A stretch of DNA of 64,000 nucleotides from Polyangiaceae bacterium (GCA_044376115.1 JBILLK010000011.1:32001-96000), one strand, 5' to 3'. Shown: positions 1-64,000, numbered from the stretch's first letter. Made by a program: numbers and translations. Notes: generated by a model not told the origin, from the sequence alone.

Positions 1-1707
1 AGCAAGCAATTGGGCGACGTGAGCGCGGTCCCCGCGACCTTCTTTCAATGCGCTCCAAGCGATCAGCAGACCGAGGCCGTCGCTACAGGCGACTACCTCG
101 AGCTGCGCCACCTGGTTGCGGAGACACCGAGGTTTTGTGCGGCGCTACCGTCCTTCGCGCCGGTGATCCTGATGTTTGAACATGAGCGGGACATGCGCGT
201 CCTCACCATGCGAAGCGACCTTTTCGTAATCGACACCGATCGCCAGGTGCTTACCGTGACTTCGCGCATCGGCTTACCCAGGCTGGAGTCGAACACGCTT
301 GGGATCGTTGGGGGCGCGGAGCATGCCTCGCTGCAACTCGGCGAAGTCTCGGCAGCGCTCGGTGAATCGGAAGGCTCGCGCAGGCTCCGCGAGTGGTTTG
401 CGGGCCGCATGCGTGCGCGCGCCAATGCCATCGCCGCAGAGTCTCCGAACGCCACGCTGATTCATCGCGCGACTACCAAGTTGGTCAAGGCGACTACTGC
501 GGTCGAGCAGCCGCAATGGCTTTCGGGGCCGCGCGCCCAGCCCTCCGTCGATCTGCCGCCGCCAGCACGCTGGAGTACGACGCACGGAGCCGTGCAACCG
601 GCGGTGCTTGAACAATCTGCCACGATGGTGATCGACGTGACGGCTTCGTCTTCGGAGCCTCAGCCCGTCGCGCCGCCGTTGGCTCGCGCCGACTCGAGCC
701 CGCCGTTGTCGGTGAACCATGCTGAAGCTCCCGCTCGGCCGATCGCCGTGGCCCTCCCCAGCTACCTCAAGCCCGCCCCTCCCACGGCCACCACGCCTGG
801 GCTCCAGCCGATGGCCCCGCCGCCGGTGGCGTCTGTCGAATCGCAGCTGTCTACGGAGCGAACGCAAGAGGAGTCGGCCGTCTCACCTGCGGCAGGCGGC
901 GGGCTCTTGACGCTGCTATTCGCGGATGAAACCAAGCTCGAGCAACGTGGCACGAGCGAGGCTCTCTCGGCGTTGGTCGAGCCGGCACCCGTCAGCGAGT
1001 CGCGCGAGATAGAAGCAACCGATTGGGCAAAAGATGAGCGCCACGATGACGATGCTTCAGCGCTCGAGCTTGCCTTGCGCGTGCTACGCAGCGGGAGCGC
1101 GACGCGACTGGAGCAAGTTGGCTTCGTGCGGAGTGACGATGGGGCTCCGGGTGCTTTGCTCCGTGCCGATCTCGTGCGGTTGGAGGGCCAGCTGTGCCCT
1201 TGTTTGTCGCGGGTCTCCGTAATCACTGCCACCTTGCGGCTCGCCTCACTGGCGCTTGCTCCGGTTTCCCCGGAGCGTGCTGCGAAGCTCGCGTCGTTGC
1301 TCGCTCTGATGCACGAGGACCTCGAGTTCGCTCCGGACGAGGCCCTTGCGCCCATTCGTGACGAGCTCGCCTGCCTTTGTGACGGTGAGGAGCGCCGACC
1401 GAAGCTTGAGACGTTGACGCTCCAAGCCGAGGCGTTGGTTCGTAGCAAGCGATGTTTTGCACCCGTCATGCTCGAAGGCGGCGTCTACATCCGCGCCGAG
1501 CTAGAGGCCGGTGGCAAGCGCGCCGCCGTCTTCATCCCCGAGGGTTATGGCAGCAGCTTGCCCGACCTCGCCCGCTTTCCGGCCGTGCTGGTGGCGAGGG
1601 CGACGCTCGCCTCGGACCAGCCCTCTCTTGTCGCGCTCGCTGCGGCGCAGCGGCTCGACGAATCGAAACTGACCTTCGCACCCTCACATTCGGAAGGAAG
1701 ACCATGA
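1..1707 (+). CDS. DUF2169-family T6SS-associated adaptor-like protein, 5'-partial, with Pro-rich linker and C-terminal extension
   Basis: Frame open from base 1. N-terminal FFQCAPSDQQ...LELRHL...LP...DLFVIDTDRQVLTVTSR resembles the DUF2169 C-terminal part. Stop overlaps vgrG start (ATGA 1704-1707). Confidence 0.65.
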   Translation, partial: SKQLGDVSAVPATFFQCAPSDQQTEAVATGDYLELRHLVAETPRFCAALPSFAPVILMFEHERDMRVLTMRSDLFVIDTDRQVLTVTSRIGLPRLESNTLGIVGGAEHASLQLGEVSAALGESEGSRRLREWFAGRMRARANAIAAESPNATLIHRATTKLVKATTAVEQPQWLSGPRAQPSVDLPPPARWSTTHGAVQPAVLEQSATMVIDVTASSSEPQPVAPPLARADSSPPLSVNHAEAPARPIAVALPSYLKPAPPTATTPGLQPMAPPPVASVESQLSTERTQEESAVSPAAGGGLLTLLFADETKLEQRGTSEALSALVEPAPVSESREIEATDWAKDERHDDDASALELALRVLRSGSATRLEQVGFVRSDDGAPGALLRADLVRLEGQLCPCLSRVSVITATLRLASLALAPVSPERAAKLASLLALMHEDLEFAPDEALAPIRDELACLCDGEERRPKLETLTLQAEALVRSKRCFAPVMLEGGVYIRAELEAGGKRAAVFIPEGYGSSLPDLARFPAVLVARATLASDQPSLVALAAAQRLDESKLTFAPSHSEGRP

Positions 1708-4172
1708 CTCTGCAGTTGCAGCTCGAAAACGGTGAAGCGCTCGACGTTCGATCGTTCAAAGTCTCCGAGGCGCTTTCGCGTCCCTTTCGTGTGGACCTCG
1801 TTGCGGTTTCGACGAACCACGATCTCGACTTCGAAGGCGCCATCGGTAGGCCAGCCGTTTTCAGGCTCACGAACCCAGCTGCCTACGTCTTGGTTCCCAC
1901 GCGAACGTGGGTTGGCGTTTGCACGCGTTGTGAGCAGACCAAGGTCGAGGCTGGAGGCCTATCGACGTACGAGCTGACCATCGAGTCCCAGCTCTGGGCG
2001 TTGGCTCAGCGGCGCAACCATCGGGTGTTTCAACATTTGAGCGTGCCCGAGATCGTCGCGCGCATCTTCTCCGAGTGGCAGCTCGAGTTCTCTCTGGAGG
2101 TGGACCCCAAGGCCCATGCGCCGCTCGAGTTCCGCATTCAATACGGGGAGACGGATCTGGCCTTCGTCAGCCGACTGCTCGAGGAGGCCGGGATCTCGTA
2201 TGTGACCGTGCAAACTCCACTTGGGATGAAGGTCGTCCTTCGGGATGCTCCGCAAGCTCATGACAAGCGCGCGGCACCACCGCTCACCTTCGTCGACTCG
2301 GCGGCCCAGGCGCAAGCTGCACAGGTGGAGTACGCGACGTCGCTTCGATTCCGCAGAGAGGCGCGGCCTGGGAAGGTCGTGCTTCGTGACTTCGACTTTC
2401 GCAACCCACGCTTCGATCTGGAGGCCTCAGCGAGCGTCACGACTGGCAACGTGGAAGATGCGCTCGAGGTCTACCGTTTCGCACCAGGTCGCTTTCTCAC
2501 CGAGGGCCACACAGGTGGTGAAACCCCAGTAGCGGATGACCGTGGCGTCGCGCGCTACCACCAACCCGCTGGTACCGCGATGGCAACGCGCCTGCTCGAG
2601 GCGGAGCGCGTCCAGCGACGTATCGTGCGCTTCCGAACCAACGCCTTCGACCTCGCGCCCGGTGTGGTCTTCAATATGGCCAACCACCCAAAGACCGAGC
2701 TCTTTCCAACCTCGTGGCTGCTCAGTACGGAGTTCGTTGTCTCGGGAGAGGTCGGTCTCGAATGGGTGGCCGAGGTGCGTGCGGTCTTCGCCGACGCCAG
2801 CTATCGACCGGAGCTATCGACCGCCAAGCCAGCCATCTTCGGCGTGCAGAGCGCGATCGTAGTCGGCCCCGAAGGCGACAAAGTGCATACCGATGAGTTT
2901 GGTCGTGTGCGCGTTCAGTTTGTTTGGGATCGCGCAAAACACTTCAGTGAACTCTCCTCGTGTTGGGTACGCGTGAGCCAGGCCTGGGCAGGTACTGGCT
3001 ACGGGCATGTCGTGTTGCCGCGCGTGGGGCACGAGGTGCTCGTTGGCTTCGTCGACGGCAACCCTGATCAACCGATCGTCGTTGGTCGCGTCTTCAACGG
3101 CGCTCAACAAACGCCGTACAAGCTGCCTGGTAGCAAGCTCATCAGCGCATGGAAGAGCGACTCCAACTCGAACATCATCGTTTTCGATGACACGCCCGGC
3201 GAGGAGGGGTTCTACACCCAGGCCGAGAAGGACCGCGTCGGCATCGTCAAGAAGGACGAGACCTATCTCACGGGTGGCAAACGTGTCGTGGCCATCAAGA
3301 AGGCCTACAAGTCGCTGGTCGGCGACAAGCAGGACCACTTCGCGGGCAAGGACTACAAAATGCTCGCCGGCAAAGAATGGAAGTCGCAGGCGCTGATTGA
3401 GTGGGGCGCCAAGGCCGGGCTCGAGGCAGGGCTCAAGTCGGGCAAGGAGATCAGCATTGGCGTGCAGCCTGTGGTGCCCTTCGTGATGGCGCTGATCGAT
3501 GTGTTTCAGGCCAAGGCCAAGCTGAAGAAGCTTCTGCCGGATGGTCCGCCTGACCTATCGGCCGTGCTGCCCGACTTCACCAAAGGCGGTATCACGGTAA
3601 AATCTGGAGCGGTCTCGAAGCCAAAAAAGCTCTCCAAGGAGGAGGTCGAGTCGGGGATGGCCGACGTAATCAACCTCTTCGGCCTCGCCCTCAAGGGCAA
3701 GTCGAAGCTCGAGCTGAGCGAGCTCTTGGACGAGCACGGTCTTGAAAAAGGCATCGAACTGCTGCTCGCGGGGGTCAAGGGTAGTGTGCCCAAGTCGCTG
3801 CTCAAGCTGACCGATCTCGATAGCCTGCTCGAACATTTGCAGGCCCTGCTTGGTGGTCTCGCAAAGGATGACGACGGAAAGAAGGGCAGTGAGAAGGCCG
3901 GCAAAAAGAAGAAGAAGGAGGAAGATGACTTCAACCTCATCGACCTCTTACAAGACATTGCCCAAGTCATCCTCGACAAGATCGTCCCAAAGACGAAGAT
4001 CGAACTCGAACATCAGAAAATCACTATCGCCACCGACAAGGCGAAGATTGAGCTGTCCGAGGATTCGATCAAACTCAAAGCCGATAAGGACATTGAGATC
4101 AAGGCCGGCGGCTGTGTGAAGATCGAGGGCGCTAGCGTGAAAATCAAGCCAAGCCCTTGCAAGTGTAAATAG
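1704..4172 (+). CDS. vgrG: Type VI secretion spike protein VgrG (TssI)
   Basis: Hallmark motifs EALSRPF, QYGETDLAFVSRLLEEAGISY, HTDEFGRVRVQFVWDR, SCWVRVSQAWAG, PRVGHEVLVGFVDGNPDQPIVVGRVFN. ATG 1704 follows GGAAGGAAG. Confidence 0.95.
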   Translation: MTLQLQLENGEALDVRSFKVSEALSRPFRVDLVAVSTNHDLDFEGAIGRPAVFRLTNPAAYVLVPTRTWVGVCTRCEQTKVEAGGLSTYELTIESQLWALAQRRNHRVFQHLSVPEIVARIFSEWQLEFSLEVDPKAHAPLEFRIQYGETDLAFVSRLLEEAGISYVTVQTPLGMKVVLRDAPQAHDKRAAPPLTFVDSAAQAQAAQVEYATSLRFRREARPGKVVLRDFDFRNPRFDLEASASVTTGNVEDALEVYRFAPGRFLTEGHTGGETPVADDRGVARYHQPAGTAMATRLLEAERVQRRIVRFRTNAFDLAPGVVFNMANHPKTELFPTSWLLSTEFVVSGEVGLEWVAEVRAVFADASYRPELSTAKPAIFGVQSAIVVGPEGDKVHTDEFGRVRVQFVWDRAKHFSELSSCWVRVSQAWAGTGYGHVVLPRVGHEVLVGFVDGNPDQPIVVGRVFNGAQQTPYKLPGSKLISAWKSDSNSNIIVFDDTPGEEGFYTQAEKDRVGIVKKDETYLTGGKRVVAIKKAYKSLVGDKQDHFAGKDYKMLAGKEWKSQALIEWGAKAGLEAGLKSGKEISIGVQPVVPFVMALIDVFQAKAKLKKLLPDGPPDLSAVLPDFTKGGITVKSGAVSKPKKLSKEEVESGMADVINLFGLALKGKSKLELSELLDEHGLEKGIELLLAGVKGSVPKSLLKLTDLDSLLEHLQALLGGLAKDDDGKKGSEKAGKKKKKEEDDFNLIDLLQDIAQVILDKIVPKTKIELEHQKITIATDKAKIELSEDSIKLKADKDIEIKAGGCVKIEGASVKIKPSPCKCK

Positions 4173-5082
4173 GGTGCGCGTTCAACGCGTGTGATGGTGT
4201 TGAGTGCTGGGCAAGAAAAGCCAAGCTCTCATCGAGCACGCGTTGTGCGAGGCGCGGGTCGCGGGCGCCGGTCCAAACGCGTTTGGACGGCGTTCCCTCA
4301 TGCCCGTAGACGGCGCCCGAGGTGAGATCGTAATCGAATAGAAGCTTGCGGGCGGCGTGCGCAGAGCGCTCAGGCGTGCTCGCATCGTCGAGTAGCGGGA
4401 CGAGCCAACGTAAGACGGAACTCCAAGCGGCGCGTGCATACCAGGGCCCCGTCCGCAGCAAGCCAGTCCCCGGCATCATTCCTGGATCGAACGTTGCGAA
4501 CGTGGTCTTTGGGTATCTGCGTGCGAGCTCCATCGTGGTCACCATCGCGCACAGCTTGCTCGTCGCGTAGCGGTCCATCCCACGCTGCCTGTCGCTGGTC
4601 GCATCCACCTCGCCGCGCGCTAGCCGCTCGACGTCGGTAAATCGACCTCCACGAAAGCCGAACATGGTTGCCGTTCGATTGCTGGGGTTGTGGGTCCCAC
4701 TACCGACCCCGATCACCCGGCCCGCCTCGAGCCAGGGCAATAGCCCTAGGGTCAGTTGAAGTGGCCCGAGATGGTTCACCGCAAACGTTGTCTCGACTCC
4801 CTCATGATTGAACGAGGTCGGCCCCGAGAATTGTAGCCCAGCGTTGTTGACCAAGCCGTGGAGCGGCGTGCTCCAGCCCTCGATCAAGGTTTGGACTGAC
4901 GAGAACGACCCAGTATCGAGCTCTACTACGCGGGCGCCGTGACGAAGCGATCGTGCAACCTCGTGCCCAGCGTTCAGATCGCGAACACCGAGGATCAGCT
5001 CAACGTCCTCTCGTTCGTCCAAGGCTTGCGCGATAGCCAGGCCAAGCCCGCGTGTTGCGCCTGTCAGCAGTATCGTCTTCAT
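4144..5082 (-). CDS. SDR family NAD(P)-dependent oxidoreductase
   Basis: TGATRGLG Rossmann motif, LVNNAG, catalytic YATSK. Start set at MKTILL after AAAGGA. Confidence 0.92.
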   Translation of the reverse strand: MKTILLTGATRGLGLAIAQALDEREDVELILGVRDLNAGHEVARSLRHGARVVELDTGSFSSVQTLIEGWSTPLHGLVNNAGLQFSGPTSFNHEGVETTFAVNHLGPLQLTLGLLPWLEAGRVIGVGSGTHNPSNRTATMFGFRGGRFTDVERLARGEVDATSDRQRGMDRYATSKLCAMVTTMELARRYPKTTFATFDPGMMPGTGLLRTGPWYARAAWSSVLRWLVPLLDDASTPERSAHAARKLLFDYDLTSGAVYGHEGTPSKRVWTGARDPRLAQRVLDESLAFLAQHSTPSHALNAHPIYTCKGLA

Positions 5083-5127
5083 CCGTTCCTTTCGCTTGCT
5101 CGGCGGCGACCGGGCAGGCACCGTAAG

Positions 5128-5161
5128 AATGTGAAGGATCCTTCGGGTACGCCATTCGCAT
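5128..5161. promoter_or_regulatory. Candidate TetR operator in SDR/TetR divergent region
   Basis: ATGTGAA (5128-5134) and TTCGCAT (5155-5161) form an imperfect inverted pair. Perfect palindrome GAAGGATCCTTC at 5133-5144. Confidence 0.4.
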
Positions 5162-5799
5162 ACGCCGGTGCTCGGCTCCGCAAGCGCGTCCGTCAGCGAA
5201 AACAGCCAGTTCAGAGCCGCTCGAAGGCAACCACGGAGGCGCTCGTGGAAGCGACCCTTCAGGTTTTGCTACGCGACGGCTATCCGAAGCTCACGACCAC
5301 TCGGGTCGCCCAACGAGCTGGCGTTTCGGTTGGCACGCTGTACCAATACTTCCCAGATAAGCGCTCGCTACTGACCGCGCTCAAGGTTCGGTATTTCGGA
5401 CTCATGGTCGGCGCCGTGGGGGCCGCGCTCGCAGAGGGCGGCGAATCGGATTTGGCGGTCGTCCTTCGGCGGGCGCTTCGATCGCTCGTCCAGGTAAAGC
5501 GCAAGCACCTCGACCTGACGAAGGCGCTACGCGGCCCGATGGCGGATAGCGAAGGGCTCAGCTTCATGCGCGAGACGCTGGAGCATTTCGTGGCGCTGCT
5601 TTCGCCTTATCTTGCCCACGTTCTCCCGACTACCGAGGCGATCGAGGCGCGCGCAGCCATTCTTGTATCGGCGATTGAGGGGGCGATCTCGCATGCGGTG
5701 TATGTTGCCCCCAACTGGCTCGCGGAGGAGTGGTTCGTCGATGACCTCGTGGCGCTCTCGGTTGGCTATCTGCGGGGCGTCTGTGGTCCCTGTGCGTAA
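5131..5799 (+). CDS. TetR/AcrR family regulator (start uncertain, possible 5' frameshift)
   Basis: RKQPVQSRS...LTTTRVAQRAGVSVGTLYQYFPDK HTH, divergent from the SDR. Confidence 0.88.
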   Translation: MKDPSGTPFAYAGARLRKRVRQRKQPVQSRSKATTEALVEATLQVLLRDGYPKLTTTRVAQRAGVSVGTLYQYFPDKRSLLTALKVRYFGLMVGAVGAALAEGGESDLAVVLRRALRSLVQVKRKHLDLTKALRGPMADSEGLSFMRETLEHFVALLSPYLAHVLPTTEAIEARAAILVSAIEGAISHAVYVAPNWLAEEWFVDDLVALSVGYLRGVCGPCA

Positions 5800-5805
5800 G
5801 CTCGA

Positions 5806-6612
5806 TTATCGAGGCAAGCTCGCGACATGGCGTAGCGCCGAGGCCCTCAGCAGTCGGTCGTTGCTATCCCAGTAAACGGGGCGGGCGTAGTAGTCATAGA
5901 GGCGGGTCTCGTACTCGCGATTGACGGCTATGCCGGCGTTCCATGCGGGGCTGTTCTTGATCGCCTGTCGCGGGAGGTCGACATAGACCATGCGCTCTTC
6001 CCAACTAATGAGGTTGGCCCAATGTGGAGCAACCAGCACCTTCTTGCCAAACCACCAATTGCTGGTGTCGATAACCAAGTAGCGAAGCTCCCAGGTCTCG
6101 TCGTCGACGATGAAATCTTCGACGTGGCCGATGACGTCGTCGCGTCCCTGAATGTGGTACCCGCGGACTTCACGTGCGCTGCGGAGATGAAGGTCGGCCT
6201 CCTCCCCGAGGTGCGCAATAGCCGTATCGTGCCAGCTTCCAGCGGCGAGCCAGCCTGGGTAGGCGCCCATGCCCCAAAGACCCGTATAGCCCCAGTAGTA
6301 CGGGTAGCCGTAGTAGCGAGAGTAGTCTCGCTCATGTTGCCTCGAGACGGGCTTGTCCGTGTCGACGCTGGGACTGTGTTGGATCCTCTCTCGCGTTAGC
6401 GCGACGTGGAGCCTCCGCGTCGACCAGTCGGCTTGGCGCAAAGAGACGGGCGATATCAGGACGCGTCGGCGGTCGAAGAACCGATCCGTGTCGGCAACCA
6501 AGTAGCGGATGGTCCACTGCTGGTCGTCAAACAGGAAGTTCACGACGCTTCCGAGGTCGCCATCGCTGGCGCTCAGAGTGTAACCGTCGAGATCATTCAG
6601 GCTTCGCAACAT
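5806..6612 (-). CDS. Tandem PRC-barrel domain protein
   Basis: Two repeats of GY.(L/I)...D..(L/I)G.V..F..DD..W..RYLV.DT separated by a Tyr/Trp-rich linker. Confidence 0.88.
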   Translation of the reverse strand: MLRSLNDLDGYTLSASDGDLGSVVNFLFDDQQWTIRYLVADTDRFFDRRRVLISPVSLRQADWSTRRLHVALTRERIQHSPSVDTDKPVSRQHERDYSRYYGYPYYWGYTGLWGMGAYPGWLAAGSWHDTAIAHLGEEADLHLRSAREVRGYHIQGRDDVIGHVEDFIVDDETWELRYLVIDTSNWWFGKKVLVAPHWANLISWEERMVYVDLPRQAIKNSPAWNAGIAVNREYETRLYDYYARPVYWDSNDRLLRASALRHVASLPR

Positions 6613-6948
6613 GAGGTGTCCCTTCGCCTACGTATTGGAGGCAGTCGCGTTCGTTGGCACACGACTGCAGCAAGGAGTGCGCCGCTGCTGTCGCCCTTGG
6701 ACCTGCGCCGAATCGAACCGAACGCGCTTCGTGCGCACCGCTTTCGCCACGGTTGTGTCGAAAGCGCTCATGCGCCTACCGCTCATTCGTGCGCGGGATC
6801 GAGAGCTTACGTTTGGGTAGCTCTGGGCAACGTCGTCGCGGTTCTTCCTGGCTCGTGTCGTGCATTCTGAACATGCAATGCTGATGAAGCTCCCGGGGCT
6901 GACTTCGATATGAAGGGTGTGGCTCGAGCGCCTCCGCGGGGGTACTTC

Positions 6949-7809
6949 ATGGCAGGCGTGCTCAAGCACGCGACTCGCAGCTGGGGCGTGGTCCGGCTTG
7001 CCGCCCAAACGTTCGTGCGAATCGATGGGACGCAATGGGCGGGCTCGTTCGCCTTCAACGCGTTCCTTTCGCTGTTTCCGGTCGCTATCTTGTTCGTGAC
7101 GTTAGCTTCGCTCTTCGTCGACCGGCAGACCGCTGGTCAAGCCATCGTTACCTTCATGGAGGGCTATGTCCCTATCGATGGCGAGATGCGAGCACGTGTC
7201 TTCGGCGCGCTGGCTTCGGTGATTGAGGCGCGTCAGCAGGCAAGCGTCGTCGCGTTGCTGAGCCTGCTTTGGGCTGCGCTCCAATGGTTCAATACGCTCG
7301 TGCTCGCCACGAACCGAGCGTGGGGTGACCGCGCCTACAGCTGGTGGCGTTTGCCACTGCGCGCATTGGCGCTTCTTGCTGTGACCGCAGGCGCTGTCCT
7401 CCTCGGCATGGCAGCCCCCGTGCTGGCCAGCGTCGGGAAGTCTTGGCTCTTCCCAGCGGAGAACATGGGCGCGACGCTCTACGCTCTATGGGGCGCACTT
7501 GTCCCGCTGCTGCTGCTGTTTCTCAGCCTGACCTTCTTCTTCCGACTGGCTCCACGAAAAACGAAGCGGTTCTCTGAGGTCTGGGTTGCGGCGGCCTGCA
7601 CCACGCTGCTGCTCCAGGCGACGGAGCGCCTGTTCGTCCTCTACCTCGATCACTCAGCTGGGCTCAGCGCCGTTTACGGAGTGTTCGGTGGGATCACGGC
7701 GTTCTTGCTTTGGATCTACCTTTCCGGCTGCGGCTTCATTTTTGGAGCGTGCCTATGCAGCGCGCAAGCCGAACGCACAGAAGCCGTCAGTCACAGCTCT
7801 TCTTCATAG
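6949..7809 (+). CDS. YihY/virulence factor BrkB family membrane protein
   Basis: Multi-TM, AFNAFLSLFP, YGVFGGITAFLLWIYLS motif. Confidence 0.9.
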   Translation: MAGVLKHATRSWGVVRLAAQTFVRIDGTQWAGSFAFNAFLSLFPVAILFVTLASLFVDRQTAGQAIVTFMEGYVPIDGEMRARVFGALASVIEARQQASVVALLSLLWAALQWFNTLVLATNRAWGDRAYSWWRLPLRALALLAVTAGAVLLGMAAPVLASVGKSWLFPAENMGATLYALWGALVPLLLLFLSLTFFFRLAPRKTKRFSEVWVAAACTTLLLQATERLFVLYLDHSAGLSAVYGVFGGITAFLLWIYLSGCGFIFGACLCSAQAERTEAVSHSSSS

Positions 7810-8584
7810 CCTTCGCCGCTGTTTCGTAGCCCTCGAGCGCCTGCTTGCAGCCCTCGACCGGCATTAGGTCCTTCTCGTAGTTCTCACACGCCTGCGCCCC
7901 CGCACCTTGTGCGAGCACTTTGCAACAAGCCGCCGCGCGTGCGCAGACGCCTTTGCTCTTGGTTTTCTTCTTCGCGGGAGCAGCGGTCTCGTCCTCATCG
8001 TCCACCGCGTCCGAAGTGGAGTTGCGCCCAAGCAGAGAATCCCAATCGACGAAGACGTAGCCCATGATGATCGCGATAGGGAGGGTCGTGACCAGCATCA
8101 TGATGATGATGCGAGGCAGCGCGCTCTTGTAGTTGGGGGTCATGACGTTGACCCCCATCGGCTGCCCGACGCCTGGTTGCCGATAGCCTTGTTGCTGCGG
8201 AAAGCCTTGTTGCCCCTGCATCAGTGTTCCGGCGAGCGCGATCCGCTGCGGGTTGTGCGGGTCGATCCGCAGCTCGACGAGCGCCCCTGGCTGCACCGAG
8301 GGGATCTGTAGTTCACTCACGAGCTGCTGAAAGTTGGTCGTGTACACCGCGCCGTTGATCGGTGATTGCACCTCCACGGTCAGGATGAGGTTCAAATGGC
8401 GATGACCCATCACTGCCACCGAGCCACCGGTCGTACCCAATTGAAGGATGCGCCCGCGGGCGGGCAATCCCGTGCGAAGCAGCTCATCTGTCTTCGCCTG
8501 GCCCTTCATCAGGGCGGTCATAATGACCACCACCATCACGATCGGAAGGGCGATGCTGAGAATGACAATGATCCCGGTCGGCAC
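7787..8584 (-). CDS. Two-TM membrane protein with OB-fold/DUF3592-like domain and Cys-rich C-terminus
   Basis: N-terminal TM, LLRTGLPARGRIL...QPGALVELRIDP.NPQRIAL, second TM, C-terminal CARAAACC...C...C. Confidence 0.7.
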   Translation of the reverse strand: MPTGIIVILSIALPIVMVVVIMTALMKGQAKTDELLRTGLPARGRILQLGTTGGSVAVMGHRHLNLILTVEVQSPINGAVYTTNFQQLVSELQIPSVQPGALVELRIDPHNPQRIALAGTLMQGQQGFPQQQGYRQPGVGQPMGVNVMTPNYKSALPRIIIMMLVTTLPIAIIMGYVFVDWDSLLGRNSTSDAVDDEDETAAPAKKKTKSKGVCARAAACCKVLAQGAGAQACENYEKDLMPVEGCKQALEGYETAAKAMKKSCD

Positions 8585-8640
8585 GTCCCCAACGTACTGC
8601 CCAAGCCGGGCGCGGGCGAGTTTGAATCGGCGATTGGCGG

Positions 8641-9291
8641 CTAGCTCGAGGGAGCGGCGCGCCGGCTCTTGAGTCGCGCCCGAACCTTCTCCACCAAGGC
8701 CGGATCTGCAAGGTCTGGGTGGCCTGAACGAAAGGGCGGGGCCGGGTCGTACTCGAGGCCGAGTTGCAACTCTTTTGCGAATGCTTCGCCTGCGAGCTCG
8801 GCCGCGAGCATGAGTCCGAAGTCGATACCGGCGGTGACACCCCCGGCCGTGATGCGATTGCGATCGCGGACCACGCGCCCCTTCGTCACTGTCGCTCCGA
8901 GGGCGCTGAGCTCATCCAAGTAGGCCCAATGGGTCGTGGCCTGATAGCCCGTCAGCAGACCCGCCGCGCCCAATACGAGGGCGCCAGTGCACACCGAGGT
9001 CACATAGCGCGCGTTTGCTCCGTGCTGACGTAAGAAGCCAAGAACCTCCTCGTCCGCCATCAGATCGACCTGACCAATCCCGCCGGGAACGAATACCACA
9101 TCCAGCGGCGGACACTCGGCGAGCGTCATCGTCGGCAACAAGCCAAAGCCAGCCTCTGTATGCACCGGCGCGAGCGTCTTCCATAGCAGGTGGACGCGGG
9201 TGTTCGGGATGCGATGGAAGAACTCATAAGGCCCAGTGAGGTCGAGCTGGGTGAGGCGAGGGAAGAGGAGCATCCCGATGTGGATCGTCAT
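8641..9291 (-). CDS. DJ-1/PfpI family protein (isonitrile hydratase-like)
   Basis: TQLDLTGP, VTSVCTGALVLGAAGLL, ATTHW, TAGGVTAGIDF, QLGLEYDPAPPF. Confidence 0.92.
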   Translation of the reverse strand: MTIHIGMLLFPRLTQLDLTGPYEFFHRIPNTRVHLLWKTLAPVHTEAGFGLLPTMTLAECPPLDVVFVPGGIGQVDLMADEEVLGFLRQHGANARYVTSVCTGALVLGAAGLLTGYQATTHWAYLDELSALGATVTKGRVVRDRNRITAGGVTAGIDFGLMLAAELAGEAFAKELQLGLEYDPAPPFRSGHPDLADPALVEKVRARLKSRRAAPSS

Positions 9292-9337
9292 GGCGACCAT
9301 TGTGGCGATCGAAGCCGAGCACAGCCAGGACAATGGC

Positions 9338-9364
9338 TGTCCCTTGGGCCCGTGCTCCGACGTC
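9338..9364 (+). promoter_or_regulatory. Candidate ECF42-type promoter for the APCDD1-like gene
   Basis: TGTCCC-N17-CGTC, with identical spacing to the site at 10039-10065. Confidence 0.5.
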
Positions 9365-9427
9365 TTAAGCGCAAAGGAAGGCTCGACTCGCTCGCCTGTG
9401 AGCGCCATCGAGCTTTGAAGGTGCTCT

Positions 9428-10030
9428 ATGTACTCACGCGAATTGATCTTGGCGGTCCTGCTCTCTGTTGGCTGCGGCGCGAGCGAAGACTCAACTGTAA
9501 GCCCCGCTGAACTCGATGATCGGTCGCAGCTGACCAACCTCGCAGGGACCTGGCGCGACCCTGCCCCCTATGCGTATGGCGAAGCCTTTGGTGCTCGCGA
9601 ATTCACCTTCGATGAGGGCAAGTGGACGCTCCGCTTTACGCTATCGCACGACCCTGCAGGTGAGCTTCCGGTGTTCGACTTTCGCACCAAGGGTCGTTAC
9701 GAGGTAGGCGCCGCAGCCAAGGGCGTCGACGGCGCCTTCGAGGCCGTCTTTCACGAGGAGCAAAAGTTCCTTACGCTCCGCACCAGCGATAGCAAGCTCG
9801 CGCAGGCGTTCGGCTTCACTCCGTGCGGGCTCACCCCGAACGTCGAGAAGGACATTTCGACGAGTGGTTGTTCAGCCTGGAAACCCGTGGCGCAGTGTCC
9901 GTCCGACTATGACTTGCTGGCGCTTGTGGATGAGGGGCGGCTCGCCTTTGGAGTCCGCCCTGCTGACAACGATATGTGCAGCCCGGACAAGCGACCCACG
10001 GCGTTAACTGCACCGGTTCACAAAATCTAA
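9428..10030 (+). CDS. APCDD1-like domain lipoprotein
   Basis: Lipobox SVGC. C-terminal DISTSGC...C..DYDL.....GRL.FG.RPADN.MC.PDKRPTAL matches the APCDD1 domain pattern as I recall it. Confidence 0.75.
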   Translation: MYSRELILAVLLSVGCGASEDSTVSPAELDDRSQLTNLAGTWRDPAPYAYGEAFGAREFTFDEGKWTLRFTLSHDPAGELPVFDFRTKGRYEVGAAAKGVDGAFEAVFHEEQKFLTLRTSDSKLAQAFGFTPCGLTPNVEKDISTSGCSAWKPVAQCPSDYDLLALVDEGRLAFGVRPADNDMCSPDKRPTALTAPVHKI

Positions 10031-10038
10031 AGAGGCTT

Positions 10039-10065
10039 GGTCCTTTGCCCCTATCAACGATCGTC
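10039..10065 (+). promoter_or_regulatory. Candidate ECF42-type promoter for yciI-sigma
   Basis: GGTCCT-N17-CGTC, aligns with 9338-9364. Confidence 0.45.
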
Positions 10066-10109
10066 CTTTGAGCATGGCCGCGCTTCGCGCAAGATCCGAG
10101 GAGTTATCT

Positions 10110-10475
10110 GTGCAGTACCTATTGATGTTCAATTCACCGGCTTCCGACCTCGAACGAAAGCCTGAGGACCCTGATTCTGCAGACTATTGGGAGTCCTGGC
10201 GCCTCTATATGAAGGAGATCTACTCGGCCGGCGTGGTCAAGAGCGGTAACGCGTTGGCTTCGCCTTTCAGCGGCACGACGATTCGCCTCCGCGACGGGAA
10301 GCGTCAGGTGCATGATGGTCCCTTCGCGGATACCAAGGAGCTGCTTGGCGGCTACCTCGTGATCGAGGTGCCTTCACTCGATGAGGCAATGCACTGGGCG
10401 TCCAAGAGCCCCAGTTCGCTCGTCGGCAGCACCGAGATCAGGCCGCTCGCCGACGTGAGCAAGGTCGTCGGTTGA
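10110..10475 (+). CDS. YciI/DGPF-family protein
   Basis: DGPFADTKELLGGYLVIEV signature. GTG 10110 follows GAGGAG. Confidence 0.92.
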   Translation: MQYLLMFNSPASDLERKPEDPDSADYWESWRLYMKEIYSAGVVKSGNALASPFSGTTIRLRDGKRQVHDGPFADTKELLGGYLVIEVPSLDEAMHWASKSPSSLVGSTEIRPLADVSKVVG

Positions 10476-11701
10476 CCGAGGCGGTGAGGCGAGCCGCCGC
10501 GACCTTCGCGGCTCGAGAGTCGTACGGGCGCATGCTCACGTACCTCGCTAAACGTTGGCGGGACGTTGCTGCTGCAGAGGACGCCCTCTCAGCAGCTTTC
10601 GAGCAGGCGCTCGTGCACTGGCCCGCCGAAGGGGTGCCGGAAGCCCCGGATCGCTGGCTGCTCGCCGTAGCCCATCGCAAGTTGACCGACCAGGCCCGGC
10701 ACATCGCCATACGCACGCGCCCCGATGTGCTGGCAGCGCTAACGGCGGCAGTCGAGAGCGTCGAACTGGGAGCCTTTTCTATGCCCGATGACCGCCTGCG
10801 CCTAATGATGGTTTGCGCACATCCCGCGATCGATGAAGGCGTGCGGCCAGCGCTCATCCTGCAGCTGGTGCTCGGGCTGGAGGTCAAGGTGATGGCGCCC
10901 CTCTTCGTGTTGCCCGAGGCGACGCTCAACAAGCGACTCGTTCGCGCCAAGGCCAAGATCCGCGAAGCCGGATTGCGCTTTGAGGAGCCTGAACCGGCAG
11001 AGCTTGGTGACCGCGTGCACGCCGTGCTCGAGGCGCTCTATGCGGCGTACGTGTGCGGCGCTGACCGCGAAGGCGCGGCAGACTTGCGTCAAGAGGCGGT
11101 CTTTCTCGTGCAGCTCGTCGAAGAGGCGTTGCCTGATAACGCCGAGGCGCGCGGATGCTCGGCTTTGATCTCGCTATGCGAGGCTCGCCGGCCCGCCTTG
11201 GTCGGCACCGGCTTCTCGATCGTCCCGCTCGACGAGCAGGACGTCTCGCTTTGGGATGAAGCCTTGCTCGCGCGTGGCTTGCAATCGCTTGCGCGCGCTG
11301 CTGCCTGCAGCCAAGGTGCAGGGCCATTTCAGCTCGAGGCGGCCATCCAAGCGGCGCATTGTTACCGCGCGCGCTCGGGCTCGACTCCGTGGCTGGAGAT
11401 CGCCGCGCTGTATGAGCGTCTGATCGAAGTCGGACCCACGCTCGGAGCTTATGTCGGCCGAGCGATCGCCATGGCCTATGCAACAGATTCTGCTGCGCTT
11501 GGGCTGGCTCAATTGGACGCCCTACCGCCGGCTGACCGCGAGCGTTACCAGCCGTATTGGTTGGCCGAGGCCCATCTCCTTGAACGCTGCGGCGACCGAC
11601 GCCCTGCACGAGAGGCGCTGGACCGAGCCCTGGCGCTGACGTTTTCGGCCCGTCAGAAGCACTTCATCGAGCGTTGGCGTACGCGCCTCGCCGACGCGTA
11701 G
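10472..11701 (+). CDS. ECF42-type RNA polymerase sigma factor with C-terminal TPR-like extension
   Basis: AAEDAL, PDDRLRL...CAHPA, RLVRAKAKI, PLDEQD..LWD, GPFQLEAAIQAAH. Coupled to the upstream DGPF gene (TTGA overlap). Confidence 0.92.
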   Translation: MTEAVRRAAATFAARESYGRMLTYLAKRWRDVAAAEDALSAAFEQALVHWPAEGVPEAPDRWLLAVAHRKLTDQARHIAIRTRPDVLAALTAAVESVELGAFSMPDDRLRLMMVCAHPAIDEGVRPALILQLVLGLEVKVMAPLFVLPEATLNKRLVRAKAKIREAGLRFEEPEPAELGDRVHAVLEALYAAYVCGADREGAADLRQEAVFLVQLVEEALPDNAEARGCSALISLCEARRPALVGTGFSIVPLDEQDVSLWDEALLARGLQSLARAAACSQGAGPFQLEAAIQAAHCYRARSGSTPWLEIAALYERLIEVGPTLGAYVGRAIAMAYATDSAALGLAQLDALPPADRERYQPYWLAEAHLLERCGDRRPAREALDRALALTFSARQKHFIERWRTRLADA

Positions 11702-11704
11702 AAG

Positions 11705-13240
11705 CTACTGCTCAGGGAGCTTGCCGCGGGTGACCTTGTAGCGCCGAGTGCCTTCATCCCACGCCCAAGCCACATGGAAGTTCACCGGCTGAGTTCCCGT
11801 CTTGGTGATGGCGAGCCCTTTGCCTTTGATACCAAACTCACGCAGGTCAGGGCTCTGAAACTCACGAGCGGAATGCACAGTAAAAGGTTTGGCCGCGCTG
11901 TCCAGTATATCACTCGTGGGCAGGTCATCAGCGCCTAGGGTGCGGGCACGTAGCTCTCCCTGGTCATTGACGGCGAAGACCACCCAGGCAGGGCTCTGCG
12001 TGCCGTATTGTTGTGTAAGCCAGTCAGGGCGGTAGGCAATGACCTGTAGCTCGTTACCGCGCTCGACAATCGCCTTGATGTGGGTTGGCTGGGCGTACTC
12101 CACCGGAACGTCGCCGAATAGCGGGATGAACTCGACGATCTTGCCTTGCTTCTTGGTGACCAGGAAATCGCCATACGTCTTGACGAGTCCCACCTCGACG
12201 TCTCCTCGTTCAGCTTGTTTGAGATAGAGCGGTTCATCCCTGACGGTTAGCGCCTTGGAGCCTTGATGGGGTAAGCAGCGAACCCGGTCAGGCTGCCCAG
12301 GGTGATAAGAGAGCCCGGGCGGAAATGCGGTTCGCTTCGAGTATTTCCCTGGCACCAGCAGTCCTGCGAAGGTGCGCGCTCGCAGGTCCGCGAGTGGCTC
12401 AAACGCGATTGGCGTAGGGAAGGTGAGCTCTCGTAGCGGCGCCGAAGCCAGGCCGTCGCTGGTCGCTTCCGCGGAACTCAGCTTGGCAATACGAATGCGA
12501 AGCTTACTGAGCGGCGCTGCATTGAGGCGGGGTAACGCCGAGAGCGGGAGTTTTGCTTCGAGCCTATGGCCGCCTTGTGAGGTCAGTACCTTGTGCGCTA
12601 TCGGCTTGATTGGAAGCCAGGCGCCTTCGGGCCCGCGCTGGCTCGTCTCGCCGCTCGCCGCCACCCGCAGTCGGCTGAGGAACTCGGCCTTGTGGCTAAC
12701 CTGCAGCCGCTCGTAGTCCGCCGCCTTGGCTCGACAATCCGCGGCTTCCTTCGGCGTCTTCTTGCGCCCCTTGAAGCTGCTCCCTTCTGGTCCAGACTCC
12801 AATACGTTTTCGCAGTCAAAGGCCCATGGTTCACCGCCACGGGAGAACCACTCACCGACAGGCGCCAAGGCTGGCGGCTCTACCGAGAGCTCGATCTCGA
12901 AGCCGGTTTGGGCGCTACCTCCGAGCTCAGCTGCAAGCAATATCCCAGTATCGGTCAGGGCCAAGCCGATTCGTGACAACGCCTCGCGCGGGTTGTTCGC
13001 TAGCTCCTCGGTCGCCCGGAGATCGCCCCACTCAGTGAGTTCGCCGTCGGCTTCAAAGTTTTGCGGCGGACTCTTCAGCACCACGCCGATGCCGTCGATC
13101 CGCTGTTCGGGGGGCTGTGCTCCGGCGCTCGTAGACGCCGAAGCCTGCGGCGGTTCGATCGGTATCGAACGGTCGGCTGGTATCGAACGGTCGGCTGGTA
13201 TGTTGCAGGCGAAGGTGAATGCTAATGCGAAGTATCTCAT
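11705..13240 (-). CDS. Hypothetical lipoprotein
   Basis: 511-aa ORF with lipobox-like TFAC. Start overlaps the cytochrome stop (ATGA). Confidence 0.7.
   Translation of the reverse strand: MRYFALAFTFACNIPADRSIPADRSIPIEPPQASASTSAGAQPPEQRIDGIGVVLKSPPQNFEADGELTEWGDLRATEELANNPREALSRIGLALTDTGILLAAELGGSAQTGFEIELSVEPPALAPVGEWFSRGGEPWAFDCENVLESGPEGSSFKGRKKTPKEAADCRAKAADYERLQVSHKAEFLSRLRVAASGETSQRGPEGAWLPIKPIAHKVLTSQGGHRLEAKLPLSALPRLNAAPLSKLRIRIAKLSSAEATSDGLASAPLRELTFPTPIAFEPLADLRARTFAGLLVPGKYSKRTAFPPGLSYHPGQPDRVRCLPHQGSKALTVRDEPLYLKQAERGDVEVGLVKTYGDFLVTKKQGKIVEFIPLFGDVPVEYAQPTHIKAIVERGNELQVIAYRPDWLTQQYGTQSPAWVVFAVNDQGELRARTLGADDLPTSDILDSAAKPFTVHSAREFQSPDLREFGIKGKGLAITKTGTQPVNFHVAWAWDEGTRRYKVTRGKLPEQ
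13161..13201. repeat. 18-bp in-frame tandem repeat (about 2.3 copies) encoding IPADRS
   Basis: ggtatcgaacggtcggct x2 followed by ggtat. Confidence 0.85.
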
Positions 13241-14322
13241 GGGGTCTCTAGTGTGCGAATAGGAGGTAGCAGCACCTCCGCAATGAGCTGTTCATTGGCC
13301 GCGTGCGTAACGCCGAGCCTCGTCGCAAGCCCTTCCGACATGCGCTGATAAACAACCTCGATATGGATCGTATCTTTGTGGACGTCGGCCCCGAAGGGAA
13401 GCCACACCGTGCGCGGTGTCCCGTCGGCGGCAAGCCGTTCATCAGCGGTCTGCCGACGCTCGCTGCCGGTCTCCGAGGGGACCATCTCGAACCTACGTTC
13501 AAGCCCCACCGCACTCGCGACGGCACCAGCAGAGCTGTGCGCCCGGACTTCCAAGCGCCGAAAGAGGTCTCCCGTTGGCACGGCGTGGCCAGCCCCTGTG
13601 ACCGTGAGCGTTACGTTGACGGCTCGGTCAGAGGACCGCTCGGCGCTCACGGATAGAGCGCTCTCTAGTAAGCGGTCATCCACCTCGAAGCGATGGCTCT
13701 TACGCTGCTTCGGCTGCTCCGAGCTACCGCCGTTCACGGCTGGCATGTGGCAGTCCTGACAGCTCTCCTGCGCGAGCGGTGACTCCTCATGCTCGCTGCG
13801 CGTCGATTGCATCAGCGCTCGCTGCGGTTTGGGAAAGTCGAATTCGTGACATCCCGCGCAGGCAGCTTCGGTCGTCAGCCGCGCGTCCCCCAACGTTGAG
13901 TGGTAGCGCCCATCGAGGCTTCGCGGGCCGACGATATGGCCTACCTGAACATGACAGGTCACGCAGCCGACGCCGAGCTCGCGTTGCTGCTGCGTACGAA
14001 GCGATACCTCGCTATCGGTGTTCTCGGCGGGCGCTTCCGGTGCGTGGCAGCCGCGGCAAAAGGGCAGTGGTTCGAGTTCGAGCGCCGCTTGAAAGATAGG
14101 ATCTTGATAGGCTCGTTGATGCATCGAGCCACGCCACTCGCGCGCTTCTTCGCTGTGACAGGCCTCACATTGCTCGTTCAATCGCACCGCGTCGAGGCCG
14201 CCGCGGAGCTGGGCTCCTGGCCGCGGCAGCGGCAGGCCGCTCTGCGTGCCCAAGGACCTTGACTGACCGAACGATGCGCTCGTTAGCGCCGCTACTATGC
14301 AAAGCAGCGTAAGCAATCTCAT
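13237..14322 (-). CDS. Exported multiheme (5 CxxCH) cytochrome c, c554/c552-like N-terminal region
   Basis: CEACH, CRGCH, CVTCH, CAGCH, CQDCH; W..SMH; C-terminal AGHAVPTGDLFRRL; signal peptide MRLLTLLCIVAAL. Confidence 0.9.
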   Translation of the reverse strand: MRLLTLLCIVAALTSASFGQSRSLGTQSGLPLPRPGAQLRGGLDAVRLNEQCEACHSEEAREWRGSMHQRAYQDPIFQAALELEPLPFCRGCHAPEAPAENTDSEVSLRTQQQRELGVGCVTCHVQVGHIVGPRSLDGRYHSTLGDARLTTEAACAGCHEFDFPKPQRALMQSTRSEHEESPLAQESCQDCHMPAVNGGSSEQPKQRKSHRFEVDDRLLESALSVSAERSSDRAVNVTLTVTGAGHAVPTGDLFRRLEVRAHSSAGAVASAVGLERRFEMVPSETGSERRQTADERLAADGTPRTVWLPFGADVHKDTIHIEVVYQRMSEGLATRLGVTHAANEQLIAEVLLPPIRTLETP

Positions 14323-14470
14323 TTTCGGTTCAGCCCTTCGTGAGCCAACATGAAGTACATGCATTTCCGGGCGGATGGCAAAGACGCCCATGCAACCACC
14401 AAAGGCAATCAGAATCCCAATTGGCTGCGTACCTCCTCCTCCCGCTCCGTCCTCTTGTATGCTGCCTCCA

Positions 14471-15187
14471 ATGAACCTCCGCTCCAGCTTGTTCTTCGTG
14501 CTCCTCGCGGGCTGCGCGACTGGCGAGCCGCTCAAGCTCGATGGCAACGCGGGTGGGACGGACGGCCCGGAGCCGTTGGCGGGATCGGATGCGGCGGGGG
14601 CGGCTGACGGTTCTGGCGCGACGGGCGCCGGTGCGGCTTTAGTCTCAGGCGGTTCGGGGGGAGCGGGGGCAAACGCTGAAGGTGGTGGCGGAACGTCCGC
14701 TCAACCGAGCTGCGGTGACGGGACGATCGACGCGGGCGAAGAGTGTGATGATCAGAACGGCCAGTCCGGGGATGGCTGCTTGGGATGCATGATTGAGTGC
14801 GCCCCCGGCGAACTGAAGGAGCCGCTGAGTGGCCACTGCTACAAGCTATTCGTGGTCAACTCGGCCCAAGCTGCGGCAGAATCTGCCTGCCAAACCTGGG
14901 GCGGTGCACCAGGCCTTGGTCACCTCGCCTCGTTGAACTCAGCCGCAGAGAACGCCTTTGTTGGTGGTCTCATCGCAGACAATACCTGGATAGGTGCCGA
15001 TGATCTCGGCGGCGCCTGGGCGTGGAACGACGGCTCGGCTTTCGCCTACGAAAATTGGCAAAATGGCGAGCCGAACTTCCCCGGTCTCGAGCATTGCATG
15101 TTCGCCGACGCTGCTGACAAGTGGCATGATCACAACTGCGCCGACCTACGGCCCGCTTACCTGTGTGAGCGCGGCAGCGGTAATTAG
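14471..15187 (+). CDS. Lipoprotein with Myxococcus Cys-rich repeat and C-type lectin domain
   Basis: LLAGC lipobox, Gly-rich linker, CGDG..DAGEECDD.N....DGC repeat, lectin motifs HCY, GHLASL.S..EN.FV, WIG, NW..GEPN, WHD..C. Confidence 0.9.
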   Translation: MNLRSSLFFVLLAGCATGEPLKLDGNAGGTDGPEPLAGSDAAGAADGSGATGAGAALVSGGSGGAGANAEGGGGTSAQPSCGDGTIDAGEECDDQNGQSGDGCLGCMIECAPGELKEPLSGHCYKLFVVNSAQAAAESACQTWGGAPGLGHLASLNSAAENAFVGGLIADNTWIGADDLGGAWAWNDGSAFAYENWQNGEPNFPGLEHCMFADAADKWHDHNCADLRPAYLCERGSGN

Positions 15188-15594
15188 CGGGCTGGGCACG
15201 CGTCGCTCATGGTTGCCGGAGCGCCCTCCGGCACGAAGCCTTCGCGAGAGTGGCGTTGGTACTCATTGACGAAGGTTGACCGTCCGACGAGCCTACCCGA
15301 AGCGTCATAGAACGAGCTGAAGGAGGTGAATACGAAGCTCCTTGGGTCGGTCTCCACGCGGAGCACGGTGAAGGCACCAAGCTGGCCGATTCGTACGCTA
15401 GCCGACCCTTTGCACTGAGCCTCGACCTCCTGCGCGAGCGGCAAGCAGGCGACCGGTGAGCAAGAAAGCGGCCCCTCTGCTTGATTGAGTACGCTGTTAG
15501 GGGGCGCCGGTTGCGGCGGCTTTGCGGCGCACCCAACCGCTCCAGCCACGACCGCAAGACCGCAGACCAACTTTGTCGAGATGCGCTTGAACAA
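15184..15594 (-). CDS. Small hypothetical lipoprotein
   Basis: Basic n-region, hydrophobic core, AVGC lipobox. Confidence 0.65.
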   Translation of the reverse strand: MFKRISTKLVCGLAVVAGAVGCAAKPPQPAPPNSVLNQAEGPLSCSPVACLPLAQEVEAQCKGSASVRIGQLGAFTVLRVETDPRSFVFTSFSSFYDASGRLVGRSTFVNEYQRHSREGFVPEGAPATMSDACPAR

Positions 15595-15629
15595 GGCTGG
15601 AACCTTACGGCGTGCGGCCCTGAGTGCAA

Positions 15630-16592
15630 CTACGAAGTAGCCGCCGTTCGCTCGAGCAGCGCCTCGAGCTTGTCGAAGGAGCCGGTCCAGCCGAGCGTCA
15701 TGTTTGGGCGTTCACGCAGGAAGGACGCGGCTTCGCTCGGGGTCGTCGAGCCAAGCGGCGCGCTTGTCACGGTTACGCGCGTCCGCTCGGGCGTCTCCTC
15801 GCTGAACTGCACCGTGGTTTGCAACCTCGCCGGCCAGTTCTCGAGCCCCAACGCGCTCGCGGGTTGCTCAGCCTCATCAACGAACTGCTGCATGTACACG
15901 ATGCGCTCGGCGGGCTCGATAGCGAGGTAATCGAAGCGCGCGTGCATGCGGCCGTGTTCACCCTCAATCAGGAAGAAGGTGCTCTTACCCGCGGCGATCT
16001 CCGAGCGAAGAAAGCGCAGCTCGCTGCCGGTGGGAGGTAGCCAGTTTGCGAGCTGTCCGGGCTGCGTCCAAAAAGCAAAGAGCTGAGCAATTGGTGCGTC
16101 GAAGCTTCGATTGATAACGAAGACCGACCTTGCCGCTACTGTGTATTCAAGGTGCTCGGCTAGCCGATCCCACGTGGAGTAACCACCGGCCTGCTTGATG
16201 AACTTGCCGGTTGCGGCGGCGGCCTCCGGAGTGGCAAAGGCGAACACCAACTCCAGCGTCGTCTTGCCGTGCAGCTCACTAAAAGTCGCTGTCACCCGGA
16301 ACAGTGGCGGGGTGTCGTCGGTCCCGCCGTGGTCGTAAACCAGCTGCTGGTACGGCTCGACCACGAAGTACGTCGTCACGTTGGGATAGTCAACGCCGCC
16401 CGGGCCATGCATGGTGTACCGCCAGCTGCCGCCTACGCGCAGATCTTTGCTGTGCGTCGTGAGCGTGAAGCCCCGCGGGCCCCACCACTTCTCCACTTGC
16501 TCAGTCACTGTCCACGCGTCCCAAACTGCTTGCACAGACGCTTCGTAGACGCGCGTGATTCGAATCTCGTTCGACTTACCTTTTGCCGACAT
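15630..16592 (-). CDS. Tandem SRPBCC (AHSA1-like) domain protein
   Basis: VWDAWT....EKWWGPRGF; second repeat FAFWT.P...ANWL; C-terminal GWTGSFDKL. Confidence 0.9.
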   Translation of the reverse strand: MSAKGKSNEIRITRVYEASVQAVWDAWTVTEQVEKWWGPRGFTLTTHSKDLRVGGSWRYTMHGPGGVDYPNVTTYFVVEPYQQLVYDHGGTDDTPPLFRVTATFSELHGKTTLELVFAFATPEAAAATGKFIKQAGGYSTWDRLAEHLEYTVAARSVFVINRSFDAPIAQLFAFWTQPGQLANWLPPTGSELRFLRSEIAAGKSTFFLIEGEHGRMHARFDYLAIEPAERIVYMQQFVDEAEQPASALGLENWPARLQTTVQFSEETPERTRVTVTSAPLGSTTPSEAASFLRERPNMTLGWTGSFDKLEALLERTAATS

Positions 16593-16986
16593 GGCGCACT
16601 CTCTTCGCTTTGATACTCGTTGGTTTTTTGCGGAGTTTGGTCTGGTTGGGCTGGGCGGCGGGCTGAGGACCGAGGCTCTTCAGGTACGCGTCGAGCCGGT
16701 CGAGCCGCTCTTCCCACATCGCGCGAAAGTTCTCGATCCAGTCGGCCGCCGGCTCGAGAGCGTGCGGCTCGAGCCGACACGGGCGCTGTTGCCCCTCCCG
16801 ACTGCGCGAGATGAGTCCCGCGCGCTCGAGCACCTTGAGGTGCTTGGTGATCGCCGGACCCGAGAGAGCGAAGGGTTCACCGAGCTCCTTCACTGGCGCC
16901 TCCCCGATCGAGAGCCGCGCGAGGATGGCCCTCCGAGTTGGATCGGCGAGCGCCGAGAACACGAGCGATAGGTCAGCCGACTGCAT
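16576..16986 (-). CDS. ArsR/SmtB family regulator
   Basis: FSALADPTRRAILARL...ITKHLKVLERAGLISR, upstream of an SRPBCC gene. Confidence 0.93.
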   Translation of the reverse strand: MQSADLSLVFSALADPTRRAILARLSIGEAPVKELGEPFALSGPAITKHLKVLERAGLISRSREGQQRPCRLEPHALEPAADWIENFRAMWEERLDRLDAYLKSLGPQPAAQPNQTKLRKKPTSIKAKRVRHVGKR

Positions 16987-16993
16987 CTCGCGT

Positions 16994-17013
16994 AATTAAC
17001 CAAGTGGTAACTT
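16994..17013. promoter_or_regulatory. Candidate ArsR autoregulatory operator
   Basis: AT-rich imperfect palindrome AATTAACCA-AG-TGGTAACTT, 7 bp upstream of the arsR ATG. Confidence 0.55.
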
Positions 17014-17175
17014 AACCTGCAAGCGAAATGATTCGCAGCCGTGTCCAGTGCACAGCCGCCTGCCTTCGGGTTGAACGCGAAAGGCAAAGCTTGCACAACG
17101 GAGAGCGCTCCCAGCGCCGTCCATCAAGCATTGGGGCCGTGCGGGGAGTGGCACGTATCCTGTATTCAACGGCTC

Positions 17176-17955
17176 ATGGACTTCTACGACATCCCGCCCG
17201 GTGCGCTCCCGGCTGCGGATCCAGCCAAGTCGTTCTCCTCCCCTGGATCAGCGCTGATCGCAGCGTGGGAACAAGCCGGTGGTGATGTGAAGGCCCTGCG
17301 CAGGGTGTACAACCCGCTGCCCCACTGGCCGGGGCGTAAGTCCGGCCTCACCATTGGCATGGGCTACGATCTGAATCACCAGAATGACCAGCTGCTGAAG
17401 AAGGAGTGGGGCAAGGTGCTCTCCCCCGAGGACCTCGCCAAGCTCTCGGACTACACGCCCAGCATCAACGCCAAGGGCAAGCAGGTACCCAAGAAGAAGA
17501 ATCCAAGTAAAGCCGCGCTCGTCGCCACCAAAGACGTGGTCATCAAGTACGACGACGCCGTCAAGGTCTACGAGGACAAGATTTTACCTCGCTATCAAGC
17601 GATGGCCAACAAGGCATTCCCTGGCTTCGTTTCGCTCGATCCGTACACCCAGGGGGCGCTGCTCTCGATGGTCTACAACCGCGGCGACTCCTACACCCTG
17701 AAGAAGGGCACCAAGCAGGCGAAGGCGCTGCGCAAGAAGCACTTCATGGAGATACGCGAGGCCGTCATGAAGCATGACACCAAGGCGATCGAAGCGGTGT
17801 TGCGGGCAATGAAGTCCGAGCACAATGATCCGGAGACCAAGAAGGGCCTCTATCGGCGTCGCGACGCCGAGGCCGACTTGATCAAGGACCACCAAACGGA
17901 GATCGACAAGTTCTACAAGACCGCGCCGATGTGGGATCCGAACTTCTATATTTGA
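17176..17955 (+). CDS. Lysozyme-fold muramidase (pesticin C-terminal/GH24-like)
   Basis: WE...P.WPG..SGLTIGMGYDL, QGALLSMVYNRG, GLYRRRDAEADL. No signal peptide; Lys-rich. Confidence 0.85.
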   Translation: MDFYDIPPGALPAADPAKSFSSPGSALIAAWEQAGGDVKALRRVYNPLPHWPGRKSGLTIGMGYDLNHQNDQLLKKEWGKVLSPEDLAKLSDYTPSINAKGKQVPKKKNPSKAALVATKDVVIKYDDAVKVYEDKILPRYQAMANKAFPGFVSLDPYTQGALLSMVYNRGDSYTLKKGTKQAKALRKKHFMEIREAVMKHDTKAIEAVLRAMKSEHNDPETKKGLYRRRDAEADLIKDHQTEIDKFYKTAPMWDPNFYI

Positions 17956-18073
17956 GCGCTGACCAAGCGGTCCCGCCCAATGGCTCGCTCATCGGGTCAT
18001 GACCTCTCGGGTAATGGCTTCCTCGCACTATCGAGCCCAAAGAAGCGCCGTAGGACGCAACGGAGGGATGGGG

Positions 18074-18538
18074 ATGAAGCACTCGACACATAAGCAATGG
18101 CTCAAGCTCACGGCGATCGTGATTGGATCGTTCGGGCCCGTGTTCTTTCTTGGGACCATGGCCCAGACCTTGGAACCAGCGCGTCTGACGCTGGACCTCT
18201 TGAGCTGGCCTATCGACGGGGCGACGACCTACGCACACCGGGATACGCGCTTTCTTTCCGCGCTGACCGGCGGCTTCTTATTCGGTTGGGGCGTGACAGT
18301 GTGGTGCCTGTCGTCGTGGGTGTATGACCTCGCGCCCGAGGCCGTTCGGCGTACGGTGTTGGCCGGCCTTTGCTCTTGGTTCTGTTTGGACAGCGCAGGT
18401 TCGATTGCGTCGGGCAACGTCTCCAATTCGCTGTTCAACGTACTGGTGCTCGCTCTTGCAGCAGGGCCGCTGTGGTTCCCCGCAGGCGACGAAGACCCTG
18501 CAGGCAAGGGCGAGGCGGCTGCGAGTCACCGACGCTAG
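18074..18538 (+). CDS. Small multi-TM membrane protein
   Basis: Four hydrophobic segments; ATG follows GGAGG. Confidence 0.75.
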   Translation: MKHSTHKQWLKLTAIVIGSFGPVFFLGTMAQTLEPARLTLDLLSWPIDGATTYAHRDTRFLSALTGGFLFGWGVTVWCLSSWVYDLAPEAVRRTVLAGLCSWFCLDSAGSIASGNVSNSLFNVLVLALAAGPLWFPAGDEDPAGKGEAAASHRR

Positions 18539-19041
18539 TCGCCGCGCGTCGCTTGCTCGAGGGCTGTCGTGTACGGTCGAGCGCGCCGCTCGGCAAAACC
18601 ATCTACGAGCAAGCCTACGCCCGAGAAGAAGACCAGGGCGATGCCGAGGCCCTGGGTGAAGTCGCCGCGGGTCGCGAAGCGCAGCCCCAGCCCGACAACC
18701 CCAAAGGCCGCCCACACAATGAGATAGGTGGGCCAGGCGCGGTTCACTTTCTCCATTCGCGCGAGCTCGGCGCGCTGAGCTGCTTCAGGCTCGCTTTCGA
18801 GCGCGGCCTGCAAGGTGGCCGCCTGTGAGGGTGTACGGAACCCGACCGCTCCACCAACGACGGTCATGACCAAGCCCACGACGAGGAATGGAATCGCGAC
18901 GCCGCGAGCAAACCCGCCAGCGTTGTCGCTGAGGAGCCACCCACCGAACACCAGGCTCAACAGCCCAAGCGGTAGAATGAAAACCAAGGCTTCAATCTTC
19001 TCGCCTTGGAAGTAGGCCGTCATGATCTCGAGAAACTTCAT
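18535..19041 (-). CDS. Four-TM membrane protein
   Basis: YFQGEK.EA N-terminus, E..RM..V, D.FAERRA..Y; ATG follows GGAG. Confidence 0.8.
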   Translation of the reverse strand: MKFLEIMTAYFQGEKIEALVFILPLGLLSLVFGGWLLSDNAGGFARGVAIPFLVVGLVMTVVGGAVGFRTPSQAATLQAALESEPEAAQRAELARMEKVNRAWPTYLIVWAAFGVVGLGLRFATRGDFTQGLGIALVFFSGVGLLVDGFAERRARPYTTALEQATRGD

Positions 19042-19149
19042 GCTTACTCCGCTATCGTCGATTGTTAGGTCCAGTCGAAATGTAGCGCGCATTTCTTCGC
19101 CTGGTTCTGCCCTCTCCTCGGCCTCAGAACAAGTTGGAGGAGGTGGCTC

Positions 19150-19428
19150 GTGGGTTCATCGAATGGCACGTGCGGAGCTCGAGTGTGCATTGGAATGGCG
19201 CTCGTGGCGGTGCTCCTATCCGGCTGCTCGACCAGCAGGCTTTCGCAGCAGCCGATCAACAACCAGGAGGTCTTGCGGACCTTGCTGAGCTCGGGTGGCG
19301 ACCCGGCTCGCTGTAGGCCGATGTCAGCCGCTGAGTCTTATGCGTTCGAGGGTCAGCGTTACACCAACCTGCTCGGCAGTCGGGCCATGCCCACGCAGTG
19401 TAGCCATCCTCCCTTCATTGGGAGATAG
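19150..19428 (+). CDS. Possible small lipoprotein (start uncertain)
   Basis: LVAVLLSGC lipobox in an otherwise empty interval. Confidence 0.4.
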   Translation: MGSSNGTCGARVCIGMALVAVLLSGCSTSRLSQQPINNQEVLRTLLSSGGDPARCRPMSAAESYAFEGQRYTNLLGSRAMPTQCSHPPFIGR

Positions 19429-19470
19429 GCTGTCTCGCAGTGGCTTTCGCGGCTCGTGGCTTTAGCGGCT

Positions 19471-19498
19471 CGAGGCTGTTGCAACTCGAACAGCCTCG
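19471..19498. other. 10-bp perfect inverted repeat (hairpin) abutting the his promoter
   Basis: CGAGGCTGTT (19471-19480) / AACAGCCTCG (19489-19498), 8-nt loop. Confidence 0.75.
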
Positions 19499-19528
19499 TT
19501 GACGCATGCATGCTCACTCGGTTACCGT
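19499..19528 (+). promoter_or_regulatory. Candidate sigma70-type promoter of the his operon
   Basis: TTGACG (19499-19504), 18-bp spacer, TACCGT (19523-19528). The predicted +1 falls at about 19535. Confidence 0.6.
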
Positions 19529-19534
19529 CGTGCC

Positions 19535-19618
19535 GTGCTCGCTTGTGTCCCTCGCATCGCTCGCTCCTGTCGTGGGGAGCATCATGGTCACCATCACGGT
19601 GACCGTGGCGTGCGCTGA
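19535..19618 (+). CDS. hisL: Putative his operon leader peptide, 27 aa MLACVPRIARSCRGEHHGHHHGDRGVR
   Basis: GTG...TGA ORF with CAT CAT GGT CAC CAT CAC, ending 158 bp upstream of the hisG ATG. Too short for the ORF track. Confidence 0.8.
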   Translation: MLACVPRIARSCRGEHHGHHHGDRGVR

Positions 19619-19776
19619 TCCAGGTAGGAGTCGTCGAGTCAGCACGTCACGGTAGGAAGAGCCAAGGCTCTTTCGAGATTCGACGATGTCTGCGCACTAA
19701 CCTCGAGGTCCAAGCCTCGGTCTTCACTGTGCAGTTCCGCGGATCATCGACGTGCTTTCAGCACGAAAAGAGCAAC

Positions 19777-20628
19777 ATGCCCACGATCGCATTGCCCAAC
19801 AAAGGTCGACTGAGTGAAGAAGTGCGCGCGCTCTTGCGCGAGGCTGGTTTGAGTGTCCGGTTGCATGATGAGCGCGCGCTCGTCGCCTCGCTCGGTGAGG
19901 ACTTTTCGGCCATCTTCGTGCGTGCGCAGGACGTGCCGGAGTTCGTTGCCAACGGTGCTGCAGACATGGGCATCACCGGGCGTGATTGTGTGGCCGAGTC
20001 GGAGGTCGCGCTCGAGGAACGGCTGGACCTTGGAATGGGCCAGTGCCGGCTGGCGCTGGCGGCACGAAGCGCAAGTCGCGTCGAGGAGCTGCCGGACGGA
20101 CTGCGCGTGGCGACCTCCTTTCCGCGCTTGGCCGCGAACTACTTCGAGCGGCTCGGCAAGCGCGTAGAGATCGTCCGCGTGAGCGGCGCAGCCGAGGTAA
20201 CGCCGCACCTCGGCGTCGCCGACGCGATCGTCGATCTGGTTTCGACTGGGTCGACGTTGCGCGTGAACGGCCTTGTCGAGATCTGCACCTTGCTCGAGTC
20301 GTCTGCGGTGCTGGTGTCGAGGTCGCGCGCAGCGCTCACTACCGAACTCGATCTTGCGATCGAGGAGCTCTCGATGGTGCTGAGCAGCGTGCTCCGTGCG
20401 CGCGGCAAACGCTACTTGATGGCCAACGCCCCGCGGGCTGCGCTGGCCGCCGTGCGCGAGCTGCTCCCGGGCCTCAATGGTCCGACCATCGTGGACCCGC
20501 AGCAGGGCGACTACGTGGCCGTCCACGCCGTGGTCGAAGCCAGCGCTGTTTACCGAACCACCGTGCGCCTCAAGGCCGTCGGTTGTGAAGGCATCCTGGT
20601 TACGCGCATCGAAAGGATGGTTCCATGA
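19777..20628 (+). CDS. hisG: ATP phosphoribosyltransferase, long form
   Basis: IALPNKGRL, D.GITG.D...E, D.IVDLVSTG.TLR.NGL, C-terminal regulatory domain (PGLNGPT). Confidence 0.97.
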   Translation: MPTIALPNKGRLSEEVRALLREAGLSVRLHDERALVASLGEDFSAIFVRAQDVPEFVANGAADMGITGRDCVAESEVALEERLDLGMGQCRLALAARSASRVEELPDGLRVATSFPRLAANYFERLGKRVEIVRVSGAAEVTPHLGVADAIVDLVSTGSTLRVNGLVEICTLLESSAVLVSRSRAALTTELDLAIEELSMVLSSVLRARGKRYLMANAPRAALAAVRELLPGLNGPTIVDPQQGDYVAVHAVVEASAVYRTTVRLKAVGCEGILVTRIERMVP

Positions 20629-23006
20629 GCTTCGTCGTACGTTTTGCAGGCAGGCTCGCGGAGCTCTCCCTCACGGACCGCACAGTGCTCCTCGCGCGAA
20701 GCCGCGCTGAGGTAGACGACTCAATCGAATCACAGGTTCGTGAGCTCGCTCGCTCGATCCGCGCTGACGGTGACGCCGGCGTGCGCGCAGCCACCGAGCG
20801 CTTCGACGGCATCAAGCTCGAGACCTTGCGCGTCCCCGATGAGGTGGTACGAGCGGCGCTGCAGCAAGCGCCGCGCAATGTGGTCGCTGCGCTCGAGCGG
20901 TCCGCCGCCAACCTCGAGCGCGTTCACCGCGCGTTCCTCCCTCCGACGGTCGAGATCGAGACCGAGCCGGGGGTGATCGTCGGCCGACGACCAGAGCCAC
21001 TGGGGGCCGTTGGCGTCTATGCACCAGGCGGGCGGGCCGCCTATCCATCGAGCGTGTTGATGGGGGTGGTCCCGGCTCGCGTGGCCGGCGTTGGTCGCAT
21101 CGTCGTGTGCTCGCCGCCGCAACCAGGCGGGCTCCCTAGTGATGTGGTGTTGGCAGCGGCTGCGGTGGCTGGGGCGAGCGACGTGTTTGCGATCGGGGGC
21201 GCGCAGGCGATCTTCGCGTTGGCCTTCGGTACCGCCTCGGTCCCGCGGGTTTCGCGCATCGTTGGGCCCGGCAACGCCTACGTGGCTGAAGCAAAGCGTC
21301 AGGTCGCCGGCCACGTTGGCATCGACGCCCCTGCGGGTCCCAGCGAGATCCTGATCATCGGCGATGCGAGCGCTGATCCTGCGTTGCTCGTGCGGGAGCT
21401 TCTCGCGCAAGCCGAGCACGATCCTGAGGCCTCTTGCGTTGCGCTCGTTACCAGCGAGGCTGTTGCACAAGAAACGATTCGTCTGCTTGGCCTCGCCAGC
21501 TCGCCGCGGAGTGCGATCGTCGATGCAGCGTTGCGTTCACGTGGGGCGGTGCTGTGCATCGACTCGCTGGACGAAGCCGTAGCGTTCGCCGAGGCGTACG
21601 CTGCAGAGCACGTGCTCTGCGCGGTTGAATCGCCTGAGGCCCTTCGCGACCGCATCAAACACGCAGGAACCATCTTTTATGGGCAGGGCGGCTCGGTCGC
21701 CTTCGGTGACTACATGACTGGCGCCAATCACGTCCTTCCGACGGCGGGCGCGGGGCAGGCGTACTCCGGCCTCTCGACGCTCGACTTCGTGCGCTTCACC
21801 ACCTACCAACGAATCTCGGCAGCGGGGGCTCGTGCGTTGGCCGCTTCAACGGTGGTCCTGGCAGAGGCCGAGGGCCTCTTCGCCCACGCCGATGCAGCGC
21901 GCGTCCACCTCGAGGACCCGGTGATTGAGCCTGCCGAAGGCTCGCTGCGTGCGCCGGTTCAACCACGTAACGGGCTCGAGGCGATCACCCTCTATACGTC
22001 GAACCGCCGCGCGGCTCAGGTGGATCTCTCCGACAATACGAACCAACGAGGCGCTCCGCCTTCCGCTGCGCGGGTCCTTGCAGAAGCGGAACCCGCGAGT
22101 TTAGCGCGCTATCCATCACACTACGCTGACGAGCTGAAGCGCGCCGTCGCTCTTCACTTCGGGGTATCGCCGTCGCAGGTCGTCACCGGCTGCGGAAGTG
22201 ATGACGTGATTGATTGTGCGCTGCGCGCGTTCGCCAATCCGGGAGACCGGCTGGTGTACCCGGACCCTACCTTCGCGATGATTCCCTATTTTGCGCGGAC
22301 CAACGGGCTTACGCCGGTGGCGGTACCACTTCGCGGAAGCGCGCAAGCGTGGGACGCCGATCTCGACGTGATGCTCGCGCAGCGGCCGAAGATCCTCTAC
22401 CTGTGCTCACCCAACAACCCGACCGGAACGATGGTTAGCCGGCAGGGCCTCGAGCGCGCACTCGCTGAGGCCCCAGGCCTCGTGATCCTGGATGAGGCGT
22501 ACGCCGACTACGCCGGCGATAGCTTAGTAAAACGCACCCAGGCGGCGGGGCGCCTACTGGTTATTCGCACCTTGTCCAAGGCCTTCGGCTTGGCTGGCCA
22601 GCGCGTGGGAATCGCCATCGGTGCCGAGGCTCTGGTCCGCGAGATCGAGAAGGTGCGCGGGCCCTACAAGGTCAACGTGCTTGGGGAACGAGTGGCGATC
22701 GCCGCCTTGACGAATGACGCCGCGTGGGTCGCCGAAGGGGTGCGCGAGGTGATCGAGTCACGCGAGAGGTTCATCCCTTGGCTCGCTTCGGTCGGGCTTT
22801 CGCCGCTCCCCTCGAGCGCTAACTTCGTGCTCGTGCCTGTGCGTAAAGCCGTTGAACAGGCCGAGTCGCTACGGTCGCGCGGCATCGCGGTGCGGCCGTT
22901 CTCGGCGCTTCCTGGGATCGGGGACGCCGTGCGGATTTCGGTTGGGCCTTGGCCGATGATGGAGCCGTTGCTCGGCTCGTTTGCGGAGGTGCTGCGATGC
23001 GAGTAG
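20625..23006 (+). CDS. hisD-hisC: Histidinol dehydrogenase fused in-frame to histidinol-phosphate aminotransferase (HisD-HisC)
   Basis: HisD motifs GVYAPGG, PSSVLM, GPGNAYV, AGPSE, QAEHD, GDY..G.NHVLPT, EGL.AH (to about 21905). HisC motifs DLSDN.N, G.GSD, CSPNNPTG, DEAY, RTLSKAFGLAG.R.G. Confidence 0.93.
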   Translation: MSFVVRFAGRLAELSLTDRTVLLARSRAEVDDSIESQVRELARSIRADGDAGVRAATERFDGIKLETLRVPDEVVRAALQQAPRNVVAALERSAANLERVHRAFLPPTVEIETEPGVIVGRRPEPLGAVGVYAPGGRAAYPSSVLMGVVPARVAGVGRIVVCSPPQPGGLPSDVVLAAAAVAGASDVFAIGGAQAIFALAFGTASVPRVSRIVGPGNAYVAEAKRQVAGHVGIDAPAGPSEILIIGDASADPALLVRELLAQAEHDPEASCVALVTSEAVAQETIRLLGLASSPRSAIVDAALRSRGAVLCIDSLDEAVAFAEAYAAEHVLCAVESPEALRDRIKHAGTIFYGQGGSVAFGDYMTGANHVLPTAGAGQAYSGLSTLDFVRFTTYQRISAAGARALAASTVVLAEAEGLFAHADAARVHLEDPVIEPAEGSLRAPVQPRNGLEAITLYTSNRRAAQVDLSDNTNQRGAPPSAARVLAEAEPASLARYPSHYADELKRAVALHFGVSPSQVVTGCGSDDVIDCALRAFANPGDRLVYPDPTFAMIPYFARTNGLTPVAVPLRGSAQAWDADLDVMLAQRPKILYLCSPNNPTGTMVSRQGLERALAEAPGLVILDEAYADYAGDSLVKRTQAAGRLLVIRTLSKAFGLAGQRVGIAIGAEALVREIEKVRGPYKVNVLGERVAIAALTNDAAWVAEGVREVIESRERFIPWLASVGLSPLPSSANFVLVPVRKAVEQAESLRSRGIAVRPFSALPGIGDAVRISVGPWPMMEPLLGSFAEVLRCE

Positions 23007-23590
23007 CGCTTTTGGATCTTGGCGTTGGTAACCTCCACTCGCTCGCTAAAGCCTTTCAACGAGCCTTGCCGCAGGCCTCGTTGGAGACAACCAGCGACGG
23101 AGTGACGGCGAACCAATGCGAGCTTTGCGTGCTCCCGGGCGTCGGTGCGTTCGCGCCGGCCGCGGAACGTCTTGCGCCCTATCGCCAGCTGCTTCGCGAA
23201 CGCGCGCAGGCCGGTGGTGCCATCATTGGCATCTGTCTCGGCATGCAGCTCCTGTTCGACGAGAGCGATGAGGGCGCAGGCTTGGGCCTGGGCATCGTGC
23301 GAGGTCGCGTGACGAAGCTCGCTACCGCGCGGATTCCTCACATGGGTTTCAGCCTGCTGCACCCAACGCGCGCCGAGCTCGCGCTTCCTACGTCGGTCTA
23401 CTTCGCTCATTCGTACGCCTGCCGCCCAGTAGATCCCTCCGTCGTGCTGGCTGAAACAACGCTCGAAGGTGACACCTTCCCCGCGATCGTACGGACCGGG
23501 AACTGCGTCGGCTTTCAGTTTCACCCCGAGAAGAGCTCGCACGAAGGCGTCGAACTGTTGACCTCGTTCGCGAAACGGATCTGCTCATGA
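22997..23590 (+). CDS. hisH: IGP synthase glutamine amidotransferase subunit
   Basis: GNLHS, LPGVGAF, GICLGMQ, YFAHSY, QFHPEKS. Confidence 0.97.
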   Translation: MRVALLDLGVGNLHSLAKAFQRALPQASLETTSDGVTANQCELCVLPGVGAFAPAAERLAPYRQLLRERAQAGGAIIGICLGMQLLFDESDEGAGLGLGIVRGRVTKLATARIPHMGFSLLHPTRAELALPTSVYFAHSYACRPVDPSVVLAETTLEGDTFPAIVRTGNCVGFQFHPEKSSHEGVELLTSFAKRICS

Positions 23591-24318
23591 TGGCCATTCC
23601 GGCGATCGATCTTCGTGAGGGCAAGTGCGTTCAATTGGTCGGCGGCTCGTACGCAGAGGAACGCGTTCGCATCGACGACCCCGTCGAGCAAGCAAAGCGT
23701 TTTCGCGAGGCCGGCTTTACTCGTCTACACCTGGTTGACCTCGACGCCGCGACTGGCCGCGGCTCGAATGAACCGACGCTGCGCTCAATCATCGAGCGCG
23801 TTCCGGGGCTTACGATTCAGCTCGGTGGTGGCGTACGCAGTGAGGAGGCGGTCGAGCGCTGGCTCGAGGCCGGCGTGACCTCGGTCGTGATTGGCACTCA
23901 GGCTCTCGTCGACCGCGCGTTTCTCGAGCGAGTCGCAGCTCGCCACCCCGGGCGAATCGCGGTTGCGCTGGACGTTCGTGAGCGCGAGGTGTTGTCTCGC
24001 GGCTGGTCGCAAGGGACTGGCAAGACGGTCGAGTCGGTATTGACCGAGCTCTCGAGCCTGCCGCTCTCGTTCGTGCTGGTGACGGCCGTACACGTCGAGG
24101 GGAGTCTGTCGGGGGTGGACGCTCCGCTGTACGCAGAGCTGGCGGAGCTAACGCGTCTTCCGCTGGTCGCTTCGGGCGGAGTTGGCGAACTCGCCGACCT
24201 CCACGCGCTCGCCGCCACGGGCGTTCATGGCGCGGTGATCGGAATGGCACTTTACGTAGGGCGGGTCGAGCCTCGCGAGGCTGCATCGCAATTTTCAAGC
24301 TGGGAGAGGTCGAAATGA
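23587..24318 (+). CDS. hisA: ProFAR isomerase
   Basis: IPAIDLREGKCVQL, HLVDLD.A, QLGGGVR, ASGGV. Confidence 0.95.
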   Translation: MMAIPAIDLREGKCVQLVGGSYAEERVRIDDPVEQAKRFREAGFTRLHLVDLDAATGRGSNEPTLRSIIERVPGLTIQLGGGVRSEEAVERWLEAGVTSVVIGTQALVDRAFLERVAARHPGRIAVALDVREREVLSRGWSQGTGKTVESVLTELSSLPLSFVLVTAVHVEGSLSGVDAPLYAELAELTRLPLVASGGVGELADLHALAATGVHGAVIGMALYVGRVEPREAASQFSSWERSK

Positions 24319-24875
24319 AGAAGCTCACGCGCAGCTCGAAAGAGACGCAGGTTGTCGTAGTGGTGGAGTCCATGTCCGCGGCGGGGCTCGCCAACGCCAC
24401 CGTGAATACGACCCTGCCGTTCTTCGACCATATGCTGAGCACTTTGCTTCGCTATGCGGGGATCGCGGCGACCGTCGAGGCGCAAGGGGATTTGTCGCAT
24501 CACATCATGGAGGACGTCGCGATCACCACCGGGCGCGCCCTACGCTCGTCGCTGCCTGCGGCGCTCGCGCGCTATGGCGATAAGACGGTGCCGATGGACG
24601 ATGCGCTGGTGCAAGCAACGATCGACGTTGGAGGCCGCTTCTACTTCGAAGGGGAGCTGCCCAATCGTTTGCACACCCACGTACTGCGCAGCTTTGCTGA
24701 GGCGCTCGGCGCGACGCTTCATCTTCGGGTGCACCGTGGCAGGGACCGTCACCACCTGATCGAGGCTGGCTACAAGTCTGTCGGACTCGCGTTGCGAGAG
24801 GCTTTGCGCGCTACCGGAGAGGGCATCTTTTCGTCCAAGGGGAGCGTTGTCTTCGTCGAGGAGGAGCTACCGTGA
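24315..24875 (+). CDS. hisB: Imidazoleglycerol-phosphate dehydratase (monofunctional)
   Basis: R..KET, FFDHML, HH..EDV, PMDDAL, HH..EA..K, SSKG. Confidence 0.95.
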   Translation: MKKLTRSSKETQVVVVVESMSAAGLANATVNTTLPFFDHMLSTLLRYAGIAATVEAQGDLSHHIMEDVAITTGRALRSSLPAALARYGDKTVPMDDALVQATIDVGGRFYFEGELPNRLHTHVLRSFAEALGATLHLRVHRGRDRHHLIEAGYKSVGLALREALRATGEGIFSSKGSVVFVEEELP

Positions 24876-25651
24876 GCGCCAATCAACGACGCGTGGTCGT
24901 CTGTCTCGACGTCGACGGGGGCCGGGTCAAGAAGGGCGTCCGCTTCGAAGGCCTGCGCGATGTCGGCGACCCTGTGGAGCTCGCCGCCTTCTACGAGGCG
25001 GAAGGCGCCGATGAGATCGTCTTTCTCGATATCACCGCGAGTGTCGAACAGCGGCCGACGTTGCTCAGCACGCTGCGTCGCACTGCGGAGGTCCTCTTTT
25101 TGCCGCTGACGCTTGGCGGCGGCATTCGCTCGCTGGCCGACGTTGAGGCTGGTCTGCGGGCCGGCGCCGACAAGATTTCGATCAATTCGGCCGCGTTGCG
25201 AGACCCAAGCTTGCTCGAGCAAGCGGCACTTCGCTTCGGCTCGCAGTGTGTGGTGCTCAGCATCGACGCGAAGGCCGATACAACGCTTCCGAGCGGCTAC
25301 CGAGTGGTCACCCACGGCGGTCGCACGCCGTCGGAGCGCGACGTGGTCGAATGGGCAAAACAAGGTGAGGCGTGCGGAGCGGGGGAGATCCTCCTGACCA
25401 GCATTGACCGAGACGGCGCTCGCAGCGGTTACGACCTTGGGCTCACGCGCGCCGTAGCGAGCGCAGTGCGTGCTCCGGTTGTGGCCTCTGGCGGTGCGGG
25501 GCAGGCAAGCCACCTGGTGGACGCGGTGACCCAAGGTGGCGCTGATGCAGTGCTCGTGGCGGGCATCCTTCACGACCACGTGACCACCGTTCGCGAGCTT
25601 AAAACGTATATGGCGGGGGCTCAAATCTCCGTCCGAGGGGTGCAATCATGA
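24872..25651 (+). CDS. hisF: IGP synthase cyclase subunit
   Basis: CLDV..GRV.KG..F, GADE..FLDITAS, GAGEILLTSIDRDG, ASGGAG. Confidence 0.97.
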   Translation: MSANQRRVVVCLDVDGGRVKKGVRFEGLRDVGDPVELAAFYEAEGADEIVFLDITASVEQRPTLLSTLRRTAEVLFLPLTLGGGIRSLADVEAGLRAGADKISINSAALRDPSLLEQAALRFGSQCVVLSIDAKADTTLPSGYRVVTHGGRTPSERDVVEWAKQGEACGAGEILLTSIDRDGARSGYDLGLTRAVASAVRAPVVASGGAGQASHLVDAVTQGGADAVLVAGILHDHVTTVRELKTYMAGAQISVRGVQS

Positions 25652-26445
25652 AGGATATCGTGCAAGCGGCGGTCGAGGTAGCAAAGATCGCCGGCGAGGT
25701 CGCGCTAACACACTATCAACGCCACCTCGAAGTAGCGCGCATCACCCCGGAGCTAAAGCGGGATGGCTCTCCGGTCTCCGCCGCCGATCGTGCAGCGGAG
25801 GAAGCCGCGCGCGTGTACTTGCGTGAGCGTTTTGCCGCCGACGGCATCGTCGGTGAAGAGCTGGGGGAAGAACGCGGCTCTTCTGCTCGACGCTGGTGCA
25901 TCGATCCAATTGACGGCACCAAGAGCTTTCTCGCTGGCGCCCCCCTATGGGGCACGCTCATTGCGCTCGTCGAGGGGCAGCGCGTGCTCGCTGGAGCCGC
26001 CTATTTCCCGGTTACACGGGAGCTCGTCGCCGCGGGCTCCGGGGAGGCTCTGTGGGTGGAGGGGGCCTTGGCTGGAGTTTCGAACGTCGCGGAGTTGTCT
26101 GAGTCGACGGTGCTTACAACCGACGCCCGCTTTCCCGATGCGCCCGAGTGCGTGGCCCCATTTAATAACCTATCGGCGAGGGCTCGCGTCGCTCGTACCT
26201 GGGGGGATTGTTACGGTTACTACTTGGTAGCAACCGGTCGTGCTGAGCTGATGACGGATGGCCGTCTATCGATCTGGGACGCCGCTTGTTTTTTACCCAT
26301 CATTGAGGCCGCGGGAGGCGTCTTTACCGATTGGGCAGGTGAACGAACCTTTGCAGGCAAGGGCGTCATCGCTACCAATCGGGCGCTCGCCAAGCCGCTG
26401 CGTGCGGCGCTTGGGGTGCCGTTTACCGCGTTGGAGACGCCATGA
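25648..26445 (+). CDS. hisN: Histidinol-phosphatase, inositol monophosphatase family
   Basis: GEE, W.IDPIDGTKSF, WGDCYGY, WD.A; located inside the his operon. Confidence 0.9.
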   Translation: MKDIVQAAVEVAKIAGEVALTHYQRHLEVARITPELKRDGSPVSAADRAAEEAARVYLRERFAADGIVGEELGEERGSSARRWCIDPIDGTKSFLAGAPLWGTLIALVEGQRVLAGAAYFPVTRELVAAGSGEALWVEGALAGVSNVAELSESTVLTTDARFPDAPECVAPFNNLSARARVARTWGDCYGYYLVATGRAELMTDGRLSIWDAACFLPIIEAAGGVFTDWAGERTFAGKGVIATNRALAKPLRAALGVPFTALETP

Positions 26446-27065
26446 AGTCGTTTGACCTCGCGCAGGTTGACTTTAGCAAAGGCGACGGGCTCGTTCCGGT
26501 GGTGGCGCAGGACGATGCAAACGGCCTCGTGCTCATGCTCGGCTACGCCAACCGCGAAGCGCTCGAAGAGACGCTTCGTAGCGGTGAACTCACGTTCTTT
26601 TCGCGGACGAAGGGCCGACTTTGGAAGAAGGGCGAGACAAGTGGAAACGTGCTCACGGTGCGGGAGCTCTTGCTCGACTGCGATCGGGACACCGTGCTCG
26701 CCCGCGTGACGCCGCACGGGCCCACCTGTCACACTGGGAGCCGTTCCTGCTTTGGGGAGGAGTACACCCCAGCCGTAAACCCCATTGCTCGCTTGGATTC
26801 GACCATTGCGCAGCGCGCTTCCACTCCGCCCGGCGCCGAATCGCGCTCGTACACCCACAAGCTACTCAGCGACCGAAACCTGCGGCTCAAGAAGCTTGGT
26901 GAGGAGGTCGCGGAGCTGCTCGTGGCGTTAGCCGACAAAGACAGCCCGAGGATCGCAGAGGAGGCCGCCGACCTCACCTACCATATGCTGGTAGCGCTCC
27001 ACGCCGAGGGCGTAACGCTGGAAGACGTGCAGCGCGTCTTGCAGGCGCGGGTGAAGGGCCCCTGA
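26442..27065 (+). CDS. hisIE: Bifunctional PR-AMP cyclohydrolase / PR-ATP pyrophosphatase
   Basis: KGETSGN, DCDRD, GPTCHTG..SCF, SYT..L, KK.GEE, EAADL.YH. Confidence 0.97.
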   Translation: MKSFDLAQVDFSKGDGLVPVVAQDDANGLVLMLGYANREALEETLRSGELTFFSRTKGRLWKKGETSGNVLTVRELLLDCDRDTVLARVTPHGPTCHTGSRSCFGEEYTPAVNPIARLDSTIAQRASTPPGAESRSYTHKLLSDRNLRLKKLGEEVAELLVALADKDSPRIAEEAADLTYHMLVALHAEGVTLEDVQRVLQARVKGP

Positions 27066-27078
27066 GCCCTGCGCGCCG

Positions 27079-27498
27079 CTATTGCAATCTGCAGGTCCCC
27101 GCGTTGCACACAGCCTTCCATTCGCGTTCTTCGCCGTCGCACATGAGCTGTTTGACCCGCTCGCATTCGACGACTGCACATTGTGCTCGGTTCGCCTCCC
27201 ATGCGCGGCGAGACCATGCGCGCGCACAGCTCGGGCCGCTGCTGGCGCAACAGTCTCCACGTGCACCGATTACGCACTCGGCGTCGCTGGTGCAGGCGGT
27301 TTGCTCGCTCGCTTCGGCCGGCGTTACCTCGGTCGGCGTCAGCTCAATTGGCGTTGGCCCCGTCGGCGTTCGTTCCGTCGGCGTGCCGCTCGACCCCGAG
27401 CAAGCGGCTGCTAGCAAGCCCACAAGGGCCAAGAGGCTGAGTCCGGGAAAGTGGCGCTGGCGGAGGGGCCAGGACATTGAGCTGTCGTAGCGCTTCAT
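27079..27498 (-). CDS. Small Cys-rich lipoprotein
   Basis: LLAAAC lipobox; C.SDAEC...CC...C...C...C domain. Confidence 0.75.
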   Translation of the reverse strand: MKRYDSSMSWPLRQRHFPGLSLLALVGLLAAACSGSSGTPTERTPTGPTPIELTPTEVTPAEASEQTACTSDAECVIGARGDCCASSGPSCARAWSRRAWEANRAQCAVVECERVKQLMCDGEEREWKAVCNAGTCRLQ

Positions 27499-27535
27499 CC
27501 TCGGGGTCGTAAGCGCTACTTCTGCGTAAAGCGAG

Positions 27536-28225
27536 ATGCAAACGCCCCCCGATAGCCCGTTACCCCTGCTCTTCAGCTATCGGCGCTGTCCTTACGCGAT
27601 GCGCGCACGCATGGCGCTGCTGCAGGCCGGGCGGCCCTTCCAAGCGTTCGAAGTGAGCCTCCGCGATAAGCCCGCCGCGCTGCTCGCCTTATCTCCCAAA
27701 GGCACGGTCCCTGTGCTGCGCCTTCCGAGTGGACGGGTGCTGGAGCAGAGCTGGGACATCATGGCTTGGTCCTTCGAGTCGGAGCGCGGGGACGCTATGG
27801 CCGCGGCGTGGTGGAGCCCCGCCCAATCCGAGCGCAATCACGCCCTCTTGCAAGCCAATGACGGCTGTTTCAAGCGTCTGCTCGACCGTTACAAATACCC
27901 CGAGCGTTTTGCTGACGAGGCAGTCTCCCGCGAGCAGGTGCGGTCCGAAGCGCTCGAGACGTTCCTCGATCCGCTCTCGCAGCGGCTCGAGCGTGAGGCC
28001 TTTCTCGGTGGCGAGGCGGCCTGCGCAACCGACCTCGCGTTGTTTCCATTCGTTCGGCAATTCGCAGCTGTGGAACCGCTTTGGTTCGCGGCGCAGCCGC
28101 TGCCTGCGTTGCAAGCTTGGCTGGAGCTCTGGCTATCGAGCCGCTTGTTCGCCGCCTGTATGGTCAAGTTGCCGGCGCAAGAGGCCGTTGTATTCCCCGC
28201 TTGCGGGACGTTCCAGCCAGCGTGA
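27536..28225 (+). CDS. Glutathione S-transferase family protein
   Basis: SYRRCPYAMRAR, SPKGTVPVL, LDRYKY, PFVRQF. Confidence 0.93.
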   Translation: MQTPPDSPLPLLFSYRRCPYAMRARMALLQAGRPFQAFEVSLRDKPAALLALSPKGTVPVLRLPSGRVLEQSWDIMAWSFESERGDAMAAAWWSPAQSERNHALLQANDGCFKRLLDRYKYPERFADEAVSREQVRSEALETFLDPLSQRLEREAFLGGEAACATDLALFPFVRQFAAVEPLWFAAQPLPALQAWLELWLSSRLFAACMVKLPAQEAVVFPACGTFQPA

Positions 28226-28229
28226 CCGC

Positions 28230-28796
28230 TTAGGCAGACGGTGTGCGCAGCGGCTTGAGCGCTCCGGACCACGCCACCACCTGGTCGAGCATGGTCGCTA
28301 CGGTGCGCTCGTGCTTCGGGTCGGGCTTGAAGGTGCTGTAATTCTCGAAGTCGGTGCCAAGCGAAAGCGCCACCTGCGCGCGCACATCTGCAACCAGTAG
28401 TTCGCCCATGATCAGGCGCAGCATCTCGACTGCACGCGTGCCTCCCTGCCCGCCGTAGCCGACGAAGCCAGCCGCCTTGTTGTTCCACTCACGGAAAAGG
28501 AAATCGAGCGCGTTCTTGAGCGCGCCCGAGGGAGCATGATTGTATTCGGGGGTCACGAATACGAAGCCGTCGAGCGAGTCGATTTTGCGTGACCAGGCTT
28601 TGGTGTGCTCGTGCTGGTACTTGCCGAAGGAGGGCGGACTTGGTTCGTCGAGCAGTGGGAGGTTGAAGTCTGCGAGGTCCACCAGTTCGTAGCTCGCGTC
28701 GCCTCGCCGTTGGGCGAGCGTGTGAATCCAGGTCGCTACGGCGGGGGCTTTGCGCCCTGGGCGCGTACTTCCAATGATGATGCCGATGGTGAGCAT
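28230..28796 (-). CDS. NADPH-dependent FMN reductase
   Basis: GSTRPGR, VTPEYNH...GALKNALD, EWNNK. Confidence 0.94.
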   Translation of the reverse strand: MLTIGIIIGSTRPGRKAPAVATWIHTLAQRRGDASYELVDLADFNLPLLDEPSPPSFGKYQHEHTKAWSRKIDSLDGFVFVTPEYNHAPSGALKNALDFLFREWNNKAAGFVGYGGQGGTRAVEMLRLIMGELLVADVRAQVALSLGTDFENYSTFKPDPKHERTVATMLDQVVAWSGALKPLRTPSA

Positions 28797-28863
28797 GCCC
28801 TTCGTCTAGCGCGGGCGAAGGCAGACGTCATTCGCCGCCGCGTGGCCGCTTTGTCTTGCCCGT

Positions 28864-30243
28864 TCAGCGTGGAAAGCAGGCCTTGAAACGATCGAGCAGC
28901 TGGCGGTTACCCTCGATGCGCAGCCGGCGGAGCAGCACCGCCGCGACGGGGCTCTTGCGGCCATTGACGATGTCTAGCCATAGGCTGGCGCTGGTGCGAA
29001 CGACGACATCCGGGCTACCGACGAGCTGCTCGGGGGTGATGGCCAACGTACCGTCGTCGATGCGCACGGTGGCATCAATCCCGTCCTCCCCGGAGAGGAT
29101 GAAGTGAAACGTTGCACGGAGCCCAAGGGCAGCTCCCTTTTGGAAGATGAGCGGCATGGCGCGAAAGAGCCCGCGCGCGTTGGTCGCGCGCAGTGAACTG
29201 CGAACCACGCGTAGCCGCTTATGAGGGAAACGCTTTTTCGCGTGCGTCTCAGCGTCGGAGCCAGCAACCACGTACAGCGTCTCCTCGCGCTCGGTGAGCG
29301 GTTTGACGACCTCCTTGAGGTGCGCGGCACGCCGATCGAGAAAGCCCCCCAGGACGTCTTCCCCGGCTGGGCACACGGCAATGCAATACGCAGCTTTGTA
29401 GTTCGGCTGATACGCCAGGCTCTGCCAAAGACTCGTAGCGTCATTGAGCGGGACTCGGTCCCGGAACTCATGGCGGTCCTTGCTCTCCACCGCCTCCTCG
29501 ACGAAGTCGGTGAAGCCCGTCATGAACTCGCGGTAGTTGTGGTCGTAACAAGCTGAGAAGCGAAATTCGCCTTCCGGCTCGATCGCTCCAACGGGGCAGG
29601 CCGCCACGCACAGCTTACAATCGATGCACGGGTTGTAATCGAGCGCTTGCGGGGCCGCGGCGACCTCGGCTGTGGAGATCACCGTTCCCAATAGGATGAA
29701 CGAGCCAAAGCGCGGATGGATCACGCTTCGGTGAAGTCCCATTTTGCCAAGCCCGGCGGCCACTGCCACCCGCTTGTGCGACACGATCCAAGCGCGGCCT
29801 GGAAAGTCCTGCATCTCCATCGGAAAAGCCATTGCCGGGTTGATGCTCGAGAAACCGCGCTCCGAGAGAGTGATCGCGAGCCGGCGTGCGATGTCATCCA
29901 CCTCGTGACCCACACGGTGGAATTCCAGGTTCGCCACACTGCGTCGTGGGCTGCGCGTATTCGCCGGGTGCATCCGCAACACGAGCGCGATCAAGCTACG
30001 AGCCCCAGGCATCGCCGCAAGCACGTAGGGCCGCTCCTCGGCGAGGTCCGGGTGGTCGAGGGAGATGGCCGCGGCGTCGTCAGCGCCAACCTCGAGCGCG
30101 AGCTGCCTTAGCTCGGCTGCGGAAAGTGGCTCCGCCACTTCACGTTGTGCACGCGCACGCACCGCCTTTACCGAGGGGTGTTCGGCCAGCCGCGCCGCCG
30201 AGCCAACGGGGATATTGCCAGCTACGGGAGTCTTGCTTTGCAT
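28864..30243 (-). CDS. QueG/reductive-dehalogenase-like Fe-S protein with C-terminal SCP2 sterol/lipid-binding domain
   Basis: SHK..A.AAGLG..G.H....HP.FGS...L; CIDCKLCVAACPVGAI; C...YCIAVCP; SCP2-like C-terminus (PDVVVRT....W........SP..A.....L..EG). Confidence 0.85.
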   Translation of the reverse strand: MQSKTPVAGNIPVGSAARLAEHPSVKAVRARAQREVAEPLSAAELRQLALEVGADDAAAISLDHPDLAEERPYVLAAMPGARSLIALVLRMHPANTRSPRRSVANLEFHRVGHEVDDIARRLAITLSERGFSSINPAMAFPMEMQDFPGRAWIVSHKRVAVAAGLGKMGLHRSVIHPRFGSFILLGTVISTAEVAAAPQALDYNPCIDCKLCVAACPVGAIEPEGEFRFSACYDHNYREFMTGFTDFVEEAVESKDRHEFRDRVPLNDATSLWQSLAYQPNYKAAYCIAVCPAGEDVLGGFLDRRAAHLKEVVKPLTEREETLYVVAGSDAETHAKKRFPHKRLRVVRSSLRATNARGLFRAMPLIFQKGAALGLRATFHFILSGEDGIDATVRIDDGTLAITPEQLVGSPDVVVRTSASLWLDIVNGRKSPVAAVLLRRLRIEGNRQLLDRFKACFPR

Positions 30244-30255
30244 GATGGTCATCAT
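30242..30255. promoter_or_regulatory. Candidate TetR operator copy 2 (ATGATGGTCATCAT)
   Basis: 13/14 identical to the palindrome at 30836-30849 and in the same position relative to the ATG. Confidence 0.65.
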
Positions 30256-30282
30256 TCCTTTGCGCAAAAAAAGAGACGGGCG

Positions 30283-30837
30283 TCAGGTACTCGCGCTGGT
30301 TTCTGCGGCTCGCAGGATGCGCTCGGACAACTCAGGGTCGTCCACCAGCCTGGCCAAGACCACCGCGCCCACCATGGTTGCCGTCATGCGTAACGCTTCA
30401 TCCGAGGGCTGCCTTTTTGCACGCTGCGGGTTCAATTTGCGTTCGACCAGGCCCAACAGCCCGCGCGCAACCTCAGCGAATGCAGCGCGCACATTCGCCG
30501 GTTGCCGCGTCCCGTCGCTACCGAGCGCCGCAATCACGCAGCCCTGCTCGGGATGGCGAACGTGTCCCGTTGATAAGTAGTGGCGCAGTGTCTCCTTGAG
30601 CGTCCGTTCATCCGCGAAGGTCTGCTTCCCAGTGCGCCGCCCCGCTGCCAACACGGCTGCAGCAACCAAGCTGTCGCGGTTCTCAAAGTGCGAATAGAAG
30701 CCGCCGTGCGTAAGGCCCACTCGCTTCATCAACGCAGGAATGCTCACCCCGTCGAGCCCGTGAGCGCGCAGCTCCTCCGCAGCTGTCTCAACGATTCGCT
30801 CGCGCATAGCCTCTTTGTGGCCATCCGGGTATCGCAT
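30283..30837 (-). CDS. TetR/AcrR family regulator
   Basis: MRYPDGHK...LMKRVGLTHGGFYSHFENRD, GC..AAL. Confidence 0.93.
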   Translation of the reverse strand: MRYPDGHKEAMRERIVETAAEELRAHGLDGVSIPALMKRVGLTHGGFYSHFENRDSLVAAAVLAAGRRTGKQTFADERTLKETLRHYLSTGHVRHPEQGCVIAALGSDGTRQPANVRAAFAEVARGLLGLVERKLNPQRAKRQPSDEALRMTATMVGAVVLARLVDDPELSERILRAAETSAST

Positions 30838-30849
30838 GATGATCATCAT
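30836..30849. promoter_or_regulatory. Candidate TetR operator copy 1 (ATGATGATCATCAT)
   Basis: Perfect 14-bp palindrome overlapping the tetR start codon. Confidence 0.7.
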
Positions 30850-30940
30850 CTCATGCCGCCGAGGTGATGTCAATTCGCCCAGCTTGCCGTTTTGGAGGTT
30901 GAGCCCTAAACGCAAACGACTTCAGCGACTGAAGGCCCGC

Positions 30941-31291
30941 ATGCCCTTAATGATGCAGCTCTCCTTGTGGCTCAACATTGGCGTCTTGATCCCAGTGACG
31001 GCTACGCTCGCGCTCAATCGTCCGGGGGCGTCGTTCGTATTTGGTGAGCGCACTCCTGCGCGAGGCATCCTGCTTTCGATCTACTTCGCCATCCTCGTGC
31101 TCTCGGCTGTGTTGCTCTGGACCGCGGATTTACGCGCGTGCGCAACCCTGCTGCTGATGCAGGTCGTCTACAAATTGAGCACGCCCGTGACCGTTGGGAG
31201 CCTCAAGAACCCTGTCGTTCTCAGCAACCTAGCGATCTCGCTCGTGCACATCGTGTCACTGTGGAGCGCCCGCGCCCTCCTGCTCGAGTAG
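30941..31291 (+). CDS. Small membrane protein
   Basis: Four hydrophobic segments, TPARGILLSIY, Q..YK, NPVV.SNL. Confidence 0.75.
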   Translation: MPLMMQLSLWLNIGVLIPVTATLALNRPGASFVFGERTPARGILLSIYFAILVLSAVLLWTADLRACATLLLMQVVYKLSTPVTVGSLKNPVVLSNLAISLVHIVSLWSARALLLE

Positions 31292-31312
31292 GCGTCGAAG
31301 CTGGCGTCGTGG

Positions 31313-32560
31313 TTAGTACGTCGCGAGGATGGCCAGGGAGACAGCCATCGTCGGGATCGCGACGAGCACGCCAACCCGAATAAAGGCACCAACACCCACG
31401 TTGACCTCCGCCCGTCGAAGCATCTCGAGCCAAAGCAGCCCAGCGAGCGACCCCATTGGCAACAGGCGAGGACCGAGATCGCCCCCAACGAGTGCTGCAA
31501 AGATCGCGCTTCGCGGCGCTGACGCGCTTTCCAGCGCGATCATGTTGAGGTGCGACATCGGGTGGTTGTTGAGCACCGCCGAGCCAAGCGCCGACATCAC
31601 GCCGACGGTAAAGACGTCGGCCTCATGGTAGGCGCGAGCGAGACGCTCGACAAAACCGACGTCACGTAGCCCCAAGCTGATCACCAGAACGGCCAACAAG
31701 AAGGCCAACGTGTCCCACGAAACGCTGGCCGTGAGCTCGCGCGAGGGCATGCCTTGGTGGTGGTGCGCGAGCAACAGCGCGACCGCGGCGCCTGTCGTGG
31801 CGGCTGGCCATATCGGGGCGCCCAAAAGCGCCAATACCGGGTAGACACCGAGCACCACCAGGACGACTGCGAGCAGTCTTCGTTGCAGCTTACTTGGCGG
31901 CACCTTCGCGATTGGCTGCGGCTCCAGCGTCGTGCCGAGTTGCCGCGCAAAGAGCAGACGCAAAACAACGAATGCAACCACCCAGCCAGCGACCGCCACC
32001 GGGGCCATGCGGCTCGCATACTCCGCAAAGCCAATGCCCGAGAACTCGGCTACCACCATATTCATCGGGTTGGACACGGGGAGCGCGGCCACCCCCGCCG
32101 ACATGAAGACCGCAAAGGCGAAAGGGGGCAGCAGCTCTGGTCGACCAGGGAACCGCCGCTTGACCAAGGTGATGACGATCGGAGTCAGCAGCAGAATCGC
32201 CGCGTCGTTGTTGAGCACCGTCGAGGTAAGGACACCCAGCACGTAGACCATCAGAAACAGTCGCTGGGTCGACGAGGCCCGCGCTTCGATCTCTTGGGCG
32301 CACCAAGCGAGCAGCCCTGAGCGATGCGCCACATGCGTCATGATCATGATCGCGGCGATCGTGACAAAGGGGGCCCATAGGTTGGTGGCGGCCTCGGCGA
32401 CGTGTCGCACGTGGACGACGCCAAAGAGTGCTAGCAGCAGGGCTCCGAAGATCGCCGCCGCTGCAGGCGATACGCGATAGGACTTGCTCAACCTGGGCCG
32501 CGAGACGACCAGCCCCAGCGTTCCAACAACCGTGGCGTAGGCGGCAAACTCGAGCATCAC
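31313..32560 (-). CDS. ArsB/NhaD (ion transporter superfamily) permease
   Basis: LNNDAAILLLTP, LPVSNP.N, NNHP, GPRLLPMGSLAGLLW. Confidence 0.88.
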   Translation of the reverse strand: MMLEFAAYATVVGTLGLVVSRPRLSKSYRVSPAAAAIFGALLLALFGVVHVRHVAEAATNLWAPFVTIAAIMIMTHVAHRSGLLAWCAQEIEARASSTQRLFLMVYVLGVLTSTVLNNDAAILLLTPIVITLVKRRFPGRPELLPPFAFAVFMSAGVAALPVSNPMNMVVAEFSGIGFAEYASRMAPVAVAGWVVAFVVLRLLFARQLGTTLEPQPIAKVPPSKLQRRLLAVVLVVLGVYPVLALLGAPIWPAATTGAAVALLLAHHHQGMPSRELTASVSWDTLAFLLAVLVISLGLRDVGFVERLARAYHEADVFTVGVMSALGSAVLNNHPMSHLNMIALESASAPRSAIFAALVGGDLGPRLLPMGSLAGLLWLEMLRRAEVNVGVGAFIRVGVLVAIPTMAVSLAILATY

Positions 32561-32699
32561 CGCATCATCGACGGAGCCGAGCCAGCCCGATGTGACATGT
32601 CGCCAGTGGATGTTACAGCGCGGTTACAGCATTCGATTGTGGTCCTTGTCAGGGTTGGGCGGGCCGCCCGTCCGATGCGCCTCTCTTCGAGGGAATTGT

Positions 32700-34094
32700 A
32701 TGAACGGGCTCGACTTGACCGCAGGAACTCGACTATCGCTCGCACGCATCGGTATCTCGACACAGCTAGCGGGTGAACTCCGCTCCGAGGTCAGGAGCTT
32801 GTTGCGGCTCGCCTGGCCGCTCGTGCTCAGCTTCATGGGCCACAACTTGCTCGGCTTCGTCGATACGGCGATGGTGGGCCGACTTGGCGCGACCGAGCTA
32901 GCAGGCGTCGCGATTGGTAACGGGCTCTTCTTCACGACCTGCGTTTTCGGTATGGGGCTGGTTAGCAGCCTCGATCCGATCGTCGCGCAGGCCGTGGGCG
33001 CAGGGGAGGGCGCACGCGCTCAGGCGGCTCTTCGCGCTGGGGTGAAGCTCGCTCTTTGGAGCTCCTTGCTCGTGATGGGGCTCGCATTGCTCTCGCCCTT
33101 GCTTCTACCGGTGTTTGGCATCTCTCAGGCGATCACCGAGGTCGCGCAGCAATTTACCTGGGCCCGGGCTCCGGGCGCGATCCCCTTCGTCATCGCGATG
33201 GCACTGCGCAGTTATTTGCAGGCCCGGGGCGCGACCATGGCCATGCTCTGGGGCGCGATGGGCGCCAACGTCGTTAACTTCGCGCTGAACTACTTATTAA
33301 TCTTCGGGCATCCCGGGCTCGGTGTCCCCGCGCTAGGTGTGATCGGCTCGGGCCTCGCGTCGAGCGCTGCGACGCTCGCGCAGCTCGGCGTTCTGATCTT
33401 TGTTCTACGCTTGCTGCCGCGACTTAGTGGCGGCGGAGAGACTCAGATCTCCCAGCGTCAGCTCGTGAAAATCGGACTGCCCATCAGCATCACGCTGGTG
33501 GCGGAGGTCGCTGCGTTTGCGATTGTCGGGTTGCTTGCGGGGCGAATTGGTCCGGAGGCGACCTCGGGCCACCAAGTGGCTATCCAGCTCGCAAGCTTCA
33601 CCTTCATGGTCTCCATGGCTGTCGCCAATGCCACCACCGTGCGGGTTGGTAATGCCGTGGGCCGTGGCGATTCTCGCGCGGTGCGGCTCGCTGGCTGGGT
33701 TGGTCTCGCGGTTTCAGCGGCCTATATGACAATAACCGCCCTGTCCTTCCTGCTTTTTGCCGAGCCGTTAGCCCGGGTGCTCTCCGACAGACCCCTGGTC
33801 ATTGCTAGCGCCGTGCCTTTGGTTCATATCGCAGCTGGCTTTCAGCTGTTTGACGGCGCACAGGTGGTAGCGGGCGGCGCGTTGCGTGGCCTCGGTGATA
33901 CCAAGAGCGCGCAACACGCCAATCTAATCGGCTATTACCTATTGGGCTTACCGCTCGCCGTCTGGTTGAGCTTCGGCTTGGGCTTTAATGAACAAGGCCT
34001 TTGGTGGGGCCTTTGCGCCGGGCTTGGGTTTGTGGCGTCGTTTCTCGTTTATCGGTTCGCCAAGCTGAGTCGAGACGCCCTCGCGCGGACGTAG
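32700..34094 (+). CDS. MATE family efflux transporter (NorM-like)
   Basis: VDTAMVGRLG, LIFG..G.PALG..G, FQLFDG.Q....GALRG.GDT. Confidence 0.93.
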   Translation: MNGLDLTAGTRLSLARIGISTQLAGELRSEVRSLLRLAWPLVLSFMGHNLLGFVDTAMVGRLGATELAGVAIGNGLFFTTCVFGMGLVSSLDPIVAQAVGAGEGARAQAALRAGVKLALWSSLLVMGLALLSPLLLPVFGISQAITEVAQQFTWARAPGAIPFVIAMALRSYLQARGATMAMLWGAMGANVVNFALNYLLIFGHPGLGVPALGVIGSGLASSAATLAQLGVLIFVLRLLPRLSGGGETQISQRQLVKIGLPISITLVAEVAAFAIVGLLAGRIGPEATSGHQVAIQLASFTFMVSMAVANATTVRVGNAVGRGDSRAVRLAGWVGLAVSAAYMTITALSFLLFAEPLARVLSDRPLVIASAVPLVHIAAGFQLFDGAQVVAGGALRGLGDTKSAQHANLIGYYLLGLPLAVWLSFGLGFNEQGLWWGLCAGLGFVASFLVYRFAKLSRDALART

Positions 34095-34102
34095 CTGGCA
34101 GC

Positions 34103-35986
34103 TCAGCCTTGGGGTCTGAAGAAGATGGGCGAGGTCCAAGCTCGCTCACGGATCGTGGTCGGTATGGTTGGGTCGGTGCACGAGGGATGGTTCGGCTGGA
34201 CTTGGCAATCGAGCGCAGACCAACGAGGGGTGGGCTGCTCGAGCAAGCGGACGTAGTAGAGCGACGGCACGCCCGGCGTGAACGCGGGGGCCTTCCACGT
34301 TCGACAGAACGTTGCTTGGTCCGCTCCACTCAGCTGCGTCGTTTCGAGAGCCACCTGTGGTTCGCCCAGGTTGTCGAGCCCCACGCGGACGATGTCCAGC
34401 CGATCCAGCGGTGTACCCGCGGAGGTCGCCGCCACGAACAGCGTCGGATTCGACATGCCGATCACGTCGGCGCCCATCGTTGCGGCGCCGGCCTCGAGCA
34501 GGGCCTTGGGGAACTCAGGATCTCGGCAAAACGCCTCGGCAGCGCCGTCGGCGACGCCATCCAGGGCGAAGAAACGAACCGGGATCCGAGGGCCGCTGGT
34601 TGCGTAGGTCTCTCGCCGCTGTAGCGCACTGAAGATCTCCTCACGGGTGTTCTCGTGTGCCCATACACCGGTGATTGCGCCTGGCCCGAAGTTGATGGCA
34701 TCGAGGCGGTCACTCACGGCCGCGTCGGTGCTCGCTGCGTGGCCCTTCCAATCCGACTCTTGCACATAGCCGGGAACGCCGTTGTGCGTGTCGGTTGCAC
34801 CGATGATTCCCATCTGCAACGGGTTGGCGCCGTCGGACTCCTGAAGCATCAGCCCTCGTCCGAGCGCATTGCGCACGTAGCCCGGCGCCGAGGTCGCAGG
34901 GTCCGAGTCGTCGGCGTCCTCGAACGAACACTCTGGGTCGGAGAGCGCTCCCCCAGGGGCGCACTCCGAGGCGCCTTTGTGTTGATAGATCTCGACCAGC
35001 CGCTGATAGCGACTCATGTACTCGCGCGTAATCGGATCGGGATCGTCCGCCGTGTCGAACATGAGGCCGTTCGACAGATTCGAGTTGTGAGGAATCGTCA
35101 GCGCGTCGCAGCCCAACTCCGGCTTGCAGTTCGCATCGAGGGCCTGCCAAAGCTCGACTGCGGTCGGGTAGGCGATGTAGTCGAAGGGAACGGCAGGCAC
35201 GTTGTCGGACGAAAAGATCACATTGCGGTGGAGGTTGGCCGCACCGGTGGTGGCGGTCCACTCGTAGGCAATGAGCGAGGTAAAGCTGCACGGTGCATTG
35301 GCAGCGGCAGCGGCCTCTTGGACCTTCACCCAGGCGGAAGACAACGCTGCGGCGCACTGCGCGGCGTTTTGCGGGGTAACGCAGCCGGGAAGTGGAGGCG
35401 GGTCGGTTGCGGCCAGTCGGGCCAGCAGCAAAACCAGGTTGGTTCCTTGCTCCGTCGAGCCTTGATTGTTGAGGTCAGCACAGAGGTCTTCGTTGCCCGC
35501 AGCTCCGAGCTGGCACTGTGCGGTGACCGAAAGAAATTCGGAGTGATCGGTGACGGCTGCAAAGTCGAGAGGCGCTTCGAGGGTGGCGACCTCGAGGCCC
35601 CCGCTACCTGCGTCGATGGCTGCGGGACCGTCACCGCGCGCAAAGGCGTACGCCGCGGCTGGGTCGTTGCGGTTGCCGAACACGAAGCTGTCGATCGAGT
35701 AGGACGTGTGGACGTGGAGGTCTCCCCAGTAGACGTTCTTGGTCGGGTGGTACAAGCCAGGCCCGCACACGCCCGTGTTCGGTGTTCCGCCGGCTCCGCC
35801 ACCTCCCTCCGCACCAGCTCCGCCCGCGCCCGCAGCGCCGACGCCGGTTCCGCCGGCTCCGGCTGCGCCGACGCCAGCACCACCTGCGCCGCTGCCACCG
35901 TTTGCGCCAGCTGCAGCGCTGCTGTCGTCACCACACGCAGCGGCGGCGAGCACCAACCAAAGCGCTGAAACGTTCACTCGAATCAT
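34103..35986 (-). CDS. DUF3604 domain lipoprotein (PHP-like metal-binding fold)
   Basis: WGDLHVHTSYS.D, LDFAAVTDHSE, YEWT, NLHRNVIF, IPHNSN.SNG, E..Q.KG.SE, TDTH, RETYATSGPRI, ERAWTSPI. Confidence 0.92.
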   Translation of the reverse strand: MIRVNVSALWLVLAAAACGDDSSAAAGANGGSGAGGAGVGAAGAGGTGVGAAGAGGAGAEGGGGAGGTPNTGVCGPGLYHPTKNVYWGDLHVHTSYSIDSFVFGNRNDPAAAYAFARGDGPAAIDAGSGGLEVATLEAPLDFAAVTDHSEFLSVTAQCQLGAAGNEDLCADLNNQGSTEQGTNLVLLLARLAATDPPPLPGCVTPQNAAQCAAALSSAWVKVQEAAAAANAPCSFTSLIAYEWTATTGAANLHRNVIFSSDNVPAVPFDYIAYPTAVELWQALDANCKPELGCDALTIPHNSNLSNGLMFDTADDPDPITREYMSRYQRLVEIYQHKGASECAPGGALSDPECSFEDADDSDPATSAPGYVRNALGRGLMLQESDGANPLQMGIIGATDTHNGVPGYVQESDWKGHAASTDAAVSDRLDAINFGPGAITGVWAHENTREEIFSALQRRETYATSGPRIPVRFFALDGVADGAAEAFCRDPEFPKALLEAGAATMGADVIGMSNPTLFVAATSAGTPLDRLDIVRVGLDNLGEPQVALETTQLSGADQATFCRTWKAPAFTPGVPSLYYVRLLEQPTPRWSALDCQVQPNHPSCTDPTIPTTIRERAWTSPIFFRPQG

Positions 35987-36981
35987 CAACGTGCCTCCTC
36001 GATAAACATCGAAATTGTGCGGGAAAAGAGCCAAAATATTGCAAGTCCACCGCTCGCGAGCACGACGCCCCGTTGGAGCCAGAGCTGCGCTTGGCTCTTT
36101 CGTAAGCCGTGCACCAGTCCCAGCATCGCCAGCACCATCAGCAGCTGACCGAACTCGACGCCGAGTCCAAAACCGAGGAGCGCGGGCGCGATGTTTTTTT
36201 CGGGCAAACCCACCTCGGTGAGGCCCCCAGCGAAGCCCAGCCCGTGCACGAGGCCAAACGTCAAAGCGATCGGAACGACCTCGCGGGCGTGTGCCGCGCG
36301 ACGGCCAACGTCGAGCGCGATCAACACAATCGAGAGCGCGATGCATGCTTCGGTGGGTGCAGGGTTCAGTCGAATCCAGCCCAGGCTCGTGGCAGCAAAA
36401 GCAAGTCCGTGGGAGAGGGAGAAGGCCGTTTCGGCGAGCAGGACCAGCCGCAACTTCCGCACATGCAGGACCAGCAGCGCGAGGAAAAGCAGATGATCCA
36501 ACCCGCCGGCGATGTGCGCGAGCCCGAGCGCTACATAATCGAAGCCGGTCTGCACGGGACTTCGCGGTGCTGGCAATGCGAGGCTCGGTTGCTGCGGCAA
36601 AACGACCGCTGAGGACTCATTCCCCGCGAGGTCCCGGAACCAGAGCGTGGCCTCCTCCAGCTCACGACCAAGGCCGTGAAGTCGAACGCTTCGTCCGGCG
36701 AGACCGCCCTCGCACTGAGCCCGAAAACTGCGCACTCGTCCGCTATCGGAGATGACCGCGCGCCCCTCCGGCTCGACGACGCAACCGTCTATATCGAACG
36801 TAAAGGAGGGTGCCTCGACGGTGGTTCGAACGCGCACGATGGCGCTTCCCGAGCTGGTCTCGTCGATCTCGAGATAGGCGCTGCGCATTCCGTGCGCGAG
36901 CGCCAAGCTCGGCGCGACGAAGAGCAGGACCGTGATCACGAGCCAGCGCGAAAACTGCAACAAGGCTGACCTTTGCAACAT
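35986..36981 (-). CDS. HupE/UreJ family protein
   Basis: Signal peptide followed by AH; LG..HI..G.DHLLF, TAF...H, EA.IALSI, FGLVHGLGFAG.L, GVE.GQL. Confidence 0.9.
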   Translation of the reverse strand: MLQRSALLQFSRWLVITVLLFVAPSLALAHGMRSAYLEIDETSSGSAIVRVRTTVEAPSFTFDIDGCVVEPEGRAVISDSGRVRSFRAQCEGGLAGRSVRLHGLGRELEEATLWFRDLAGNESSAVVLPQQPSLALPAPRSPVQTGFDYVALGLAHIAGGLDHLLFLALLVLHVRKLRLVLLAETAFSLSHGLAFAATSLGWIRLNPAPTEACIALSIVLIALDVGRRAAHAREVVPIALTFGLVHGLGFAGGLTEVGLPEKNIAPALLGFGLGVEFGQLLMVLAMLGLVHGLRKSQAQLWLQRGVVLASGGLAIFWLFSRTISMFIEEAR

Positions 36982-36983
36982 GC

Positions 36984-37910
36984 TCAGTCCTCCACCGAAG
37001 GGGCGGTGTGAATCGCGGTCCTGGCGAGCGAGCGGTGGTCAACGAAGGGCTCTCCCTCCACGTGCACGACGTAGCGATTGAGCAAGCGGTCGACATAGTG
37101 GGCGACCGCCGTCTCTCGACGCGCGATCAGCGCGTCGAGAGCGAGGCGGTCGCGGACGGCCTCGAAGGGGGCGATCGCATCGCCACTCCGGCGCAGGATC
37201 TTGACCAAGTGGTGACCGTGAGTCGAAGCGATGGGCTCGCTCCACAGGCCCTCGGGGAGCTCGGATACCGCCTGTTTGAAGTCAACGCCCCAACTTCGAT
37301 CGAGGTCCCGAGCGGCGATCGATACTCTTCGGGGCTGCGGGAATGCCTCACCCAACGGCGGAGGTGCGTCGCTCGTTGGCAGCGCCAGTACTTGGTCGCG
37401 AAGGGCTGTGAGGGTCGCGGACTCGCGAGCGAACACATGCACAAAATCGAGCCGTTCCGGCGCGCGGTAACGCTCGGGGTGACGGTCGTAGAAGTCTCGC
37501 AGGTCCTGTTCGCTCAGGCTGCGCGAGGCTCCGCCTTGGTCCTCCGCTAGGAACAGCAGCTTCTGAATGAGGCGGTTGCGAACGATCGTATCGCCCGAGT
37601 CGAGGCCGAGCCTGCGCGCCTCGCGCACCAGCAGCTCATCTTCGATGGCGCGACTGCGGATCTCCGCGCGCGCCTCGTCACTGAGCGGCTCGCCCCCTCG
37701 GCGGGCCTGTTCCCGTGCCACTGCGGCGGAGACGCGAGCCTCCGGAATGTCGACCCTGAAGGGATCTTCGAGCGGCGGTGCGATGGCGAAGAGCACCGCT
37801 CCGATACCTAGAAATTGAAGCAGTCGCGAGTTGTAGACCGGAGCGAGCCGTCCCAGTGGTTTGTGGAGCGGCTTTTCGAGGGTGGTGCTGTCCAAGGCTT
37901 CGAGCGACAT
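36984..37910 (-). CDS. PpiC/SurA-like peptidyl-prolyl isomerase
   Basis: N-terminal anchor, EA..LGLD.GD.IVR.RL.QK, W..PI.S.HG.HLV. Confidence 0.88.
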   Translation of the reverse strand: MSLEALDSTTLEKPLHKPLGRLAPVYNSRLLQFLGIGAVLFAIAPPLEDPFRVDIPEARVSAAVAREQARRGGEPLSDEARAEIRSRAIEDELLVREARRLGLDSGDTIVRNRLIQKLLFLAEDQGGASRSLSEQDLRDFYDRHPERYRAPERLDFVHVFARESATLTALRDQVLALPTSDAPPPLGEAFPQPRRVSIAARDLDRSWGVDFKQAVSELPEGLWSEPIASTHGHHLVKILRRSGDAIAPFEAVRDRLALDALIARRETAVAHYVDRLLNRYVVHVEGEPFVDHRSLARTAIHTAPSVED

Positions 37911-37958
37911 GAACCTTGGACCCGGACGCACGGCCGTGGGTAAAGTCGAGCGCGCAGT

Positions 37959-38774
37959 TTATTCCTCGACCTCTCCTTGGCTCGACACGCGGAACTCCAA
38001 GTCGCGCCGGGCGCCAGCTAGTGAAACCAACACGGTGTCCTCGTCGAGGCGCGAGAAGGCGAGGGTCAACTCGTCGTCATCCGGCGTGGTCAAGGTGTAG
38101 GTACCGCTCTGTGGAACGGGATCGGCCCAGCGCCATTCAACGTTATCGATGCTTAGGTCCCAGTCGCCAGCCGCACCGCTCCAGCTTCGGCTTCCGCTGA
38201 GCACGATTCCGTCGGCCCACGCGCCATCCAAGGCGGATTGCGTACGATCCCCAGTCCCGGTTCCCGCTCTACCGTCGGCGAGTCGCGTCCATTCGAGCTC
38301 GTGCACCACGCGACGAGACTGTGTGGCGCTCGTCCAAGAGACTTGTGCGCTGCCGCTGACCTCGACGCGGCCGTTCGAAAGCGCCTCCCACGTGTGTTCT
38401 ACCAACACGTCTCCCTCGTCGGCACGGGCCACTGTCACCGAGTGCGAGCCGGTGTAGGTCATACCGTGGTACTCGCAGCCTTGCTCGACGCCAAACCGGA
38501 TCGTCACGGTGGCACCTTCCTGCTCGATCTCGGCACAATCGACCTGGCTAGCTGCAAATTCGGCGATCTCCTGCGCCGCCTGTTCGACCGCAACGCCAAG
38601 CGAAAAGCTGGTGGTAAGTTCGATGGTGCCTTCGGCGACGGTGGAAGCCTGGCTGGCGACAGCAACCTCGACGACAGCGTCCTTGGCCTCGGCGGTGGTC
38701 AACTCATCCGCAGGGCAGGCCGTGAGAATGGTAGAGAAGGAAAGGTAAAGAACGGGGAAGGTGCGATTGTTCAC
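37959..38774 (-). CDS. Hypothetical beta-rich lipoprotein
   Basis: GTG after AAGGAG; ILTAC lipobox; Thr/Ser-rich alternating strands. Confidence 0.8.
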   Translation of the reverse strand: MNNRTFPVLYLSFSTILTACPADELTTAEAKDAVVEVAVASQASTVAEGTIELTTSFSLGVAVEQAAQEIAEFAASQVDCAEIEQEGATVTIRFGVEQGCEYHGMTYTGSHSVTVARADEGDVLVEHTWEALSNGRVEVSGSAQVSWTSATQSRRVVHELEWTRLADGRAGTGTGDRTQSALDGAWADGIVLSGSRSWSGAAGDWDLSIDNVEWRWADPVPQSGTYTLTTPDDDELTLAFSRLDEDTVLVSLAGARRDLEFRVSSQGEVEE

Positions 38775-38871
38775 GGGCAGAAGTCTCCTTGGGGTTCCTT
38801 GCTTGGACCCGCCGAGAGGCCAAAAGGTAAAGTCGCAAAACAGAGCGGCTGCGCAGCGCTTAAGCCGAACC

Positions 38872-39786
38872 GTGGCAGTTGCTTTTTTTGTGTTGAGCCC
38901 GGCGTCGGCCGTCGTCGCCGAGGTCCCAGCCAGTCCGTCTCGTGCCGTTGCAGCGGGCCGCTTTGCAGAAGGGGAACGCGCGTACGCAGTAGGAGATTTC
39001 CGAGCAGCGGCCGTCGCTTTTGAGTCCGCGCACCTCGCCGATCCGCAGCCCGCTTCGGCTTGGAACGCCGCGAGGTCCTGGCATCTCGCAGGGGAGCTCG
39101 CGCAAGCCGCAACCTTCTATCGCCGCTACCTTGATCTTGCGCCGCCAGGCGCCGCAGACCGTGACGAGGCCACTCGCCAGTTGCTCGCTCTCGCAGGGGA
39201 GATCGCGCGTGTGGAGGTGGTTGGGGTCGAGCCGAGCGTCCTTCGCGTCGACGGTCGTTCAGCGATTGCCGCGGTCCTCTATCTCGTCCCTGGCACGCAC
39301 CGTATCGAGGCCGAGTTTCCCGAGGGGAGCGTCGGGGTAACGGTGGAGCTCTTGCGAGGGGAACAACGCTCGATGGTGTTAGAGCGCCCCAAACCCGCAA
39401 TGCTCAGCAAGCCTTCTGCGGAGCTAAACGGCGGGCGACCTAGCCAGGTGCAACCAGTCGAGGGCGCGTCCCCAAGCTCGCCGGGCGGGGTTTCCCCCTG
39501 GCTGCTGGTTCCTTTCGCCATAGGCACCGGACTGGCGGGCGTGCTCACGGTCGCCTCCGCGATCGATACCCAGATCGCTCTCGATCAGTACCTCGCTATT
39601 CCTGAGGAGGAACGCACGCTCGCGCAATGGGAGGACGGCAAGTTCAAGCAGGACCGCACCAACGTTGCTATCGGCATAAGCGTGGGCTTGGGCGTGGCTT
39701 CGCTGGCCGTCGCGTTATTCGCTGTGGACTTTGGGGCAGGGACGCTCGTGGGCTTTGACTCGAGAGGGCTGCGTGTCCACTTCTGA
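38872..39786 (+). CDS. TPR + PEGA-like membrane protein (start uncertain)
   Basis: F.EGERAY..GDF..AA..FE.A...DP.P...WN.A TPR, VDG...L.PG.H.I PEGA-like strand, C-terminal TMs. Confidence 0.8.
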   Translation: MAVAFFVLSPASAVVAEVPASPSRAVAAGRFAEGERAYAVGDFRAAAVAFESAHLADPQPASAWNAARSWHLAGELAQAATFYRRYLDLAPPGAADRDEATRQLLALAGEIARVEVVGVEPSVLRVDGRSAIAAVLYLVPGTHRIEAEFPEGSVGVTVELLRGEQRSMVLERPKPAMLSKPSAELNGGRPSQVQPVEGASPSSPGGVSPWLLVPFAIGTGLAGVLTVASAIDTQIALDQYLAIPEEERTLAQWEDGKFKQDRTNVAIGISVGLGVASLAVALFAVDFGAGTLVGFDSRGLRVHF

Positions 39787-41170
39787 GTCCTTTGCCGGTG
39801 CCGTAGGTGACTGCCAGGTCTTGTTCGAACTGGCGAGCGGCGGCATGGCGAGCGTGTTTCTCGCCCGCCAACTCGGCGACGCGGGCTTTGAACGCCTCGT
39901 GGCGATCAAACGGGTGCACCGGCATTTGGTCGAAGACCCGGAGGTCTTTGCGATGGCGAGCGACGAGGCTCGGATCGCCGCGCTCGTGCGGCATCCCAAC
40001 GTCGTATCGGTGATCGGTGTTCACGATGCGCGCGGCGAGCTGTTGCTCATTCAGGAGTACGTTGAAGGGGTACCGCTGTCGCGGTTGCTTCGTGTGCTTG
40101 GAGACCGCTGTGCACGCTTGCCTCTTTCGGTTGCACTTGCGATCGCGGTTGATGCGGCCAAAGGCTTAGCGGCGACTCACGATGCGGTCGATCTACGCGG
40201 TGAGCCTTTGGCCATCGTTCACCGGGATGTGAGCCCACAGAATCTGTTGGTCGGAACGGACGGCGTCACGCGCGTGATCGACTTCGGCATTGCGCGTTCG
40301 GAGCGACGGATGACGATGACGCGAACCGGCGTGCTCAAAGGCAAGCTTGCGTACATGGCGCCCGAGCAGATCGAAGAGCAGGCGGTGGACCGGCGCGCCG
40401 ACGTCTACGCGCTCGGCGCCGTATTGTTTGAGATGGTCACCGGAACTCGTGCGTTCGAGGCCGGCGATGACGCCGCTCTGATGGCGAAGATCCTGAGCGG
40501 CTCGCTCGATCTCGAGGCGGTACCGGATTCGCTGCGGCAATTGATTGAGCATACGATGCAGCGTTCGCCGGCGGCGCGCTGCGCGACGGCCAGCGAAGTC
40601 GCACGCGGCTTGCGTGAGGTCGGTGGCGTCGCCGCTGAAGAAGAGATCGCCGCGCTGGTCGCAGCGCTCTTCGGTGAGGAGCTCGCCGCGAGGAGGGCGC
40701 GTATCGCCGAGGCCATCGCACGCTTTGAAGAGCCGCAGCCCAGCGTCGAGACATCGGGTCTGGCGAAGCCGCAGATCGAAGGGGGCGCACCCGGTTCGCC
40801 GGCGCGTACGAGCGGCAACTCTGGCAAACGACTGCTCCTGCTAGCGTCGGGGCTTGGGCTCTTTGCCGCGGGATGGTTCTTGGCCAATCGGCCGGCCGGG
40901 CAAGCGCTGCCCAACGAGCGAAGCACTGTTCCCTCGCTAGGGGCGTCCTCCCGACCAGAGCCTCCAATGAGCGCCACTCAGCGAGAGTCTGTTTCCACTG
41001 CTGCCGGTATCGCGCCCAGCGCGGCTTTCGTTCCAGCCTCCTCGCCAGAGAGTTCGACGACCCGTCGAGCTGGCCCGGCTTCGTCGAGCCGCAGCGTCTC
41101 AGCCAGTCCGTCCGCGAGCGTTAGCGTTCATCGGTCCGACCTTCATCCGAGCCCGTATGCTCCTCCCTAA
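39773..41170 (+). CDS. Eukaryotic-type Ser/Thr protein kinase, membrane-anchored
   Basis: LASGGMASV, VAIK, HRDVSPQN, DFGIA, YMAPEQ, DVYALG; TM near residue 370. Confidence 0.96.
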   Translation: MSTSESFAGAVGDCQVLFELASGGMASVFLARQLGDAGFERLVAIKRVHRHLVEDPEVFAMASDEARIAALVRHPNVVSVIGVHDARGELLLIQEYVEGVPLSRLLRVLGDRCARLPLSVALAIAVDAAKGLAATHDAVDLRGEPLAIVHRDVSPQNLLVGTDGVTRVIDFGIARSERRMTMTRTGVLKGKLAYMAPEQIEEQAVDRRADVYALGAVLFEMVTGTRAFEAGDDAALMAKILSGSLDLEAVPDSLRQLIEHTMQRSPAARCATASEVARGLREVGGVAAEEEIAALVAALFGEELAARRARIAEAIARFEEPQPSVETSGLAKPQIEGGAPGSPARTSGNSGKRLLLLASGLGLFAAGWFLANRPAGQALPNERSTVPSLGASSRPEPPMSATQRESVSTAAGIAPSAAFVPASSPESSTTRRAGPASSSRSVSASPSASVSVHRSDLHPSPYAPP

Positions 41171-42239
41171 CGCTGGTGAAGTCCGGCTTTCTCCGAGCGC
41201 ATGGTTGCGCTTGGGGTTGTCGCTGCTGCTCGGGAGTGGTTGCACGGCGTTCGACGGGATCGAGCCGTCCTTTGGCGGCGCCAGTTCGACTGGGGGCTCG
41301 AGCTCGGAGTCCTCGGGCGGACCTGGAGGAGCGGCTCCTCGCGGGCTCTTACCACTGCTCGATGCTGCCAACGTCTGTTCGTTGATTCAGCGCTGCCCAA
41401 CGCTCGGCGGTTCCATCTTGTTGTCTACGGGTTTGCCCCTGGTGCAGACAGACGCAAACGCGAACCCAACCGTCCGCAACTTCTCCTCGTGCATCGATTG
41501 GTTGAATGCACCGCTCGAGGCTGGGCACCCCGGCTTTGATGGCCTGCGCGACCTGCTCGTCGACGTCGCGACGGCGACGCGTTGCGAGGATGCTGACGCT
41601 TTGCTACCCAGGGTGAAGGCGACCGCCGCTGTTTGTTCGCGCGGTGAGGTTTGCACTGACGCGGCAACCGCCGTCGCTTGCCCGGATGCAGTCCTGTCGA
41701 ACTGTGGGCGCGGGCTGTTCGCTCCAGGCAGTACCTGCCTCGCCCAAACGCACGCCGCCTGCGCGGTCGGGGAGTGTACCGGGGCAGAGGTATTGTGCGA
41801 TGAACCCTACGCCTTCCGCTGCGTGGATGGCCTTCGCGAGGGACTCGACTGCTCGCTGTATGGGCTTTCGTGCGAGCCGGGCCTGGGCTGTATCGGTTCG
41901 CTTGGGAGCGCAGTGTGCGAGAGCGTCGGTGAGCAGCTTTGTTCGGGCGACGCGAGCCGGCTTCGCGTATGCGCCGGGGCGCTCGGAGCTGAGGCGGCTT
42001 CAAATGCAGAGTTTGATTGTGCAGCGATGGGCCGGACCTGCATCGAGGAGGGGCTTACTGGCCGCTGTGCTGCTCCCAAGGAGAGCTGTTCTCCGTATGA
42101 TCCAGACCAAAACGTGTGCACAGAAGATCGAATATCGCTCTGTGTTTCAGGGGAACGCTTGGACTTCGATTGCAGTTCCTTGGGCAAGGGTTGTCTGCCA
42201 GGCTCGGCTGACGGCGCGACTTCGGGGCATTGCCAATGA
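41157..42239 (+). CDS. Cys-rich lipoprotein
   Basis: LGSGC lipobox, Gly/Ser linker, repeated C...DC...G..C units. Confidence 0.8.
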   Translation: MLLPNAGEVRLSPSAWLRLGLSLLLGSGCTAFDGIEPSFGGASSTGGSSSESSGGPGGAAPRGLLPLLDAANVCSLIQRCPTLGGSILLSTGLPLVQTDANANPTVRNFSSCIDWLNAPLEAGHPGFDGLRDLLVDVATATRCEDADALLPRVKATAAVCSRGEVCTDAATAVACPDAVLSNCGRGLFAPGSTCLAQTHAACAVGECTGAEVLCDEPYAFRCVDGLREGLDCSLYGLSCEPGLGCIGSLGSAVCESVGEQLCSGDASRLRVCAGALGAEAASNAEFDCAAMGRTCIEEGLTGRCAAPKESCSPYDPDQNVCTEDRISLCVSGERLDFDCSSLGKGCLPGSADGATSGHCQ

Positions 42240-43180
42240 TCGACTTTACCTTCGGTAGACGAAGCGTGTCTTGTACGGGTGCCACCCACTCAAGACGCTC
42301 GCCGCCAAAGCTCGTGAACCTACCTCGCCAGAGTCGACGAACCGGAGGGAGTCCCCGGCTGTGGAACCGCCTCGGTCCTCGGCTGATCCTTTCGTGGTGC
42401 TCCGGTTTGGCCGCTGCGTGCGGGCTCGATCCCGAGGCAGGAGAGCTCCCGCCCGAGGCGAGTGTGCTGGTTACCGACTACGAAGAGGGTCGGGAATCGT
42501 TGTTCACAGGGATGTTGGCCGCGGCGCTGCCCGCCTTCCCGCTATCCGCAAGCACGCTCACGTTGGCCGACGCACTCGCTGCGCAGGCGAACGTGCCGGC
42601 AAGCATGGACAACCCAGGCTGCATGGACGTGATCGTCGACGGAGCAGAGGTCGCTTTCGTCATGAATGGTTGCACGGGGCCGTGGGGCCGAGTGGCGGTC
42701 TCAGGCACGGTGGCGGCCTCCTTCTCGCCCGGCGATGGTGACGCTACCTTCCACCTTACGGTCGCTTCGTCGGAGCTTACGATCGACGGAAGTCCCGCAT
42801 CCCATCAAGTGGAGGTCGACGTCGACCTATCCGGACCTTCTCGCTCCTTGTCCGTGAGCGGATCGTTCGAGGGACGTCGGCTGTTGCGCGATGTGTCCCA
42901 TACGGTCGATTTCGATATTGGCATCCTTCCGGGCGTTTCGGTATCGCTCGCCGGGTCGGTCCAGAGTGCGGTGGGGCGCCGAGAGTTCGCGAGCGAACTC
43001 GAGCTTGTGCGAGGGGCCTCGGCGGAGGACTGCCCTGAAGGAACGGTCGTGCTGGAGCGCCCTTTGGCTGGCCTCCTAGTGACGCTGACCTACGACGGGA
43101 CCGACCAATTCATTGCACGGACGAATCGCGGCGGGCGCGGCGCCTTCAGCTTCGAGTGCAACTCGAGCGAGGCGCCTTGA
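42236..43180 (+). CDS. Hypothetical beta-rich lipoprotein (start uncertain)
   Basis: LAAAC lipobox; GC.....G..V.....GC.G..G motif; ATGA overlap with the upstream gene. Confidence 0.75.
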   Translation: MIDFTFGRRSVSCTGATHSRRSPPKLVNLPRQSRRTGGSPRLWNRLGPRLILSWCSGLAAACGLDPEAGELPPEASVLVTDYEEGRESLFTGMLAAALPAFPLSASTLTLADALAAQANVPASMDNPGCMDVIVDGAEVAFVMNGCTGPWGRVAVSGTVAASFSPGDGDATFHLTVASSELTIDGSPASHQVEVDVDLSGPSRSLSVSGSFEGRRLLRDVSHTVDFDIGILPGVSVSLAGSVQSAVGRREFASELELVRGASAEDCPEGTVVLERPLAGLLVTLTYDGTDQFIARTNRGGRGAFSFECNSSEAP

Positions 43181-43707
43181 CCGACGAGGAGCTTGTCGCG
43201 CGGATTCGCAGCGGGGATGGTCGCGCCCGTGACGAGCTCGCTCGCAGGCACTTGCCGCTGCTTGCTCGGCTGGTGAAGCGGTACGTTCGCGAGGCCGACG
43301 CCGATGACGTCGCTCAGAGGTCGATGCTGCGCGGCCTCGAGAAGCTCGACTCCTTTCGTGGGGAGTCAGCGTTCCGTTCCTGGCTCCATCGTATTGCGGT
43401 GAATGTCGCGCTCAACCACGTTCGGGACCATCGCAAAGAGTTGCTTGGCGCGGAGTTGGATGAGGCTGACCTAATCACCAATACGCTGGGTACCGCACGG
43501 CTCGTTGCTCGCGAGGCCAAGCAGCGCTTGCTCGCCGCCGTGGAAGAGTTACCGCCAAAACAGCGGCGCTGCGTCGAGTTGCGACTCTTGGACGGCCTCA
43601 CGTTCGCTGAGGTTGGTGTGGAGTTGGGCGTTTCAGAGGACTCCGCCAAAGTAAACTTCCACCACGCGCTCAAACGGCTCCGTACGCACTTGGAACCATC
43701 GCCTTAG
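43177..43707 (+). CDS. ECF RNA polymerase sigma factor
   Basis: TDEELV, DADDVAQ, F.GES.F.SWL.RIA.N, LP..QR, EVG..LG.S....K...H.A. Confidence 0.93.
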   Translation: MTDEELVARIRSGDGRARDELARRHLPLLARLVKRYVREADADDVAQRSMLRGLEKLDSFRGESAFRSWLHRIAVNVALNHVRDHRKELLGAELDEADLITNTLGTARLVAREAKQRLLAAVEELPPKQRRCVELRLLDGLTFAEVGVELGVSEDSAKVNFHHALKRLRTHLEPSP

Positions 43708-43735
43708 CGGCGGCCTCACGAGCGATTCAGGCAGG

Positions 43736-44599
43736 CTAGGGGAGCTCGGGCTCGCCGCCGAAGAAGCCAACGATCCGTAGCACCTTCCCGCTGTCTTCCA
43801 CTACCGCGACGTCGGTCCCTTCCAAGATCAAACCATTGTCCGCCCCGCGGATTTCCCAGCGCCAACGCAACCAGTTGCCGTGCGTCTCAATGCCGCTCCC
43901 AAGTACCAGCGTGACGTCTGCAAATTGCGCCTGAAACGCCGAAATAACCTGCGACAAGCCGTCCCGGCCGGTTGCATCGGCGGTGGGGTCAACATACCGG
44001 CCATTCTCGGTCCAGGCGGTCTCGAGCAAAGCCAGTCGTGTCACCTCGTCGTGTTCGTTCCAAGCGTCGAGATAGGCCTGGAGCGGGGCGCTTGGCGTAT
44101 TCATCGCGGGCGGTGCGATCTCGAACGCGACCAGCTGCGCAAGTCGATTGTCCGCAGCGCGCTCGACGAAGCAAAGCTGCTCGGCGCTGCTCGAGCCTGT
44201 GCCTCGTTGGGCAAACCGTGCGAACTCGGCGGTCTCGTCGAGCTGACTCAGCTCAACGGCGTCGAAGGTCGTAACCCCGAGTAAGTCGCTGATCGCGGCG
44301 TGGCCAACGGCAACCTCACGTTGCAACCGAACCTCGGCCTGCTCCGAAAAGGCGCCTGCAACGAGGCAGGCGCGCTCCTCGGCTTGGCTCGCCTGCGTCG
44401 CTTGGACGTAGCCACTCACCGCCTCGTCGAGCGAGGTGGCCGGCTCGGGCTGACACTCGGCGCCTCCGCCAGCGCTTTCCCCGGCGCCTCCGGAGTTCGA
44501 GCTGCTTGTCCCTCCTGTGCCACCGCTCGACCCGGAACTCTCGTCTTCCGTGCAAGAAGTGATGGTTAAAAGCATCAGTGCCGAGAACGCCATTCGCAT
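43736..44599 (-). CDS. Lipoprotein with tandem SnoaL/NTF2-like domains
   Basis: ITSC lipobox; YLDAWNE.D...R..LL...W.....Y.DP, G.D.......GK...I.GFF. Confidence 0.85.
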   Translation of the reverse strand: MRMAFSALMLLTITSCTEDESSGSSGGTGGTSSSNSGGAGESAGGGAECQPEPATSLDEAVSGYVQATQASQAEERACLVAGAFSEQAEVRLQREVAVGHAAISDLLGVTTFDAVELSQLDETAEFARFAQRGTGSSSAEQLCFVERAADNRLAQLVAFEIAPPAMNTPSAPLQAYLDAWNEHDEVTRLALLETAWTENGRYVDPTADATGRDGLSQVISAFQAQFADVTLVLGSGIETHGNWLRWRWEIRGADNGLILEGTDVAVVEDSGKVLRIVGFFGGEPELP

Positions 44600-44733
44600 G
44601 GCTGGAACCTAGCAAGCCCATGCTCGCTCCAGCGCGACCAACCGTGCCAATCGTCAGACCAAACGCGCCGCCGCGGGCGCCAAGAACGTGCCCCCACTAG
44701 TCTCCCGTACAGGCCGTGGTACGCTGATTCGTG

Positions 44734-47010
44734 ATGTCTTTTCGCTTCACGAACATTCTTATTGGCACAGCCCTCGTCGTTTTCTCCGCGACCAGTGGCT
44801 GCACTTGCGCTGAGGGCGTTCTTCCTGAAACGGAGGAAGGCGGCGGTGGTAACGGGGGAGAAGGCGGGAGCGGTGGAGAGGACTTGGGGCCGTGCGGCGT
44901 TGATTGCTCGCAGCTCCCGACACCGCCCTGCACCATCGGCGTGTGTAACGTCGGCCAGGCCATCGGGCCGGTCAACACCTGCGTCGTGATCCCCGCGCCG
45001 ACGGGCACTCCCTGCGACGACGGTACCTTTTGCACCGCTGGAGACACTTGCGATAGCGGTACTTGCGTCGGTGGGCCCCCGAATGAATGTGGTATCGAGC
45101 CCTCGCCCTGTGAGGCGGTCCTCTGTTCCGAGGCCTCACAGAGTTGCAGCGTCGCTCCAGTGAATGACGGCACTGACTGCACGCCTACAGACCTCTGCCA
45201 GATCCATGGCGTCTGTCAGTTGGGTCAGTGCATCGGCGAGCCCAAAGACTGCTCCCTCTCGCCGCTGAACGAGTGCAACACCGTCGAGTGCGATCCCGCT
45301 ACTGGTCAATGCGCTGGCACCCCCGACCCGTTCAAGGACAACAACTTCTGCGTCCTCACCGGAGACCTCTGTCAGGTTGATAAGGCTTGTCAGAACGGTC
45401 AGTGCGTCGGCGGTCTACCGAAGAATTGCAGCCAGTTCGACGTCGCTTGCGAGGTCGGCGTTTGCGATGAGGCCACGGGCATTTGCAACCCGGTGATGGC
45501 GCCGGAAGGCTCGGCCTGCGGTGAGGGCATCACCGCCTGCGAGGAAGGCTTTTGCGACGCCAACGGTGAATGCAAGGCTTCGGCTGCTGCCAATGGCACC
45601 TCTTGCAATGATCACAACGCTTGTTCGGCCGCAGACCAATGTATGGCCGGCGCATGCTCGGCAGGTATGTCGGTCGCTGGTTGCACCATCTACCTGCAAG
45701 AGGGCTTCGAGGTTTGCCCGAACGGTTGGTCGCTCGCAGGGGATTGGCAATGTGGTGAGCCGCAGCTCGTCGGTCCACCTTCGGCGCTTACCGGCAACGG
45801 CGTCTTGGCCACGAAGATCGGCGGCGTCTACAGCGTCAGTCAGAGTTTCAACACCACCGTCGCTGACTCCCCGGCGATCGATCTGACCGCTGCTACGAGC
45901 CCGCGGCTCTCCTTTTGGGCTTGGGATCACACCGAGGGCGGTACCTTTGACGGTTGGAATCTCAAGATCAGCACCAACGGCGGTCAGACTTTCACGCCCG
46001 TCTCAACGGTTGCTCCGGCATACCCACTTACAGTCGCCTCGCAAGCTGCTTGGGGCGGGAACAACTCAGCCGCAGGTTGGCAAAACTATCAAGCGGACTT
46101 GACCGCGTATGCCGGGCAGTCAGTGATCCTACGCTTTGCCTTCCGCAGCGACGCAGCAAGTGTCTATCCCGGCGTCTACATTGATGACCTCTTCGTTGCC
46201 GAGCCCGAGCAAAACCCGCTCTACGTCACCACCTCCTCGATTCCCGACAATTACGTAGGAGTGCCCTTCACCGCGGCCATGGCGCGCAATGGTGGAACTC
46301 CAGGTGCTGTTTGGAGCATCGTGCCTGGAGGCGTGAACACCAGCTGGCTATCGATTGATCCGGCAACCGGCCTGATCACCGGTACGCCAACGGTTGCAGA
46401 CGTGGGTCCGGTGACGGTCACCGTACGAGTGCAGGAGCCTTCTCTGCCGTCGAATTTCGATGAGAAGACCTTCAGCGCGAACGTCAATTACGCGGCCTAC
46501 TACACCAGCTTCGAGGGAGCATGCCCGGCCGGCTGGACGCTCAGCGGCACGTGGCAATGTGGCGTCCCGACGACGGTTGGCCCGGCGACTGCTTTTGTTG
46601 GGTCGCAATGCGTCGCCACGCGGATCTCGAGCAACTACCTCAATTCGCAATCCTTCGCAGCGTCGAACGCAACTTCTCCAGCGATCGACCTGAGCGGTTC
46701 GGCCTTCCCCACGTTGACCTTCCGCATGTGGGTCCACACCGAAGGCGGCACCTTCGACGGTTACAATCTGAAGGTAAGCACTGACGATGGCGCAACCTAC
46801 TCGGTCGTTGACACGGTCAATCCCCCGTACCCCCTCACGATCGCCGGCGAGCCGGCCTGGGGCGGGAATCAGCAAGGCCTTGGCTGGCAACAAGTGCAGG
46901 CCAACCTTGCCGCTTACAGCGGACAGGTCATCCGGCTGCGACTCAGCTTTCGAAGTGACTCCTCGGGTAATTTCCCGGGCGTCTACGTTGACGATTTCCT
47001 AGTTCAATGA
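44734..47010 (+). CDS. Surface lipoprotein: Cys-rich repeats, two MAM/InhA-like beta-sandwich domains and an Ig-like domain
   Basis: TSGC lipobox; CDDG..CT..D.C..G.C repeats; duplicated domain HTEGGTFDG.NLK.ST..G.T/Y...RSD.S...PGVY.DD; WLSIDP.TG.I.GTP Ig-like segment. Confidence 0.85.
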   Translation: MSFRFTNILIGTALVVFSATSGCTCAEGVLPETEEGGGGNGGEGGSGGEDLGPCGVDCSQLPTPPCTIGVCNVGQAIGPVNTCVVIPAPTGTPCDDGTFCTAGDTCDSGTCVGGPPNECGIEPSPCEAVLCSEASQSCSVAPVNDGTDCTPTDLCQIHGVCQLGQCIGEPKDCSLSPLNECNTVECDPATGQCAGTPDPFKDNNFCVLTGDLCQVDKACQNGQCVGGLPKNCSQFDVACEVGVCDEATGICNPVMAPEGSACGEGITACEEGFCDANGECKASAAANGTSCNDHNACSAADQCMAGACSAGMSVAGCTIYLQEGFEVCPNGWSLAGDWQCGEPQLVGPPSALTGNGVLATKIGGVYSVSQSFNTTVADSPAIDLTAATSPRLSFWAWDHTEGGTFDGWNLKISTNGGQTFTPVSTVAPAYPLTVASQAAWGGNNSAAGWQNYQADLTAYAGQSVILRFAFRSDAASVYPGVYIDDLFVAEPEQNPLYVTTSSIPDNYVGVPFTAAMARNGGTPGAVWSIVPGGVNTSWLSIDPATGLITGTPTVADVGPVTVTVRVQEPSLPSNFDEKTFSANVNYAAYYTSFEGACPAGWTLSGTWQCGVPTTVGPATAFVGSQCVATRISSNYLNSQSFAASNATSPAIDLSGSAFPTLTFRMWVHTEGGTFDGYNLKVSTDDGATYSVVDTVNPPYPLTIAGEPAWGGNQQGLGWQQVQANLAAYSGQVIRLRLSFRSDSSGNFPGVYVDDFLVQ

Positions 47011-48173
47011 AGCTTAGTGCCATGACGCTTAGTGCAATGATGGAGGCCTCCGTGCGCGGTCCAACGTATCTTGAGCGGCGTAGTTCGCTAGCTGCAGTTC
47101 TACTTATCACTGCAGCTGTTGTGGGCTGCGCCGAGGAAGCGACTCCTCCCACCAGCGGTGGTGCAGGCGGAGCAGGCGGAGAAGGCGGAGCGACGAGCGG
47201 TGGTGGAGGAGCGGGCGGTGGCAACGGCGGCTTTACGCAGGGGGGAGGCGGCACCGGCGGTACTCCAGTTTGCGTATCGACCAGCGAGAAGGCCGAGGCC
47301 ACGCCGCTCGACATCATCTTCGTTATCGATTGGTCGCAGAGCATGCAGGGCGCTTCTTGGCAGGGGTCCACCTCCGCGCTCGAGACGTTTCTTACTGAGC
47401 CGGCTTCGGCAGGCATCAGCGCCGGAATGGTCTTCTTTCCCACCATCAAGCCCTTCTTTGAGGACACCTGCGATACGCAGCTCTACAAGGTGCTCGACGT
47501 TCCGATTGCACCCTTGCCAGGGAATGCCTTTGCGCTGGTCAACTCCTTTCCGGCGGACGCGGTTGGTGCACCGTCGCCACTCTACGCTGGCCTCGTTGGC
47601 GCTTTGCAGGCTGCAACGGCTCAACAAGACGCGAATCCGTCGCATAAGGTGATTGTGGTCATGGCCAGTGACGGTGGCTACAACACCTGCGGATATGGCA
47701 TTGACGCCATTTCGGGCTGGGCCAGAAACGCTCTCGACTACAACGGTGTGCGTACGTACACCATCGCAGTCCAGGCCGCGCAGATCTCCTTCGACAACCT
47801 CGAGCAGATCGCCATCGATGGCGGTACGGACGTCGTCTACGACGCGTCCGACATCAGCGAGTTCTCCGACAAAATCTCAGAGATTCGCGCGGCAGCGTTG
47901 GGCTGTGACTTCATGATCCCAGCTCCTCCCTCGGGCCAGGATCTCGTCCCCGACGAGGTGAACTTCACCTACGCCCCTGGCGGCTCCGACACGCCGATTA
48001 CCCTGCCTCGTGCAGATAACCTCGCCGACTGCGGAGATCTGCCTGGCTGGTATTACGACAATAACGTTGCCCCGACGAAGATCATTGTTTGCCCTGCCTC
48101 GTGCACCACAATCCAGAATGACACTGAGGCGGAGGTGGCGGTGGCCTTTGGCTGTGCCTCTATCCCCAACTGA
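47007..48173 (+). CDS. vWA domain lipoprotein
   Basis: DIIFVIDWSQSM MIDAS, ASDG, C-terminal GWYYD.....I..CP.SC module typical of myxobacterial vWA lipoproteins. Confidence 0.88.
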   Translation: MKLSAMTLSAMMEASVRGPTYLERRSSLAAVLLITAAVVGCAEEATPPTSGGAGGAGGEGGATSGGGGAGGGNGGFTQGGGGTGGTPVCVSTSEKAEATPLDIIFVIDWSQSMQGASWQGSTSALETFLTEPASAGISAGMVFFPTIKPFFEDTCDTQLYKVLDVPIAPLPGNAFALVNSFPADAVGAPSPLYAGLVGALQAATAQQDANPSHKVIVVMASDGGYNTCGYGIDAISGWARNALDYNGVRTYTIAVQAAQISFDNLEQIAIDGGTDVVYDASDISEFSDKISEIRAAALGCDFMIPAPPSGQDLVPDEVNFTYAPGGSDTPITLPRADNLADCGDLPGWYYDNNVAPTKIIVCPASCTTIQNDTEAEVAVAFGCASIPN

Positions 48174-48220
48174 TACAACATTAGGCTTACTTGCTCGCTA
48201 TCTGACTTAGGAGAACCACT

Positions 48221-49318
48221 ATGCTTAGCGTCACTCGAACCAATAAGACCTTTGCGCTGCTTTCCGCCCTCGTTGCCTTTACTGGCTGCGGAGACGGCTG
48301 CGGAGGCGATGAGTCGCCTCCGGAGGGTGGCGGCGGAACCGCGTCGGTTAGCACGACGGGAGGAGGCGGAATGGGCGGCTCGGGTGGCACCGGAGGCGTC
48401 GAGGAGGGAGGCGCTGGCGGCACCCTCATGTGCGAGTCGAACGAGGGTGTAACCTTCGCCCTTACCCAGCTCTCGTTTGGTGAAGGCCAGAACGGCCAGT
48501 GGAAGAACGTGGGCCGCAACCTGGACGGACTCGTCTCTGACGGCAACTCCACCGATGTCTGCCAACCCAACTCGGGCGGCAATCCCGATACCGCTTATCC
48601 CGATGGTGACGACGGTATCGACAACTCCTTCGGGAAGAACCTGCTGCCGATCATCCTCGGCCTTTCGCCGATGTGGCCTACCTCGGTCAACACCGCGCTG
48701 GACGAGGGCCGCTTCAACGCGATGCTGAAGGTCTACTGCCTGCCAGAGACCGGTAACGCCCAACTCATTACCAAGGTCTTCGGCGGTACCAATCTGGGCG
48801 CGACCCCCAAGTACGACGGAACCGATTTGTGGCCGGTCGCACCCGAAATTTTGGCGGACCCGATGGACCCCGAGTCCTCCACGCTCGTGTTCGAGAACAG
48901 CTCCGTCAGCGGCTCCACCTTCAACTCGGGAGCGGATCAGACCTTCATCCTCGCCATCCCAATGACGTACATGGGGCAGACCGCTTCGCTGAAGCTGACG
49001 TTGTACCACGCACAGATCACCATGGAGTTGTCGGAAGACCGCAAGAGCGCGACCGGCGGAGTCATTGGCGGTGTGCTCAACACGGAGGAGCTCATCGACC
49101 AGGTGAAGAAGGTCGTCTTCATGGCCGACCTTTGTGACGGGGCTACCTATCAATCTATCCTAACGGCAGTTCGGCAGACCTCCGACATCATGGCTGACGG
49201 CACGCAAGATCCAAGCAAGACCTGCGACGGCATCTCGTTCGGCGTCCATTTCGAGATGAACGAAGTTCAACTTGGCGACGTCGGCCCGGCGGCTCCCGCT
49301 GGTAACGCGTGCCCGTAG
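48221..49318 (+). CDS. Hypothetical lipoprotein
   Basis: FTGC lipobox, Gly-rich linker, G.NLDG..S...C...DG.DGIDNSFG, CD.IS.G. Confidence 0.85.
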   Translation: MLSVTRTNKTFALLSALVAFTGCGDGCGGDESPPEGGGGTASVSTTGGGGMGGSGGTGGVEEGGAGGTLMCESNEGVTFALTQLSFGEGQNGQWKNVGRNLDGLVSDGNSTDVCQPNSGGNPDTAYPDGDDGIDNSFGKNLLPIILGLSPMWPTSVNTALDEGRFNAMLKVYCLPETGNAQLITKVFGGTNLGATPKYDGTDLWPVAPEILADPMDPESSTLVFENSSVSGSTFNSGADQTFILAIPMTYMGQTASLKLTLYHAQITMELSEDRKSATGGVIGGVLNTEELIDQVKKVVFMADLCDGATYQSILTAVRQTSDIMADGTQDPSKTCDGISFGVHFEMNEVQLGDVGPAAPAGNACP

Positions 49319-49333
49319 CGTGCGTGCCAACCT

Positions 49334-49364
49334 GAGGGACGCAGGCGTTCTTGCGGCGTCCCTC
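49334..49364. terminator. Stem-loop between convergent genes
   Basis: GAGGGACGC (49334-49342) / GCGTCCCTC (49356-49364); no long U tract. Confidence 0.5.
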
Positions 49365-49410
49365 CGCGGGCCACTTTTCCAATCATGGTTGGGCCCGCTC
49401 AGGCCGGCGA

Positions 49411-50388
49411 TCAGTTGCCGTCGAAGTGATAGATAAAGGTCCCGTCGCGCTCTTCTACTTCGCTGACGCCCGCCGTCGCGTTGAACCCAAAGGGGAGCCC
49501 ATTCATGACTTGATCGTAAAAGGCAGTCATATGGGCTCCGCTTTGTCCGCCATGTAAGTAGTAGGCGTGGTTCACGTCGGAGGCGGTAAAGTCAACGTAA
49601 AGAGCGTTCGCAGCCAGCGGCTCGCCCTCCACGCTCTTGCCTAATCGAGCTCCGCCCAAAGCAGCCGCTGCCGTTAGTACGCTATCGCCAGCGTTGACGC
49701 TAACGTACAGCGTCTCCGCCAATGTGGCTTTGGCTACCCACGTCGCATGCCCGCTCCTCGCGGAGGCGGAAGACCCAATCATCGCCGTGTGAAACAGCGA
49801 GGAGGGCAGGGCCAGCGGGTCGTCGGAGAGGGCTTGCTCGAGCACCAGGCTACCCATGGAGTGTGTGATGAAGGTTAGGCGCAACTCATTGAACAATGCG
49901 GCATTCCGTGACTTGAAGTAGGCGAGCACGTGCAGCGTGTGCGCCAGCGACGCGCCAGCCGCGCGCGCCTCGTCTTCGGGAAAGCCCAGCGGGCAACCCA
50001 CGTCGGAGCCCGGCCAATTGAACATGATTGCGCCGGACGAATAGTCCGACTCCAGTTCCGGCATAGCCCCTGATAGCGACTTCTGCGGCTCGCCCCCACC
50101 GCCGCAACCACGGCCATGCACGTACAGAATGAGGTTGTCAGCTCCAGAGGCCATGGCGTGCACAAAGGCTTCGCCAGCTTCATCGATGAGGAACTCGCTG
50201 CCGTCGGTCGTGTACAGGCGCGAGTCGGAGAGGAGAGAGCCGGGGTCGGGGACGTTTGAAGTGCCGCCCTGTCCAGCTCCAGCCTCTCCACCGTTGCCTT
50301 CGGTGCCACCTGCACCGCCGGAGCTAGGGTCACCCGCCTGCCCGGATGAGCTGCTTACGCCGTTATTGCCGCCACTCGCTGAGGTCAC
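49411..50388 (-). CDS. Alpha/beta hydrolase (DUF900-like); signal peptide lies in another frame upstream
   Basis: LYVHG, FNWP, THSMG nucleophile elbow, D.VL, H.YY. Confidence 0.82.
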   Translation of the reverse strand: MTSASGGNNGVSSSSGQAGDPSSGGAGGTEGNGGEAGAGQGGTSNVPDPGSLLSDSRLYTTDGSEFLIDEAGEAFVHAMASGADNLILYVHGRGCGGGGEPQKSLSGAMPELESDYSSGAIMFNWPGSDVGCPLGFPEDEARAAGASLAHTLHVLAYFKSRNAALFNELRLTFITHSMGSLVLEQALSDDPLALPSSLFHTAMIGSSASARSGHATWVAKATLAETLYVSVNAGDSVLTAAAALGGARLGKSVEGEPLAANALYVDFTASDVNHAYYLHGGQSGAHMTAFYDQVMNGLPFGFNATAGVSEVEERDGTFIYHFDGN

Positions 50389-50492
50389 GCTGGGCCCGTC
50401 GACCCACTACCGCCTTGAGCCGCTGGCTGGTCCCCAGAGCAGGACATGAGCAAGACCGCCCCGAGACCGCAGGACCAGGCAATTCGCGACAT
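50385..50492 (-). pseudogene. Out-of-frame lipoprotein signal peptide segment of the hydrolase (MSRIAWSCGLGAVLLMSCSGDQPAAQGGSGSTGPA*)
   Basis: ATG 50492, LLMSC lipobox. One extra base between 50406 and 50388 would join it to the hydrolase frame. Confidence 0.65.
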
Positions 50493-50539
50493 GGCGGCGA
50501 GGTTACACGCGAGGAGGCGCCGTGCGAATGGTCGCGAGC

Positions 50540-52006
50540 TCAGGCGGGTACCCAGTCGTAATAGCGGTAGCCGAGGTCGACGCGCGCACGGCTCGATTCA
50601 GCACCTACGCGAGTGAGGGCGAACTCTCCCGCGGGCGTTCGGACGCTGGGCAGCGGTTGAGAGAGGGACGCAGGGGCGCCCTCGAGGGCCAATGGCCCAC
50701 GGTGCAGCTGTTCGTAGTCGGCGAGCGAGAGCGCCACGCGCGAGCCCCCGGCGGCCTCGGCACAAAGCTCCGACAGTACATGTGGCGTGTAGGCCTTCTC
50801 CGGGTCGACGAGTACGCCGCTGAAGACGCGTGCGCTGGCGCCGCTGCCATAGGAGAAGAATCCTACGCGGCTACCCGCCAATCGGTCGCGGTCGGCGGTC
50901 GATTCAAGCAAGCTGGCGAGCCCGAGGTACATCGAGCCGGAGTAGATGTTGCCAATGCGCTTGGCGAGCGTGAGCGACGGGGCAACTCGCGCGGCGAAGA
51001 ACTCCTGGAACTGCGCGCTCGCGGCGAGGGACTTCTCGAAGGAACGCTGAAGAGCTTGCGGGTCTCCCGCTTGACCCGCTTGATTGAGCAAAGGCTGAAG
51101 AAAGGGGAACTGTCCCGCGTCGGCGCGCCAAGCCTGTCCGACGATGCGCAAGGCCGCATACTCAGCCATGCGAGGGAAGGGCGCATGGAACAGCAGATGG
51201 TCAACGCGCTGATCCAACCGTCCGCCGCGAACGTCGGCGCCGCTGCGTGCGGCCTCGAGCGCCGAACGCTGCAGAAACAGCTGCGTCGCTTCGGCCATAC
51301 AGTCGAGATAAACGTCAATCGAGTATTTCCCATCTACGATAGCGGTGCTCATCCCGTTGGGCCGGAAGAAATCCCTTTCATCCCGCGTTATCGTCCCAGC
51401 GACGCGCGGGTCGAGGGTGCAAAGCCGAGGGTTCTCGCTAATCAACATAGCAACGGCACCTGCTCCTTGGGTGTACTCCCCGGGGCTGAGCAGCGGATAG
51501 CGCGATACGTCGGTGGCGATGACGAGCCCGTAGGGCTTCGTATTCTCACGTGCCCGGAACATATTGACCGTCGACTCGAGCGCGTACGTGGCGCCGATGC
51601 AGGCGAACTGAAACTGTGGTGCTCCAGCCTCTCGTAGGTCGACGCCAAATCGCCGTTCAAGCATGCCGAGCACATAGGCCGCAATCGATTTGGACTGATC
51701 CACCGTGGTCTCGGTACCAACCGCGATGGTGCCGATGTCGCGTGGGTCGATACCGGCCTGCAGTACCACCTTGACGGCTGCCATCGCGGCCAACGTGGCG
51801 CTGTCCTCATGGGCGTCGGGGATCGCCATCTCGACGACGCCTACGCCCTTCTGCACTTTACCTATCAATGCCTCGACGCTGGCTTCGCCCAGCGCGGCAG
51901 CACGCTTCGTCGCCCATTCTCCGACGAGGTCCACATATAAGCGCGGTACGTGGACGGCGATCGCATCAATGCCAACGCGCTGCTCGAACGAGGAAGGATG
52001 GTTCAT
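50540..52006 (-). CDS. mvaS: Hydroxymethylglutaryl-CoA synthase family protein
   Basis: GTET..DQSK, FACIGAT (catalytic Cys), GEYTQGAGAVA, DFFRP, DGKYS, FHAPF, GNIYSGS, SYGSG. Confidence 0.9.
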   Translation of the reverse strand: MNHPSSFEQRVGIDAIAVHVPRLYVDLVGEWATKRAAALGEASVEALIGKVQKGVGVVEMAIPDAHEDSATLAAMAAVKVVLQAGIDPRDIGTIAVGTETTVDQSKSIAAYVLGMLERRFGVDLREAGAPQFQFACIGATYALESTVNMFRARENTKPYGLVIATDVSRYPLLSPGEYTQGAGAVAMLISENPRLCTLDPRVAGTITRDERDFFRPNGMSTAIVDGKYSIDVYLDCMAEATQLFLQRSALEAARSGADVRGGRLDQRVDHLLFHAPFPRMAEYAALRIVGQAWRADAGQFPFLQPLLNQAGQAGDPQALQRSFEKSLAASAQFQEFFAARVAPSLTLAKRIGNIYSGSMYLGLASLLESTADRDRLAGSRVGFFSYGSGASARVFSGVLVDPEKAYTPHVLSELCAEAAGGSRVALSLADYEQLHRGPLALEGAPASLSQPLPSVRTPAGEFALTRVGAESSRARVDLGYRYYDWVPA

Positions 52007-52060
52007 GCGCTGCACCTTGGTCCAGACTCGCCCTGCGAACCAAGGCAAAAGGGCAACGCG

Positions 52061-52084
52061 ACCAACTAGTCATTGGTGATTTTA
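52061..52084 (-). promoter_or_regulatory. Candidate -10 box and operator upstream of HMG-CoA synthase
   Basis: TAAAAT on the minus strand (52084-52079), directly followed by palindrome ACCAA-N7-TTGGT (52061-52077) in an AT-rich patch. Confidence 0.45.
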
Positions 52085-52115
52085 TTAATGAATATCCCGC
52101 CGGTTGCGAGAGCGT

Positions 52116-52868
52116 TCAGGGCGCAGCGTCTGGCGCAATCCAGATCGTGCGCGCGAGCGGCTTCTGCGCGATCTGTTCGGTGATCTTGACGATCGCCGCG
52201 TTCTCGTCTGGGTCGATGCTCTTCAGCATCTGCCGGAGGGGACCTTCAGCCACCGCAGCGATGCTCATGACATCGAGCTTCCACTTGCCATTCTCGCGTT
52301 CAAAGCGGAAGCCCTGCTTGGGAGGCAACGTCTGGCCGCCCGCGCTCAATCCCAACTGCGCCGTATCCCCATTAATTTCGGAGCTGCCTGGCACGAGCGA
52401 CTGCGCCTCCTTACCAACCATCCCTTCGTTGACGGCATGGACGAAGAGGCCGCGTCCATCCATCTTGCGTAACATGGGTGGGTCGACCTTTGCTCGCAAG
52501 ACCAATACCTGCATACGGTCCAAGAGCGACTGCTTCCGCAGTTCGGCCTCCGGCATCGTCAGCGCCGACTTACGCGACCACTCGAAGTAGGCGATGGTCT
52601 TCTGCGCCGCTAGATCGGCGGCCTGGTCACCCCGCTTCTCTCCGATGGCTCTCTGATAGTCGAGAAAGGTCTGCTTGACCGCGGCTTGGTCCTGCTCGAG
52701 CGAGGGGCGCGGCTGCGAGCTCGGCAAAGCGCTCGGGGCCGCAGACGTCACCTTGCTTGACGATTTGGGCGAGGGCTCGCTCGAGATCACGCGCTCTCTG
52801 CTTTGGGTCCCGTCGCAAGCCAAAAGCAGAACAAGCAGCAGCGTTCCATGCCCAGGGAGTCTTTTCAT
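52116..52868 (-). CDS. Hypothetical lipoprotein (NTF2/DUF4878-like)
   Basis: LLLAC lipobox; I.GDTA...F.RENGKWKLD. Confidence 0.8.
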   Translation of the reverse strand: MKRLPGHGTLLLVLLLACDGTQSRERVISSEPSPKSSSKVTSAAPSALPSSQPRPSLEQDQAAVKQTFLDYQRAIGEKRGDQAADLAAQKTIAYFEWSRKSALTMPEAELRKQSLLDRMQVLVLRAKVDPPMLRKMDGRGLFVHAVNEGMVGKEAQSLVPGSSEINGDTAQLGLSAGGQTLPPKQGFRFERENGKWKLDVMSIAAVAEGPLRQMLKSIDPDENAAIVKITEQIAQKPLARTIWIAPDAAP

Positions 52869-52982
52869 TGCGTAGAAGTTATTCGTTAGGGGGGACGCGC
52901 CGCAACCAAGGTTGAACCTCGGCTAGCCGCGCGCGATTGGACGTGTCACCCTCCTACCAAAATAAATGGCTAGCAATGACTC

Positions 52983-53495
52983 GTGCCAAGTCGAAGGTTC
53001 CATGGCCTGCGGCCATTGTTAGTCGAAGAGGGCCCGAGTCATTCTGTTGCGACCACCGACCAGCCCCGCGTTCCTCGCGTAGTGGTTGACACCAACGTAC
53101 TGGTCTCGGCGCTTTTGGGGCCTGGACGAGTACCCGATCGGCTCTTGGCTCTGCTGAGCGAACGGAAGGTATCCCTCGGCTACGACGCTCGAATACGAGC
53201 TGAGTACGAGGAAGTAACGGCTCGACCAAAGTTCCGTTCGGTGCCGCCTGAGCGGCTCCAGCTGCTCTTGATGAAGCTCGCAAGTCTCGGCAGCGAGCTT
53301 TCGAACGTAGCGCCCTTCGTTGGCGTGCTCTCGGATGAGAGTGATCGCGCCTTCATTGAGGTCGCCATCGCTAGCCAGGCCGATCTGCTCATCACCGGGA
53401 ACGTCAAAGACTTTCCGCTGACCTGTGGTTTCTTGGTTTTGCCGCCCGCGAGCGCGCTGGCCCAGCTTTCGGATGGCTGGCCGTTGGGGCGGTAG
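52983..53495 (+). CDS. PIN domain nuclease, putative toxin (start uncertain)
   Basis: VVVDTNVLVSALL, EY.EV..RPKF, D.SD..F...A, LITGN.KDF. Confidence 0.9.
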   Translation: MPSRRFHGLRPLLVEEGPSHSVATTDQPRVPRVVVDTNVLVSALLGPGRVPDRLLALLSERKVSLGYDARIRAEYEEVTARPKFRSVPPERLQLLLMKLASLGSELSNVAPFVGVLSDESDRAFIEVAIASQADLLITGNVKDFPLTCGFLVLPPASALAQLSDGWPLGR

Positions 53496-53500
53496 CTCTG

Positions 53501-54268
53501 CTACTGCTCTATCACGATCTCGCGTATCAACGTCGCATAGGCCTCTTTCATCGGTAGCTCCATATCGACGAAGAACTCTTTGCGCTCGCTCGTCACGAGT
53601 TCCCCCGTCTTGGGGTTTTGCCCCTCGATCGCAACGTTGCGTAGCCGCACCGCGATGCCACGCTTTTGCCAGTTCGGTATGTCATTGAAGTTCCGTCCGT
53701 GACGAAACAGGAGCTCGTTGCGCTCGGAGACCGATACGCCCTGGAGCGCGAGCGTCGCTTCGTGGTCGCTCCGGCCTTGCTCGCGGAGGAGCCAATAGCA
53801 GTGACCGTTGAGCGCGTTGCGATGCGCGTCCTCGTGTCGCCAGCGAAAGTAGTCCACCACGTCCTCGCTACGCGGGAATTGGCTGATACGCGCGTCAAAT
53901 GCGCCAAGCATACCGAGCTCGAGCGAGAACTTGGCGCTGGCCTCTCCGGCCAATACCGACAGGTACTTACGCAGCTTGCGGCCGAACAAGCTCTCGTTCT
54001 GCCGAAATAGCAACGAGAGCTCGTCGCTCTGCGTGTACCCATAGAGCACGGAGAAGCCGCAGTCCTTCGCCAGGTATTGCAGCGTCGCCACCATACAGTC
54101 CCGGAAGCGGGCATCGTATGGCGCTTCAAACGCGTTGCTGCCGCGGGTCAGGCGCGAAAAGGAGCGCCCATCGATCCTCGCCACCATATGCATCCCGGGC
54201 AATACGCAATGGTCATGCGCGGTCTCGTAGACGCGCATTCGCCGGTCAAGATGTTCAAAGCTGCTCAC
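53501..54268 (-). CDS. Thg1-like protein (TLP), tRNA(His) guanylyltransferase-family 3'-5' polymerase
   Basis: RM..YE, ARIDGRSF..LT, YTQSDE.S, FGR..RK, FDAR, DYF.WR..DA.RN, N.N..P.W.KRG. Confidence 0.95.
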   Translation of the reverse strand: MSSFEHLDRRMRVYETAHDHCVLPGMHMVARIDGRSFSRLTRGSNAFEAPYDARFRDCMVATLQYLAKDCGFSVLYGYTQSDELSLLFRQNESLFGRKLRKYLSVLAGEASAKFSLELGMLGAFDARISQFPRSEDVVDYFRWRHEDAHRNALNGHCYWLLREQGRSDHEATLALQGVSVSERNELLFRHGRNFNDIPNWQKRGIAVRLRNVAIEGQNPKTGELVTSERKEFFVDMELPMKEAYATLIREIVIEQ

Positions 54269-54389
54269 GTGGCTCTAGGTTAACAAGTTCCACTGACGCT
54301 TGCTGGCTTGGCGCACCCAAGCCCAGGCCAGCGGGCCGCGTGCTATCTACGACATCCGCCTTGAGCTGAAGTTGTGATACCTCCGGACC

Positions 54390-55007
54390 ATGGGACGAGA
54401 TGTCGAACTCGAGTGCTTGTGCGGTGCTGTCCACGGTTTGGCTCGTGATGTGTCTTCAAAGACAGCCAATCGCGTGATTTGCCTGTGTGGGGATTGCCAA
54501 ACCTTCGCGCACTATCTAGGGCGCGCCGACTTGCTCGATCGTGACGGTGGTTCGGACGTCATCCAGCTCGCGCCCAGCTCAATCACGTTCGACCGCGGGA
54601 CCGAGAAGATCGCTTGCGTTCGACTCGGTCCGAAGGGGCCTTATCGCTGGTACGCGAGCTGCTGCAAAACGCCGCTGGGCAACACGGTCAAACCGTCGCT
54701 GCCATTCGTAGGCATCCTGCCCGAGCTCTTCCGTGAGGCCCGCGACCCCGAGCGGCGAGACGAACTGTTTGGGCCACCGCGGGCCCGTATCAACGGTAAG
54801 AGCGCTATCGGGACTCCGCCGCCCGGGTCGACCGACCGCAACCTAGGCTTCTTGATGCACACGGTGTTTACGATCCTCGGTTGGAAGCTCCGCGGACGTG
54901 CCTTTCCCCATCCCTATTTCGATCGCGCGAGCGAGCCGCTCTATCCAGTGAAGATCCTCACGCGAGAAGAACGCGAGCAGGCTCGGTCAAAGCGCGGTAC
55001 TACGTAG
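54390..55007 (+). CDS. DUF6151/GFA-like Zn-binding protein
   Basis: C.CG.V.G, C.C.DCQ.FA, RWYASCC.TPLGNT. Confidence 0.85.
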   Translation: MGRDVELECLCGAVHGLARDVSSKTANRVICLCGDCQTFAHYLGRADLLDRDGGSDVIQLAPSSITFDRGTEKIACVRLGPKGPYRWYASCCKTPLGNTVKPSLPFVGILPELFREARDPERRDELFGPPRARINGKSAIGTPPPGSTDRNLGFLMHTVFTILGWKLRGRAFPHPYFDRASEPLYPVKILTREEREQARSKRGTT

Positions 55008-55112
55008 TCTACTCGCTGCGTCGTCTCAAGCGCGCAGCCATCGCAGGCAACCTAGCCGTTTGGGTTCACGTTTGCGAGCGTGCCCCCGCGCCGCCAGGAA
55101 CTACATAAACGG

Positions 55113-55988
55113 TTAGCGCTGGCAGATAGGACAATAGCAGCTCGACCGAGTTGCGATGACGATGCGCTTGATGCGCGCTCCGCACTCCTTGCAGTCTTCG
55201 CCCTCGCGGCCATACACACGACGCTCGTCCTGGTAGCCGCCATCCTTCCCATCGGGGCGAAGGTAGTCGCTGATGCTGGAGCCGCCCGTCTCGATGCTGC
55301 GTGTCAGCACTTGGCGAACTCCGATCGCGATGGCGTCCCATTCTGCTCGCGTAACCTTGTGCGCTGCTCGCGCTGGGCGCACTCGCGCGATGGAGAGCGC
55401 CTCATCTGCGTAGATATTGCCGACCCCGGCCAAGACCCCTTGGTCCAAGAGCAGGGCTTTGACCGGTGTTTTCCGTTTGGAGCCGGCCTGACGCAGGGTC
55501 TGCCCATCGATCGAAAGCGCGTCGGGACCTAGCTTCTCAAGCCGAGGATCGGTTTCATCCACCCCGAGCAGGCGCACCTTTCCGAACTTGCGTACGTCCC
55601 GAAAGAACACCGACGGGCCTCGGTCCTCGAAATGAAAGCACAGGTGGGTATGCACATCAGGCTCGAACACGCTTTGTGCTTCGGGTGTAAGCGTGGCCCG
55701 CGCGGTCGCTGAGAGCAGTCTGGGACTCAGGGCGTTGCTCGAGAACAACTGGCCCGTCATCCCCAGGTGCAACAGCAGGCGTTGCTGGCTATCGAGCGTT
55801 CCCAAGAGGTACTTCCCAACCCTCGCCAGGCTGTGAATCGTCCGGCCGAGCAGGGCCTGCCGCAGCGTGGTCGGTGGAGTGAGGAAGAAGTAGCTTGGCT
55901 TGCTGACCACGACCTCACGCAGCGGGCGTCCGCAAAGCAGCGGCTCAATCACTCTGCGCGTCACTTCGACCTCGGGCAGCTCCGGCAT
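55113..55988 (-). CDS. mutM: Formamidopyrimidine-DNA glycosylase
   Basis: N-terminal MPELPEVE, HLGMTG, D.RKFG, LLDQ...AG.GNIYADE, C-terminal Zn finger CKECG...CPICQ. Confidence 0.97.
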   Translation of the reverse strand: MPELPEVEVTRRVIEPLLCGRPLREVVVSKPSYFFLTPPTTLRQALLGRTIHSLARVGKYLLGTLDSQQRLLLHLGMTGQLFSSNALSPRLLSATARATLTPEAQSVFEPDVHTHLCFHFEDRGPSVFFRDVRKFGKVRLLGVDETDPRLEKLGPDALSIDGQTLRQAGSKRKTPVKALLLDQGVLAGVGNIYADEALSIARVRPARAAHKVTRAEWDAIAIGVRQVLTRSIETGGSSISDYLRPDGKDGGYQDERRVYGREGEDCKECGARIKRIVIATRSSCYCPICQR

Positions 55989-56135
55989 CCGATCAAGCTG
56001 CCTCTGCTTGGCCGCGATGGCCACTGTTTCGGTAGCTTCGGACGCGAGATCGATGGGGTCAGCCTTTTCGGCGCTTGAGTAGTCGCTCGCGTTGTTTGTC
56101 TGTCAGGCTATCGCTGTGCAACGTCGTCAGTCGGG

Positions 56136-58280
56136 TCAGCGACGAAACCACCAGGTCGGCGCATAGAGCCCACTCGCATTGTACAGTGTAAGTCTCGAGA
56201 GCGTGTTGTCTGGGCTCCGCTGCAGTTCAACGCTCGATTGTGTGAACGTCAGCGTAACCTTCCTCACCGAGCTGTTTTCAAGCACGTTAACCAGCTCTCG
56301 CCATCGGGCAGGTTGGGCCTCGCTCAGGGAGCCGTTTATAGGCCCGCTGGGGAGGCACTCGAGCTTTAGCTGCAAGAGCTTTGGCGCGCGCACGAGAAAG
56401 CGGTGCAGGTCCTCCAACTGGGCTGGTAACGTTAGATGCGCCTCTTGAAGCTCGCTGGCTTCAATCGCGCTAAGTGGCATACGCAAACGCTCTAGCTTTG
56501 TGAACTTTATCCCGCCTAGATGTTCCGCCCCTAGTCGATAGTCCGTTGCAGCTTCGAGAACGCACAGCCGCGGTAGAAGCCGCAAGAAGTCCTGAGAAAA
56601 GCTTGTTTCATACGGCGTATGAAGTTTGAGGGACGTCAGCTTGGAGAGACCATCGAGCGATGGAAACGGTTGTGGGCACGAGCGCATGACCCAGAGCTCC
56701 AGCCGAGTGATGGAGCTTAGCGCGTGCAGCGCCCCAGACGAGAACTCGTCGATCATGAGCACCGCCTCCTCCAAAACATCGAGCGCCATCAGCGTTGGCA
56801 AGCGGGGGACTACCAACGACAGGCTCTTCAGCTGCCTTGGGAGCGACAAGGCTGGGATAGGCTTTGTCACGTGGAGCTTCAGCACGCGCAGCTCCGTGAG
56901 CGCCCCCCAATCAATCGTGGGTAGTTCGCCCGAGACGCGTAGCTCCAAGCTGCGCAGCCTCGCGGGCAGAGCCAATGGGAAGGCTCCTCCGTCCAGCTCG
57001 AGTCGAAGGGTCTCGAGCTTGCGCAAGGGTGAGAAGCAGTCCGGCGGCAAACGCTGAGCCTGTAGCTCCAGCCGCGTGAGATCGGGAAGAGCCGCCCATT
57101 GGGCCGCTGTGGGGCCAACCGCGGCGTGCAGCTCCAGCTCTGTCCATGGTCGAGGAGAAGTCGCTAGCGCTGCGAGGCACTTCTGCGGAAGTCCCCGAAG
57201 CCTTCGCACCGACCCGGCCGAGGGTTGATTCAAGAACGCAACGAGATCGTTGGGAGGCGGCTTGTGGCAATCCACGACTGTATGCAGCGTTGCGCAGGCA
57301 GCCTCGTTCAGGAGCGGCTTGATGTTCTTGAACAACGCGATCTGTGCTGGGAAGCCGCGATCGAACTGGCAAGTCCCGGCGTTCGAGAGAGGTTGCGCCC
57401 ACGCAGCTAGTCGATTGGGCAGGCAGAGTACACCCAGGCGGTTCCGCTCTTCGGTATCCTCTTCGACGTCCTCCCCGGCGGGATTGAGCCCACCTGCTGC
57501 CTGCGCAAGCTGTAGCGTAATGAGCTCGCCGCGTTCGTCCCCTTGCGCGAGCAAGAGGGCCGCCAGAGCAAAGCGAGCCGCATCCGATTGGGGGTTTGCG
57601 TAGACCGCGGCGAAGGCCGCTTCTCGGGCGCCTGGTTGAGTCTGCGGCGCCTTGGGGTGAGGCAGCTCGGCCAGGTTCAACTGGCGCTCCAAGCGCTCCA
57701 CTCGGGCCAATTGCTCGGCGTCGAGGTGAGCCGCTACTGTGCTATAGAACTGCTGTGCGATAGCTCGGAGCTCATTGGCGATGTAGCCGCCCGTGCTCGA
57801 GTTAACGATACTAAGGTAGCGGTCCGCGAGCGCGCTTATCCGCTTTGCCTGATCCCGGGCTCTCGAGTCTCGCAGCGCCTCCAGAATCGAGTCGATCAGC
57901 GGGCGCGAGGAAAGCCCGGCGTACGGCGGGTCCTCCAGCAGCTCGACGAGGCTGGCAGCCAATCGCGGATCCTCACGCCCCACGAGGGTCTCGAGCTTAC
58001 GTGTCACTTCCGCCTGCGTTCCCGCGCGAAGTGCGGCGGCTAGCCTCGGAAAATCGAGCGGATCATTCAGCGCCGCGACAGCCCACCAGGCCTCGAGGTC
58101 CTGCTTGCGCCTGCCCATGCGAAGCTGCTCCCGTAGCGGCTCTGCCGCCGTGAGCTGTTGCGCTACCGTTGCGTACAGCCGGGCTACACGCTCATGCCGA
58201 CTTATCCTCCAATCCTCGGCTAGCAACGCGAGCAGGGCTCGGGACATAGGTAAGGGCTGGGTATCGTCACTCGAAGTCAC
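56136..58280 (-). CDS. TIGR02996-like domain + leucine-rich-repeat protein (C-terminus possibly frameshifted)
   Basis: FAAVYANPQSDAARFALAALL.AQGD.RGELI.LQ resembles TIGR02996; many L..L..L.L repeats follow. Confidence 0.85.
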   Translation of the reverse strand: MTSSDDTQPLPMSRALLALLAEDWRISRHERVARLYATVAQQLTAAEPLREQLRMGRRKQDLEAWWAVAALNDPLDFPRLAAALRAGTQAEVTRKLETLVGREDPRLAASLVELLEDPPYAGLSSRPLIDSILEALRDSRARDQAKRISALADRYLSIVNSSTGGYIANELRAIAQQFYSTVAAHLDAEQLARVERLERQLNLAELPHPKAPQTQPGAREAAFAAVYANPQSDAARFALAALLLAQGDERGELITLQLAQAAGGLNPAGEDVEEDTEERNRLGVLCLPNRLAAWAQPLSNAGTCQFDRGFPAQIALFKNIKPLLNEAACATLHTVVDCHKPPPNDLVAFLNQPSAGSVRRLRGLPQKCLAALATSPRPWTELELHAAVGPTAAQWAALPDLTRLELQAQRLPPDCFSPLRKLETLRLELDGGAFPLALPARLRSLELRVSGELPTIDWGALTELRVLKLHVTKPIPALSLPRQLKSLSLVVPRLPTLMALDVLEEAVLMIDEFSSGALHALSSITRLELWVMRSCPQPFPSLDGLSKLTSLKLHTPYETSFSQDFLRLLPRLCVLEAATDYRLGAEHLGGIKFTKLERLRMPLSAIEASELQEAHLTLPAQLEDLHRFLVRAPKLLQLKLECLPSGPINGSLSEAQPARWRELVNVLENSSVRKVTLTFTQSSVELQRSPDNTLSRLTLYNASGLYAPTWWFRR
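57109..57152. repeat. 44-bp exact direct repeat, copy A
   Basis: gtggggccaaccgcggcgtgcagctccagctctgtccatggtcg, identical to 62239-62282. Confidence 0.95.
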
Positions 58281-58295
58281 CGCGGACTCCCTGCT

Positions 58296-58907
58296 TTACG
58301 GTGTGCTGCTCGCGCTGGGCACGGCGCTCGCGCTGGGAGCGGCGCTGGGCGTTGCGCTCGCGCTAGGTCCTGCGGCGGGCTCAACCTTGGTCAAGCTGCC
58401 GTCAGCGTTGGGTGGCCAAAGGTAGAGAGTCGCTTCGCCGGTGGAACGGTCTACCAGCCGAGCGCGATTGCAGCGCTCATGGTCTGCAAGCCGTACGAAC
58501 ATCTTGGTGTTGACGCGAAAGGTCGGTCGCTTGCGGCCCTTCTCATCGCGTCCACGTGGGCCATCCCCGTTCAACGGAACGTCGAAGCGGTGCCGATCCA
58601 GCAGCTGGTCGTCATCCAAGAGCTCGACCGCAAAACGACCCATCACACGTGGCGTCGCCGTGGCCTGCTTCAAGGTGACCTCCGTCACTTCGCGCAACGC
58701 TGGAACGCTGTCCTTCACGATGATGGTAAACACCCACTGTTTGGTCGTCGCGACCGGCGTCGGATCCGGCGCGAACTCTGGCTTGCTGGTCGAGCTCGAC
58801 GCTGAGGCGGCTGCTGTCGAGTACGCGGCTGGCGGGGCCACCAACATGATGAGCGGAAGTGCTCCCACCGACAGACCCAGCGCTATTGCAGCCCTGAAGC
58901 TTTGCAT
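58296..58907 (-). CDS. Secreted hypothetical protein
   Basis: Signal-like N-terminus MQSFRAAIALGL; TPRVMGRFAVEL...LLDR.RFD.PL core; low-complexity SASA tail. Confidence 0.75.
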   Translation of the reverse strand: MQSFRAAIALGLSVGALPLIMLVAPPAAYSTAAASASSSTSKPEFAPDPTPVATTKQWVFTIIVKDSVPALREVTEVTLKQATATPRVMGRFAVELLDDDQLLDRHRFDVPLNGDGPRGRDEKGRKRPTFRVNTKMFVRLADHERCNRARLVDRSTGEATLYLWPPNADGSLTKVEPAAGPSASATPSAAPSASAVPSASSTP

Positions 58908-59025
58908 GACGGCCCGTCTTCCCACGCTTTGGTCGCCCCGTCGAGTCTGGAGGCTCGGTCGCCTCGGGGAAGGTGGGGCGCCGATTGGCGATGCGCTCGG
59001 AGCGCCCTGCGGGCAGAATGCCGGC

Positions 59026-60030
59026 GTGACGCCTGACGTTCTCGAGCAAACCTTGCTTCGCGTAGTAGACGCTTCGCTGCGGCTGAGTGTCATGATTTGG
59101 GGCCCCCCAGGCGTAGGCAAATCGAGCGTGGTGCGCGAGGTCGCGGAGCAACGCAAGTTGCCGTTCGTTGACCTGCGCATAAGCCAACTTGCTCCAACGG
59201 ACTTGCGAGGATTGCCCGTCCCTGATGGCAGCGTCGCGCGTTGGCTCCCTCCTGACTTCCTCCCCCGGAGCGGCAAAGGGGTGCTGTTTCTCGATGAGAT
59301 CAACCTCGCTCCTCCCGCCGTCCAGGCGATTGCGCAGCAGCTGGTGCTCGACCGTCGAGTCGGCTCCTACTGTCTGCCGGAGGACTGGTTCGTCTGGGCT
59401 GCCGGCAATCGCCGCGAAGACCGCGCCGCGGTATTCGATATGCCGGCTCCATTGGCAAACCGTTTTCTGCACTTCAGCGTGGAGCCAAACCTAGAGAGCT
59501 TCCTTAGGTATGCAGCTCGGCGTGAGCTGCCAGAGTTGCTGCTTGGTTTCTTGGCGTTTCGGCCAGCGCTGCTCCATAAGTTGGATCCAAGTTCTCCTGC
59601 TTGGCCCTCGCCGAGAAGTTGGGAGATGGCAGGAAGGCTATTGCGCTCAGACTTGCCCCTGGGCGCTGCCATTGGAGACCCTGCGGCGGACGAGGTAGCT
59701 GCCTATTCGCGCGTCGTTCACAGCCTTCCGGATGTGGTCACGATCTTGAATGGAGCCGGGAGCGGGCTCGCCTTCCCGCAAGAGCCGTCTCAGCGGTATG
59801 CCATGACGTTTGCCCTGGCCGGTCGCCCCGAGACAGTCGCGCAGGCCGTCAATGCATTTGTCTGGCTATGCGAGCGCTCCGAGGCTGAATGGGGACGCCT
59901 CTTTGCTGGTCAAGTGCTGGAGCGAATGCGCCTTAAAAAACTCGAGGCGAAGTTCATCCAAGCGGCGGTGAAGCAACCTGCGTTGGTACGCTTCCTGGGA
60001 GAGTACCGTGAGCTCGTCCGAGCAGACTGA
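59026..60030 (+). CDS. MoxR-like AAA+ ATPase
   Basis: Walker A WGPPGVGKS, DLRG.P, Walker B LFLDE, AAGNR..D, PLANRF.H, PSPRSWE. Confidence 0.93.
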   Translation: MTPDVLEQTLLRVVDASLRLSVMIWGPPGVGKSSVVREVAEQRKLPFVDLRISQLAPTDLRGLPVPDGSVARWLPPDFLPRSGKGVLFLDEINLAPPAVQAIAQQLVLDRRVGSYCLPEDWFVWAAGNRREDRAAVFDMPAPLANRFLHFSVEPNLESFLRYAARRELPELLLGFLAFRPALLHKLDPSSPAWPSPRSWEMAGRLLRSDLPLGAAIGDPAADEVAAYSRVVHSLPDVVTILNGAGSGLAFPQEPSQRYAMTFALAGRPETVAQAVNAFVWLCERSEAEWGRLFAGQVLERMRLKKLEAKFIQAAVKQPALVRFLGEYRELVRAD

Positions 60031-61120
60031 GGCCGCTATGCGCAAGGCGCGTGGCGCACTGCTCGAGCTCGCCGTGCACTCGCCCTTCTTCGGTACGTTG
60101 GCTCTTTTTGCGGGGTTGGTGGCCGCGCCCGAGCGGACACAGACCGCCGCAACCGACGGAAGAACCATCTTCTATTGCCCGGAGTACGTGAACCAGCTCT
60201 CTCGGAAGCAGCTGCGTGGGCTGCTGCTGCATGAAGTTCTTCACGCGGCGCTCCTTCACCCTAGCCGACGTGGTCTACGTGAGCCGCTGCGGTGGAACCT
60301 CGCTGCGGACATCGTCACCAACGGAATCGTACGAGCGCTCAATTGGGCTGAACTCCCCCAAGGCGCCATCATCGAAGCCGCGCTGGAGACCTTTAGCGTT
60401 GAGGAGGTCTACGAGCTCGTCGCGGTTACGCCGCAAACCAAGGCCCTCCTCAATCCGGACCTATTGGAGTCCGAGGGCCCACAAGTGAATGCGTCACGGG
60501 CCGAAACTGAAGCCTATTGGCGTCAGGCACGCGCGCAGGCGGAGGTGCTCAGCGCGCACGGCTCAAAGCCAGTAGGTCTCGTGCGTGAGCTGGGGAAGCT
60601 CGCAGATGCAAAGGTTGATTGGCGCACCGAGCTTTGGCGATTTGCTGCAAAGACCCCAGACGACTTTGCTGACTTTGACCGCCGCTTCATTCACCGGGGC
60701 TTGTACCTTGAGTCGCTGGCCGCCGAGACGCTGGAGCTGCGCTTGGCGCTCGATACCAGCGGCTCGATATCCATTCCGCTCCTTCACAGCTTTGTTAGTG
60801 AGGTGCGAGCAATTCTTGGCCTCTACCCGCGCGTTCGTGGAGAACTCTACTTTGCCGACGCTGCGCTCTACGGCCCGTATGATCTCGAGCAGCCGATCCC
60901 AACTGCGTTGGGTCGCGGCGGTACTTCCTTTGTGCCCTTCTTCGAGGCGATTGAGCGCGATAGCTCATTAGGCGCCAGTCGGGTAGCCATCTATCTAACG
61001 GACGGCTTTGGCGAGTTCCCGCGCTTCGTACCCACGCTCCCGGTGCTTTGGGCTGTCGCTCCGGGAGGCGCAAGGGATGAAACCTTTCCCTTCGGTCGCG
61101 TGATTCGAATGGTCGACTAG
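60008..61120 (+). CDS. DUF2201-type zincin-like metallopeptidase + vWA-like domain protein
   Basis: TAATDG, HEVLH (HExxH), WN.A.D...N, ALDTSGSI MIDAS, GRGGT.F.P.F, YLTDG.G. Confidence 0.92.
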   Translation: MSSSEQTEAAMRKARGALLELAVHSPFFGTLALFAGLVAAPERTQTAATDGRTIFYCPEYVNQLSRKQLRGLLLHEVLHAALLHPSRRGLREPLRWNLAADIVTNGIVRALNWAELPQGAIIEAALETFSVEEVYELVAVTPQTKALLNPDLLESEGPQVNASRAETEAYWRQARAQAEVLSAHGSKPVGLVRELGKLADAKVDWRTELWRFAAKTPDDFADFDRRFIHRGLYLESLAAETLELRLALDTSGSISIPLLHSFVSEVRAILGLYPRVRGELYFADAALYGPYDLEQPIPTALGRGGTSFVPFFEAIERDSSLGASRVAIYLTDGFGEFPRFVPTLPVLWAVAPGGARDETFPFGRVIRMVD

Positions 61121-61166
61121 TCCTACCGGAGGTCGGACCATCGACAAGAGGGGGCCGAACTCTCCC

Positions 61167-62606
61167 CTAGGCTGGTCTCTTGGCAAGCCCGTCGAGCACG
61201 CGCGGGTTGGTATCCTTCGCCAGCTCAGCGAGCACTGCCTGCGGCGTCGCTCGGTTCTTGGCTACCGCGCGGCGAATGGTGGGACTCTTGTCTCCCGCTA
61301 GCTTGGTCAGCAAAGACGGCGGCGCGTCCTTACGCGTGGCGGCCGCAAGTCGACTCAACCCGTCGCGTTCGGCAAGCAGCGCAGGCTCCGCGTGCGCCAG
61401 CAACTCTGCGCTCGCAATCGCGACCGCGGCCCGGCGTACACCTCGGCGAGGATGGCTCAATGCGGAGCTTACAGACGAGGTTGAGCAGGCAGGGTTTTGC
61501 AGGGCCGCGATGGCGACTGCTGGTACCGCGTCCAGCACCAAACGCGCGAGCTCCTCGGGCGCGGTGGTGGCACGCTTGGCGATCTGTTCACGAACGCGAT
61601 AGTCCGAATCTGCTGCAAGCAAGCCGCACTCTTCGCTCGTGAGATCGCTCAGAGAGGCAAGCGCCATGCGTGCCGTGAGTTCTCGCCGTACGAGTGAGCT
61701 GCGGATCGCTTGTGGTAGCTGCGCCGTACGAGCCGACACCCGGATCGCCGCGCGGACCACCGCATCTCTCGCCTCTCCAGCCGTGGGTTCCAAGTCCAGC
61801 AAGGGAGGGGTTGCTGCTTTGGGCCAAGCTGGATGCGTCAACAGCACCTCTACGGCTTGTGAACATGACTCCACATCAACGAATAGGCCGCGTTCGCCGG
61901 CGCTACACAGATAGCGCATGAGGATCGCTTGAAGTTGCGGTTCGCTCAGCTGAGGCTGCTTCGCTAATCCGGCCAGAACCTGCAGGTTCTCCTGGGGATT
62001 TCCTGGCGTGAGCGCCCCTCGCAGCAGCTCAGCGAGCTTCTCTTTCGAAGTATGCGCGTAGTGGGCGTGAAAGAAGGTTCCCAGCTCGGCGAAGGGCTCT
62101 GGCCTCAGAGGTTCTGCTGGTGAAAGCGCCTCGGCCAATAGCAAAAGTGCGGGACCGTTAGCCTCCCGTTCAGCGCGGCCCTCGTGGACCGCCCGTGCAA
62201 TGCGAAAGGCGGCTCGCTCCACCCCCGTTCGACGAATCGTGGGGCCAACCGCGGCGTGCAGCTCCAGCTCTGTCCATGGTCGGTCCTTGGTCCAAGCGTA
62301 GAGCTCAGGAGGTGCCCCGTGTACCAAGAAGGCAATCACCGAATGGATAGGAAACTTGGCAAACGCGCTCGCGCCGCCGAGTGAGGCCAGCCCAACCGCA
62401 GGGTGGGCCAAAACCTCTTTGGGGACCGCGGTGGCTATGTTTAATAAGACCCTTAATGGTGTATTGGTGTGGGCGGCAATTTTCGCCAAGAGCTCGCGAT
62501 GCTGTGGGTAGTCCTTGGCGAGCGCTGTCAGCCGTTTCTCATTGGTCTGAGCGTTACCGGCGTCCGAGATCGCCTTCAGCAAAACCTTGTCGGTTGCGTC
62601 CGTCAT
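61167..62606 (-). CDS. HEAT/LRV-type repeat protein
   Basis: IA.H.NTP, LA.D....VR..(I/V)A....T....L..L repeats at both ends. Confidence 0.85.
   Translation of the reverse strand: MTDATDKVLLKAISDAGNAQTNEKRLTALAKDYPQHRELLAKIAAHTNTPLRVLLNIATAVPKEVLAHPAVGLASLGGASAFAKFPIHSVIAFLVHGAPPELYAWTKDRPWTELELHAAVGPTIRRTGVERAAFRIARAVHEGRAEREANGPALLLLAEALSPAEPLRPEPFAELGTFFHAHYAHTSKEKLAELLRGALTPGNPQENLQVLAGLAKQPQLSEPQLQAILMRYLCSAGERGLFVDVESCSQAVEVLLTHPAWPKAATPPLLDLEPTAGEARDAVVRAAIRVSARTAQLPQAIRSSLVRRELTARMALASLSDLTSEECGLLAADSDYRVREQIAKRATTAPEELARLVLDAVPAVAIAALQNPACSTSSVSSALSHPRRGVRRAAVAIASAELLAHAEPALLAERDGLSRLAAATRKDAPPSLLTKLAGDKSPTIRRAVAKNRATPQAVLAELAKDTNPRVLDGLAKRPA
62239..62282. repeat. 44-bp exact direct repeat, copy B
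   Basis: Identical to 57109-57152; same strand and reading frame (RPWTELELHAAVGPT). Confidence 0.95.
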
Positions 62607-64000
62607 GGTGATTGCTTCTTTCTGGAGGCGCTCTTCTTCGCAGGAGCCTTCTTCGCCAAGGCTTCGCGAGCGAGGGCTCTAATCTGGAAGTTCTCGTCCT
62701 CGCCCAGTTGCGAAAGTGCAGCGAACGTCGCTCGGCGGCAAGCTGCCACGGCCAATCTCACCTCCGCGTCGGGGTCAGTACAGAGCAACTCCAAGAGCTC
62801 GGGCGGTGTGCTTGCGGCGCGTACGATCTGCAGACGAACCTTGAGGTCTGCGTCTTCTGCGAGCGCCGCTAGCACGGAGCCTGGAAGGTTGCGTTGCCGT
62901 ACCAGCTCACGGCGCGTAGCGGCGATGGGGTCAAGCAGCACCTCCTCCAACTCGAGCGGTACTTCGTCCGACTGCTGACCTGCATCTACAGGCGAAGTCG
63001 CGCGAAGTTTTCCGAGGCTTGCTGCGGCCGCCGTCCGCACCTGTGGCGTGGGGTCAACCGATAGCCGGCCGAGGATCTCTGCACCTGCAGCGAGGTTGCC
63101 CGCCACAGCGCCGCGTACATAACCGTTCGGGTCTCGCGATAGCGTTTCCAGCGTATCCACCGGTGTTGCCGGGTTGGCGCCAACAAACTGCCTCACGCTT
63201 GGCGCCGAGTCCGCGGCAAAACGAACGAGCTTGCTCGGATCCTGCGTGTGCCTGGTGACAGTCTCGCGCAGTTCCAAGCGCAGCGACGCATCGAGCTTAC
63301 TCAGCTCGGCGTCTGTCGAATGGCTTGCGCCGGCGAGCGCTAACAGCCGTACGAGCTCGACCGGATCTTGCAGCAAGCGTTCGCGCAGGAAGTCGGGCAG
63401 ATCCCCGCGGCGCACGAGCCTCTGGCGCACCACGTCAGCGCCGTCTCGACTGAGAGCCTCCATCAAGGCTTCGCTGAGCTGTACGTGGCCAGCAACCGAA
63501 CAACGAACGTCGACCCGTTCTGAACTCGCCAATCGAGTTAGCACCTGTGGAGGCGTCTTCGGATTCCGCGCGAGATCGAGCGCTACCTCCTCGCGCGCAT
63601 TCGGGCTGAAGGTCGTTTGCCAGAGCGCGCCCAGCTCATCACTCGAGAGTCGACCATTCTTGGCAAGTGCCACGCGCACTTTCTCCGACGGATCTGCGAG
63701 CATGAGGGCTATGTCGCTTGCCGAGGCGGCGGCCCGCGCGGCCGCCGCGCGCACCTCGGAGTGGGCGTCCCTGATACCAAGGTCTGTCAGCCGACCATCC
63801 CGTTGCAGTAGCTTCAACTTGGTCTCGATCCGACAATTGGGAAAAATCTCTCGCGCGACTGCCGTGGTAAGCGTCGGCGGGCTACCACCAAGCGGCTGCG
63901 ACGCATTCACCAACACCTTCGCGAGGGCGACCGGATCCTTGGCCGAACTCAGACCACCAAGCAGCGTCGCGCGCGCGGACTGCGAGAGCCTAGGTCCTAT
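62603..64000 (-). CDS. HEAT/LRV-type repeat protein, 5'-partial
   Basis: Frame open to the window edge; many L..D....VR...A.N...P repeats; stop overlaps the next start (ATGA). Confidence 0.85.
   Translation of the reverse strand: MGPRLSQSARATLLGGLSSAKDPVALAKVLVNASQPLGGSPPTLTTAVAREIFPNCRIETKLKLLQRDGRLTDLGIRDAHSEVRAAAARAAASASDIALMLADPSEKVRVALAKNGRLSSDELGALWQTTFSPNAREEVALDLARNPKTPPQVLTRLASSERVDVRCSVAGHVQLSEALMEALSRDGADVVRQRLVRRGDLPDFLRERLLQDPVELVRLLALAGASHSTDAELSKLDASLRLELRETVTRHTQDPSKLVRFAADSAPSVRQFVGANPATPVDTLETLSRDPNGYVRGAVAGNLAAGAEILGRLSVDPTPQVRTAAAASLGKLRATSPVDAGQQSDEVPLELEEVLLDPIAATRRELVRQRNLPGSVLAALAEDADLKVRLQIVRAASTPPELLELLCTDPDAEVRLAVAACRRATFAALSQLGEDENFQIRALAREALAKKAPAKKSASRKKQSP

Follow-up and report, generated by a model that had tools for sequence, protein, structure and literature searches.

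A 44-nt in-frame repeat shared by two unrelated repeat-protein genes of a lake myxobacterium, probably the scar of a templated insertion

Templated insertions are a well-documented signature of break repair in eukaryotes. The relevant part of PMC12426944 describes them as primed by minimal base pairing and as occasionally involving more than 20 bases, while the insertions made by polymerase theta are given there as generally <25 bp, with the flanking sequence as their template; short-range template switching is described in PMC7954356. For bacteria, PMC6054270 mentions a RecBCD-dependent alternative end joining (A-EJ) in E. coli, citing Chayot et al. 2010. A literature search returned no description of templated insertions in bacteria. 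The locus presented here probably records such an event: the second of two copies of a short coding tract appears to be a recent in-frame insertion and a mutation scar, for which an LRR gene at a distance of 5.1 kb most likely served as template when replication or break repair switched templates once.

An exact repeat in two unrelated genes

The window, a stretch of 64,000 nucleotides, sits on contig C7 of a lake myxobacterium genome, which is a metagenome-assembled draft of 94 contigs and 10.1 Mb with an estimated completeness of 95.9% and an estimated contamination of 5.56%. Sequence comparison finds positions 57109-57152 (copy A) and 62239-62282 (copy B) to be identical (44/44 nt), in direct orientation and 5,130 nt apart. 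The identity ends abruptly, with T at 57108 facing C at 62238 and A at 57153 facing G at 62283, and the 20-nt flanks of the two 44-mers are mutually unrelated. This pair is the sole exact direct repeat of at least 24 nt within the window. A search for further copies in the genome, which the original prediction had named as a check, gave two matches with <=3 mismatches in 10,138,267 bp and none for the reversed control pattern, and tblastn of the genome with the encoded peptide, RPWTELELHAAVGPT, gave two perfect matches, the next having 60% identity (E 0.61). By chance, 1.2e-16 matches of this length are expected per window and 6e-12 per genome. The base composition of the locus is ordinary, and the 44-bp tract folds as DNA no better than its shuffles (z-scores 0.05 to 1.24), with no hairpin.

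Both copies encode RPWTELELHAAVGPT in the same frame, on the minus strand and within long ORFs, namely as residues 377-391 of a 714-aa ORF (56136-58280) and as residues 109-123 of a 479-aa ORF (61167-62606), and their spacing is a multiple of three (5,130 = 3 x 1,710). An exact direct repeat, in frame in two genes, had been claimed from the outset and is confirmed in both respects. A BLASTP comparison of the two proteins shows the patch as the only part that they share.

The first of these genes, P0001 (56136..58280, minus strand; the database version starts later and has 660 aa), encodes a protein with helices in its N-terminal half, a weak TIGR02996-like stretch and an LRR solenoid on the C-terminal side. 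In the structural model (mean pLDDT 82.5), strands recur at intervals of ~20-24 residues between ~360 and 641, the block pLDDT being mostly >85 through residue 510 and 71-95 beyond, and the Foldseek PDB matches listed are all LRR proteins, with E from 4e-7. The C-terminal half thus shows, by its fold, the mark of leucine-rich repeats, a solenoid of short parallel strands that repeat every ~20-30 residues; Pfam LRR_8 gives E 0.49, and PF13855 is present in two homologues. The labels first given to the gene were roughly right, with the LRR part standing on the fold only, while the label of a TIGR02996 N-terminus does not hold: the match covers residues 221-261 (profile positions 4-45 of 45), which is not N-terminal, and its 14.1 bits (E 0.03) are below the curated cut-off of 29.05. 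A distant match, P0018, is named by its source as a member of the TIGR02996 family.

Copy A (57109..57152, minus strand, codons 377-391) is native to the LRR gene and ancestral in its family, since orthologues keep the patch, R377 and W379 are invariant in all eight aligned donor-family members, and the patch contributes a β-strand to the modelled solenoid (residues 381-385, within a block of pLDDT 92-93 at residues 371-390). The R..W motif is kept at the patch position in G010 and five further LRR-family members, and the LRR orthologue of a congener, G004, has the related sequence RTWTELEVQGAVGPT there. The gene is collinear with its orthologues, and as a donor it is unchanged.

The second gene, P0002 (61167..62606, minus strand, 479 aa), can be assigned to the LRV/HEAT proteins, as it reaches the gathering score of Pfam LRV (PF01816), by a small margin (22.6 bits against a cut-off of 21.6, E 1.3e-4), and its C-terminal half is modelled as an α-solenoid of confident helical repeats. 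The N-terminal half, which holds copy B (62239..62282, minus strand, codons 109-123), is poorly modelled, with a pLDDT <50 for residues 54-186. By alignment, copy B is an insertion in this gene, because all four aligned relatives, P0003 among them, are without the patch. The 13 extra residues are missing in the acceptor orthologues of G004 (74%) and G005 (48%) and in P0004-P0006, and tblastx against G004 leaves a 39-nt gap at copy B. The original prediction had seen the patch as fitting the LRR protein and foreign in the HEAT protein, and had pointed to an alignment of HEAT orthologues as the way to decide; both the donor family and this alignment bear it out.

Synteny, alleles and the origin of copy B

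Between the two genes lie three others. A small protein with a hydrophobic N-terminus (58296..58907, minus strand; 203 aa from MQSFRAAIALGL) is without a Pfam or NCBIfam family and is 82% identical over 175 aa to its G004 counterpart. It is followed by a MoxR-like AAA+ ATPase (58906..60030, plus strand; AAA_5 E 6.6e-7, AAA E 1.7e-6), the start of which is uncertain, with homology to a 346-aa protein of G004 from ~59010 and the nearest upstream ATG at 58906, and by a protein with a DUF2201_N (putative metallopeptidase) and a DUF2201 (VWA-like) domain (60008..61120, plus strand; Pfam E 1.1e-30 and 2e-14), which has an orthologue in G004. The names "MoxR" and "vWA" initially given to the latter two were therefore roughly right, the actual matches being AAA_5/AAA and DUF2201_N plus DUF2201. 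Upstream of the acceptor lies another LRV/HEAT repeat protein (62603..63916, minus strand; LRV E 5.2e-24, HEAT E 9.5e-16), which adjoins the acceptor orthologue in G004 and G005 too.

Window positions 54024-64000 are collinear with G004:C234, the only breaks being the 39-nt gap and one extra G004 gene. This congener is without the repeat, its locus having no repeat above 25 nt at 84%; the bracketed segment is nevertheless syntenic there, and the orthology of both repeat-bearing genes extends past the repeat boundaries. It is exceedingly improbable that the copies are the att-like ends of a mobile or integrated element, a DGR-like retroelement copy or a small mobile repeat. Direct repeats around a few kb do resemble attL/attR, but the orthology across the boundaries, the synteny of the bracketed genes and a contig without an integrase all argue otherwise; repeats and segment are not conserved as a unit, and neither is the segment absent from relatives. 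An integrated element was rejected on the synteny with G004 through segment and boundaries, and the earlier idea of an integration scar has to be given up with a 10-kb locus that is collinear with a congener lacking the repeat. A DGR combines adenine mutagenesis with a nearby reverse transcriptase and with adenine-specific differences between template and variable repeat. The genome does have four reverse transcriptase matches (RVT_1), but none is on contig C7, and none of the eight adenines of the tract differs. Small mobile repeats (REP/MITE-like) occur in many copies and form hairpins, as opposed to two hairpin-free copies here.

An allele from before the insertion has survived. P0003 (466 aa) shows 100% identity to P0002 in the aligned columns, apart from PS instead of RPWTELELHAAVGPT; in public assemblies, P0002 is found on five contigs from two sources and P0003 on one contig. 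Among eight lake runs, junctions of the inserted allele are present in seven (X1-X7, of which X1 is perhaps the source sample) and the un-inserted sequence in one, X8. There it is carried by a 200-nt contig of depth 3 (record 21), whose 186 nt of flanking sequence match the window exactly. This low-depth contig and a single database protein, possibly of one common sample, are the two sources of the un-inserted form, and the eight runs possibly belong to one campaign, so the allele counts are not independent. The insertion is read here, from these sequences, as recent and polymorphic in wild populations.

The same runs bear on the worry that copy B is an assembly or polishing artefact that is not in cells. 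A metagenome draft with the contamination given above leaves room for such an error, but the left junction of copy B recurs in X1, X3, X4, X5, X6 and X7 and the right junction in X1-X7, in contigs that were built separately per run, and the 479-aa protein comes from two sources. The insertion also preserves the frame, and the order of the flanks matches the orthologous genes of G004. An artefact is accordingly hardly credible, and the assembly chimera considered in the original prediction is refuted, since each of the four junction types is found again in contigs from several runs and five contigs carry the identical 479-aa protein.

At the insertion site, the un-inserted allele reads D-P-S-I (minus strand GAC CCA TCG ATT), which is also found in G004, while P0004 reads PS and P0005 RS. 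As this allele differs only at the junction, the event can be reconstructed as 42-44 nt of new sequence replacing 3-5 ancestral nt (CAT, 3 nt, to CCATC, 5 nt), with a net gain of 39 nt or 13 codons. Each joint has 1 nt common to donor and ancestral acceptor, i.e. microhomology. Since both alleles survive in wild lake populations, the donor, the joint on either side and the sequence before the event can all be read to the base.

Taken as a templated insertion, the locus has a tract identical to a donor elsewhere in the genome, an intact donor, a tract-free ancestral allele that agrees with the outgroups, joints of minimal microhomology and a target that lost only a few bases. In such a scenario, a 3' end in the acceptor gene, at a break or a stalled fork, would have paired with the nearby donor by minimal homology; 42-44 nt would then have been copied before the return to the acceptor, with CAT or CCATC replaced and 13 codons gained. 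As the gain is divisible by three, the reading frame would have stayed open and the allele could have spread. Copying in cis is favoured by the proximity of the donor, as a random donor would lie within 5.1 kb with a probability of only ~1e-3 (2 x 5,130 / 10,138,267). The genome encodes Ku and has three LigD-polymerase matches, one of them beside Ku, but no repair pathway can be assigned from the sequence, since the event is a single one. All of this evidence agrees with the fallback reading of the original prediction, in which a copying event that was non-reciprocal and happened once left a scar.

These repair genes also suit a different course of events, in which a stretch of 42-44 nt, freed by a nuclease from the DNA of the cell itself, was ligated into a break in the acceptor by Ku/LigD, with no copying in cis. 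The 0-1 nt of homology at the joints is typical for end joining, and PMC6379672 reports, in the part concerned, that NHEJ of Sinorhizobium meliloti can take a DNA fragment into a genomic break. The DNA captured in that account, however, was an introduced cassette and not a 44-nt genomic piece, and only about one random fragment in 1,000 would originate within 5.1 kb, with the same orientation in half of the cases. Fragment capture is therefore considered unlikely.

The repeat as a recombination site

The original prediction saw in the two copies the crossover sites of a domain-swapping or excision switch, by which cells would alternate with a deletion/circle form carrying in-frame HEAT-N/LRR-C and LRR-N/HEAT-C chimeras. 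It was correct in that both products would be in frame, because the copies share one reading frame. The length of 44 bp also exceeds the minimum for RecA-dependent recombination, which in E. coli is roughly 25-30 bp. One contig, X6 record 12 (depth 3.1), has the joint predicted for the deletion: it enters the repeat from the left flank of copy A and leaves it into the right flank of copy B. Against a switch stands the absence of copy B from the allele that differs at the junction only and from all relatives, which makes the repeat pair new and not conserved. No recombinase lies on the contig, in line with the earlier remark that none was visible: tyrosine recombinases (PF00589) have four matches in the genome, none on contig C7, and serine recombinases (PF00239) none in a genome estimated to be 95.9% complete. 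Database searches, over length ranges that covered the expected 446 and 747 aa, gave no chimeric protein among five matches for P0002 and nine for P0001, so a chimeric architecture in relatives, another check named at the start, did not turn up. A switch is thus very improbable, and this central claim is not upheld.

The X6 contig itself, with its low depth, crosses a 44-bp repeat that exceeds the word length of the assembly graph (31); repeats >31 nt are where the public contigs break. In run X6, the contig with the left junction of copy B ends 10 nt into the repeat and no right junction of copy A is seen, so a graph chimera is to be expected. We explain record 12 by such a chimera, arising from missing junction words or coverage gaps; a real recombinant is possible too. 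The templated insertion is predicted to leave, as a by-product, a 44-bp direct repeat usable by homologous recombination at low frequency, which would remove the 5,130-bp segment and create an in-frame fusion of the two genes. That the repeat is already in use, with the X6 contig being real and wild cells deleting the 5.1-kb AAA/VWA segment and joining a HEAT-type N-terminus to an LRR solenoid in frame, seems doubtful; if true, a templated micro-insertion would have opened a fresh domain-shuffling route between unrelated receptor-like genes, seen in a natural population.

Significance and comparison with known systems

The locus offers a natural example of how a single LRR strand, as a short coding module, can enter an unrelated gene with the frame kept, and such events would at once provide a substrate on which a deletion or gene fusion could later act. 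It also advises caution, as a perfect in-frame repeat around a few genes resembles a switch but need not be one. A single event is anecdotal, and its value would rise if cis-copied patches were common in large myxobacterial genomes.

Like programmed DNA switches and excisable elements with short direct repeats, the locus has a pair of identical direct repeats that are separated by a few kb and lie in frame within two genes; unlike them, it has no recombinase nearby, its repeats are not conserved and the genes in between are ordinary and syntenic. Ectopic gene conversion needs flanking homology. The event here resembles it in that a short tract was transferred non-reciprocally and is now present in two identical copies, but the two genes share only the patch (BLASTP), and length was added with no homologous sequence replaced. 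Bacterial Ku/LigD NHEJ likewise joins breaks without long homology and may add DNA, and both proteins are encoded here; the bacterial end joining reported in the sources consulted, however, adds a few non-templated nt or a whole introduced cassette, in contrast to a 44-nt copy from 5 kb away.

To our knowledge, no polymerase theta is known in the bacterium studied here. The locus is nonetheless similar to eukaryotic polymerase-theta end joining and FoSTeS/MMBIR in that a copied tract appears at a new site with the donor intact, few target bases lost, 1-nt joints and a one-off mutation as the result. It is unlike polymerase-theta insertions in its length of 42-44 nt, in a donor that is 5.1 kb off and does not adjoin the flank, and in its bacterial host. 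In contrast to templated-insertion systems, the alleles from before and after the event are both still present in wild populations.

The shared patch and its two genes

Positions 57109-57152 and 62239-62282 of the window are identical at 44 of 44 nucleotides, and the adjacent base differs at once on either side. The copies lie in direct orientation, 5,130 nt apart (3 x 1,710), both on the minus strand within long ORFs, and encode the peptide RPWTELELHAAVGPT in a common reading frame, as residues 377-391 of the LRR protein P0001 (copy A; 714-aa ORF, 56136-58280) and as residues 109-123 of the LRV/HEAT protein P0002 (copy B; 479-aa ORF, 61167-62606). The exact in-frame 44-bp repeat of the original prediction is thus confirmed as written in identity, frame and spacing. 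In BLASTP the patch is the sole similarity between the two proteins. Across the 10,138,267-bp draft of 94 contigs, the search for more copies found only the two known ones at up to three mismatches and none for the reversed control pattern, and tblastn with the peptide gave two perfect matches followed by a third best of 60% identity (E 0.61). The window holds no other exact direct repeat of at least 24 nt, and by chance 1.2e-16 matches of this length would be expected in a window and 6e-12 in a genome. No notable hairpin or structured element was found at either copy, the DNA folding z-scores (0.05-1.24) being no better than those of shuffles. The sole other exact repeat of at least 20 nt in the window, of 20-23 nt, begins at 13160-13183.

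P0001 has no Pfam or NCBIfam family at E 0.01; at relaxed thresholds, residues 221-261 give a sub-threshold TIGR02996 match (14.1 bits vs a cut-off of 29.05) and Pfam LRR_8 matches very weakly (E 0.49). Its AlphaFold2 model, based on eight family members (mean pLDDT 82.5), is helical in the N-terminal half and has short strands every 20-24 residues from about residue 360 onwards, and all matches listed by Foldseek against the PDB are LRR proteins (E from 4e-7), including NLRC4, TIR1, Toll-like receptors, internalin and a Roco LRR domain. Patch residues 381-385 are modelled as one of these recurring solenoid strands, in keeping with the claimed fit of the peptide to the LRR register. When each protein was searched in 40 relatives and its own genome (n=41), P0001 had matches in eight genomes, including a full-length orthologue (63%) in the congener with a syntenic locus, G004, and a partial one in a further relative, G010 (41% over residues 11-443). 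Because the G004 orthologue carries RTWTELEVQGAVGPT where P0001 has the patch, and R377 and W379 are invariant in the alignment of eight family members, the patch is, as judged from these sequences, native to the LRR gene. The 3' end of this gene (56025-56200, minus strand) appears frameshifted, as its frame stops after ...NASGLYAPTWWFRR and the C-terminal tail seen in the orthologues is matched by CADLVVSSLTRLTTLHSDSLTDKQRERLLKRRKG, with which another frame continues; either a genuine mutation or an error of assembly may be the cause.

P0002 narrowly passes Pfam LRV (22.6 vs 21.6 bits), and its model combines confident helical repeats in the C-terminal half with a pLDDT below 50 over residues 54-186, where the insertion site lies. 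Matches occur in 6 of the 41 genomes; those in G004 (74%) and in the relative G005 (48%) are full-length orthologues. At the insertion site G004 reads AWARD-PS-IRRTG and the window AWTKD-RPWTELELHAAVGPT-IRRTG; the extra length is absent from the G005 orthologue too. A search of a large protein collection gave five proteins, and since all four relatives that were aligned are without the 13 extra residues, the patch is, on this alignment, an insertion in the LRV/HEAT gene. It had rightly been suspected of being foreign to the HEAT protein, whose orthologues lack the 13 extra residues and, in G004, have PS in place of the 15-residue patch.

Un-inserted allele and joints

One of the relatives of P0002, the 466-aa protein P0003, is 100% identical to it over the aligned columns and shares its 90% cluster, the only difference being PS instead of the 15-residue patch. 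Five contigs from two sources carry P0002, and a single contig of 1,863 nt, also with two sources, carries P0003. By comparison of these forms, the un-inserted one must be ancestral, because the outgroups agree with it and a single deletion of the inserted form cannot restore it. On the coding strand, the ancestral acceptor reads ...AAG GAC C-CAT-C GAT T... and the derived allele ...AAG GAC C-(42 nt)-C GAT T..., and in the donor, too, C borders these 42 nt at both ends. As donor and acceptor share the flanking C at each joint, the event put 42-44 nt in place of 3-5 nt (net +39 nt) with a possible microhomology of one base per joint. The donor sequence is unaltered.

Parts of the window are present, all as contigs, in 24 public lake/freshwater sequencing runs, eight of which (X1-X8) made up the allele survey. 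The left junction of copy B was recovered from X1, X3, X4, X5, X6 and X7 and the right junction from X1-X7. This recurrence, together with an order and phasing of the flanks that match the orthologous genes, rules out the assembly chimera that had been considered possible and excludes a polishing artefact as well. A 200-nt contig of X8 (record 21, depth 3) matches 62054-62239 with zero differences and then continues for 14 letters that skip the insert; its coding strand, GAC CCA TCG ATT (D-P-S-I), is that of the P0003 allele. Both alleles occurred together in none of the eight runs, counts that are not independent in that X1 may be the sample behind the genome assembly and the runs may share one campaign; the coverage gaps in X2, X6 and X8 carry no reading. 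The insertion is recent and polymorphic. Protein-guided and 24-nt pattern scans of metagenome contigs for un-inserted DNA were empty, the records of near-identical genomes possibly being excluded from them, and a search for short protein fragments spanning the insertion site, sought for allele counts, gave none. The 44-nt contig of X1 has a depth of 17, against 14.6-16.6 for the four flanking contigs, where a two-copy word would predict about twice as much, and the repeat contig of X5 has a depth of 18.3, roughly the sum of its flanks; the depths in both runs are means over long contigs.

The locus and the excision model

Three genes lie between the copies. On the minus strand, 58296-58907 encodes a 203-aa protein whose N-terminus is hydrophobic; on the plus strand are an AAA+ (MoxR-like) ATPase (58441-60030, start uncertain) and a DUF2201_N/DUF2201 protein with metallopeptidase-like and VWA-like parts (60008-61120). 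The last two form a conserved pair, which is flanked by the LRV/HEAT and LRR proteins in this genome and in G004; in G005, LRV/HEAT proteins accompany the DUF2201 gene. Positions 54024-64000 of the window are collinear with contig C234 of G004, interrupted only where G004 lacks 39 nt at the insertion and where it has an additional gene, a 601-aa ORF on the minus strand between the small-protein and ATPase genes (window 58829-59010 vs 5305-7078 of the G004 locus L027). In the window these two directly adjoin each other, and their candidate start codons overlap at 58905-58908. Composition is ordinary (GC 0.61-0.66 across the window, GC3 of the locus genes 0.67-0.75), which rules out a compositional island; a mobile or integrated element is ruled out by this composition, the collinearity and the lack of a comparable repeat in the G004 locus.

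The original prediction had seen in the two copies a domain-swapping/excision switch, with a one-off copying scar as its fallback. A crossover would indeed give in-frame chimeras, both copies being in the same frame, with expected products of about 446 and 747 aa; no chimeric protein was found among five P0002 matches (lengths 263-839) and nine P0001 matches (392-1250). Tyrosine recombinases and reverse transcriptases each have four matches in the genome, none of them on the window's contig, and serine recombinases have no match anywhere. With no recombinase on the contig, no chimeric protein among these matches to P0001 and P0002 and a locus collinear with G004, the switch is unsupported. The 44 bp exceed the minimum length for RecA-dependent recombination in E. 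coli, and as the crossover products would also be in frame, it is reasonable to predict that the 5.1-kb segment is occasionally deleted. Diversity-generating retroelements act by adenine mutagenesis; copying of that type was rejected, with 8 of 8 adenines of the tract unchanged and no reverse transcriptase on the contig.

Contigs of the runs end at the repeat, with overlaps of 30 nt between neighbours, which fits an assembler word length of 31. Phase across the 44 nt is carried by no contig. A 364-nt contig of X6 (record 12, depth 3.1) connects the left side of copy A, by way of the repeat, with the right side of copy B. X6 also has a left-flank contig of copy B that ends 10 nt into the repeat, and it lacks the right junction of copy A. 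Because words missing at these two places would yield exactly such a contig, record 12 is probably a graph product and is not counted as evidence, but it may be a real molecule. The fallback reading of a one-off copying scar is the right one, and the scar can now be defined to its exact joints.

Mode of insertion and known systems

The exact nearby copy, the intact donor, the small target loss and the one-base joints correspond, at the level of sequence, to a templated insertion. The preferred account is that the acceptor gene suffered a break or a stalled fork, at which a 3' end would have paired with the donor 5.1 kb away, copied 42-44 nt of it and then returned to the acceptor. By our own arithmetic, a random donor would lie that near in about 1 in 1,000 cases, and copying in cis is favoured because the donor is so close. 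The main alternative is a free fragment captured by Ku/LigD end joining: the Ku and LigD genes are present in the genome, and work on Sinorhizobium meliloti has demonstrated DNA capture at a chromosomal break (PMC6379672), but fragment capture leaves the proximity of the donor unexplained.

A self-megablast of the genome found 81 exact non-tandem pairs with lengths of 36-90 nt; contig-end overlaps, CRISPR-like arrays and dispersed repeats between genes account for most of them. Exact isolated direct repeats with unrelated flanks are found on contigs C66 (46 nt; 29097-29142 and 27644-27689), C79 (41 nt; 104896-104936 and 98287-98327) and C70 (36 nt; 10490-10525 and 6514-6549). The copies of each pair lie on one contig, 1.4-6.6 kb apart, their frames and coding status are doubtful, and they might be further copied patches. 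Two exact repeat families of 36-37 nt with many short-spaced recurrences, on C22 (~17100-19900) and C16 and also on C4, C14 and C92, resemble CRISPR arrays or dispersed repeats.

A full-text literature search found no description of such cis-copied patches in bacteria, which does not prove their absence. The insertion is a new example of an already known kind of mutation, and its interest is modest: both alleles survive in nature, and one LRR strand has moved in frame into an unrelated protein. In bacteria, a group II intron-like reverse transcriptase is reported in a preprint to act in microhomology-mediated end joining (10.1101/2022.03.14.484287). The eukaryotic templated insertions described in the review PMC12426944 are primed by minimal base pairing and are generally shorter than 25 bp, with a flanking template; compared with these, the present tract is longer and its donor more distant.
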